From NCBI GenBank assembly GCA_964016885.1, contig OZ024742.1, positions 13,454,001 to 13,518,000 on the forward strand: DNA of 64,000 bases. The letters are read 5' to 3'. Source of the stretch: Eledone cirrhosa (taxonomy: Eukaryota). The first letter of the stretch is position 1. Each line of letters starts with the position of its first letter. The notes under the pieces are model-generated. The model did no database searches. It saw nothing but the letters and a program-made list of their open reading frames with translations, and was not told the origin of the DNA. Position numbers and translations under genes: made by a program. This document shows, piece after piece, positions 1 to 64,000 of this stretch.

Positions 1-904
1 TTACCATGGAACCCAGTAGAACCTGAGAATAGTCGGTAACGAATCAGTCTCCATCACCAGACTCTGGTTTGGCGAGGAGGGAACTCGGTTCCTGGTATCC
101 CCAGCAACACAAAAAGCAAGTGGTGTAAAAAGAGCGAATGAATTCCTCAAGATCAACGGCCATCCGCCCTACGGCGAACAACCCCACTCTTCCACCTGGC
201 CCTAGTCTGGTGTGGAAGGTAAATGACACCCAAGCAGCACAAAAAGTAAGAACTGCTGTTATAAGTGTGGATGAATCAAAGACCATCCACCCCAACTGTC
301 GGTTAACACACTAACCCGCAATTCTCAAGCGTGGCGTGATAAGTACAGCTTCACCCCTGAAGACAAGGCCAAAACCAAAAGTGGTAAAAGAAGTGGTTCC
401 TCCAACTGGAATAAGAAGGCTTTGGATTAGAAGTAAAGTCCCAAGACAAATGCTGCTAAACATTTTGTCCGACAATTTAATAATCCTCAGAATAACCGAC
501 GTTTACTAATATACCAATCAGAGCTTGGATTGAACCGTCATCGATTTCACCAACAATATTCCAATTGATCGATCAACAGAACAATTTAATCATGAAATTA
601 ACGTGTAAATGTCTGAACATTCCACAAACACGTGTACTCTTAACATAGTTCTCGGGGGGAGAGGGCTTTTAGAGTGGAACAGTGTGTCACAGACCCTTAA
701 TATAGTAGTAGAGAGGATTTAGCGTGAAAGAATGGGTGACAAGCCTGGTCCTTTGAATTATAAGTACAGTCCATCCGACAGGCTTCCAAACACTCTCCGT
801 CTACCAATTTCTACACAGTGTGGTGACACAGTCATGACACGCCAATTCCTCTCAACGAAGGGGTCAACTATTATTTTCTGTTTAATTTGAACCTCTTAAC
901 ATTT

Positions 905-1228
905 CCTTGGTGGTGGTGATGATGATGATGATGATGATGATGACGAGAAGGAAGCGGAGGAGAGGATGATGAGGGGGAGGGGTGAGAAGGATGAGGATAA
1001 AGAGGAGGATGGGGTGTGTGGGGGTGGGGTGATGATGATGACGACGATGAATGCGATGATGATGATGATAATAATGATGCTGATATTATGATGATGATGA
1101 TTATGAGTATGATGATGTAATGATGATGATGATGTAATGATGATGATGATGATGATGATGAGGAGGAGGAGGAGGAGGAGGGGGAGCGGAGGAGGAGGAG
1201 GAGGATGACGACGACGACAAAAACGATG

Positions 1229-1260
<32 letters not shown>

Positions 1261-1270
1261 GATGGTGAAT
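905..1270. repeat. (GAT)n/(GAG)n trinucleotide low-complexity tract
   Basis: Directly visible GAT/GAG/GAC runs. The overlapping ORFs are poly-H/S/I artefacts. Confidence 0.95.
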
Positions 1271-1639
1271 CTCTTGAAATCTTTCACAAGGAGTAATTGA
1301 AGTAAAAAAAAAGCGATGACAACTAAAGTTGTTAAAGAATGAGGGTAGAATATATTGAGGAGGTTCTGTGAAAGAAGGCTTCAATGGTAGGACGGAACTG
1401 AAGGAGAAATAACAGATGGCAAATACCAATGTGGGAATATTTCCTGGCTTTTCTTATAAGGACGAAACAATTTCCAATTGTTGAAATGAAAAGACAGAGA
1501 AGAAAGAGGTAAAGAATACGCCATGTTGTTTTAGTTGCTTAGCCCCAAGTGAAACCTGGTCGAGGGTTTTAAGATTGAATTCATTCCAGCGTAAATAGCT
1601 CCTCATTTTTAGGAGTATTTAAGACGACATTCACTAAAG

Positions 1640-1655
1640 TCTCTCTCTCTCTTTT

Positions 1656-1730
<75 letters not shown>

Positions 1731-1790
1731 ATCGCACCCCTCCTCTCTCTTGCTCCCCTCTCTCTCTCTTCCCCCTCTCTCTCTTTTGTT
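1640..1790. repeat. (CT)n microsatellite
   Basis: Direct CT dinucleotide run. Confidence 0.95.
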
Positions 1791-3099
1791 AACTGCGTTG
1801 TTTTTACTGCTGTTTCTCTTGTTATGGTTGTTGTTGATGCTATTGATGTTGTTATTGATGATGAAGTTGATGACAACGACGACGATGATGATGCTGATAA
1901 TGGTGAAGATGATGGTGAAGGTGGTGCAGTTGCTACTGATGATGATTAGCATTACCCATTCTGTTTTATTTTCTTTCTTTTGTTGTTGCTGTTTTTAATA
2001 CAGATTTACATCATTCAAAATTTTAAGACATTGGTGTATGTTTTAAGGGGGATTTAACTACTATTTCTAGAATGCTAAATTATCTCACATACCGCTTCGT
2101 TCGGTTTAACAATCACTAGTGTTACTAACCTACATATATGAAGAAAATAGTAATGGAAAGATGACAACTATATGTTACAGTTGTGCCTGCTAAAACTGTC
2201 TTTTCAGGTATAGTGGAAATACAGTTCGATCGACAAAATCTCAGACCTCATTCGCTTAACAAGTGTGGTGAGACTCGTCAAATAGTACCCAGGAACCTAA
2301 TGGTAAGAGTGTTGAACTTGCACTTATAATATCGTGGGTATACTCAGATGCTACTGGCTAGATATAGTCGGGATCTCCTTAACAAACTTCCGTGGCTCTG
2401 GTATTGTAGATATGGATGGAGGATGGAAACTCCACTATCTAAATGTTGTGAGCCCCAGAAATAACTGTACAGGTGGGAGTGGGGATACTCACAAGCCCCT
2501 GGCTGTCAAGAAGGAGAATTATAATTCTCGTAAAATAGACTTTAGGTTTTAAAAACATCTACCATGTTGAATGTGATGTACACATTGACAAACTAGAAAT
2601 CACAGACAGCGTTTCTTTTGGTGTTGTTCTTTCCTGAGAGTTTGTATGTTAATAATTAAATAGTAATACAATTTCTTACGATTCTTTATGTCAAACGTGA
2701 TCAGCCTTAGCCAAAAATATTCTAAAATCGTGATCGATTAGATGTCAACATGTATGGAGTTTTTCTTCTCATTTTAAAAGTTTAATTAGAAAACTACTGT
2801 ACACGATTATATATTTTTAACATATAAGCATACTTTAGTAAGTAAAAGTCCAAAACAACAATATCGACACTATTTAAGTTTATAACGAGTCTTAGACTGT
2901 GGAATTAAAAAAGAAGTAGTTTTTATTACAAGGCAAAGAGGAAAATACTAAAAGAATGTTAGTATGTCATAGAAGCTGTTCTATAATTTATGTGTTGATA
3001 ATTACCTGAGTATGTTGGATAAGAATAAGAGTAACTTAATCCATGACACTAAAAAATAACGTGTTTATTTATGAGATAAATAATGGTTCCTGATATATG

Positions 3100-3310
3100 C
3101 ACAAGGCCAGCAATTTTGGAGAGAGGAAGTCTATTAAACAGACACCAGTGTGTTACTGGTACTCTATTTTACAGACCCCGTAATGATGAAAATAATAGCT
3201 AGCCTCGGTGGGATTTGAATCCAGAACGTAATCGGGCCGTAATTCTATGCCTCAAAAATGTTGTCCCACGCTGTATCGATACTGCCCAACCACGCCCAAC
3301 CACGCCCAAT
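3100..3310 (-). mobile_element. Degenerate copy of the abundant tRNA-like SINE family in this window
   Basis: Reverse complement matches the copies at 33308 and 42111 (GATTCAAATCCCACCGAGG B-box-like core, AGTACCAGT motif). Confidence 0.7.
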
Positions 3311-3574
3311 CACTGGCAATATATGAACAGATAAGTAATGGCAATACCATCTCCTAAGACGAGATCAACTCATTTGATGGAATGAATGATCAACCGTAAT
3401 TTTAAATAGTTGTTCTCAGTTAACGGAAGATCTCTGCATTGCCTAGAATTACAAGGATCTTTTGTGGTTGGATGAGAAAATGTTTCTTTAGATTCATTTG
3501 TCCCTAGTTGCGATCGTAGTCGCACTGATCAATCGCATTATCAGAACAAATATCAATCGAATCGACTGATAAGA

Positions 3575-3805
3575 TCCCAGACCTGGCTTACTGAGTGAGG
3601 TGGACCTCGTCAAATTAGACCAAGGAAACAATGTTACCATTGGAATTTCCGTTCCTGATACTATCTACCAGCCGCAACTCGTTGGCAGAAAGAGCAATGA
3701 GAAATTAAGTCTCTTACTCAAGGACATAACGCATCGCCTTGTCCGGGAATCGAGCTCACCGCTACATGAGTGCGACCCCAATTCCCTAACCACTAAGCCA
3801 CGATT
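3575..3805 (-). mobile_element. tRNA-derived SINE, second family
   Basis: Minus strand begins GTGGCTTAGTGGTTAGGG (A-box-like), then CTCGATTCCCGG (B-box-like), then a TGTCCTTGAGTAAGAGACTTAA core-like segment. Confidence 0.6.
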
Positions 3806-4164
3806 TTATAGATTTCCAATTAATCAATGTTATCTCTTAATTTCATTTTTCAATGAATTCTGTTTGAAACCACTGGTGTTAGTGGGCTTTTAATGGAATT
3901 GTTTTATCTGATTTTAGTTTAAAACCAATTGAGACAATGTAGAAACATGAAAGACCGTGTTTAGTTATACTAGTAATTGTACGAGGCAATTCAACAGATG
4001 TGGTCTCTTGTCACCACTAATTCTCTTTTATATTCATATGTGTGGCTTTACCGGCGGGCGTATATGGTGTGTAAAAATAATATCTGGTATGAGTCTAGAT
4101 TTATCAATGCATGTCACCTATTATCTGTGTCTGTGATGGTAGAGGACAGTAAGGACCACTGAGA

Positions 4165-4500
4165 ATGAGACTATAAGCCTTTTACTTAAACTGTTGCAGG
4201 TCGCTGAGAGCAGAAAATTATATTAAGTTATGGAATTCTGGAGATACACCGTTGGAACTAAAAATGATATGACGTATTGGTTGGTGTAGAATCTGGTTAT
4301 GGTGTCTGGTGAAAGGTTGAGACAAGTTTGCCGAGAATGAAGTGATACATGACAATTCAGTTCTAAATGAGACGAGGCAATATTTCATCGTAGAGTTTAT
4401 ACCTGAGATTTAGAGATGGAGAGATGGCCGAGACAGCAGTAGTTTCTGATAGAACAAATGGGTAAACTATGTAAATATTGCGAGCATTCTGGTGAAATAC
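4165..4500 (-). mobile_element. Highly decayed CR1/L2-group LINE 3' fragment
   Basis: Piecing frames together gives ...TNQYVISFLVPTVYLQNS...DLQQFK, resembling the C-terminal SF.PRT..LWNSLP...DLQ.FK motif. Confidence 0.35.
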
Positions 4501-5133
4501 ATTACAATAGTGCTAATATCATATAAATGGTGTAATGTTTGGTAACAGAATGGTAGCTTTTCATTATGAAGGTCCCCTTTATATATATTTAATGTCTCTA
4601 CATTCGCTACTTTAGTTAGAATATGAAGGTTAAGATTACTTGTACTATTTTACTAGCTTACTGAATACATGCATTAGACTGTGGTCATGCTAAAGAAGCG
4701 ATTTCACTGAATCGATCATACAACATCCTAGCGTTATGTTGTTATATCTCTCGATCATGTTGTCGGATCGCTAATGTATTGGAGACAAATAGGAAGGCCC
4801 ACAGAAATACACAACAGCACATATATACACACACATACACACATACGTACATGCTTACACATACATATGTACATACGTAAACACACATACATAAATATAT
4901 ATTTATATTAATATATAAATATATATACACATACACACACACAGACAACAACTCACAAACACACACACACACACCACATATATATATGTATATATATAAA
5001 ATAAATCATGCACAAAACGCCAGCACCAACAATTCTGCAAGAGATGTCAACATGAATGGATCTGTTATTTTCATATCAAGACATTTTTTCCAATTCCATA
5101 CCGCCCCTCCCCTCTATCTATCTTATTCCTCAT

Positions 5134-5169
5134 TCTTCTGATGAAGGACTAGCGCCCGAAACGTTAAGA
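5134..5169 (+). ncRNA. Minimal type I hammerhead ribozyme motif
   Basis: TCTT-CTGATGA-AGG(ACTAGCG)CCC-GAAACGTT-AAGA. Stem I is TCTT/AAGA; palindromic ACGT stem III (dimeric type); weak stem II. Confidence 0.55.
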
Positions 5170-5290
5170 CCCAATTCCTGCTATTTCAAGCGTTAACTTA
5201 ATATATCCCTTCCATATACTGTACCGATTGTGTTGTTATTTCTGTTTACCTTTTACATACAGTATATATATAAATATATATATATATATA

Positions 5291-6442
5291 GCGGCGATGA
5301 ATTAGTTTTGCGAGGTTTTTTATATGAAATCGTGTCGAAACAAATATTGTTATACTTGGGGAGGGTCATATTTGTGTAATATTGCCAAAATTAATAACAG
5401 AACACACTCACTGTTTGGTTGGTTTTCGTTTCTCGTTGTCTTTTATATCGGTAATCTAACTTACTCGGTCCTCAATGTTGCCATTGACTGACCAACAGTC
5501 AAAAATAATACAGATACAATATAGACACAAACACATATATATAGTTTATCATAAATCTTTCGTTGCACATCTGCAACACCTTCAGTGGTGTTATATTTTC
5601 CTCCTGTTGTGTTGTATGTCTACGCCATTTTTATTCAGTCTGTCTATATATATATTTATTTATTTGGTTGTTTGTTTATTTTATTTCGTCTTCTTTGCGC
5701 ATGCGTTTGCGTGTGTGTATAGTGTTATGTTTGCTGTGTGATGGGTGACTAGTGTGTGTTTATGTGCTTGTTGTTATTGTGCTTGTGTATGTATTTATTT
5801 ATTTATTTATCTTATTTTATTTACTTATTTATACTTCTCTTAGGTCAGTGTTGTTTGTTTTGGTGTTGTTGTTATTCCATTCATTCTTTCTGTTTAGACC
5901 AAAGCTAAACAGAAAGAATGAATGGAATAACAACAACACTCAAACAAACAACACTGACCTAAGAGAAGTATAAATAAGTAAATAAAATAAGATAAATAAA
6001 TAAATAAATACATACACAAGCACAATAACAACAAGCACATAAACACACACTAGTCACCCATCACACAGCAAACATAACACTATACACACATGCAAACGCA
6101 TGCGCAAAGAAGACGAAATAAAATAAACAAACAAGCAAATAAATAAATAAATACATAGACAGACTGAATAGAAATGGCGTAGACATACAACACAACAGGA
6201 GGAAAATATAACACCACTGAAGATGTTGCAGATGTGCAACGAAAGATTTATGATAAACTATATATATGTGTTTGTGTCTATATTGTATTTGTATTATTTT
6301 TGACCGTCGGTCAGTCAATGGCAACATTGAGGACCGAGTAAGTTAGATTACCGATATAAAAGACAACGAGAAACGAAAACCAACCAAACAGTGAGTGTGT
6401 TCTGTTATTAATTCTGGCAATATTACACAAATATGACCCTCC

Positions 6443-6445
<3 letters not shown>
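5291..6445. mobile_element. Head-to-head palindrome of Penelope-like element 3' ends
   Basis: Arms ~5358-5897 and ~5905-6444 are near-perfect reverse complements around a 7-nt spacer (ACCAAAG). The centre encodes PKLNRKNEWNNN, homologous to the GIY-YIG C-terminus PKLNRKHEWNSN at 6946-7215. (TA)n on both sides. Confidence 0.85.
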
Positions 6446-6477
<32 letters not shown>

Positions 6478-6478
<1 letters not shown>

Positions 6479-7345
6479 CGTTTCTGAATTTGTTTAGCAA
6501 GATTCTTTATCTGAAATCGTGTGTTGAAACCGATATTGTTATACTTTGGGAGGGTCATGTTGCCAATAAGAAACACACGCACCAGTTGCTTTTACTTCAA
6601 TTTATTATGAATTAAATTTATAAATTTAGGAATTTATAAATTTCCGGTTGGTTGGTTCCACAACCAGACGATTGTTCATATATTGTCAAAGTTCTTTCGT
6701 CACACAGTCTGTGACCTCTGTGACTGGGGATTCTTGTCTTTGTGTTTGTGCCTCTCCCTTGTTCTGTCCTACGCCATCTTGTTTTTGTGTGTGTTGTGTG
6801 CTTAGTTTGCGCATGTGTTACATCCGGGTGTCTGTGTGTGTTTATATTTGTTTATTTATTTGTTTATTTACATGTTACAGGTTTATTTACATGTTACATG
6901 TTACATGTTACATGTTACATGTGTGTGTGTGTTTTCATTTTGTCCTTAATTGTAAGTTGTGATGTTGCTATTCCATTCATGCTTTCTATTTAATTTTGGT
7001 TGGAGTTCATTTACGTTTATTGCCTCTGTGATTTGTCTAAACATTGCGTTTTTTCTGTGTGTAGATTCTATTATTATTTCTATGTCCTCTAATTTACCCT
7101 TATGTTCTATTTTAGCATGTTGGTATAGTACAGATGATTCTTTACTATCTTGAAGCTCTCGCCAGTGTTCATTTATCCGTTCCCCTACACTACGAGCTGT
7201 ATCACCTATGTACACTATATTCTTATCTCTATGCTATATACTACATTTCTAGTTTTACAGTTAATATGGGGGCTTAATTTACAGATTATACATTTCTTAT
7301 CTATACAGGGAGCTCTTTGAAAAGGGTATGTATTGCTAATAAGTG
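6478..7345 (-). mobile_element. Penelope-like element 3' fragment: GIY-YIG endonuclease plus 3' UTR
   Basis: ORF 6946-7215 reads YIGDTARSVGERINEH...RQITEAINVNELQPKLNRKHEW, preceded by Cys-rich sequence. The terminus at 6480-6560 is homologous to 5291-5370. Confidence 0.85.
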
Positions 7346-7654
7346 TTTTTATGTGTTTTTATGCTAATAAGTGTTTGTATGATATATATATATCAAAGGT
7401 ATATATTGAGTTAGAAACTCAAAATAGTCTCTTACAATAAAATAGCTCTAGGAAAGAGATTTTTCCGAGCCGTATATTATAACTGAATATAAAAGAAAAA
7501 CGAACACAGACATATACATATATGTGTTCAAATCGTAAGGGACCAGATTCGCTAAGGTGAAAAGAATACTAACTATAGACAATAGGGTTTCCCAGACTCA
7601 ATTTAAGAATAAATCAAGAAAGTAAATACAAACCGAAATTGTGGTAACTACCAA

Positions 7655-7733
7655 TCACCAGGACAGTTTGATAATGCTGTTTCGCAAAATTAATTGTGAA
7701 GAGGAATACCAATTCTTGCTCATCAGCGGGTGA
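7655..7733 (-). ncRNA. Type I hammerhead ribozyme (left member of an inverted pair)
   Basis: Minus strand: TCACCCG-CTGATGA-GCAAGA...TTTTGC-GAAAC-AG...CT-GTC-CTGGTGA. Intact core, three stems, GUC site. Confidence 0.8.
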
Positions 7734-7845
7734 AGAATTATTTGTATCCTGGTCACTTCTAAGTATATTAAAAAACTGAATAGTGTACGTATATATATAA
7801 TAGTGTGCGTATATATATAATAACGCATATTTTATCCGAACTTAG

Positions 7846-7916
7846 CGCTGATGGGCAAGAAATTGGTATTCCTCTTCACAATTAATTTTGCAAAACAGCA
7901 TTATCAAAGCTGTCCG

Positions 7917-7919
<3 letters not shown>
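7846..7919 (+). ncRNA. Degenerate inverted copy of the 7655-7733 hammerhead
   Basis: CTGATGG...TTTTGC-AAAAC-AGC...GCT-GTC-CGGGT with two core substitutions; abuts (TA)n. Confidence 0.65.
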
Positions 7920-8271
<352 letters not shown>

Positions 8272-8279
8272 GATGGAAT

Positions 8280-8430
8280 ACTTTCACACAATTTCCGCGT
8301 AACAAAATTTCTATGACAATGTATTGATCAACCCATGGCTATAGTGAAAGACACATGTTCAAAGTGTCAAGCAGTTGGATGGAACCCAAAGCCAGATGCT
8401 TGCAACTCAAACTACTTAACCACGCTCTTA
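8280..8430 (-). mobile_element. Degenerate SINE 5' part, third family
   Basis: Minus strand GCGTGGTTAAGTAGTTTG...TGGGTTCCATCCAACTGC...CACTTTGAACATGTGTCTTTCACTATAGCC is a tRNA-like head plus core. Confidence 0.55.
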
Positions 8431-9353
8431 TGCTTGGCAAGAAAAAAAAACCATCCTATATTATAATTTTACGGTTTCTTGGTTTGCAGTGAAAAATCAT
8501 CACTTACTTTTTCGAAATTGAAATCGGAAGGAAAGCTCGCACCTGCATTGTGGTATCATTACTTAATTGAGATTACAATGTTGTTTAAACATTATAATTC
8601 AACTGTAGACACATCTCTAAACATGTAATTATTCCAATATTTTCAATAATAACTGTTTAAATTACAAAAATGCGGAATACAAATTACTGTGATTATTTAT
8701 TTATTTATTTAATTATTTAATTACTATGTTAATTAATGTATTTATTGTTAATTTTGACACTAACTGCAGAAGCTGATTTGTTCCACTGTAAATTTCTTTA
8801 GTTTCGTGTCAAGATTTATTTCGTTACAAATAAGTAATTAAACTTGAACAAAATTTATCTTCCAAATGATCCAACAAAGGAGACTTTATGTGTTTGAGAA
8901 AACTGCTAAAAATAGTAGCAAAGTTACAGACTGTGGCGCATATATATTCACTCACATATACACAAACACTATTATACGCACATATACTCTCATATATACA
9001 CTCTCATATATACACTCACACACACACATATATATATACCCACACACACATATATACTCTCTCTCTCTCTCTCACACAGACACACACATATATATATATA
9101 TACATACATATGCACACCCACATACCTATACATACACACATATACATATATAAACATATATATATATATATACTCGATGGCTTGAGTCATTGTTTTCAGG
9201 AGTTGATGTCCGTTATTCTTTTTATAGATATGAGTTCTGAGTTGAAATCTCACCGAGATTATCTTTGTCTTTCATTGTTATGGAGTCGATAGGTAAACAC
9301 TCTACAATAAGTGTCTGAATATGAGAGGGGAATATGTTGAATAAAATCATAAT

Positions 9354-9620
9354 TAACTGATCCTCCTGTATTTTAACTGATCCTATTGTATTTTAACTGA
9401 TCCTATTGTATTTTCTTTTAACTGATCCTCCTGTATTTTAACTGATCCTATTGTATTTTCTTTTAACTGATCCTCCTGTATTTTAACTGATCCTATTGTA
9501 TTTTCTTTTAACTGATCCTCCTGTATTTTAACTGATCCTATTGTATTTTCTTTTAACTGATCCTCCTGTATTTTAACTGATCCTATTGTATTTTCTTTTA
9601 ACTGTTCCTCCTGTATTTTC
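9354..9620. repeat. Minisatellite of alternating 20/25-bp units (TTTTAACTGATCCTCCTGTA / TTTTAACTGATCCTATTGTATTTTC)
   Basis: Direct tandem repeat, about 12 units. Confidence 0.92.
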
Positions 9621-9877
9621 TTATACCGAAAGCCAGGAACTCATAATACAAACATCCATCCATCCATACAAACATACATACATACATCCATCCATGCATA
9701 CATACATACATGCATACATTCATACATACATACATACATACATACATACATACATACATACATACATACATACATACATACATACATACATAATGTTGTG
9801 AAATTATAAAACCAGAAGAACATACATATATAAATACATACATACATACATACATATATAAATACATACATCATACA

Positions 9878-10486
9878 TGGTGGCTGCCAACTCGTTTTCG
9901 AGTACGGCCACTACTTCATATCCATGTAGGAGAACCTCTACCGATGCGCTGAATGACTGACTTTTTAGTCCAGCCAGCGACTTGAAAACTCTGGTACAAA
10001 CACTACACTTGTGACAATTATTGACACATAGTGCTAGGCCCATGGTACCATGTGACGACAAGTGCAGAGAGATCTCCAGATATAAAGCAATGCCTGTGCC
10101 GTGAAGCTTTTATAGTGAGCAAAGGCACTGCACAAAGCCAGTCCCACTCTCTTAACCAAGATGATATTTACCAAAAAGAAGAACAAGTCAACATCATTGG
10201 ATACCATCAGGGTTGCAGGTGTTATATCAGAGTTTTCCTTCTCCTAGAATTCTGCCTTGACAAAGGCTAAGGGGTCATCTCTCCCGGTGATTCTGGATGG
10301 CCATTGACTCTTAAGAGCTGTTTGCCCTTTGACAGGTTTTGTTTTTAGTCCTGCAGGATGCCCAAAGTCACCCTCCTCACCAAGAAACCTTGGTGGGGTT
10401 GCCAGTTTAGTCGCCAACGACCCGACCATGAGACAGGTTGTACTGGGATACATGTTACCAGTAGCACCAAGTGGTGACCTGACCAT
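9878..10486 (-). mobile_element. Short non-autonomous RTE-derived element (5' UTR joined to extreme 3' end) inside (CATA)n
   Basis: 10200-10486 resembles RTE-BovB-type 5' UTRs. 9950-10030 encodes CSVCTRVFKSLAGLKS (C-terminal zinc-finger remnant). Ends in a TATG-type tail; no RT or endonuclease in between. Confidence 0.6.
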
Positions 10487-11095
10487 ACATCATACATACA
10501 TATATAAATACATACATCATACATACGGAGATACAAACATTCATACATAATTATTTATTCTAAATTACGTTCTGGGTTCAAATCCTACGACATCAACGTT
10601 CATTTATCTCCTTTAACCCCCCTAAAAGTAATACAGGCAATCTTACTTGACGTAATAAATGTTATGTTGTCGAAACCAAACACGACAACAGTTCGAGAAA
10701 ACGTTAATTTAACATTGATTAGAAAAGGAAAACTTGTTTCATCAAGAAGGCTAACGACCTCTTGGAAGGTGTTGTTCGATTCTGAAATCAATCGATTAAT
10801 TAGAAATATATTAGAAGGTATCACAGGGAAGTATAGGAAATAAGATCACCCGGTTTCAATCTAGCAGGCTTAGTTTCAAACATTATCTTTCAGAATACTC
10901 ATTCGACCATATAGAATATAGATTCTGCGAATGATATTCGTTTCATTGAAATTGCTTTATGGTCATTGCACTTTGAACTGGTGATGACTGCCTGGTTATA
11001 TGTAGATCGAGCATGAATGTATGTAGAACCTTGTGTTGATATACGATGTCAACATAGGTGAGGACGATTAACATACCTGCACCCACATACATACA

Positions 11096-11169
<74 letters not shown>

Positions 11170-11839
11170 TATTTATATATACACAGGGTGATGAAAAAGA
11201 AACGTACCACCCTAATCACCAGGAAAACCGTTAATATAAGAGAGGGTGATAATATTATGGCATGGTGTATACATATTACGCGACCCTGTATATATATATA
11301 TATATATAGCAAGAGAGAGAGATAGAGAGAGAAAGGTGGAGAGAGAGACAGTGAGAAAGATTGAGAGAGAGAGAAAGATAGAGGGAGGGAGGGAGGGAGG
11401 GAGGAAAGAGAAATATGGGGGGGGGGTATAGCTACAATTTCAGACATGAATGATGATTAATATGTTTCTTAATTTTCTAATTTCTTTTAGTTATTATATC
11501 TAAGGTCATGTTGGATCAATGCCTCGAGTCCCCCTCCTCACTCTATATTTCTCTCCCTCTCTCTGTCTGTCTATCTATCTCTCTCTCTGTCTCCCCCTCT
11601 CTCTTTCCCCCCTCTCTCTCTATTTCTCCCCCTCTCTCTCTCTACATAAAGTTACAGGACGAGAAGTTATCTGTGAGAATATTTAAATATTGTAGCTCAA
11701 TATATATACATATACATATGTACATACATAGATACTGTTGTTTAAAATTATACATACATAGATACTTGAATGTATGTGTGAGTGTGTGTGTATATGAATA
11801 TATATGTATGTATATTTGTATGTGTGTACGTGTATATAA

Positions 11840-11873
<34 letters not shown>

Positions 11874-11874
<1 letters not shown>

Positions 11875-12219
11875 AATATGTAGTTTAGAAAGCCACAACA
11901 ATGCAGATGGGAAATCTCGAGGTAGGAAGTGAGTGAGAAATAGGAGAAAAGTGAAAATTGAGAGAAACGAAAATGAAAACAAAACAAAGGTAGAAGGGTT
12001 ACCGTAGTGGTGATTTAATCCCAATATTTCGGGCTTACGCCCATCAACGGGGTAAAGTTCCAAAAGGGGGGGGGGGGGAGGGGGAGCAGGCTAAGCCGGA
12101 GAAAGTTGTATTGTCGTTAAAACATAGGAATGCCGTTTCACTTTTCTCCTATTTCTCACTCATTTCCTACCTCGAGATTTCCCATCTGCATTGTTGTGGC
12201 TTTCTAAACTACATATTTT
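11874..12219. repeat. ~83-bp inverted repeat pair with ~180-bp spacer between TA tracts
   Basis: 11874-11956 is the reverse complement of 12136-12219. Confidence 0.9.
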
Positions 12220-12494
12220 ACACATTTCACAATGCTTCAAGCAAACTTTAACACCCTCATATATATATATATATATATATACATATGGAATGTACCTGAG
12301 CCTGTGTTTCTGCGCGTGTGCTTGCAACGATGTGCGTTGACATACACACATATGTACTTTATCCCGAAACAGGAACTGTAGTCCTTTGCATTTCAGGATT
12401 TTGACACTCAGGTTTTTGGTGTTTTACACTCCACTTTTATCTCATTGGCTCTTAAAACGCACAACTCGATGATAATATAAAAATTGTAATTCTT

Positions 12495-12575
<81 letters not shown>

Positions 12576-12819
12576 TTTACATGTATATATATAAACATTT
12601 TGAGTATATATTGGTTGACTTTTGACTGGGGAATGTTCTCACAACTGACCAATGGGAGGAGAGAGTGTCCTATGACGCCGAAATTCGTTTGTTCGGATTC
12701 ATATGATTCCAGTTCCTTGGAGAAATAACAACCCAACCAGGAACTGGACATATCGGTGTATTGACGGAGTAAAACACTTCAACAACATGTGTACCTATCT
12801 CCACCACACCAATTCGGAA

Positions 12820-12870
12820 TGCCTGAAGAGGTCACAGCCAATGATGGCTGTCACCGAAATATATATAGCA
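12820..12870 (+). ncRNA. Type I hammerhead ribozyme, minimal stem III
   Basis: TGC-CTGAAGA-GGTCACAGCCA(ATGA)TGGCTGTCACC-GAAATATATATA-GCA. 11-bp stem II with one mismatch, palindromic AT stem III, 3-bp stem I. Lies in a ~360-bp island between two (TA)n runs, followed by AATAAA. Confidence 0.75.
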
Positions 12871-12926
12871 GTACATCTTTAATAAACGAAGCCAAATTTT
12901 AAATACTTGACTTAATTATTTTATTT

Positions 12927-12969
<43 letters not shown>

Positions 12970-12993
12970 TAGATACATATAGGAATCAGTAAG

Positions 12994-13087
12994 ACCCCGA
13001 CAGCTGAGCTCAAGCCGTTTCGACGGCTAATTCTGGACTAAATGAAAATTTATCCTGGTATTTAAATAGCCGATCTTCTCAAGGGGT
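12994..13087 (-). ncRNA. Hammerhead ribozyme, U3-A8 core variant (left arm)
   Basis: Reverse complement of 15218-15311. Confidence 0.75.
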
Positions 13088-15217
13088 AATTCCATATATG
13101 GTCAAAGTGATTGTCAAAAATCAGTAGTAATTCTGTGGTTGCAAATTAGTAGGGGAGATGGTGGCTAAACCCGCCAGTAGGAGAAAGAGGGGAGGGGTGG
13201 AGTAGACCCAATCAAGCGTTGGTAGTGCCAGCTACAGCTGGGCATGAGGTCAAAGAAGATACAGGGGAGGGGGAGGGGGAGGAAATCGGAACGGTAGGTA
13301 GAACAATGGGGGGTAGAAATATATAGGAAAGAAAAAATACTGAGAGTGAAGAAAAGCAAATAAGTGTAAAGAAAAAAGTAAAGTAAATTCTACGACCTAG
13401 GTCTCTAGCCATTGTTAGGCTAGAATAAATAAATAAAGAAAGAAAGAAGTAAAGAAAGAAATGAAGAAATAACGAAATAAGTAAAAGAACTAGGTGGGAC
13501 GGGATAGGCAAGGACCCTTTTAAGAGGTATAAGTACGTAAATGATACGGTGACGGGTCAACAAAAGGGGCCAAAATACTAAAGAGACTACCACGAAATAA
13601 ACAATAAAGGTTTCCATCCCGGGCACAATGCCGGCAACCACCCAGTGCAGCAAAGTGAACTAGTACGAGATAATAATTCTGAGTCCCGAGAAAAATATAT
13701 ACTAATGCTAACTCTAAAAGATCTAAAACAAGCTACATGAAAGTTCGTACGAAGTAAAGGTAGAATACGGAAAAATAAATTCAGAATCCACCCCGCCCAA
13801 AAGAAAAGCGAAGAAAGAAATACTGAAACGAAAAAATAAGGCATAAGTGCCACTAAGTAATATAGAGGGCACAGAGAATAGTGGGAGCGGTCGGAAAAAG
13901 GGGACAAGTATCCGGGGTCTAAACCAACTGCTATAAAGGGCGAAGTCCGCCAAATCTATCATAGACTAGGGGAGGGGGTGGGGGTACTTTACAAATGCTG
14001 TTTTCGACGGACCAACTCCTAAACAAGAAAGATGAACTGGTTACTGCATGTAAACATAGATTGCGTAGGACTTACCTCGCCCTCAAACCCCATAATGACC
14101 CAGGGGGGTAGACTAGGGCTATAACACCCCACTTGCCGATTTTGCAATGGGTAACCCCTGCTTGCCAAGGGAGACGTAAGATCTTCTTTGTATTCTTTTA
14201 TCGCTTCCTTTATTTCCCCCCCCTCTCTCCTTAGTCCTTCTACCCCAGCTCTTCTCCTTTGTCGGCGTCTTTTCTCGCCCACCCGAGGCTGCCCTTTGGC
14301 CCCTTGTAGCCTTAGTACCCCACGCCCTCCCCTAGTCTATGATAGATTTGGCGGACTCCGCCCTTTATAGCAGTTGGTTTAGACCCCGGATACTTGTCCC
14401 CTTTTTCCGACCGCTCCCACTATTCTCTGTGCCCTCTATATTTCTTAGTGGCACTTATGCCTTATTTTTTCGTTTCAGTATTTCTTTCTTCGCTTTTCTT
14501 TTGGGCGGGGTGGATTCTGAATTTATTTTTCCGTATTCTACCTTTACTTCGTACGAACTTTCATGTAGCTTGTTTTAGATCTTTTAGAGTTAGCATTAGT
14601 ATATATTTTTCTCGGGACTCAGAATTATTATCTCGTACTAGTTCACTTTGCTGCACTGGGTGGTTGCCGGCATTGTGCCCGGGATGGAAACCTTTATTGT
14701 TTATTTCGTGGTAGTCTCTTTAGTATTTTGGCCCCTTTTGTTGACCCGTCACCGTATCATTTACGTACTTATACCTCTTAAAAGGGCCCTTGCCTATCTC
14801 GTCCCACCTAGTTCTTTTACTTATTTCGTTATTTCTTCATTTCTTTCTTTACTTCTTTCTTTCTTTATTTATTTATTTATTCTAGCCTAACAATAGCTAG
14901 AGACCTAGGTCGTAGAATTTACTTTACTTTTTTCTTTACACTTATTTGCTTTTCTTCACTCTCAGTATTTTTTCTTTCCTATATATTTCTACCCCCCATT
15001 GTTCTACCTACCGTTCCGATTTCCTCCCCCTCCCCCTCCCCTGTATCTTCTTTGACCTCATGCCCAGCTGTAGCTGGCACTACCAACGCTTGATTGGGTC
15101 TACTCCACCCCTCCCCTCTTTCTCCTACTGGCAGGTTTAGCCACCATCTCCCCTACTAATTTGCAACCACAGAATTACTACTGATTTCTGACAATCACTT
15201 TGACCATATATGGAATT

Positions 15218-15311
15218 ACCCCTTGAGAAGATCGGCTATTTAAATACCAGGATAAATTTTCATTTAGTCCAGAATTAGCCGTCGAAACGGCTTGAGCTCA
15301 GCTGTCGGGGT
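15218..15311 (+). ncRNA. Hammerhead ribozyme, U3-A8 core variant (right arm)
   Basis: ACCCC-TTGAGAA-GA(T)CGGCTA...TAGCCGTC-GAAACGGC(TTGAGCTCA)GCT-GTC-GGGGT. Stems I, II and III all pair; GUC site. Confidence 0.75.
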
Positions 15312-15402
15312 CTTACTGGTTCCTATTACCCACTCTACTACCTCAAGTATTGAGTACTTTGGTGCGTTATGGTCCACCTGGTTCCTTACCACATTTCCTT
15401 CG

Positions 15403-15456
<54 letters not shown>

Positions 15457-17231
15457 TAGCGATGTTGAATCCGCGCCTACTAAGCAATTTCATGTTAAAG
15501 TCCTTTTTATTTACGAACTTTCCAACTCTGATTCGATTATAGTGTACCCACGATTGTTTGAGTTATACAGTGTACCCGGTAGTGGCTTATGTGGAAGGAA
15601 GTACATTGACTATCCACAAAACAGTGTTCGTTGATGTCTTCTTAATCCGTGATATATATTTTTGTGATTTCGTACTTTTAGTTACCAGATTGTTCCTATT
15701 GTTATCATGTGGTCCATAATAAATACTTGACGTACTTATATGGAAATTGATTTAAAAGAAACATATATATATATATATTTTATATTTGTTTGTTGAATGT
15801 TGGAAATAATTTTGAAACCAAAACAATTCATCTAATTAAATCATATTTTGATTCCTTTTAATTTTCCTGAATTTTCGACCACGACAGTAATGTTTCAAAT
15901 GAAAGGTATTACTGCTACATCTATAAAGTAACTTAACCAATTCTGTCGGTCTTCTTCTTCTTGCTGCTCTTGCTCAAGGAGGCTGGGATCATCCTAACCT
16001 AGCGATCTCAGAAGTATCATCATGCGTAGATCAGAGCCGAAAATCTTTGATAACAGCACCATTCACAATTGCCACCAATCTAACCAGACGACTAATTATA
16101 TAATGTTACTACAATCTACAAGCAATTAGGTCCATCTCTAAATGTTTAAAAACTTCCGAAGTAAATAACAGTGTTCCAAATTCCCAATTTTAAAGGATAT
16201 ATTATATAAATGTCCTGTAAAAAAAAAGGTAATTCAAATATCCATCAAAACGAAATCTAAAATCAAATGTTAAGAAATGATACAAGCAAGTACTTGATTC
16301 TTTTATTTCGATTTCTAAATCTTATCTTTGTTATATTTCAATATATTCTCACTTCTATCAGAGAGGCCAATATTTCTAAAGAACTGTTTGTTATCATTTC
16401 AGTGAATCAATACTTATATATTATTGAAATAGTCCAAACACTAAGCTAAGTTGTTTTTTTTTCTTATCTTTTCTTTAGTTTTGTTTTGATTCCTATTTCC
16501 TATGATAAATGTTGTATTTTAACTTTAATGAATATACTTCGGTTAATATATTTATTCAATTACTTCTGCGAATTTCCTTGTCTTTCCTGTTGGGTTGGTT
16601 ACATTATATATTTTTTTAATTCTGTATATTTTTTCTTCTCATTTTATCCCGATATATTTAGCAACATTATATATATATATTATTTATATTTACTATTCAA
16701 ATAGGATATCAAAGTCTGTTTTTGGAACAGAATAGAACAAACTATTTACTAAATAGCTTAATAAACTGACCACTTTATTTATATATATATTATATATATT
16801 TTATTTGTCATTTTTGTTTGGTTGAAGGCCGTTAAAGAAACAATCTGTTAGATATTTCAATTGTATTTTATTAAAATATTTACTTCGGTAATTGAAGTCA
16901 ATAAATATATTCGCCAATTGTCAATATATCAATTCACATAACACAAATTTGTTTAATTTTCATCTCTATATATTATATATTTCATTAAATTTTATTTATT
17001 CTATTTTTCATTTTTATCCCCCCACCCCCATGAAATTATATAAATAAATAAATAAATCTACTTCTATTTCTTTCTTTTCAATTTACTGTTATAAAATGTT
17101 ATTTTATTTCCTTCCATCATTTATCAAATCACACACACACACACATACACATATATACACACACATACTCGCACACACACGCATGCACACACACACATAT
17201 ACACATACACGTACCCACACACATATATATT

Positions 17232-17273
<42 letters not shown>

Positions 17274-17784
17274 CATATGCATTAATGTATGTATGTGTAT
17301 ATAATATGTGTGCATATACGTGTTTATTAGTCTACCAACACTCATATATATATGTATGCATACATATACATATATATCATATATATCATATATACATACA
17401 TACATACATACATATATACATACCTAACTATATGTATCTGGGTTTGTGGTGTATGTGTATAAGCGTGCGTTTTTATCCTTGTGAACAAACACATATACGC
17501 ACAACACTCTCACACACATACATACATCCACACACATCCACACATACACATACACACACACACATCACACATCCACACACATCACACATCCACACACACA
17601 CACATCCACACCCACACACACACACACACATCACACATCTACATAGATCTACATACGTAAATACCTCTATCAATATCATTGCCGATAAAAATCTAATTTA
17701 TTATAACATTTTTTAATGGTTTTCAATTTTCTTCAAACGGAGTTGCTACTCATAAGTTTATCTTACACACACCTACACATACTT

Positions 17785-20045
17785 TAGGCCACATATACAC
17801 ACACATACACCTACACACATATACACCTTCACACATATGAGGCCACACATACACACACACACACATGAGGCCACACATACACACACATACACACACACAC
17901 ACACACACGAGGCCACACATACGTCCACACACACACACATGAGGCCACACATACACACGCATACATACATACACACACACACGAGGCCACACATACGTCC
18001 ACACACACACACACACACGAGGCCACACATACGTCCACACACACACACACGAGGCCACACATACGTCCACACACATACACACACACACACATGAGGCCAC
18101 ACATACGTCCATACACACACACACACACATGAGGCCACACATACACACGCATACATACATACACACACACACGAGGCCACACATACGTCCACACACACAC
18201 ACACACACACACACGAGGCCACACATACGTCCACACACACACACACGAGGCCACACATACGTCCACACACACACACATGAGGCCACACGTACACACACAT
18301 ACACACACACACACATGAGGCCACACATACGTCCATACACACACACACACACATGAGGCCACACATACACACGCATACATACATACACACACACACGAGG
18401 CCACACATACGTCCACACACACACACACACACGAGGCCACACATACGTCCACACACACACACACGAGGCCACACATACGTCCACACACACACACATGAGG
18501 CCACACGTACACACACATACACACACACACACATGAGGCCACACATACGTCCATACACACACACACACACATGAGGCCACACATACACACGCATACATAC
18601 ATACACACACACACGAGGCCACACATACGTCCACACACACACACACACACACACACGAGGCCACACATACGTCCACACACACACACACGAGGCCACACAT
18701 ACGTCCACACACACACACATGAGGCCACACGTACACACACATACACACACACACACATGAGGCTACACATACGTCCATACACACACACACACATGAGGCC
18801 ACACATACACACGCATACATACATACACACACACACACGAGGCCACACATACGTCCACACACACACATACACACACATACACACACACACACATGAGGCC
18901 ACACATACGTCCACACACACACACATGAGGCCAAACATGCACACGCATACATACACACACACACGAGGCCACACATACGTCCACACACACACACACACAT
19001 GAGGCCACACATACGTCCACACACACACACACATGAGGCCACACATACACACGCATACATACACACACACGAGGCCACACATACGTCCACACACACACAC
19101 ACACATGAGGCCACACATACGTCCACACACACACACACATGAGTCCACACGTACACACACATACACATTTACACACACGAGGCCACACATACGTCCACAC
19201 ACACACACACGAGGCCACACATACGTCCACACACACACACATGAGTCCACACGTACACACACATACACATTTACACACACGAGGCCTCACATACGTCCAC
19301 ACACACACACATGAGGCCACACATACGTCCACACACACACACACATGAGTCCACACGTACACACACATACACATTTACACACACGAGGCCTCACATATGT
19401 CCACACACACACACATGAGGCCACACATACACACGCATACATATATACACACACACACGAGGCCACACATACGTCCACACACACACACACACATGAGGCC
19501 ACACATACGTCCACACACACACACACATGAGTCCACACGTACACACACATACACATTTACACACACGAGGCCTCACATACGTCCACACACACACACATGA
19601 GGCCACACATACACACGCATACATACATACACACACACACGAGGCCACACATACGTCCACACACACACACACACACACATGAGACCACACATACGTCCAC
19701 ACACACACACACATAAGGCCACACATACGTCCACACACACACACACATGAGGCCACACATACGTCCACACACACACACGAGGCCACACATACGTCCACAC
19801 ACACACACACACACATGAGGCCACACGTACAAACACATACACATTTACACACATGAGGCCTCACATACGCCCCCCCCCACACACACATATGAGGCCACAC
19901 ATACGTCCACACACACACACACACACATGAGGCCACACATACACACTCACACACACGAGGCCAAACATACGTCCACACACACACACACATGAGGCCACAC
20001 ATACACACACACACACACACACACGAGGCCACACATACGTCCACA
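17785..20045. repeat. Compound minisatellite: GAGGCCACACATACGTCC core plus variable (CA)n
   Basis: Direct. Explains all Cys/Val-rich and His/Thr-rich ORFs here. Confidence 0.95.
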
Positions 20046-20419
20046 CTGCTAAACGTTCTAATACAACATATAATCATTTTTCTCGGCCATTCTATTATTC
20101 CCACCATTGCAAATACCCCCCCCCCAATCCGTCATATCTATCCGTATCATTATAGTCACTAGTAACACGACTATTAGTCGCACCTATTATAAAATTAGTA
20201 ATGACGTCATCAACAAGATTGCAACGATAACCTAACTACTTGAGTAGAGACGCAACAAAACCAACAACAACCAACTTTGTTATTTTATAAAATATAACAA
20301 GAATTATTATAATATGAACAAACTTTGAAGTAGAAATATATTTTATATTAGATTTTATTTAGTAGAGTTATAGCAACAAGAAATTAGCATATCCTCTTAT
20401 GAATAATAATTGTTTCTAC

Positions 20420-20778
20420 TTTTGGCACAAGACCAGCAATTACTCAGTGCATTACTGGTACTTTATTTTATCGAGCCCGTATGGATGAAAGGCAAAGTTG
20501 ACCTCGACGGGATTTGAACTCAGACAGTAAAGGAACATAATTATGCTAGAAAGCATGGCGTCCGACCCTCTAGCGATACTGCCAATCCACCACCCTAGCA
20601 TGGCGTCCGACCCTCTACCGATACTGCCAATCCACCACCCTAGCATGGCGTCCGACCCTCTAGCGATACTGCCAATCCACCACCCTAGCATGGCGTCCGA
20701 CCCTCTACCGATACTGCCAATCCACCACCCTAGCATGGCGTCCGACCCTCTAGCGATACTGCCAATTCACCGCCCCAA
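20420..20778 (-). mobile_element. SINE with about five tandem 42-bp copies of its 5' head
   Basis: Body matches the copies at 33308 and 42111. 20553-20770 repeats AGCATGGCGTCCGACCCTCTA(G/C)CGATACTGCCAATCCACCACCCT. Confidence 0.85.
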
Positions 20779-20924
20779 TATGAATAATAATATGTATAAT
20801 TTCTGGCCGAGGATAAAGAAATTAATTTGAAGGGATGGGTAAGTCAAATTACATTGACCCCATTTCTTAACTGGTACTTACATTGTTGATCACCAAGTTC
20901 AACATCGGCATTTACTCCTCTTTC

Positions 20925-21300
20925 CAGTCTACAGGTAAATGTTCTGTGTGACCCCATACCATTGCGTCATTCTCACAAACTTTTACCAACCTTTTAACAA
21001 ATATGTAGGGGGGGGGGGGTATTTCTATCTTCATCATCATGTTCTTTTCCAAGTGGAATTTAAGAACAGTTCTTTCAGCCTCATCCATCACACCTCTTTC
21101 GTAATAGTCAACAGAAGAAAATTGATGCCCTTCCAGGCCAAAAGAAAGCGGCAGGTAGATCTTCACGATAGAGTTGGACACGAACCAGATCTTTCCACAA
21201 GTCAGCAGTGTACGGACACTATACGTGTTCTTGGAGAGCTCATAACTTCCGGGCTGGTTTATAAGACAGGACTTCTGTACCTGTAGAGTTTGTTTCAGAA
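20925..21300 (-). mobile_element. Decayed L1/Tx1-like LINE 3' fragment
   Basis: Frames give HV*CPYTADLWK, KEV*WMRLKE and LKFHLEK, similar to the fragment at 33520. Confidence 0.45.
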
Positions 21301-21649
21301 CATCCATTCATAATTTACTAGATGAAAGGCGGGGAAATCGAGAGAGGCTATGTGTCTGCTCATGACGGCATGAACATCGAAACCTTTAACTCAAACATAA
21401 TACAAAGTCATACACAATTGCGTTCGACAGCAGTAATATGTGTACACACACACACACACACATACACACACGCACATACATATATATATTATATGGCGGG
21501 GTATTTCTGCTTGAGTGTTTGTGTGTGTAATACTGACATGAATGTTATCAACAAACAACAATAATATAGAGAAAAAATATAAAATTCCGATGGAAATAAT
21601 TGAATATATGTTAAAGATTTACAGATCAAATATTTTTAAAATGTCTTGG

Positions 21650-21690
21650 TGAACTCACAGTTTCGCCTAAAAGAGGCTTTTCAGTGTTCA
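21650..21690 (-). ncRNA. Degenerate hammerhead motif
   Basis: TGAACA-CTGAAAA-GCCT(CTTTT)AGGC-GAAACTGTG-AGTTCA. Stems I and II pair, but G8 and the cleavage triplet are altered. Confidence 0.45.
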
Positions 21691-21757
21691 GGCCAAACAG
21701 CAATGAGCTTGTTCGTTTCGAATATAACTATAAATATCGATAATTATGCATAAGTAT

Positions 21758-21874
<117 letters not shown>

Positions 21875-21924
21875 GTGGAGGGGGATGTATGCGTATATGT
21901 GTGTGTGTGTGTATGTGTGTATGT

Positions 21925-21965
<41 letters not shown>

Positions 21966-22554
21966 TGTATGCTTGTATATGTATGCTATGATAACTTGTG
22001 TTTGTTTGTATGTATGAGATGTATGTGTATCATCTATACACATGAGAAGTACAAATGAAATATATGGAAATAAATATACTTCAGAAAGAAAACCAAAATG
22101 TAAACGTTATTTCCGTGTAGAAATTAAATATAAAAATGCTACTAAAGAACAGCATTAAGTTCGCATTAATTCGTGTTCGGAATAATCAGCAACAGAATAG
22201 AAAACCAAGGTAATAAAAAGGAGTTTCGCTCCTTTGATCTAAGCGGAAACGCCAAGCGACTTCAATAAAGAAATTGAAAGTGGACTCTTGCAATTTAAGC
22301 ACATGCTAATGTGATTTATGATTTGTTATGACGTCAGTGGTTGTTGATTATTCTAACCATATATAGCTTCTGGGTAATAAAAACTTAGTTACTTGGCAAC
22401 AAAACAATCGAACACCAGAGGGCCGGTGTCGTTGCCGTTGTCAATCAACTCGGATAATGTTGCACGTTTAAAAGACTCTTGCTAAAACTTAATTATTATA
22501 AGTTTGTTAGTATTGAAATATATTCTCTATTTGTGTATATATATATATATTCAA

Positions 22555-22620
<66 letters not shown>

Positions 22621-23335
22621 ACATGTATGTTTGTCTGTATGCTGTATCATATATATTCAACGAAGGGGGTATTGGTTATGATTTAGTTAGATGGATTAAC
22701 AATTTTGTTAGATGTAATAACAAGAATAAATTATTTAGTTTATATATTAAGGTTTACTTCACTTGATTCAAAAAGAACAATAAACATATTACCACGAGTT
22801 TCAAAGGTTGACGAGGTTATTTTTGTTTTTGGTTCATGAGGCTGATTTAGTCTGCGCCAAGAGAGAGAGATAATGGTCTGTAGTTGACTGTAGCCCACTG
22901 TGGCCTGTAGATAGCTGTGAATCTTTCACATAGTTGGTCTGTATCGTAGTGCTCCGATCTCTCTGTATGTCTGTAGACCACTGGGGCCTGAAGATAGAGG
23001 TGAATCTTTACATAGTTTCTTGCTAGCGTAATGCTCCTATCTCTCTGTATAAACGTGGGATGATACAGGCTTTATATACCTGTCGCTTTCTGTCTCCCAC
23101 CTTGAGGGGATAGTCCACGCATGAACCTGTCCACACCAAAAGGGTGGTGACCTAGAGTTTGACCTTTAGGTGTCATCCAAGGTTCAAGTCGTGGACAGAT
23201 TTCGCTACATATACATATAAGTATGTGTTCCTATTTGCGAATGAATCGATGCGTGTATATATGTACGTGTGTCTGTGTATTCGTATATATATATATACAT
23301 ATATATAAATAAATAAACGCGTACATACACACACA

Positions 23336-23392
<57 letters not shown>

Positions 23393-23397
<5 letters not shown>

Positions 23398-26300
23398 GGG
23401 TATGACATTAAACTACATCCAGTGGCAAGGCTCCAGTTCGGGAGTTCAGGAGATGTGGGGAATGTGGAGTTACCCCTTAGTTGTCATGACTCCCAGGTCT
23501 TCCCTGGCCCAGGGTGTTAGTACCTGTTAGGGCTCCATTTATGGGTTAAATAACTACCTTATTCGAGTGGCGCCGGTAAGGTATTGTCAGCCATTGAAAA
23601 GAAATATGGAGAGTTGATCTAACCGCACTAGGGTTAGAGCCCCTAATTACACTGTCAAGTAGCAGCCTGGTCGTTATGACTCTGCTGGCTTAGAGCCACA
23701 GAGAGGGCCAGTGGATGATGGATCAGCTGTCTCTGAGACAAATATAAAGAATGCAGTTTTGTCCTGCAGAAGAGCCATCAAAATGGGCACTTTGAATGTG
23801 AGGACTATTCGGACGCTGGAGAAGAGAGAGGAGTTGGGACATCTGTTCGAGGAGAGTGGTATACAGATACTTGCGATCCAAGAACACAGGATTCTACACG
23901 ATGAGCCCGTGAGGAGTGTGATGATCGGGAGGCAGAGCCAGCTCATCACTACATCGGCAGTGAAGAACACAAATGCTGCAGTAGGGGGAGTGGGTTTTGT
24001 GTTCAGTGCAAAAAACAATCTCCCCGCAAGTGTTGAGGGTGACCTTCAATGGAAACCCAAGACTGACAGTCATCTCAGCCTATAGTCCAACCGAGGGGGA
24101 CAGTGATGTGAATGCGGAAGAGTTCCATGAGGAGGTGTGGAGAGCTGTCAACACCACTCAGGCACACAATATCCTGCTTGTTTGGGGGGACTTCAATGCA
24201 CATCTGAGTAAGGAGGGCATTGAAGATCCTTGCTGGTACTTCCATAACAACACCAACCGAAATGGAAGACTACTGAGAGACACCCTGCTGGAGGCGAACT
24301 TGATGGCGACCAACCTAAGGTTTAGGAAGAATCTGGGGAAGATGTGGACCTACATCTCAGATATGCACCTGTCCAAGTCCCAGATTGATTTCATTCTGGT
24401 GAGGAAAAAGTGGCGGAATAGTGTTCTGAACAAGGAACCATACAGCTATTTCAGTACACTGGGAAGTGACCACCGGCTTGTTATGAGTGAGGTCCGCGTG
24501 AGCTTAAGAAAGAGCAAGGCTCAGCCCCGGAGAACAATCTATGACTGAGGAGCTTTCAAGGAAGATGATAAGCTACAGGAGAGGTTCACAGTGGAAGTGA
24601 GAAACAGGTTTAGTGCTCTGTATTGAGAGTCAGAGGAGAGAGAGATTGGAAGGACTGGGGAGAGTGTGACGAGGAGGTACGGGTACTTCACCAATGCAGT
24701 GGCGGAAGCAAGTGAAACCCTGGTGCCGAGGAAAAAGAACAAAGGGAAGCACGTCAGCTCTGCAAACCTAAAAGAGTGTGCAGCCAGAGAACACCTGAAA
24801 GCTGCCAGGGAACAATTCTATGCTGATCCTACGGAGGAGAGGATGGTGACTGTGGAGGTGATGAGGGAAGAGCTCTGTACCGCTTACACTGAGGTCAGAG
24901 AGGAAGCACTGATAGAGAAGATCAGTGTGGAGAGAGCGGTTGGCAGGTCTGGATGTAAGGAGAGCTGGATGATCATCAACGAGATCACAGGGAGGAAGAG
25001 AAGGTGTTCGAGTCAGATCCAGGGAACGGGGCCCGAGGATAGGAAGAGGAAATGGCTAGACCATTTTAGGACCCTACTAGGAGAGCCACCCTCCACAGCC
25101 CAGAGCACTGGGGAGATCAGGAGGCTGTTTGAGGAACTGGATGTTGAGACAGAGCCCTTCACCAGAGAGGAGCTTCAGAGAGCCAAAAAGAAGATCAAGG
25201 AGAGCAAGGCTCATGGAGAAAATGGAGTGGCATCAGAGGTGATGAAGAGGTGTGATTTTGATGATATCATCCTGGGGTTCTGTAACGGGGAACTGGAGAA
25301 AGGAGTTGCCCCGAATCAGTGGAGGATCAGTAACATCGTCCCAGTGCCAAAGAAGGGAGATCTCTCTAGCACCAACAACTACCAGGGGATCTCACTGACG
25401 TCACTTGTGGCAAAGACCCTCAACAGGATGATTCTTAGCAGGATCCAGCCTGAGACGGAGAAGAAGCTCAGGGACAACCAGAACGGCTTCAGAGAGGGTA
25501 GATCAACCACCAGTCACATCCTGATGCTGAGGAGGATATTAGAGGGAGCTAGAGCAAAGTGCCTTCCTGCGATCATGGTTTTCATTGACTTTAGGAAGGC
25601 CTTTGATTCTGTGGACCGTTAGTGCCTGATCTTACAGGCTTATGGAATCCCCAAGAAGATAGTGGACCTGATATCACTGCTCTACACCAACACCAAAGCC
25701 CAAGTCATTACACCTGATGGGATGACACAGTTCTTTGAGAAACTGGCTGAAGTGCCCCAGGGAGATACATTGTCTCCCTACCTTTTTATCATCGTAGTGG
25801 ACTATTGTATGCGCCTTGCACTGGAGAAACACCAGGACTCTGGCTTTACTGTAGCACCGGCTCAGAGCAGGAGAGTTAGAGCGAAAAAGGTATCGGATGC
25901 TGAATTTGCCGACGACATAGTTTTGGTGACAAATACAGTGAAGGAGGCAGAGGATTTGATGCGGGAGGTTGAGACTGTGTCGATGAGTGTGGGGCTGAGA
26001 ATGAATGAAACTAAAACAAAATATCTGGTAGAGAATGTTGAGAAGCCAGAGGGGATCACTAATGTAGGCGGGAAGCCACTAGAATTGGTTGAGGACTTCC
26101 TGTATTTGGGAGCAAAGATTGGGAATACGGAAGATGATGTGGTTAAGAGGAAGAGCAAAGCCTGGGCGGCGTGCCACAGCTTGAGATCGGTGTGAAAGTC
26201 GGACCTTCGTAAAGACATGAAAATCCACCTCTTCATTGCTGTAGTGGAGTCTGTACTGCTGTATGGGTCTGAGACTTGGACACTGAACAAGAAACTCACT

Positions 26301-26661
26301 CAGATGGTGGATGGGTGCTACACGAGAATGCTGAGGATGGCTCTGAACATTAATCAGTATACACTGAGGATGAAAAATTCAGAGCTGTATGGGATCCTCC
26401 CAAAAGTCAGCTCAAAAGTGACACAGAGGAGACTGAGGTTGGCTGGACATGCTCACCGACATCCAGAGTTGACATTGCACTCAGTGCTCCTTTGGGAGCC
26501 CCTACATGGACACACTAGATGAGCATGACCAAGGTTAACATATGTTGATGCCCTAAGGACAGACACTGGTCTGTTGGACATGCAGGATATGGCAGCGATA
26601 ATGAGGGACAGAGACCGCTGGAGAGAACTCGTCCATGCATCTCGGGAATTTTACCCGCCTT

Positions 26662-26663
<2 letters not shown>
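23393..26663 (+). mobile_element. Near full-length RTE-clade LINE (APE endonuclease plus RT), disrupted
   Basis: GTLNVRT, IQEHR, GDFNAH, SDHRLV (APE); FIDFRKAFDSV, PQGDTLSP, FADD, LLYGSETW, LAGH (RT). Frameshifts and stops throughout; (TA)n on both sides. Confidence 0.95.
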
Positions 26664-26734
<71 letters not shown>

Positions 26735-26931
26735 TAAACGAAAAAGAAAATGCTGACAAATTGTTCAATTGTTCACAGTGAAAAATGATTTAATTAGGAA
26801 TAAGTGAGAATTAGTAATAGTATTGGTAAGTATTCAGTTTGGGTTTTAAGTTTTACCGGTTGCGCATTTCTAATGCTTTTCAAAAATAATTTTGAGATAG
26901 AGCGTCCGTGATGTTTGCTCTGATCTGATTA

Positions 26932-26971
<40 letters not shown>

Positions 26972-27091
26972 TATAGACATAGAATATTCGAAAATATTCT
27001 GTATGTTTATAATAAACATTTTGAAGACCTAATCGCTATAGAATAGAATACGTCACGTATTACAATTAGATTCTCGATAAAAGCAAGGGAA

Positions 27092-27134
27092 GTAATCTAC
27101 GCGTTTCATTCTTGTTAGAAATCTTCAGGACTAC
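27092..27134 (-). ncRNA. Minimal type I hammerhead; repeated at +310, +620, +930 and +1240
   Basis: Reverse complement of 28864-28906. Confidence 0.85.
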
Positions 27135-28863
27135 ATATCCAGTGCTTTTATCGAGAATGACACAGCTAGAGACTTATAGAATACTTAGCTGTGTACAGGA
27201 ACTGGTTTGAAAGAGCGGTTGCCGGTCCGGCAGAAATTAGAAATTGGAATAAATGCTCTGAAATAGCGATATATATGTGAATATAGACATAGAATATTCG
27301 AAAATATTCTGTATGTTTATAATAAACATTTTGAAGACCTAATCGCTATAGAATAGAATACGTCACGTATTACAATTAGATTCTCGATAAAAGCAAGGGA
27401 AGTAATCTACGCGTTTCATTCTTGTTAGAAATCTTCAGGACTACATATCCAGTGCTTTAATCGAGAATGACACAGCTAGAGACTTATAGAATACTTAGCT
27501 GTGTACAGGAACTGGTTTGAAAGAGCGGTTGCCGGTCCGGCAGAAATTAGAAATTGGAATAAATGCTCTGAAATAGCGATATATATGTGAATATAGACAT
27601 AGAATATTCGAAAATATTCTGTATGTTTATAATAAACATTTTGAAGACCTAATCGCTATAGAATAGAATACGTCACGTATTACAATTAGATTCTCGATAA
27701 AAGCAAGGGAAGTAATCTACGCGTTTCATTCTTGTTAGAAATCTTCAGGACTACATATCCAGTGCTTTTATCGAGAATGACACAGCTAGAGACTTATAGA
27801 ATACTTAGCTGTGTACAGGAACTGGTTTGAAAGAGCGGTTGCCGGTCCGGCAGAAATTAGAAATTGGAATAAATGCTCTGAAATAGCGATATATATGTGA
27901 ATATAGACATAGAATATTCGAAAATATTCTGTATGTTTATAATAAACATTTTGAAGACCTAATCGCTATAGAATAGAATACGTCACGTATTACAATTAGA
28001 TTCTCGATAAAAGCAAGGGAAGTAATCTACGCGTTTCATTCTTGTTAGAAATCTTCAGGACTACATATCCAGTGCTTTAATCGAGAATGACACAGCTAGA
28101 GACTTATAGAATACTTAGCTGTGTACAGGAACTGGTTTGAAAGAGCGGTTGCCGGTCCGGCAGAAATTAGAAATTGGAATAAATGCTCTGAAATAGCGAT
28201 ATATATGTGAATATAGACATAGAATATTCGAAAATATTCTGTATGTTTATAATAAACATTTTGAAGACCTAATCGCTATAGAATAGAATACGTCACGTAT
28301 TACAATTAGATTCTCGATAAAAGCAAGGGAAGTAATCTACGCGTTTCATTCTTGTTAGAAATCTTCAGGACTACATATCCAGTGCTTTTATCGAGAATGA
28401 CACAGCTAGAGACTTATAGAATACTTAGCTGTGTACAGGAACTGGTTTGAAAGAGCGGTTGCCGGTCCGGCAGAAATTAGAAATTGGAATAAATGCTCTG
28501 AAATAGCGATATATATGTGAATATAGACATAGAATATTCGAAAATATGGATATGTAGTCCTGAAGATTTCTAACAAGAATGAAACGCGTAGATTAATTCC
28601 CTTGCTTTTATCGAGAATCTAATTGTAATACGTGACATATTCTATTCTATAGCGATTAGGTCTTCAAAATGTTTATTATAAACATACAGAATATTTTCGA
28701 ATATTCTATGTCTATATTCACATATATATCGCTATTTCAGAGCATTTATTCCAATTTCTAATTTCTGCCGGACCGGCAACCGCTCTTTCAAACCAGTTCC
28801 TGTACACAGCTAAGTATTCTATAAGTCTCTAGCTGTGTCATTCTCGATAAAAGCACTGGATAT

Positions 28864-28906
28864 GTAGTCCTGAAGATTTCTAACAAGAATGAAACGCGTA
28901 GATTAC
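28864..28906 (+). ncRNA. Minimal type I hammerhead; also at 28554-28596 and 29174-29216
   Basis: GTAGTC-CTGAAGA-TTTCT(AACA)AGAAT-GAAACGCGTA-GATTAC. 6-bp stem I, 4-bp stem II, palindromic ACGCGT stem III, GUA site. Confidence 0.85.
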
Positions 28907-29369
28907 TTCCCTTGCTTTTATCGAGAATCTAATTGTAATACGTGACGTATTCTATTCTATAGCGATTAGGTCTTCAAAATGTTTATTATAAACATACAGA
29001 ATATTTTCGAATATTCTATGTCTATATTCACATATATATCGCTATTTCAGAGCATTTATTCCAATTTCTAATTTCTGCCGGACCGGCAACCGCTCTTTCA
29101 AACCAGTTCCTGTACACAGCTAAGTATTCTATAAGTCTCTAGCTGTGTCATTCTCGATAAAAGCACTGGATATGTAGTCCTGAAGATTTCTAACAAGAAT
29201 GAAACGCGTAGATTACTTCCCTTGCTTTTATCGAGAATCTAATTGTAATACGTGACGTATTCTATTCTATAGCGATTAGGTCTTCAAAATGTTTATTATA
29301 AACATACAGAATATTTTCGAATATTCTATGTCTATATTCACATATATATCGCTATTTCAGAGCATTTAT

Positions 29370-29411
<42 letters not shown>

Positions 29412-29471
29412 GTGTGTGTGTATGTACGCGTTTATTTATTTATATATATATACGAATACACAGACACACGT

Positions 29472-29573
<102 letters not shown>

Positions 29574-31624
29574 ATAATAATAAATTTGAAGACTAAAATC
29601 CAAAGAGGGCTCGATAAGGATAAATATATTGCCGATAAATATATTGTCGATAACGATAAATACATTGCCGTTTTATCCAATTCAACATCAATAATTACTA
29701 CTCCTCCATCACTTTACCACTTCTCCTTAGAGCTAGCAACACTCACAGAATTCGAAGTTGATGTCATCCTAAATGCCCGTAAGTCGGTGATTAATTTCGA
29801 CAACTCTATTTGGATTAAAAAATCTAATAGTACCCCATTCGACGTGAGTATGGGCGCCAGCGATTCTGCGGAGGTTACTGATCTTATCGGCCTTTTCCTT
29901 CTTTTCTCTATCAAGGACGATTTCCCCAACGCGGGCGGTGGTTTGTACCGTGAGATGGTCTTTTGACCATGACTAAATGCGGCCCTCGTGCTTGCGACAG
30001 GTTCAGAAAAGAACTCACAGCCTTCTTTAAAGGCTTCAACCTCTCTATACAGGTTGAGGCCAACCTCTCGGTTGTTAATTACCTCGACGTTACCCTCAAT
30101 TTATCGAATGGCTTGTATTACCCGTATAGAAAGCCGAATGATACGCTTAATTACATAAGTAAGCATTATAACCATCCTGCCAGCATAACCAAGAACCTGG
30201 TAAGAAACGTTTCGTTGAGCTTTCCCGTCTACCGACTAACGAGCATATTTTCAATGACCATTCCACATATTACAATGAAGCTCTTGCTCGGAGTTGATTT
30301 GTCGATAAGGTTGCATATACAGAGTACGAGAATAGACCTAGAAGTAATTGATCCCGACGCATTATATGGTATAACCCACGATATAATATGGAGGTTGCCA
30401 CACCATTAACTAAGATCTTTCTATCCCTTATTACGAAACATTTTCCCCCTACACATAAATATAGTAACATTTTTAATAGAAATACTATTAAAATGTCTAC
30501 GACTCCCAACCTTGCACATAACAGCACAGCTTCAAATTTAGCTAAACTACCTAGCCGTAGGAACACGTGCAACCCTGTAGTTAGTACTAACTGTAACTGT
30601 AGGAATCGGGTTGATTGCCCCCTATCCGGGAAATGCCTCTCTAGTAACATTGTCTACAAATGTAAGGTTGAAAAACCCAAGTCCCGTAGTGCCTACATAG
30701 GGTTAATCGCCAATAGATTCAAGCAGCGTCTTTACATGCATACCCATTCTTTTCGTTATCCTCTAAGAAGGAATATGACGTCACTTTCAGCTTATATCTG
30801 GAGTCTAAAAGACAACCACACCCAATATAAGTTACACTGGGAGATCCTAGCTAAGGTTAAATCGTATAACGGAAATAAAAGCCCATGTGACCTCTGCGCC
30901 GCTGAGACCCTGGAAATACTCTACGCCACAGACCACATCTTAAACAAAAAATCTGAGTCAATTTCGGCTTGTAAACATAAATTGCACAAACTTTCCTGTA
31001 TTACAGCCCCACATTATACCCTAACGGATAGTACGATCTATACGTGGATATTTTACGTCGATGCGGTAGCTAAGTATATGTTATGTTTATGCCATTACTT
31101 ATTTGCATAGGTAAATATATATTACCTGTATGTTTTGTGAAGGTACGTATACTTTCTCATACGTATATCTGATTGTATATGTTATGGCGTATATTTTATA
31201 TATTCTGGTACATATGCTTTTGGTTATGTGTATACGTGAGTTTTGCGTCTGTGTGAGTATGTGGGTTCGTACGTATGTATGGTGTGTCTCTATGTGTACT
31301 TTGTGTTTTGGTTGACGTAGTCTCTGAACATTTGTGTATTTATATGTAGGTATGTGTGTGCGCTTGTTATATACGTATTTATTTATTTACATACGTTTAT
31401 TTAATTATTTGTATACACGCACACAGACACACACACACACACACACACATATTTATATGTGCCTGTATTTGTATACCTATGTATGCTTGTGTATGTACGT
31501 ATATGGATGCGTGTATGTATTTATTTAATTTCAATTACCTCTGTATTTTATTTACTTTATTCTTAACTCTGATGCTGAGAATCCTAGTTAGAAGTTTAGT
31601 TTACGACTTCAGTTATACCATTTA

Positions 31625-31842
31625 CGTGGCTTTGTCTTTGCGTGCAATTGTTCTCCACGCTCCACATATGACGTATTATCTTCGTTTTTTTCGTTCATTG
31701 CCAGAGAACGTCTCTATAAACGACCTACGACTTCTTTTATACCATAAACGTGGTTTTGTCTTTGCGTGTAATTGTTTTTCACTGCTCCAAATAATGACGT
31801 ATTATATTCGTTTTTTCCCGTTCTTTGCCAGGGAACGTTTCC
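31625..31842. repeat. Imperfect ~124-bp-period tandem duplication in the PLE 3' UTR
   Basis: CGTGG(C/T)TTTGTCTTTGCGTG...GACGTATTAT...TTGCCAG(A/G)GAACGT occurs at 31625 and 31749. Confidence 0.75.
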
Positions 31843-31928
31843 ACGAACCAAAGTATCGTGTTCCTGTCTTCCTCCGGCTGCAACGTTTTTGGAAATATTC
31901 ACTTCTGCATCCACAGATTGACTTTGTT

Positions 31929-31978
31929 AGTTCCAGAAGATCCCGTTAAGGGTGAAAGCAGCAATTCTTTGCTTAACT
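31929..31978 (+). ncRNA. Degenerate hammerhead at the PLE 3' terminus
   Basis: AGTTC-CAGAAGA-TCCC(GTTAA)GGGT-GAAAGCA...TGCTT-AACT. U4 is mutated to A. Confidence 0.55.
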
Positions 31979-31994
31979 TTAATCTGTTATTTTA

Positions 31995-32189
<195 letters not shown>

Positions 32190-32191
32190 TG

Positions 32192-32982
32192 GTTACACAA
32201 CAGTTAGTTCACCATACCGAGAACAATTGTTTCACCTTCGCGGATCTTCAGCTCGGGATGTGTATGGTTATAGAAACAAGAAGGACAACCGTACTAACGC
32301 GCATGCGCAGAAACTCGGTCACTTCACACAGGCAATATTAGACTGCGTGCGGGAGGTGTAAGGGAGATAACTGCGAAAGTCTGGAAAGTTTTTAGGTTGA
32401 AAATAAAATTTAAAAAATAAAATTTAAAAAATAAAATTTAAAAAATAAAATTTAAAAAATAAAAATAAAATTACAAAGAATCAGTCCGGAGCCTTGTAGT
32501 TATTCAATAGATGTTTGGTGACGTGTGGACAACGTGTGAAAAATTCACTTCTCGTGTTTAGGCAATCACTATTGCAACGAACCACAGGAGGTCAAATCGT
32601 ATGTGGGCATGCGGAGGGCCGATTCAAGGAGCGTTTCCTGAACCACCAGTCTACCTTCAGATACCCGGACAGACGTTCATCCACGAACTCGCGATCCACG
32701 TATGGTCCCTCAAGGACTCAAGTATAGGCTACTACATTCAATGGAAATCCATCACTAAGTCCAAGCAATACGCAAGGGGAAATCCAACTTTGGGCTTATG
32801 TATTGACGAACGAATAACTATCCTAAAGAGATTACGCAATAGTGATTGCCTAAACACGAGAAGTTAATTTTTCACATGTTGTCCACACGTCACCAAACAT
32901 CTATATACATACATATCCCGAGCTGAAGATCCGCGAAGGTGAAACAATTGTTCTCGATATGGTGAACTAACTGTTGTGTAAC
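32192..32982. mobile_element. Penelope-like remnant: inverted 3' end joined to a forward GIY-YIG fragment
   Basis: 32590-32867 (+) gives GHAEGRFKERFLNHQSTF...ELAIHVWSLKD...LCIDE...LNTRS. 32192-32575 is the reverse complement of 32836-32982, and the right copy has an internal deletion. Confidence 0.85.
32918..32957 (+). ncRNA. Minimal type I hammerhead; inverted copy at ~32217-32256 (-)
   Basis: CCGAG-CTGAAGA-TCC(GCGAA)GGT-GAAACAATTGTT-CTCG(G). Palindromic ACAATTGT stem III, GUU site. Confidence 0.78.
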
Positions 32983-33041
32983 TAACTCGTCCCCTGGACT
33001 GAGTGCTCTCCCACTACGGATATTACCTTCCAGTGTTCCAC

Positions 33042-33075
<34 letters not shown>

Positions 33076-33307
33076 GTGTACACTTGTATGGATGTATAAA
33101 CGTTTGTGTTGTGTGTGTGTATATATATATATATATATGAGTGTGTGTGTGGGGGGGGGGGGGATTCGTGTAAAGCTTCTTGCAAGTCAAACATTTCCTT
33201 ATCAGTTTCAGCAATATAGAGTTCTATCAGATTATATAACAACACTTCCGGTCACTTTCATGCTCATTATAACCAATATAATGAAGCATTATCTATAATA
33301 TTATTAT

Positions 33308-33500
33308 GTGGATTGGCAGTATCGGTAGAGGGTCAGACGCCATGCTTTGCAACATAGAGTTACGGCACTTGCCAGTCTGAGTTCAAATCCCGCCGAGGTT
33401 AACACTGCTTTTCATCCTTACGGGGTCGATAAAATAAAGTACCAGTAATGTACTGGGTATTTGCTGGCCTTGTGCCTAAAGTAGAAATAATAATTATTAT
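33308..33500 (+). mobile_element. tRNA-like SINE copy
   Basis: TGGCAGTATCGG head, GAGTTCAAATCCCGCCGAGG B-box, (ATT)n tail; homologous to 42111 and 20420. Confidence 0.8.
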
Positions 33501-33519
33501 TATTATCATCATCATCTTC

Positions 33520-33925
33520 GGTGATGCCCTGAATAACTTTTTCAAATTTCATTTGAAAAGGAAAATCAGGGTAGAGAGGGAAGTGCTCTCTTCCCAGAAT
33601 TTTGTTGAAAGATGGGTGAGAGGAGGCAAGAATGGCCCCAGTGAATGAGCCTACTCTGAGTATATGTCTGTAAATTAAAGGTGGAAAACTGGGAGAGGGC
33701 ACTTGCCCTGGTGGTCAGGGTCACTGTGGCTTTTTAATGGGCTTTCTCCACAAATGTCCCTCGGAAGTGTCCCCCCTACTGGGGAATTTTTCCATTGTTC
33801 TATTATTACATCCTCTGTTTTTTGTTTTTTTACACGCAGAAATGCCCTTTTGTACCTCCCTGTATTGTCCTGTACTGTCCTTAATGTCTACTTTGTGTAA
33901 ACCCTTGTGGTTAATAAAGAAAGCA
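33520..33925 (+). mobile_element. L1/Tx1-like LINE 3' end
   Basis: NFFKFHLKRKIRVEREVLS...FVERW, followed by a 3' UTR with AATAAA and a simple-repeat tail. Confidence 0.55.
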
Positions 33926-34094
33926 TTATTATCATCATCATCATAATCATTAGTATTACTATTATTTATTGCTCAAATTCCATTATTGTTTAACAATATA
34001 TACTACTTGCTGGACAATGTATATATGTATGTATATATATATATGTGTGTGTGTGTGTGAGTGTGTATTTATATATATATATGTATGTATACAC

Positions 34095-34162
<68 letters not shown>

Positions 34163-34164
<2 letters not shown>

Positions 34165-36174
34165 TGGTGAAGTGCCCGTACCTTCACGTCACACTCTCCT
34201 CAGTCCATCCAATCTCTCTCTCCTCTGTCTCTCCACAAAGAGCACTGAACCTGTACATCACTTCCACTGTGAACCTCTCCTGTAGCTTATCATCTTCCTT
34301 TAAAGCTCCCCAGTCAAGCAAGTGAGACCCTGGTGCCGAGGGGAAAGAACAAAAGGAAGCATCTCAGCTCTGCAGACCCAAAAGTGCGTGCAGCCAGAGA
34401 ACACCTGAGAGCTGCCAAGGACCGATTCTATGCTGATCCTACGAGGAGAGAATGGTGACTGTGGAGGTGATGAAGCAAGAACTCTGTAACGCTTACACTG
34501 AGGCCAGAGAGGAGGCACTGATAGAGAAGATCAGAAGTGTGGAGAGAGCTGTTGACAGGTCTGGATGTAAGGAGAGCTGGATGATCATCAACGAGATCAC
34601 AGAAAGGAAGAGGTGTTCGAGTCAGATCCCGGGAACAGGGCCCGAGGATAGGAAGAGGAAATGGCTAGACCATTTTAGGACCCTACTAGGAGAGCCACCC
34701 TCCACAGCCCAGATCACTGGGGAGATCAGGCGGCTGTCTGAAGAACTGGATATTGAGACAGATCCCTTCACCAGAGAGGAGCTTCAGAGACCGAAGAAAA
34801 AGATCAAGGAGGGCAAGGCTCATGGAGAAGATGGAGTGGAATCAGAGGTGATGAAGAGGTGTGATTTTGATGATATCATCCTGGGGTTCTGTAACCAGGA
34901 ACTGGAGAAAGGAGTTGCCTCGAATCAGTGGTGGATCAGTAACATCGTCCCAGTGCCAAAGAAGGGAGATCTCTCTAACACCAACAACTACAGGGGGATC
35001 TCACTGACATCACTTGTGGCAAAGACCCCCAACAGGATGATTCTTAACAGAATCCAGTCTGAGATGGAGAAGAAGCTCAGGGACAACCAGAACGGCTTCA
35101 GAGAGGGAAGATCAACCACCAGTCACATTCTGATGCTGAGGAGGATATTAGAGGGAGCTAGAGCAAAGTGCCTTCCTGCGATCATGGTTTTCATTGACTT
35201 TAGGAAGGCCTTTGATTGTGTGGACCGTCAGTGCCTGATGAAGATCTTACAGGCTTATCGAATACCCAAGAAGATAGTGGACCTGATATCATTGCTCTAC
35301 ACCAACACCAAAGCCCAAATCATTACACCTGATGGGATGACACAGTTCTTTGAGATACTGCCTGGAGTGCTCCAGGAAGATACATTGGCTCCCTACCTTT
35401 TTATCATCGCAGTGGACTATTGTATCCGCCTTGCACTGGAGAAACACCAGGACTCTGGCTTTACTGTAGCACCGGCTCAGAGCAGCAGAGTTAAGGCGAA
35501 AACGATATCGGATGCTGAATTTGCCGACGACATAGTTTTGGTGACAAATACAGTGAAGGAGGTAGAGGATTTGATGCAGGAAGTTGAGACTGTGTCGATG
35601 AGTGTGGGGTTGAGAATGAATGAGACTAAAACAAAATATCTGGTAGAGAATGTTGAGAAGCCAGAGGGGATCACTAATGTAGGCGGGAAGCCACTAGAAT
35701 TGGTTGAGGACTTCCTGTATTTGGGAGCAAAGATTGGGAATACGGAAGATGATGTGGTTAAGAGGAAGAGCAAAGCCTGGGCGGCGTGCCACAGCTTGAG
35801 ATCGGTGTGGAAGTTGGACCTTCGTAAAGACATGAAAATCCACCTCTTCATTGCTGTAGTGGAGTCTGTACTGCTGTATGGGTCTGAGACTTGGACACTG
35901 AACAAGAAACTCACTCAGATGGTGGATGGGTGCTACACGAGAATGCTGAGGATGGCTCTGAACATTAATCAGTATACACTGAGGATGAAAAACTCAGAGC
36001 TGTATGGGATCCTCCCAAAAGTCAGCTCAAAAGTGACACAGAGGAGACTGAGGTTGGCTGGACATGCTCACCGGCATCCAGAGTTGACATTGCACTCAGT
36101 GCTCCTGTGGCAGCCCCTACATGGACACACTGGAAGAGCAAGACTAAGGTAACGTTTTTGATGCTCTAAGGACA
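34163..36174 (+). mobile_element. 5'-truncated, 5'-inverted copy of the 23.4-kb RTE
   Basis: 34316-36174 is colinear with 24706-26560; 34163-34316 is the reverse complement of 24542-24695. Confidence 0.95.
34452..36152 (+). pseudogene. Open 566-aa RTE reverse transcriptase remnant (no endonuclease)
   Basis: Uninterrupted ORF with NYRGISL, QNGFREGRST, DFRKAFD, FADD. The QG motif is altered to QE. Confidence 0.85.
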
Positions 36175-36296
36175 TGTGTGTGTATACACGTGCGTGTGTG
36201 TGTGTGTATGTGTGCGTGTATGTGTATATATGTATATTTAGTTATGTATCTTTATGTGTGTATATGTATGTATATGTATGTATGTATATGTATGTA

Positions 36297-36361
<65 letters not shown>

Positions 36362-36914
36362 ATATATATATATATGTGTGTGTGTATGTGTGTGTATGTG
36401 TATATGTATGTATATATATATATATATGTGTGTATGTATGTATATGTGTATATATATACCCATGTGGAGGTATGAGTACATATTCGTGTGTGTACGTATG
36501 TGTATGTGTGTTTTTATATGTCTCTATATGTTTTTGTGTATGTATGTGGATGTATTTGTGCATGGGTGTGTGATTGATGGTGTGTGCCTATATATTCCTA
36601 CATATGCCCGTGCGTGTATGTACGAATATACGCACATATGTGTGTGTTGAACAAAGGACTAACTTTGGGATGGACGTAGAAAAATTCTTCAGGAAAAAAA
36701 TAAAAAAAATAATTATTCACAAACTTGACAGGTGCGATTTGCCTGTGACCATTGTCAACACAAATGCAATACTAAAAGCTTTTTCCCCTGAATAAAGGAA
36801 TTTTTCGAGAATGACCGGGGCAGGCCGCACTTGATACATTTCTCCCCACCCAACCCTACTCACCGTCTCAACTCATTACTGCTATGAACACTTTTTCAAC
36901 ACACCTACACCCAT

Positions 36915-37110
36915 GCACTTTATTAAAGGGGGAGAAAAGAAACCCCCACCACACCACAGACATGTTAAATCCCTATATATAGAACAACACACCACATACA
37001 CATCAGTTTGACAAGCGCACTTCAGCGTGAAAGGTCTTTCTAAAAACGAAACAATACCTCCTACGTTAACCAAGAACTCCTAAGACCTAACCAACAACCA
37101 ACAACTTAAT
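36915..37110 (-). mobile_element. Possible L1/Tx1-like 3' end
   Basis: VNVGGIVSFLE loosely resembles the terminal motif of the 33520 family; downstream AATAAA. Confidence 0.3.
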
Positions 37111-37251
37111 TTATAAAATAATTTTTTTTAAGAGAAAAAAAAAAAAAAAAAATGTTGTTCTAATCCGGAAAAAAATTATTTTTGGATTTTGTGAAGAAAA
37201 TAAATTTGTTGAAAGCACAAGTGAAGCCATTTTTTCTTCCCCACTGTCTTA

Positions 37252-37296
<45 letters not shown>

Positions 37297-37399
37297 CATG
37301 CGTGTGTGTGTGTATATATATGTATATGTATGTGTGTCTATTAATGTATGTATGTAGTATATATATGTGTGTAGCTCTATTCCATCATATCCTTACCAA

Positions 37400-37600
37400 T
37401 AATTTTATTAGCTGTTTTCTGTTGTGGATACCAACCCATGGCCACTCTCACATCGGGCCTCCTTGAATGACATGGTTTAACTAAACATGTTGGTCTGACA
37501 ATCAAAGACCTGAAAACAAGGATGGAGGACAGAGACATCTGAAGATGAAGGTGAGTTAGCTGAGGCAGTTCAGCCGATTCAATTCGATGTCGATGGTGAT
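37400..37600 (+). mobile_element. Old RTE 3' end fragment
   Basis: LLWIPTHGHSHIGPP...DLKTRMEDRDI parallels LLWEPLHGH...MRDRDRW of the 23.4-kb element. Confidence 0.65.
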
Positions 37601-38116
37601 GGTCATATATTATAATTCCTGATATCTCTCCATCCACGTGACCACGCCATATAATGTGACTATCACTAGTCTAAATTATATTAGTCTTTCAAAGGTTATT
37701 TTTTTTTCTTTCTGATTGCTGATAACCAAAATGTCACTAACGAATAGATTATCTCATCTATAATTATTGATCAGTATAAATAGATGAAGTAAAAATAAAA
37801 AAAATGCCTGGTCACGGTTTTTCTTTTGCATGTGACGTATGAAACAATTTTAAAGGGTATAATTAAGCTATTTGGTTTGAAATAATCGCATTTTATGTCA
37901 GTTATTAAAAAATATATATTTAAATCATATTAAACAAAATTAGTGGGAAATCGATACGTTATGGAAATAAGGAAATAGCAATCTGAATAACAATAGAATT
38001 TCAATCGTGGACATTTTTGACGATATAGAATCCTCTTGTGAATTATGATAACATTTTCGTCTCTTGATCTATACATGATAGTCCTTTATTCTCTAATGAT
38101 ATTTTCCTTTCATATA

Positions 38117-38156
<40 letters not shown>

Positions 38157-38160
<4 letters not shown>

Positions 38161-39229
38161 CTTGATCACCTTGACCGACCAGTCTGTCGGGCGTCCATTC
38201 AGCGCCACTGGTCACAGCACGCCGTCCATTCCTCTCTGGATCATGCTTTCCTCATCCATGTAGTCCCAATCGTATTCTTAAAATCGTAACTCCACCCTCG
38301 TGGAGGCCTTCCGAGTGGTCGTTTCCGCTCGCGCGGGTACAACTCGGTAACTGCGCGGGTCCACCGATTATCGGTGAACCGGGCGACGTGTCCAGCCCAT
38401 CTGAACTTGCTGCGCATATATTCCATGATGACGTCCCTCAGGCCGGACTTCTGTCTGATGACTTCGCTCCTGATGTTCTCTCTCAACAAGATTCCTAGCC
38501 GTTAGGCCTCTGCTCTTCTGTCTTCGTTGTAGCCCAAGTTTCACTGCCATATAACATTGCAGGTAAAACTGTGCTATTGAAGGGGTTGGCGTGGATGGTC
38601 TTGTCCAACCTCCCCTTGAGCACATCCCTTATGCCGTTGAACGCCTTCCATCCGGCCCTTACTCTCCGCGAGATCTCCCTCTCAATGTCTCGGCGCATGT
38701 TCACTTCTTGTCCCAGGTAGACATATTCCCCCACCTCCTCTATTTCATCACCGCTAACCACCATTTGACCTGTTGGTACGTTGTCGGACCACATGAACTT
38801 CGTATTCATGGGGTTCATCTTGAGGCCTACTGCAGAGCTTTTGATGTCGAGCTCCGTCAGCATGGTCTGAAGCTGATCCGTGGTTTCAGAAATGAGTACG
38901 ATGTCATCAGCGAAACGGATGTTGACACTGCCTTGCCAGTCAATGCCTCTGATGATCTGCTCGAGACGCGCGGTGAAAACTTTTGGAGAGATCGTATCTC
39001 CTTGCTTCACTCCCTTCTCGACCGGCACTCGTACGGGTGATGACAGCAGAGCTATGTCGGTGGTGCATCCGGAACTCGCCTCCCTGAGCAGTTGAACGTA
39101 TTGCGCCTCGATTCCTTGCCTCTGCAACGAGTTCAGCACTGCGTTGATTTCGACGCTGTCGAAGGCCTTCTGACACAACTGCTTGAGCGAGCAAAAGAGT
39201 ACAATATGCCTCTTTGCGTCGCGTTCATT
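38157..39229 (-). mobile_element. Second RTE family, 5'-truncated with a 60-bp 5' inversion
   Basis: KAFDSV, GVKQGDTISPK, RFADD, YGSETW, WAGHVAR, RPLGRPP; (TCAAGGTGA)2 tail. 39170-39229 encodes the upstream motif on the opposite strand. Confidence 0.93.
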
Positions 39230-39365
39230 AATATATATATATCGTTTATTCTTATAGCCTGGTCTAATTGATTATTTTATATGGTTAATTATGCTAATTG
39301 GGATAGGAAATGGTATATATTTTATCTAATAATTCTAAGGACATGATTTATGATATATATATATT

Positions 39366-40817
39366 ATAATTCAAGAAAGAAGAGTGACATGGTTCGCTAT
39401 ACAATAAGGGCTTTATTCACATTGCTGACAATTGTTTCTTTGATCTGGTAGGTACCCGCTACCCGCCTGATTTTGCGTCAATCGATCTCCAATACTTTGT
39501 TTATAACCAGTCGTTTTCATCAGAGCACGCGAAATGAAGAAGATACACAAGGAATGGCTTTTATAGAGGAGTGGTATAAAACCAGAACAATAATATCAAT
39601 AATAAAATAAAATAACTAGATAGCAAATAGTTAAAATAATAACATCAATATAAGTAAGAAATAGAGTATAATGATGAATGTAGCATGTTAAACAAACTGA
39701 TATGATACAGATGTATGAAATTGACATGTGAAAACTGCTATAGGGTACATTAGATATAGTGTTAAGATGGCGACGAGATAACAGTAACCACTAAAATGTA
39801 CTTGGAGACAGGATTTATGAGGTATCTGCTATGCTCTCTGTATGCTGGCAATAAACCGGAGATTTACTTATTGTTTGACAGATAAACATTTTCGTTTTAT
39901 TAATTTGGTGATGATGATGGTTTTTATGTGGTGTTAAGTGGTTGTAGATTCGTTATTTAAGTGGCCTATACTAAAGGTAGGGATTGTTAGTTCGAATCAT
40001 GGGGGTTTAGTTTTCACAGCATCAATAACAAATCGTGTATAAGTAAGACAGTAATAACAACAATAATAGAAGCAATAAAGGTAATAAAATAGTAAAATAT
40101 GCATGGTAGTTATAGAGAACATGATGAATAATATTAGGGATACATTGATATGTTCATAATAATAATAATAAGAAGAAGAATAATAAGAGGAAAGTAAGAT
40201 TTCAAGGAGTGTAGGAGTAATAAGATAATGTACTTAGAATTAAGTTCATCTGTTAGTGATCATGAGTGCTAATGGGAGATATAATTCTTTGGTCCGAAGG
40301 CTGATAAGATAGTTGTAGACATTACTGCCACATCCCAGTGGTATAGAATTAGGGAGGCTAGAATTTGTTTATAGAAGATTATGGTTCTGTAGTGGGCTGT
40401 GTGAGAATGCGGATTTCATATGTTAAAAGCTAAGTGATGTTGGTTCGAATCACGGTGGTTTAAATCTCCCGAATTGTGTAGCAATCCTATGTCTGCAGAA
40501 CATTGACCTTTCTATTTTGCTGTTGAGTAGCATTTTATCGTTCCTTAACTATTTGCTATCTAGTTATTTTAATTTATTATTGATATTATTGTTCTGGCTT
40601 AATACCACTCCTCTATAAAAGCCATTCCTTGTGTATCTTCTTCATTTCGCGTGCTCTGATGAAAACGACTGGTTATAAACAAAGTATTGGAGATCGATTG
40701 ACGCAAAATCAGGCGGGTAGCGAACTCTAGACCTACCAGATCAATGAAACAATTGTCCGCAATGTGAATAAAGCCCTTATTGTATAGCGAACCATGTTGT
40801 TCTTCTTTCTTGAATTA
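39366..40817. mobile_element. ~270-bp inverted repeat pair (39366-39635 / 40545-40817) with hammerhead-like motifs
   Basis: Arms are reverse complements with a few differences; ~900-bp AT-rich spacer. Confidence 0.8.
39423..39527 (-). ncRNA. Hammerhead-like motif with expanded stem II; inverted copy at 40652-40761 (+)
   Basis: TGCT-CTGATGA-AAAC-GACTGGT...ACCAG(A)TC-AAA-GAAACAATTGTC-AGCA. Core, stem I and palindromic stem III are present; the base of stem II is unpaired. Confidence 0.6.
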
Positions 40818-40986
40818 TTATTATTCCAAGTATAAACTACATAGAAATCACCGCATACTCGCAGCATCACTATGGAAACGTCTTGTTGAGTCAAACTAAG
40901 CCACACGTTAATACTATCCACTACACGGAGTACTCTAACTGGACTACATCTAAGTGGACTGCCTATAACGATAACCTGTTATCCCC

Positions 40987-41669
40987 GAGCGCTTCCCACA
41001 CATCTCGGAAGTTGTTTTTCGATAATTCCTAAGCCGAAATACGATTCTCGCTAATTTATATTTGTATTAATCTCCAGAGTCTAGCTATTGACCAGTTAAT
41101 TTTCTTGAATTTTTTTAGTTGATTCTATTGACTGATGAATAGCTTATGTTAACTTTAACCATTCTGTCGAGAGCTTTATTTGATTTGTGATGTTTTGCAT
41201 TCTTGCAATATTATACACAACTGAATTCATTCGCCTAAAATAAGTGTTGCCTCCCTTGCTGAACTCCACGTGGGGTCAGTAATAGTCACACTTTGAATTA
41301 GCAATTGAACTAAAACCTGTTGATAAAGTGGCTTCCTTATTCAATCATCTTACCAGAAGCCAAACATTGTTATGTAAGCGGACAGTACTTGATTTAGGAG
41401 TCGCAGAAACCCAAATACTGGATTTTACCAACCTTCCAGGGGTCCGGGTAAATTTTCAATCACATATATTTTTATTGTTTGACCCGAATTACTTGGTCGT
41501 TTATTTGGCTGTGCCGATGTTTGTCTAACCATCGTCTCAGTGTGTTTGGCCTTTAACGTATGTTGTAGCTCTGATTCATCTGAATCATCGAGCGCTTGCC
41601 ACACATCTCGGAAGTTGTTTTTCGTTAATTCCTAAGCCGAAATACGATTATCGCTAATTTATATTTATA

Positions 41670-41670
<1 letters not shown>
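40987..41670. repeat. ~80-bp direct repeat pair (40987-41068, 41590-41670)
   Basis: GAGCGCTT...CACACATCTCGGAAGTTGTTTTTCG...CCTAAGCCGAAATACGATT...CTAATTTATATTT occurs twice, ~603 bp apart; the second copy abuts (TA)n. Confidence 0.85.
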
Positions 41671-41708
<38 letters not shown>

Positions 41709-41870
41709 GGAAAACGAAGAATCAATGATGCATCGGAACACAATTTATTACGTATTAAAATTGCTTCTCCGGCGAAGAGCTCGAGGTGCGATCTGTTTGT
41801 GGATCGAACCTGGCTCTGGATTCGCAAGTTCCTCAGATACGTCTAGTGATTTGGAAGCAAATTCTGTTTC

Positions 41871-41930
<60 letters not shown>

Positions 41931-42110
41931 AGTATCGTCGTAGAGTCGAATATGATTTCGACTTACGATCTTCTACCTTCTGTGTTCACATCCCGCCGAG
42001 GTTAGCTTTACTTTTCCTCCTTACGTGGTCGATTTAAAATTGCTTGCCTTGTGCCTAAATCATAAACCATTATTATTATTATCATTATTGGTGCCAATCC
42101 ACCACCCTAA

Positions 42111-42312
42111 GGGCGGTGGATTGGTAGTATCGGTAGAGGGTCGGGCGCCATGCTTTGCAGCAAAGCGTTACGGCCCTTTATGATCTGAGTTCAAATCCCG
42201 CCGTGGTTAACTTTGCCTGTCATCCTTATGGGGTCTATAAAATAAAGTACCAGTAATACACTGGAGTAATTGCTGACCTTGTGCCAAAAGTAGATACAAT
42301 TATTATTATCAT
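42111..42312 (+). mobile_element. tRNA-like SINE copy
   Basis: Homologous to 33308; (ATT)n tail. Confidence 0.8.
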
Positions 42313-42319
42313 TATTCGT

Positions 42320-42432
42320 CCACTTATTTCTGAAACCATCGTGGGGACATATATCTTCAGCGACGCCCTCCAGGTGGTCCTATCGGAAGCAGCCGTCTCT
42401 AAATGATTCGCCTGAATTCTCAAGCGAAACAA
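42320..42432 (-). mobile_element. RTE-BovB-like 3' end fragment
   Basis: Encodes SLFRLRIQANHLETAASDRTTWRASL (E..A.DR..WR motif). Confidence 0.6.
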
Positions 42433-44300
42433 ACTTAGGTAATAGTTATAGAGTAATTTGTAGATAACACCTAGGTAATAGTAATAGAGTAATTTGTAAA
42501 TAACACCTAGGTAATAGTTATAGAGTAATTTGTAAATAACACCTAGGTAATAGTTATAGAGTAACTTGTAGATAACACCTAGGTAATAGTAATAGAGTAA
42601 TTTGTAAATAACACCTAGGTAATAGTTATGGAGTAATTTGTAAATAACACCTAGGTAATAGTAATAGAGTAATTTGTAAATAACACCTAGGTAATGGTTA
42701 TGGAGTAACTTGTAGATAACACCTAGGTAATAGTTATAGAGTAACTTGTATATAACACCTAGGTAATAGTTATAGAGTAATTTGTAAATAACACCTAGGT
42801 AATAGTAATAGAGTAATTTGTAAATAACACCTAGGTAATAGTTATGGAGTAACTTGTAGATAACACCTAGGTAATAGTTATGGAGTAACTTGTAGATAAC
42901 ACCTAGGTAATAGTTATAGAGTAACTTGTAGATAACACCTAGGTAATAGTTATGGAGTAACTTGTAGACAACACCTAGGTAATAGTAATAGAGTAACTTG
43001 TAGATAACACCTAGGTAATAGTAATGGAGTAACTTGTAGATAACACCTAGGTAATAGTTATAGAGTAATTTGTAGATAACACCTAGATAATAGTTATAGA
43101 GTAACTTGTAGATAACACCTAGGTAATAGTAATAGTGACTTGTAGATAACACCTAGGTAATAGTTATAGAGTAATTTGTAGATAACACCTAGATAACAGT
43201 AATAGAGTAATTTGTAGATAACACCTAGGTAATAGTTATAGAGTAACTTGTAGATAACACCTAGGTAATAGTTATAGAGTAACTTGTAGATAACACCTAG
43301 GTAATAGTTATAGAGTAACTTGTAGATAACACCTAGGTAATAGTAATAGAGTAATTTGTAGATAACACCTAGGTAATAGTTATAGAGTAATTTGTAGATA
43401 ACACCTAGGTAATAGTTATAGAGTAACTTGTAGATAACACCTAGATAACAGTAGTAGAGTAACTTGTAGATAACACCTAGGTAATAGTTATAGAGTAACT
43501 TGTAGATAACACCTAGGTAATAGTAATAGAGTAACTTGTAGATAACACCTAGGTAATAGTAATGGAGTAACTTGTAGATAACACCTAGGTAATAGTTATA
43601 GAGTAACTTGTAGATAACACCTAGGTAATAGTAATAGAGTAACTTGTAGATAACACCTAGGTAATAGTTATAGAGTAACTTGCAGATAACACCTAGGTAA
43701 TAGTTATAGAGTAACTTGTAGATAACACCTAGGTAATAGTAATAGAGTAACTTGTAGATAACTCCTAGGTAATAATAATGGAGTAACTTGTAGATAACAC
43801 CTAGGTAATAGTTATAGAGTAACTTGTAGATAACACCTAGGTAATAGTTATAGAGTAACTTGTAGATAACACCTAGGTAATAGTAATAGAGTAACTTGTA
43901 GATAACACCTAGGTAATAGTTATAGAGTAACTTGTAGATAACACCTAGATAACAGTAATAGAGTAATTTGTAGATAACACCTAGGTAATAGTTATAGAGT
44001 AACTTGTAGATAACACCTAGGTAATAGTAATAGTGACTTGTAGATAACACCTAGGTAATAGTAATAGAGTAACTTGTAGATAACACCTAGGTAATAGTTA
44101 TAGAGTAACTTGTATATAACACCTTGGTAATAGTTATAGAGTAACTTGTAGATAACACCTAGGTAATAGTTATAGAGTTATTTGTAGATAACACCTAGGT
44201 AATAGTTATAGAGTAACTTGTAGATAACACCTAGATAATAAATAGAGTAACTTGTAGATAATAGCTAGGTAATTGTTATAGAGTAACTTATAGATAACTG
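42433..44300. repeat. 36-bp satellite A (ACACCTAGGTAATAGTTATAGAGTAACTTGTAGATA), about 52 units
   Basis: Direct; gives the 12-aa YYLGVIYKLLYN pseudo-ORFs. Confidence 0.97.
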
Positions 44301-44707
44301 ATTAAAATGTTTCATCGAATGATGATGTTTTTTGTTGGTAACAACATCAATCCCTGGATCCTCGGTTACATCTCCAAACATCTGACACCAACAACAACAC
44401 TTCAGTAACAACCACTTCATTTAGAAGATTAAACTAGTGAAAGAACATCAAGTTTTAAATCATTGAATAAACGTGAAACACACGTAGTTGTTTCTTTAAT
44501 ATAACAAAGTGTGTGTGTATATATGGATATGTAGTGTATGTGTCTGTATTGATATATATATGTACTGTGTGTGTGTGTGTGAGTATTGATATATATATAT
44601 GTATATATGTAGTGTGTGTGTGTATTGATATATATATATATGTACTGCATGTGTGTGTGTATTGATATATATATATATATATATGTACTGTATGTGTGTG
44701 CGTATTG

Positions 44708-44738
<31 letters not shown>

Positions 44739-45619
44739 TGTACTGTATGTGTGTGAGTGTTTTTGTTAGATGCATTTGAGATTCTTTATAGAATAAGTGA
44801 ACGTACAATCACACACACACACACACACATATATATGTATATATAAAGTATGTATGTAGGTGTATACGTATCTGTGGTTGTGTAATAAAGCTGTGTAAAT
44901 TAAGGTTACAGTGTTATGGTAGATAAAAAGGTAGGGTTTTTCATTTTCTTTTTTTTTTGTTTCATTTTCTCCAATTGAATATTTTACCTGTCCGCAATCG
45001 ATATAAGGAAGTCTCAGATTGTTTTCTACCTGAGAGGGGACACGTCATATTTTGTAAGTCAGTCATCTGACAGTTCGCTTGGAAACGTTGAGTTTACTAA
45101 ACATCTAATAAAATCTTTCAATTCAGATGCTTTTAACATCACTTCATTATTCAGTTCTGATTGACTTTCCATGTATGCTAACGTTATTCAAACGTAAATC
45201 TTAATTAGACCGGTAATGTTATAATGAATGCTTCTGTATATATGTATTTACACAGACGTTTATATCAAATAAGCCGTCGACAAATGTCTGCTTACAATAG
45301 GAGAAAAGAGGAAGAAGCTACCAACATTGTCCCATATGCAGTAAATATCTAAGTTACACATTGAATTTGTGTTTATTGCTCTGCCTAAATTATTCATTGT
45401 TTCTTCTGTTAAGAGATACGACAGAAGATAGAGGAAAACGTTCAACTATTCCTCAGTTTCCGGCTCGTTCGTCACTCCATTACCGAGACAAAATTGTTAG
45501 CTGTTGCTAGTGTCTATCTTTAAAATAATTATAGCATATCGGAAAACTGTCTCGGAATTACTTTATTTGATAATGCATGATTTACATGATCTGTGTACAT
45601 ATTTCATTCTTTCTAATAT

Positions 45620-45865
45620 GGACAGAAGGCCAGCGTTTTCGGAGAAAGGATAAGTTAATTATATCTACCTCAGTACTTAACAGGTACTTACAGGTACTTT
45701 ATTTTATCGACCACGGAAGGAAGAAAGGTAAAGTTAATCTCGACGGGATTTGAACACAGAATGAAGAAGGTTGTAAGTAAATACTTCGATTTCAAATTTA
45801 GAACCAATTCCAAAACTTTTGTGAGGAGGAGGAATTCAATAAAATCGACCCCAGTACTTAATTGT
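45620..45865 (-). mobile_element. Degenerate SINE pieces
   Basis: GGTACTTTATTTTATCGAC...GACGGGATTTGAAC matches the reverse complement of the 33308 family. Confidence 0.65.
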
Positions 45866-46375
45866 AGGCAAATATTCATGGGTAACACATGTCAAGTCGA
45901 CGATTCTTATCTGGGATTTCAGGGAAAATTGTGGTGATTAATTCCAGTAGGGAAAATGTTTTAAGGTGTAAAAATACTTCAATCTATTCGCACTATTTTG
46001 GTTAGATATATTTTGTTCAGAGATCTTTAAACATGTTAGATTGATTTTCGAATAAATATCAAATGAATTGTGACGCAAGAGATTGTGCTGTTTGCAAGGT
46101 GAATTTTCTGTTATCACATGGGAAAAGAAATCGGATTAGTTAACTGGTAAAAGGGAAAAATATTGAAAATGTTAAGAAGCACAGGTTTATGTATTTCAGG
46201 TATAGTGAATTATATATTATGATGGGTGCATAGCTAATAAACTAATTATTGTTTATGGAAATACAGCTCAAATTTATTGTAATTCTGTATGTATACAAGA
46301 CATAGTCTTCTGAGGGTAAATATCCTTGTTGTTCTCCACTAAATTATCCTCGTTGAGTAAAATTTTTAGGTTGAA

Positions 46376-46660
46376 AGGCGGTGAAATCACGAAGTCGTTA
46401 GATCATCGGATAGAACGTTTTTAGCTTTCGTTCCATCTCTCTGTGATGTGAGTTCAAAACCTGCTGAGGTGAACTTTGCCTTTCATCTTTTTGAAGTCGA
46501 ATCATTCCATTTCAATTTTGATAAATAATACAAGTAGTCACTTAGTGTCTTTCTCCCTTCTGGGATCAGTTAAATATAGTGCCAGTCATATAATGTGGTT
46601 GGTGTAATCTATGTTACTCTTCCTACGACATTACTGGACTTATTTATAGATGAGAAATCA
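46376..46660 (+). mobile_element. Degenerate SINE
   Basis: AGGCGGTGA head, then GAGTTCAAAACCTGCTGAGGTGAACTTTGCCTTTCATC. Confidence 0.65.
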
Positions 46661-46769
46661 ATAGTAATATTAGTATCTCGAAGACATTTCAATGTCGAAG
46701 CCAGTATAGTACACATTGAATCCGTTTAGAGGTATTCCAATGTTCACGCATACATCTTACTTCTTTTAG

Positions 46770-46822
46770 GCTTCGTATATTACTGCTTACACCTCAGTTA
46801 TATCTATGAAATATATCTACAG
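46770..46822 (+). other. Candidate small host exon (53 bp)
   Basis: cttacttcttttag| acceptor and CAG|gtatgt donor; two open frames; no homology recognised. Confidence 0.35.
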
Positions 46823-47071
46823 GTATGTGTTGGCTGTATTAGATATCATCGGAAACATGATGTCCTCTCAATCTCATAGTTATAGTCAAAGACACTATCT
46901 TCATAAGAAGTTTGAAAACTCAATACCATTTGATCTGAAATTAAGTCTTAATTGGTTACAATTATCTCTTCTTTTCTTTGACCGTCGTTAGTAACTGGTT
47001 TATGTTTAATTTATCTGACTAAAAGTTGAATTTCAAATCCTCTGAGTTTTTCTTTTCTTTTTTTTTTTCAG

Positions 47072-47097
47072 AAATCATTCCGTATATCACCAACAAG
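47072..47097 (+). other. Candidate micro-exon (26 bp)
   Basis: Long pyrimidine tract ending ttcag| and AAG|gtaaat donor. Confidence 0.4.
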
Positions 47098-47247
47098 GTA
47101 AATTATCTAAATTCATGATATTGGTATAGTAGAGATATTTCTCATTGCTCACTATTGGTAATCTCGTATGACGTAGGGGTTACGAGAGGAAAATACATTC
47201 TCATCCCCAAGTGTACAGCCATAGATAGATACAGGGATGTATGATAT

Positions 47248-50200
47248 TGTACAGTGATATATAGATACATTGATGTACTATAGTATACAGTGATATATAG
47301 ATACACTGATGTACTATAGTGTAGTGATATATAGATACACTGATGTACTATAGTATACAGTGATATATAGATATACTGATGTAATATAGTTTACAGTGAT
47401 ATATAGATATACTGATGTACTATAGTGTATAGTGATATATAGATACACTGATGTACTATAGTGTACAGTGATATATAGATATACTGATGTACTATAGTGT
47501 ACAGTGATATATAGATATACTGATGTACTATAGTGTACAGTGATATATAGATACATTGATGTACTATAGTATACAGTGATATATAGATACACTGATGTAC
47601 TATAGTATACAGAGATATATAGATATACTGATGTACTATAGTGTAGTGATATATAGATACACTGATGTACTATAGTATACAGTGATATATAGATATACTG
47701 ATGTAATATAGTATACAGTGATATATAGATATACTGATGTACTATAGTGTATAGTGATATATAGATACACTGATGTACTATAGTGTACAGTGATATATAG
47801 ATATACTGATGTACTATAGTGTATAGTGATATATAGATATACTGATGTACTATAGTATATAGTGATATATAGATACACTGATGTACTATAGCGTACAGTG
47901 ATATATAGATATACTGATGTACTATAGTATATAGTGATATATAGATACACTGATGTACTATAGTGTATAATGATATATAGATATATTGATGTACTATAGT
48001 GTATAGTGATATATAGATATACTGATGTACTATAGTGTACAGTCATATATAGATATACTGATGTACTATAGTGTATAGTGATATATAAATATACTGATGT
48101 ACTATAGTGTACAGTGATATATAGATACACTGATGTACTATAGTATACAGTGATATATAGATATCCTGATGTACTATAGTGTACAGTGATATATAGATAC
48201 GCTGATGTACTATAGTATATAGTGATATATAGATATACTGATGTAATATAGTGTATAGTGATATATAGATACACTTATGTACTATAGTATACAGTGATAT
48301 ATAGATATACTGATGTACTATAGTGTATAGTGATATATAGATATACTGATGTACTATAGTGTACAGTCATATATAGATATACTGATGTACTATAGTGTAT
48401 AGTGATATATAGATATACTGATGTACTATAGTGTACAGTGATATATAGATACACTGATGTACTATAGTGTATAGTGATATATAGATACACTTATGTACTA
48501 TAGTATACAGTGATATATAGATATACTGATGTACTATAGTGTATAGTGATATATAGATATACTGATGTACTATAGTGTACAGTCATATATAGATATACTG
48601 ATGTACTATAGTGTATAGTGATATATAGATATACTGATGTACTATAGTGTACAGTGATATATAGATACACTGATGTACTATAGTGTATAGTGATATATAG
48701 ATATACTGATGTACTATAGAGTATAGTGATATATAGATATACTGATGTACTATAGTGTATGGTGATATATAGATATACTAATGTACTATAGAGTATAGTG
48801 ATATATAGATATACTGATGTACTATAGTATACAGTGATATATAGATACACTGATGTACTATAGTATACAGTGATATATAGATATCCTGATGTACTATAGT
48901 GTACAGTGATATATAGATACGCTGATGTACTATAGTATATAGTGATATATAGATATACTGATGTAATATAGTGTATAGTGATATATAGCTACACTGATGT
49001 ACTATAGTATATAGTGATATATAGATACACTGATGTACTATAGTATACAGTGATATATAGATACATTGATGTACTATAGTATACAGTGATATATAGATAC
49101 ACTGATGTACTATAGTATACAGAGATATATAGATATACTGATGTACTATAGTGTAGTGATATATAGATATACTGATGTACTATAGTGTATAGTGATATTT
49201 AGATATACTGATGTACTATAGTGTACAGTGATATATAGATATACTGATGTACTATAGTGTACAGTGATATATAGATATACTGATGTACTATAGTATACAG
49301 TGATATATAGATACACTGATGTACTATAGTGTACAGTGATATATAGATATACTGATGTACTATAGTGTACAGTGATATATAGATATACTGATGTACTATA
49401 GTGTACAGTGATATATAGATATACTGATGTACTATAGTGTATAGTGTTATATAGATACACTGATGTACTATAGTGTACAGTGATATATAGATATACTGAT
49501 GTACTATAGTGTAGTGATATATAGATATACTGATGTACTATAGTGTACACTGATATATAGATATACTGATGTACTATAGTGTACAGTGATATATAGATAT
49601 ACTGATGTACTATAGTGTAGTGATATATAGATATACTGATGTACTATAGTGTACAGTGATATATAGATATACTGATGTACTATAGTGTATAGTGATATAT
49701 AGATACACTGATGTACTATGGTGTATAGTGATATATAGATACACTGATGTACTATAGTGTACAGTGATATATAGATATACTGATGTACTATAGTGTAGTG
49801 ATATATAGATATACTGATGTACTATAGTGTACACTGATATATAGATATACTGATGTACTATAGTGTACAGTGATATATAGATATACTGATGTACTATAGT
49901 GTACAGTGATATATATATATATACTGGTGTACTATAGTGTACAGTGATATATAGATATACTGATGTAATATAGTGTACAGTGATATATAGATATACTGAT
50001 GTACTATAGTGTATAGTGATATATAGATACACTGATATACTATGGTGTATAGTGATATATAGATACACTGGTGTACTATAGTATACAGTGATATATAGAT
50101 ATACTGATGTACTATAGTGTACACTGATATATAGATATACTGATGTACTATAGTGTATAGTGATATATAGATACACTGATGTACTATAGTGTACAGTGTT

Positions 50201-53200
50201 ATATAGATATACTGATGTACTATAGTGTATAGTGAGATATAGATATACTGATGTACTATAGTGTATAGTGATATATAGATATACTGATGTACTATAGTGT
50301 ATAGTGATATATAGATATACTGATGTACTATAGTGTATAGTGACATATAGATATACTGATGTACTTTAGTATATAGTGATATATAGATATACTGATGTAC
50401 TATAGTGTACAGTGATATATAGATATCCTGATGTACTATAGTGTATAGGGATATATAGATATACTGATGTACTATAGTGTATAGTGATATATAGATATAC
50501 TGATGTACTATAGTGTATAGTGATATATAGATATACTGATGTACTATAGTGTATAGTGATATATAGATATACTGATGTACTATAGTGTATAGTGATATAT
50601 AGATATACTGATGTACTTTAGTATATAGTGATATATAGATATACTGATGTACTATAGTATACAGTGATATATATATATACTGATGTACTATAGTGTATAG
50701 TGATATACAGATATACTGATGTACTATAGTATATAGTGATATATAGATATACTGATGTACAATAGTATATAGTGATATATAGATACACTGATGTACTATA
50801 GCGTACAGTGATATAAAGGTATATTGATGTACTATAGTGTACAGTGATATATAGATATACTGATGTACTGTAGTGTACAGTGATATATAGATACACTGAT
50901 GTACTATAGTGTATAGTGATATATAGATATACTGATGTACTATAGTGTACAGTGATATATAGATATACTGATGTACTATAGTATACAATGATATAGAAAT
51001 ATACTGATGTACTATAGTGTACAGTGATATACAGATATACTGATGTACTATAGTATATAGTGATATATAGATATACTGATGTACTATAGTATATAGTGAT
51101 ATATAGATACACTGATGTACTATAGTGTATAGTGATATATAGATATACTGATGTACTATAGTATATAGTGATATATAGATATACTGATGTACTATAGGAT
51201 ATAGTCTTATATAGATACAGTGATGTACTATAGCGTACAGTGATATATAGATATACTGATGTACTATAGTATATAGTGATATATAGATACACTGATGTAC
51301 TATAGTGTATAATGATATATAGGTATACTGATGTACTATAGTGTATAGTGATATATAGATATACTGATGTACTATAGTGTACAGTCATATATAGCTATAC
51401 TGATGTACTATAGTGTATAGTGATATATAGATACACTGATGTACTATAGTGTATAGTGATATATAGATAGACTGATGTACTATAGTGTATAGTGATATAT
51501 AGATATACTGATGTACTATATTGTATCGTGATATATAGATATACTGATGTACTATAGTGTATAGTGATATATAGATACACTGATGTACTATAGTGTATAG
51601 TGATATATAGATACACTGATGTACTATAGTGTATAGTGATATATAGATATACTGACGTACTATAGTGTATAGTGATATATAGATACACTGATGTACTATA
51701 GTGTATAGTGATATATAGATATACTGATGTACTATAGTGTATAGTGATATATAGATATACTGATGTACTATAGTGTATAGTGATATATAGATACACTGAT
51801 GTACTATAGTGTATAGTGATAAATAGATATACTGATGTACTATAGTGTATAGTGATATATATATACACTGATGTACTATAGTGTATAGTGATATATATAT
51901 ATACTGATGTACTATAGTGTATAGTGATATATAGATATACCGATGTACTATAGTGTACAGTGATATATAGATATACTGATGTACTATAGTATACAGTGAT
52001 ATAGAAATATACTGATGTACTATAGTGTACAGTGATATACAGTTATACTGATGTACTATAGTATATAGTGATATATAGATATACTGATGTACTATAGTGT
52101 ACAGTGATATATAGATATACTGATTACTATAGTGTACAGTGATATATATATATACTGATGTACTATAGTGTACAGTGATATATAGATATACTGATGTACT
52201 GTAGTGTACAGTGATATATAGATACACTGATGTACTATAGTGTATAGTGATATATAGATATACTGATGTACTATAGTGTACAGTGATATATAGATATACT
52301 GATGTACTATAGTATACAATGATATAGAAATAAACTGATGTACTATAGTGTACAGTGATATACAGATATACTGATGTACTATAGTATATAGTGATATATA
52401 GATATACTGATGTACTATAGTATATAGTGATATATAGATACACTGATGTACTATAGTGTATAGTGATATATAGATATACTGATGTACTATAGTATATAGT
52501 GATATATAGATATACTGATGTACTATAGGATATAGTCTTATATAGATACAGTGATGTACTATAGCGTACAGTGATATATAGATATACTGATGTACTATAG
52601 TATATAGTGATATATAGATACACTGATGTACTATAGTGTATAATGATATATAGGTATACTGATGTACTATAGTGTATAGTGATATATAGATATACTGATG
52701 TACTATAGTGTACAGTCATATATAGCTATACTGATGTACTATAGTGTATAGTGATATATAGATACACTGATGTACTATAGTGTATAGTGATATATAGATA
52801 CACTGATGTACTATAGTGTATAGTGATATATAGATATACTGACGTACTATAGTGTATAGTGATATATAGATACACTGATGTACTATAGTGTATAGTGATA
52901 TATAGATATACTGATGTACTATAGTGTATAGTGATATATAGATATACTGATGTACTATAGTGTATAGTGATATATAGATACACTGATGTACTATAGTGTA
53001 TAGTGATAAATAGATATACTGATGTACTATAGTGTATAGTGATATATATATACACTGATGTACTATAGTGTATAGTGATATATATATATACTGATGTACT
53101 ATAGTGTATAGTGATATATAGATATACTGATGTACTATAGTGTACAGTGATATATAGATATACTGATGTACTATAGTATACAGTGATATAGAAATATACT

Positions 53201-56200
53201 GATGTACTATAGTGTACAGTGATATACAGTTATACTGATGTACTATAGTATATAGTGATATATAGATATACTGATGTACTATAGTGTACAGTGATATATA
53301 GATATACTGATTACTATAGTGTACAGTGATATATATATATACTGATGTACTATAGTGTACAGTGATATATAGATATACTGATGTACTGTAGTGTACAGTG
53401 ATATATAGATACACTGATGTACTATAGTGTATAGTGATATATAGATATACTGATGTACTATAGTGTACAGTGATATATAGATATACTGATGTACTATAGT
53501 ATACAATGATATAGAAATATACTGATGTACTATAGTGTACAGTGATATACAGATATACTGATGTACTATAGTATATAGTGATATATAGATATACTGATGT
53601 ACTATAGTATATAGTGATATATAGATACACTGATGTACTATAGTGTATAGTGATATATAGATATACTGATGTACTATAGTATATAGTGATATATAGATAT
53701 ACTGATGTACTATAGGATATAGTCTTATATAGATACAGTGATGTACTATAGCGTACAGTGATATATAGATATACTGATGTACTATAGTATATAGTGATAT
53801 ATAGATACACTGATGTACTATAGTGTATAATGATATATAGGTATACTGATGTACTATAGTGTATAGTGATATATAGATATACTGATGTACTATAGTGTAC
53901 AGTCATATATAGCTATACTGATGTACTATAGTGTATAGTGATATATAGATACACTGATGTACTATAGTGTATAGTGATATATAGATAGACTGATGTACTA
54001 TAGTGTATAGTGATATATAGATATACTGATGTACTATATTGTATCGTGATATATAGATATACTGATGTACTATAGTGTATAGTGATATATAGATACACTG
54101 ATGTACTATAGTGTATAGTGATATATAGATACACTGATGTACTATAGTGTATAGTGATATATAGATATACTGACGTACTATAGTGTATAGTGATATATAG
54201 ATACACTGATGTACTCTAGTGTATAGTGATATATAGATATACTGATGTACTATAGTGTATAGTGATATATAGATATACTGATGTACTATAGTGTATAGTG
54301 ATATATAGATACACTGATGTACTATAGTGTATAGTGATAAATAGATATACTGATGTACTATAGTGTATAGTGATATATATATACACTGATGTACTATAGT
54401 GTATAGTGATATATATATATACTGATGTACTATAGTGTATAGTGATATATAGATATACTGATGTACTATAGTATATAGTGATATATAGATATACTGATGT
54501 ACTATAGGATATAGTCTTATATAGATACAGTGATGTACTATAGCGTACAGTGATATATAGATATACTGATGTACTATAGTATATAGTGATATATAGATAC
54601 ACTGATGTACTATAGTGTATAATGATATATAGGTATACTGATGTACTATAGTGTATAGTGATATATAGATATACTGATGTACTATAGTGTACAGTCATAT
54701 ATAGCTATACTGATGTACTATAGTGTATAGTGATATATAGATACACTGATGTACTATAGTGTATAGTGATATATAGATACACTGATGTACTATAGTGTAT
54801 AGTGATATATAGATATACTGACGTACTATAGTGTATAGTGATATATAGATACACTGATGTACTATAGTGTATAGTGATATATAGATATACTGATGTACTA
54901 TAGTGTATAGTGATATATAGATATACTGATGTACTATAGTGTATAGTGATATATAGATACACTGATGTACTATAGTGTATAGTGATAAATAGATATACTG
55001 ATGTACTATAGTGTATAGTGATATATATATACACTGATGTACTATAGTGTATAGTGATATATATATATACTGATGTACTATAGTGTATAGTGATATATAG
55101 ATATACTGATGTACTATAGTGTACAGTGATATATAGATATACTGATGTACTATAGTATACAGTGATATAGAAATATACTGATGTACTATAGTGTACAGTG
55201 ATATACAGTTATACTGATGTACTATAGTATATAGTGATATATAGATATACTGATGTACTATAGTGTACAGTGATATATAGATATACTGATTACTATAGTG
55301 TACAGTGATATATATATATACTGATGTACTATAGTGTACAGTGATATATAGATATACTGATGTACTGTAGTGTACAGTGATATATAGATACACTGATGTA
55401 CTATAGTGTATAGTGATATATAGATATACTGATGTACTATAGTGTACAGTGATATATAGATATACTGATGTACTATAGTATACAATGATATAGAAATATA
55501 CTGATGTACTATAGTGTACAGTGATATACAGATATACTGATGTACTATAGTATATAGTGATATATAGATATACTGATGTACTATAGTATATAGTGATATA
55601 TAGATACACTGATGTACTATAGTGTATAGTGATATATAGATATACTGATGTACTATAGTATATAGTGATATATAGATATACTGATGTACTATAGGATATA
55701 GTCTTATATAGATACAGTGATGTACTATAGCGTACAGTGATATATAGATATACTGATGTACTATAGTATATAGTGATATATAGATACACTGATGTACTAT
55801 AGTGTATAATGATATATAGGTATACTGATGTACTATAGTGTATAGTGATATATAGATATACTGATGTACTATAGTGTACAGTCATATATAGCTATACTGA
55901 TGTACTATAGTGTATAGTGATATATAGATACACTGATGTACTATAGTGTATAGTGATATATAGATAGACTGATGTACTATAGTGTATAGTGATATATAGA
56001 TATACTGATGTACTATATTGTATCGTGATATATAGATATACTGATGTACTATAGTGTATAGTGATATATAGATACACTGATGTACTATAGTGTATAGTGA
56101 TATATAGATACACTGATGTACTATAGTGTATAGTGATATATAGATATACTGACGTACTATAGTGTATAGTGATATATAGATACACTGATGTACTCTAGTG

Positions 56201-59200
56201 TATAGTGATATATAGATATACTGATGTACTATAGTGTATAGTGATATATAGATATACTGATGTACTATAGTGTATAGTGATATATAGATACACTGATGTA
56301 CTATAGTGTATAGTGATAAATAGATATACTGATGTACTATAGTGTATAGTGATATATATATACACTGATGTACTATAGTGTATAGTGATATATATATATA
56401 CTGATGTACTATAGTGTATAGTGATATATAGATATACTGATGTACTATAGTGTATAGTGATATATAGATATACTGATGTACTATAGTATATAGTGATATA
56501 TAGATACACTGGTGTACTATTGTGTATAGTGATATATAGATATACTGATGTACTATAGTGTACAGTGATATATAGATATACTGATGTACTATAGTATACA
56601 GTGATATAGAAATATACTGATGTACTATAGTGTACAGTGATATACAGTTATACTGATGTACTATAGTATATAGTGATATATAGATATACTGATGTACTAT
56701 AGTATATAGTGATATATAGATACACTGATGTACTATAGTGTATAGTGATATATAGATATACTGATGTACTATAGTATATAGTGATATATAGATACACTGA
56801 TGTACTATAGTGTATAATGATATATAGATATATTGATGTACTATAGTGTATAGTGATATATAGATATACTGATGTACTATAGTGTACAGTCATATATCGA
56901 TATACTGATGTACTATAGTGTATAGTGATATATAAATATACTGATGTACTATAGTGTACAGTGATATATAGATACACTGATGTACTATAGTATACAGTGA
57001 TATATAGATGTACTATAGTGTATAGTGATATATAGATACACTGATGTATTATAGTATACAGTGATATATAGATATACTGATGTACTATAGTGTATAGTGA
57101 TATATAGATATACTGATGTACTATAGTATACAGTGATATATAGATATACTGATGTACTATAGTATATAGTGATATATAGATACACTGATGTACTATAGCG
57201 TACAGTGATATATAGATATACTGATGTACTATAGTATATAGTGATATATAGATACACTGATATACTATAGTGTATAATGATATATAGATATACTGATGTA
57301 CTATAGTGTATAGTGATATATAGATATACTGATGTACTATAGTGTATAGTGATATATAGATACACTGATGTACTATAGTGTACAGTGTTATATAGATATA
57401 CTGATGTACTATAGTGTATAGTGAGATATAGATATACTGATGTACTATAGTGTATAGTGATATATAGATATACTGATGTACTATAGTGTATAGTGATATA
57501 TAGATATACTGATGTACTATAGTGTATAGTGATATATAGATATACTGATGTACTTTAGTATATAGTGATATATAGATATACTGATGTACTATAGTGTACA
57601 GTGATATATAGATATCCTGATGTACTATAGTGTATAGTGATATATAGATATACTGATGTACTATAGTGTATAGTGATATATAGATATACTGATGTACTAT
57701 AGTGTATAGTGATATATAGATATACTGATGTACTATAGTGTATAGTGATATATAGATATACTGATGTACTATAGTGTATAGTGTTATATAGATATACTGA
57801 TGTACTTTAGTATATAGTGATATATAGATATACTGATGTACTATAGTATACAGTGATATATATATATACTGATGTACTATAGTCTATAGTGATATACAGA
57901 TATACTGATGTACTATAGTATATAGTGATATATAGATATACTGATGTACAATAGTATATAGTGATATATAGATACACTGATGTACTATAGCGTACAGTGA
58001 TATAAAGGTATATTGATGTACTATAGTATATAGTGATATACAGATACACTGATGTACTATAGTGTATAATGATATATAGATATATTGATGTACTATAGTG
58101 TATAGTGATATATAGATATACTGATGTACTATAGTGTACAGTCATATATAGATATACTGAATTACTATAGTGTATAGTGATATAGAAATATACTGATGTA
58201 CTATAGTGTACAGTGATATACAGATATACTGATGTACTATAGTATATAGTGATATATAGATATACTGATGTACTATAGTATATAGTGATATATAGATACA
58301 CTGATGTACTATAGTGTATAGTGATATATAGATATACTGATGTACTATAGTATATAGTGATATATAGATATACTGATGTACTATAGGATATAGTCTTATA
58401 TAGATACAGTGATGTACTATAGCGTACAGTGATATATAGATATACTGATGTACTATAGTATATAGTGATATATAGATACACTGATGTACTATAGTGTATA
58501 ATGATATATAGGTATACTGATGTACTATAGTGTATAGTGATATATAGATATACTGATGTACTATAGTGTACAGTCATATATAGCTATACTGATGTACTAT
58601 AGTGTATAGTGATATATAGATACACTGATGTACTATAGTGTATAGTGATATATAGATAGACTGATGTACTATAGTGTATAGTGATATATAGATATACTGA
58701 TGTACTATAGTGTATAGTGATATATAGATAGACTGATGTACTATAGTGTATAGTGATATATAGATATACTGATGTACTATATTGTATCGTGATATATAGA
58801 TATACTGATGTACTATAGTGTATAGTGATATATAGATACACCAATGTACTATAGTGTATAGTGATATATAGATATACTGATGTACTATAGTGTATAGTGA
58901 TATATAGATACACTGATGTAATATAGTGTATAGTGATATATAGATTCACTGATGTACTATAGTATATAGTGATATATAGATACACTGATGTACTATAGTA
59001 TACAGTGATATATAGATATACTGATGTACTATAGTATATAGTGATATATAGATATACTGATGTACTATAGTATATAGTGATATATAGATATACTGATGTA
59101 CTATAGTGTACAGTGATATATAGATACACTGATGTACTATAGTATACAGAGATATATAGATATACTGATGTACTATAGTGTAGAGATATATAGATATACT

Positions 59201-62200
59201 GATGTACTATAGTGTATAGTGATATTTAGATATACTGATGTACTATAGTGTACAGTGATATATAGATACACTGATGTAATATAGTATACAGTGATATATA
59301 GATACACTGATGTACTATAGAGTACAGTGATATATAGATACACTGAGGTACTATAGTGTACAGTGATATATAGATATACTGATGTACTATAGTGTACAGT
59401 GATATATAGATATACTGATGTACTATAGTGTATAGTGATATATAGATACACTGATGTACTATAGTGTATAGTGATATATAGATATACTGATGTACTATAG
59501 TATACAGTGATATATAGATATACTGATGTACTATAGTGTACACTGATATATAGATATACTGATGTACTATAGTGTATAGTGATATATAGATACACTGATG
59601 TACTATAGTGTACAGTGATATATAGATATACTGATGTACTATAGTGTACAGTGATATATAGATATCCTGATGTACTATAGTGTATAGTGATATATAGATA
59701 TACTGATGTACTAGAGTGTATAGTGATATATAGATATGCTGATGTACTATAGTGTATAGTGATATATAGACACTGATGTACTATAGTGTACAGTGATATA
59801 TAGATATACTGATGTACTATAGTGTACAGTGATATATAGATATCCTGATATGCTATAGAGTATAGTGATATATAGATATACTGATGTACTATAGTGTATA
59901 GTGATATATAGATATACTGATGTACTATAGTGTATAGTGATATATAGATACACTGATGTACTATAGTGTATAGTGATATATAGATACACTGATGTACTAT
60001 AGTGTATAGTGATATATAGATATACTGATGTACTATAGTGTATAGTGATATATAGATACACTGATGTACTATAGTGTATAGTCATATATAGATATACTGA
60101 TGTACTATAGTGTATAGTGATATATAGATATACTGATGTACTATAGTGTATAGTGATATATAGATACACTGATGTACTATAGGGTATAGTGATATATAGA
60201 TATACTGATGTACTATAGTGTACAGTGATATATAGATATACTGATGTACTATAGTGTACCGTGATATATAGATATACTGATGTACTATAGTGTACAGTGA
60301 TATATAGATATACTGATGTACTATAGTGTACAGTGATATATAGATATACTGATTACTATAGTGTACAGTGATATATATATATACTGATGTACTATAGTGT
60401 ACAGTGATATATAGATATACTGATGTACTGTAGTGTACAGTGATATATAGATACACTGATGTACTATAGTGTATTATGATATATAGATACACTGATGTAC
60501 TATAGTGTACAGTGATATATAGATATACTGATGTACTATAGTGTATAGTGATATATAGATATACTGATGTACTATAGTGTACATTGATATATACATATAC
60601 TGATGTACTATAGTATATAGTGATATATAGATACACGGTTGTACTATAGTGTATAGTGATATATAGATATACTGATGTACTATAGTGTACCGTGATATAT
60701 AGATATACTGATGTACTATAGTGTACAGTGATATATAGATATACTGATTACTATAGTGTACAGTGATATATATATATACTGATGTACTATAGTGTACAGT
60801 GATATATAGATATACTGATGTACTGTAGTGTACAGTGATATATAGATACACTGATGTACTATAGTGTATAGTGATATATAGATATACTGATGTACTATAG
60901 TGTACAGTGATATATAGATATACTGATGTACTATAGTATACAATGATATAGAAATATACTGATGTACTATAGTGTACAGTGATATACAGATATACTGATG
61001 TACTATAGTATATAGTGATATATAGATATACTGATGTACTATAGTATATAGTGATATATAGATACACTGATGTACTATAGTGTATAGTGATATATAGATA
61101 TACTGATGTACTATAGTATATAGTGATATATAGATATACTGATGTACTATAGGATATAGTCTTATATAGATACAGTGATGTACTATAGCGTACAGTGATA
61201 TATAGATATACTGATGTACTATAGTATATAGTGATATATAGATACACTGATGTACTATAGTGTATAATGATATATAGGTATACTGATGTACTATAGTGTA
61301 TAGTGATATATAGATATACTGATGTACTATAGTGTACAGTCATATATAGCTATACTGATGTACTATAGTGTATAGTGATATATAGATACACTGATGTACT
61401 ATAGTGTATAGTGATATATAGATAGACTGATGTACTATAGTGTATAGTGATATATAGATATACTGATGTACTATATTGTATCGTGATATATAGATATACT
61501 GATGTACTATAGTGTATAGTGATATATAGATACACTGATGTACTATAGTGTATAGTGATATATAGATACACTGATGTACTATAGTGTATAGTGATATATA
61601 GATATACTGACGTACTATAGTGTATAGTGATATATAGATACACTGATGTACTATAGTGTATAGTGATATATAGATATACTGATGTACTATAGTGTATAGT
61701 GATATATAGATATACTGATGTACTATAGTGTATAGTGATATATAGATACACTGATGTACTATAGTGTATAGTGATAAATAGATATACTGATGTACTATAG
61801 TGTATAGTGATATATATATACACTGATGTACTATAGTGTATAGTGATATATATATATACTGATGTACTATAGTGTATAGTGATATATAGATATACTGATG
61901 TACTATAGTGTATAGTGATATATAGATATACTGATGTACTATAGTATATAGTGATATATAGATACACTGGTGTACTATTGTGTATAGTGATATATAGATA
62001 TACTGATGTACTATAGTGTACAGTGATATATAGATATACTGATGTACTATAGTATACAGTGATATAGAAATATACTGATGTACTATAGTGTACAGTGATA
62101 TACAGTTATACTGATGTACTATAGTATATAGTGATATATAGATATACTGATGTACTATAGTATATAGTGATATATAGATACACTGATGTACTATAGTGTA

Positions 62201-64000
62201 TAGTGATATATAGATATACTGATGTACTATAGTATATAGTGATATATAGATACACTGATGTACTATAGTGTATAATGATATATAGATATATTGATGTACT
62301 ATAGTGTATAGTGATATATAGATATACTGATGTACTATAGTGTACAGTCATATATCGATATACTGATGTACTATAGTGTATAGTGATATATAAATATACT
62401 CATGTACTATAGTGTACAGTGATATATAGATACACTGATGTACTATAGTATACAGTGATATATAGATGTACTATAGTGTATAGTGATATATAGATACACT
62501 GATGTATTATAGTATACAGTGATATATAGATATACTGATGTACTATAGTGTATAGTGATATATAGATATACTGATGTACTATAGTATACAGTGATATATA
62601 GATATACTGATGTACTATAGTATATAGTGATATATAGATACATTGATGTACTATAGCGTACAGTGATATATAGATATACTGATGTACTATAGTATATAGT
62701 GATATATAGATACACTGATATACTATAGTGTATAATGATATATAGATATACTGATGTACTATAGTGTATAGTGATATATAGATATACTGATGTACTATAG
62801 TGTACAGTCATATATCGATATACTGATGTACTATAGTGTATAGTGATATATAAATATACTGATGTACTATAGTGTACAGTGATATATAGATACACTGATG
62901 TACTATAGTATACAGTGATATATAGATATACTGATGTACTATAGTGTATAGTGATATATAGATACACTGATGTATTATAGTATACAGTGATATATAGATA
63001 TACTGATGTACTATAGTGTATAGTGATATATAGATATACTGATGTACGATAGTGTACAGTCATATATAGATATACTGATGTACTATAGTGTACAGTGATA
63101 TATAGATACACTGATGTACTATAGTATACAGTGATATATAGATATACTGATGTACTATAGTGTACAGTGATATATAAATACACTGATGTATTATAGTATA
63201 TAGTGATATATAGATACACTGATGTACTATAGTATATAGTGATATATAGATATACTGATGTACTATAGTGTATAGTGATATATAGATATACTGATGTACT
63301 ATATTTTATAGTGATATATAGATACACTGATGTACTATAGTGTACAGTGATATATGGATACACTAAGTACTATAGTGTATAGTGATATATAGATATACTG
63401 ATGTACTATAGTTTATAGTGATATATATATACACTGATGTACTATAGTGTATAGTGATATGTAGATATACTGATGTACTATAGTGTATAGTGATATATAA
63501 ATATACTGATGTACTATAGTGTATAGTGATATATAGATACACTGATGTACTATAGTGTACAGTGATATATAGATATACTGATGTACTATAGTGTATAGTG
63601 ATATATAGATATACTGATGTACTATAGTGTACAGTGATATATAGATATACTGATGTACTATAGTATATAGTGATATATAGATGCACTGGTGTACTATAGT
63701 GTATAGTGATATATAGATATACTGATGTACTATAGTGTACAGTGATATATAGATATACTGATGTACTATAGTATACAGTGATATAGAAATATACTGATGT
63801 ACTATAGTGTACAGTGATATACAGTTATACTGATGTACTATAGTATATAGTGATATATAGATACACTGATGTACTATAGTGTATAGTGATATATAGATAT
63901 ACTGATGTACTATAGTGTATAGTAATATATAGATATACTGATGTACTATAGTGTATAGTGATATATAGATACACTGATGTACTATAGGCTATAGTGATAT
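47248..64000. repeat. 36-bp satellite B (GTACTATAGTGTATAGTGATATATAGATATACTGAT), >16.7 kb, running off the window
   Basis: Direct; roughly 465 monomers; recurrent variant blocks. Confidence 0.98.

Follow-up and report, generated by a model that had tools for sequence, protein, structure and literature searches.

The array and its hammerhead motif

The window analysed here, a stretch of 64,000 nucleotides (G000:C3:13454001-13518000) from the microsatellite-rich, 3.0-Gb genome of Eledone cirrhosa, contains a tandem array of 310-bp units whose two arms meet head to head within a (TA)n tract. The left arm (26959-28547) comprises 5.1 units with the hammerhead sense on the minus strand, its 3′ end facing left. 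The right arm (28547-29375) comprises 2.7 inverted units with the hammerhead sense on the plus strand, and its 3′ end, which carries a tail of 26-35 nt, lies at monomer position 165. The target tract is present at both ends (26936-26968 and 29374-29408), and on the left its last bases are shared with the 3′ end of that arm (monomer ∼130-139). Units recur with a period of 310 bp at 99% matches, GC content is 33-36% in 2-kb bins across the array, and the array contains neither an LTR layout nor a stop-to-stop frame of at least 110 aa. The family is dispersed and abundant, with 16,244 units and 1,206 ends of one type genome-wide.

A preliminary description had called the array a ribozyme array, and the unit does contain a type I hammerhead motif, recognised by sequence and fold, with predicted cleavage. 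In unit 1 the motif lies at 27092-27134 (minus strand; sequence reading, motif scan, and fold), and the motif scan places further left-arm copies every 310 bp, at 27402, 27712, 28022, and 28332 (minus strand). The right arm has a motif at 28864-28906 (plus strand), with a predicted cut after 28900, which is indicated by sequence reading, fold, and variant pattern; others lie at 28554-28596 and 29174-29216 (plus strand). The motif consists of stem I (GTAGTC/GATTAC), the core CTGAAGA...GAAA, a 4-bp stem II, and a 2-bp stem III within the palindrome ACGCGT. A 16-bp stem surrounds the hammerhead (28840-28855 with 28913-28928, plus strand; -31.9 kcal/mol, z -5.1). Rfam, in both gathering and E-value modes, matched no hammerhead family and returned only microsatellite noise, so the assignment rests on direct reading and the variant pattern. 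The motif agrees with the canonical animal type I hammerhead (6-bp helix I, 4-bp helix II, short palindromic helix III) as set out in PMC4209133. By its sequence the unit fits the animal non-LTR retrozymes, with self-cleavage and circular RNAs as predicted properties. The loci that we fetched contain at least six other families of hammerhead motif, and one more lies at position 5132 of the window.

Several other repeats occupy the window. A decayed Penelope-like region with RT and GIY-YIG similarity (29580-31110) adjoins the array and is unlike the 310-bp unit. Its language-model look-alikes score 0.96-0.97, one cluster having GIY-YIG in 23% of its members, and a Pfam search of three frames of this fragment gave no match. 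A short Penelope-like piece between TA tracts (32190-33000) contains a type I hammerhead motif at 32917 (plus strand) and an apparent inverted copy near 32200-32260, which gives a coding element an apparently head-to-head layout. The 310-bp unit has no similarity to the Penelope-like fragments within the window, and in the fetched loci only non-coding repeats 67-80% alike resemble it. These related repeats (L077, 800-1100; L135, 4950-5620; L040, 7450-8150; and L147, 2930-3320) are likewise two-armed and retain the sequence surrounding both 3′ end sites (monomer ∼116-178). A ∼200-bp high-copy sequence lies between two TA tracts immediately left of the array (26735-26935); it is also found in L135 and, at depth, in contigs. 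Farther away are two decayed LINE-type copies with endonuclease- and RT-like frames (23663-26660, with RVT_1 matches, and 34437-36152) and two different 36-bp tandem arrays of 52 and more than 467 copies (42436-44298 and 47210-64000).

Arm geometry and Penelope-type ends

Sibling insertions were sampled on contig C1, from the first 100 listed among the 1,206 genome-wide ends of this type; subtraction of four already included and of L135 (parsing) gave 95 insertions. Two head-to-head arms are present in 88 of the 95. Where one arm, the anchor, ends at position 165-167, its partner ends at 138-139 in all 85 visible cases and never at 165, and four further partner ends that were completed later (three originally cut off) also fall at 139. 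One array outside the 95-insertion sample ends at 265/174. In 76 of 85 cases the partner end is followed by at least 6 further TA bases. A target-site duplication is masked by TA in the window; candidates are present in 22 of 85 siblings, most of them nearly pure TA and counted without a control.

Overlap at the junction between arms is most often 0-4 bases (53/88), and 9 of 88 junctions are near-symmetric (within 10 nt), against 6.0 expected. Raw mutation rates are 0.62 per kb within 310 nt of the junction and 0.32-0.57 per kb beyond. In the window, monomer position 101 of the left arm meets position 267 of the right arm at 28547 with a 1-base overlap, and the longest perfect palindrome near this point has a half-length of only 4. 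The preliminary description had held that the right arm is no fold-back copy, and this junction upholds that view. A self-primed right arm was rejected on the same two observations and on the siblings, in which 72 of 77 unfixed variant sites are not mirrored between arms.

This layout, with an inverted 5′-truncated copy, a tail at one end, and a (TA)n target, has the signature of Penelope insertions. Penelope-like insertions are described (Craig et al. 2021, PMC8557442; Arkhipova et al. 2013, PMC3846280) as an inverted 5′-truncated copy joined head to head, with a 30-40 bp tail and a (TA)n or AT-rich target. With a purified Penelope protein, both strands are cut and extended, and the tail is bounded by two adjacent internal start sites (Frangieh et al. 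2024, PMC11167929). The arm geometry of the window family points to priming from both DNA ends. The window array is a young insertion: a hammerhead retrozyme with a 310-bp unit, set in (TA)n and with ends of the Penelope type.

One haplotype per insertion

Both arms of the window array carry a single hammerhead haplotype, one found in 838 of about 16,250 units (∼5%). The same uniformity holds across the family. Among sampled insertions with at least 2.1 units in both arms, the two arms share a haplotype in 51 of 53, with 22 haplotypes represented, whereas 10,000 shuffles of the haplotypes matched 6.8 insertions on average and never more than 17. The two that do not match, L098 and L125, are partial switches. 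In L098 (311-4329) the haplotype changes after four units in one arm; in L125 (G000:C1:136717211-136726210; 2289-8690) the outermost two units carry 294T and the inner units 284T/287A, on both arms. A switch on the same lap in both arms of L125 could reflect a joint change of template or RNA-templated repair of a broken junction.

Rare variants behave in the same way. Two that occur in 46 and 29 units genome-wide occupy every unit of both arms where they are fixed in two-armed arrays; elsewhere they turn up singly, in one array with a single arm, or in a diverged relative. Two other variants that we probed are commoner (357 and 232 units), and none of the four is unique to a locus. Among the matches listed (up to 100 per variant), the probed variants are spaced by 309-312 bp within arms; the exceptions are a pair of 620-bp gaps within a single arm, which trace to duplication of a single-unit change, and the irregular multiples of the L111 variant.

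Variants fixed throughout an array differ in kind from those confined to one unit. Array-fixed substitutions within stems produce G-U or A-U pairs in six of six cases and leave the core untouched, with two insertions in stem I, and the sites hit by array-fixed variants are N7, loop 2, and wobble positions. At structured sites, 27 of 30 single-unit variants are damaging (Fisher p 0.0007, even when the two insertions are counted as damaging). Because fixed variants keep the structure and single-unit variants mostly break it, the array-wide variants would have come through a functional RNA, and the single-unit variants would have arisen afterwards.

Single-unit changes are infrequent, at 0.0005 per base overall (132-138 changes in about 910 sampled units), and one 38-unit array (L175/176) is uniform, with no single-unit change at all. 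Siblings that share rare haplotypes have no single-unit variants in common. Of 77 unfixed sites, only five are mirrored across both arms. In L106 (7358-8690) one variant recurs in mirror position in the outer units of the two arms, and L044 (3680-4735) and L172 (844-5086) have variants common to both sides of the junction.

The one-haplotype pattern is best explained by a monomer copied in repeated laps; it suggests that, in each insertion, a single one-unit RNA, probably circular, served as template for both arms. Possible alternatives are a linear multimer derived from a uniform source and sibling monomers made by the same source array, and haplotype sharing is blind to the difference between one molecule and such siblings. 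A linear mode, in which both primers copied along a source array, is not favoured, given the 72 unmirrored sites, the lack of shared single-unit variants among siblings, and the uniform 38-unit array, although single-unit changes may post-date insertion, which weakens that argument. The preliminary description had assigned the two arms of the window array to different molecules. Unrelated molecules are disfavoured, because both arms carry a ∼5% haplotype and 51 of 53 insertions match; sibling molecules are possible.

An alternating variant in the left arm

Alignment of the units confirms, for the assembly, the A-B-A-B-A series reported in the preliminary description. Left-arm units 1, 3, and 5 read AGTGCTTTTATCG (at 27141, 27761, and 28381), and units 2 and 4 read AGTGCTTTAATCG (at 27451 and 28071). 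The discriminating base is T at 27149, 27769, and 28389 (the A form), and a T>A change gives the B form at 27459 in unit 2 and, 620 bp away, at 28079 in unit 4 (plus strand). It corresponds to A>U at monomer position 259 on the ribozyme strand and is the sole internal difference among the 5.1 left-arm units; a second listed difference, at 26967, falls where the arm meets the TA tract. The right arm, also as reported earlier, has only the T form, here at its only two informative sites (28849 and 29159, plus strand), together with private changes in its junction-proximal unit: 28596 C>A (GATTAA), which affects the outer pair of stem I, and 28637 G>A (GTGACAT), which lies at a CpG. These two are ordinary single-unit changes.

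The B form is very rare, with three copies in the genome against 16,244 of the A form. Two are in the window array, and the third, at G000:C6:39520845 (L168), is a single unit with another haplotype (210A/294T). No source unit with B and the haplotype of the window array exists elsewhere in the assembly. B introduces a U-U mismatch into the 16-bp stem and weakens that stem by 3.9 kcal/mol (-28.0 for the B unit versus -31.9 kcal/mol), while A>G at the same monomer position yields a G-U pair and is fixed in three sampled insertions. Under independent mutation, ∼7 × 10−4 doubly hit sites are expected in an array of this size, and B has only three copies genome-wide; the two window copies therefore share one origin. 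Given one shared mutation, the order of the units is weak evidence: A-B-A-B-A is one of ten placements of two variants in five units, and a distance of two units occurs in three of the ten.

Logan contigs (X1, X2, X3, and X11) contain the family at great depth and do not phase the array. At 100% likeness, no Logan contig spans 28079 with A; such contigs lose rare variants and may derive from another individual, and we treat this result as neutral.

Repeated variants across the family

Alternation was surveyed in 146 stretches with 278 arms and about 1,390 of the more than 16,000 units, with duplicates, L135, and L170 left out. The first 38 of these loci were chosen for likeness to the window unit, and a later batch was chosen for rare variants or for completion of long arrays. 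The preliminary description had named similar alternation at other loci as a check on its reading, and none was found in the 116 other arms with at least four units. Counting the window's left arm, the 117 arms of this length include 10 with a repeated unfixed variant, at gaps of 1-27 units. The share of arms with such a variant climbs with arm length (2/54, 1/44, 4/13, and 3/6), as local exchange predicts. Besides the window arm and the haplotype switch in L098, only one of 98 arms of 4-12 units has a repeated variant.

In longer arms, linked variants repeat together at offsets of 7 (L087), 17 (L181/182), and 27 units (L111/185); these are block duplications. The locus formed by L111 and L185 (G000:C1:97461199-97479700) has a 45-unit arm with a private double change present nine times and a 27-unit block duplication, and is a higher-order repeat forming inside a retrozyme insertion. 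The nine occurrences of the L111 variant are confined to one arm and to this place in the genome, and they include B-a-B motifs with no overall phase. Exchange at the DNA level thus produces B-a-B motifs. A gap of two units is the commonest among the repeats listed (7/24, versus 2/24 for one unit, in a hand count of gaps that are not independent). Of the seven, four are in one arm, one is a junction look-alike, and one is in the window array.

The look-alike is in L046, whose B-a-B start was considered as a second alternating case and rejected, since its first B is junction sequence. The repeated variant there (6620 and 7230) lies at an imperfect palindrome of the unit (positions ∼81-93), and the same micro-inversion is found in contig joints. 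This site is likely a template-switch hotspot.

Origin of the alternation

On balance, we favour one mutation in a left-arm unit followed by a local duplication or conversion of 620 bp in DNA, within an insertion whose arms likely came from one single-unit RNA, probably a circle. The alternation would then probably be an ordinary incipient higher-order repeat. At the locus itself, 310-bp units that each contain a hammerhead motif are arranged head to head in two arms within (TA)n, and the 3′ ends lie at ∼130-139 and 165. By analogy with other animal retrozymes, for which this has been demonstrated, transcripts may be cut to monomers and then circularised. A Penelope-like RT/GIY-YIG protein would cut both strands of the (TA)n target, both 3′ ends would prime on the RNA, at its pair of neighbouring start sites, and be extended along it for lap after lap, and the two cDNAs would unite through a few bases of overlap. 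The one haplotype seen in all units of both arms is the pattern left behind. The T>A change would have arisen once, as an RT error or later, and been duplicated by slippage or unequal exchange, with a register of two units, either during integration or afterwards.

Several observations argue for mutation and local duplication. B is private to the left arm (3 versus 16,244 copies), and the assembly has no same-haplotype unit that could have been its source; both informative right-arm sites are of the A form, whereas a shared dimer or linear template predicts B on the second lap; B belongs to the structure-breaking class that is otherwise seen in single units; and repeated variants elsewhere in the family, which become more frequent with arm length, include block duplications at offsets of 7, 17, and 27 units. 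Against it, local duplication is itself uncommon in short arms (1/98), and two-unit gaps are the commonest in the list (7/24). Occasional template changes (L098 and L125) and the five mirrored sites among 77 also weigh against it, as do the limits of haplotype sharing noted above, and the circle, the cleavage, and the partner element enter it as inferred components.

The preliminary description had proposed a heterodimeric template, either a dimeric circle or a 620-bp duplication. The duplication half of that proposal is now the likeliest explanation, and the circle half fares worse, given the A-A right arm, the single alternating arm among 117, and the stem that B breaks. A version that accommodates the right arm, in which a circularised, uncut A+B dimer RNA was the template of the left arm, while the right arm came from an A monomer of sibling origin or followed a template switch, seems to us unlikely. 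In its favour, the phase is perfect through all five left units, template switches do occur (L098 and L125), and two-unit gaps are the commonest in the list of repeats. The stem that B weakens, by 3.9 kcal/mol, also bridges the cleavage site, and this loss of stability could favour a skipped cut. Axolotl retrozymes, moreover, have multimeric RNAs, and a circular dimer is a residual product in vitro (PMC7229834). Against it, every arm copied from a heterodimer should show a strict two-unit phase, and the arms read a-B-a-B-a on the left and a-a on the right. The dimer account needs two rare events, a heterodimer (none of the 116 other arms alternates) and a separate template for the other arm, and the constancy of the partner end at 138-139 opposite an anchor at 165-167 (85/85) points to one coordinated complex. 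A same-haplotype source unit with B is absent from the assembly, and B is of a class that is never fixed. It is correspondingly doubtful that the left arm is a fossil of rolling-circle reverse transcription on a two-unit circle, in which a stem-weakening mutation spared one hammerhead and a Penelope RT complex held two sibling RNAs.

Near-identical tandem and inverted repeats are generally hard to assemble, and the alternation is an observation on the assembly. A slip, in which a two-unit block was written twice or misplaced reads produced a consensus error, is nonetheless improbable, and more so than a dimer template. The insertion is 2.4 kb long, sister arrays are clean (the 38-unit L175/176 has no single-unit change, and the overall rate is 0.0005 per base), and B is a substitution; polishing with multi-mapped reads would tend to erase rather than create an allele present in 3 of 16,000 units. 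Difficulty of assembly is stated for Penelope-like insertions in PMC8557442.

Two independent hits on the same base, in units 2 and 4, are very improbable indeed: the same change did arise independently once elsewhere (L168) and nine single-unit variants recur at several loci, but only ∼7 × 10−4 such sites are expected here and 0.18 identical pairs among all 140 within-locus pairs, and three B copies in more than 16,000 units indicate no mutation hotspot.

Comparison with known systems

In satellite higher-order repeats, unequal exchange that copies a block of n monomers generates a pattern of period n. Those repeats are long homogenised arrays, whereas the present pattern involves a single site within a mobile insertion, in an arm of five units. 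In L1 twin priming, both target ends prime, the 5′ part is inverted, and joins have short overlaps, with the two cDNAs drawn from different parts of one linear RNA. Unlike these, the arms of the retrozyme insertions both repeat the same monomer many times, and their starts lie 26-35 nt apart.

Animal non-LTR retrozymes, as presented in portions of Cervera and de la Pena 2020 (PMC7229834) and Li, Clavereau and Pollet 2026 (bioRxiv 10.64898/2026.07.22.740005), are likewise non-coding tandem repeats of ∼300 bp (150-450) and low GC, with one type I hammerhead per unit and thousands of copies. For them, reverse transcription of circular monomers into tandem cDNA and a Penelope origin have been proposed in these two reports. 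RNA and cleavage are demonstrated for the animal retrozymes described there, whereas the window family is known from DNA. Head-to-head arms, fixed asymmetric 3′ ends, one haplotype per insertion, and variant phasing characterise the window family and do not appear in those portions of the two reports; the word ‘inverted’ occurs nowhere in PMC7229834. A search of main texts in the open-access literature found no report of variant phasing or of a two-armed layout for retrozyme arrays.

With Penelope-like insertions, as portrayed in PMC11167929, PMC8557442, and PMC3846280, the family shares the inverted 5′-truncated copy, the tail, the (TA)n target, and the two starts. Unlike Penelope-like elements, the 310-bp unit has no ORF, and both arms are multi-unit arrays. 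Arkhipova et al. 2013 (PMC3846280) ascribed head-to-head repeats to self-priming at palindromes; junctions in the window family are, by contrast, mostly asymmetric (9/88 within 10 nt, 6.0 expected).

Implications

The family-wide signature of a single-monomer template is more interesting than the alternation, which is probably nothing unusual and should not be used to argue for a dimeric circle. True dimer templates can be told from local duplication by a simple rule, that the phase should be present on both arms and extend over at least six units. If the dimer reading were nevertheless true, then, in combination with the family-wide one-haplotype pattern, the template that a primer followed on each lap, a monomeric or a dimeric circle, could be read from the genome. 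The results bear on two questions: the insertion of retrozymes through reverse transcription of a circular monomer, which is so far a proposal, and the origin of the inverted ends and tail of Penelope elements. One haplotype throughout, fixed variants selected by fold, and one outer end for each start site are the expected trace of one monomer copied from both ends of a break.
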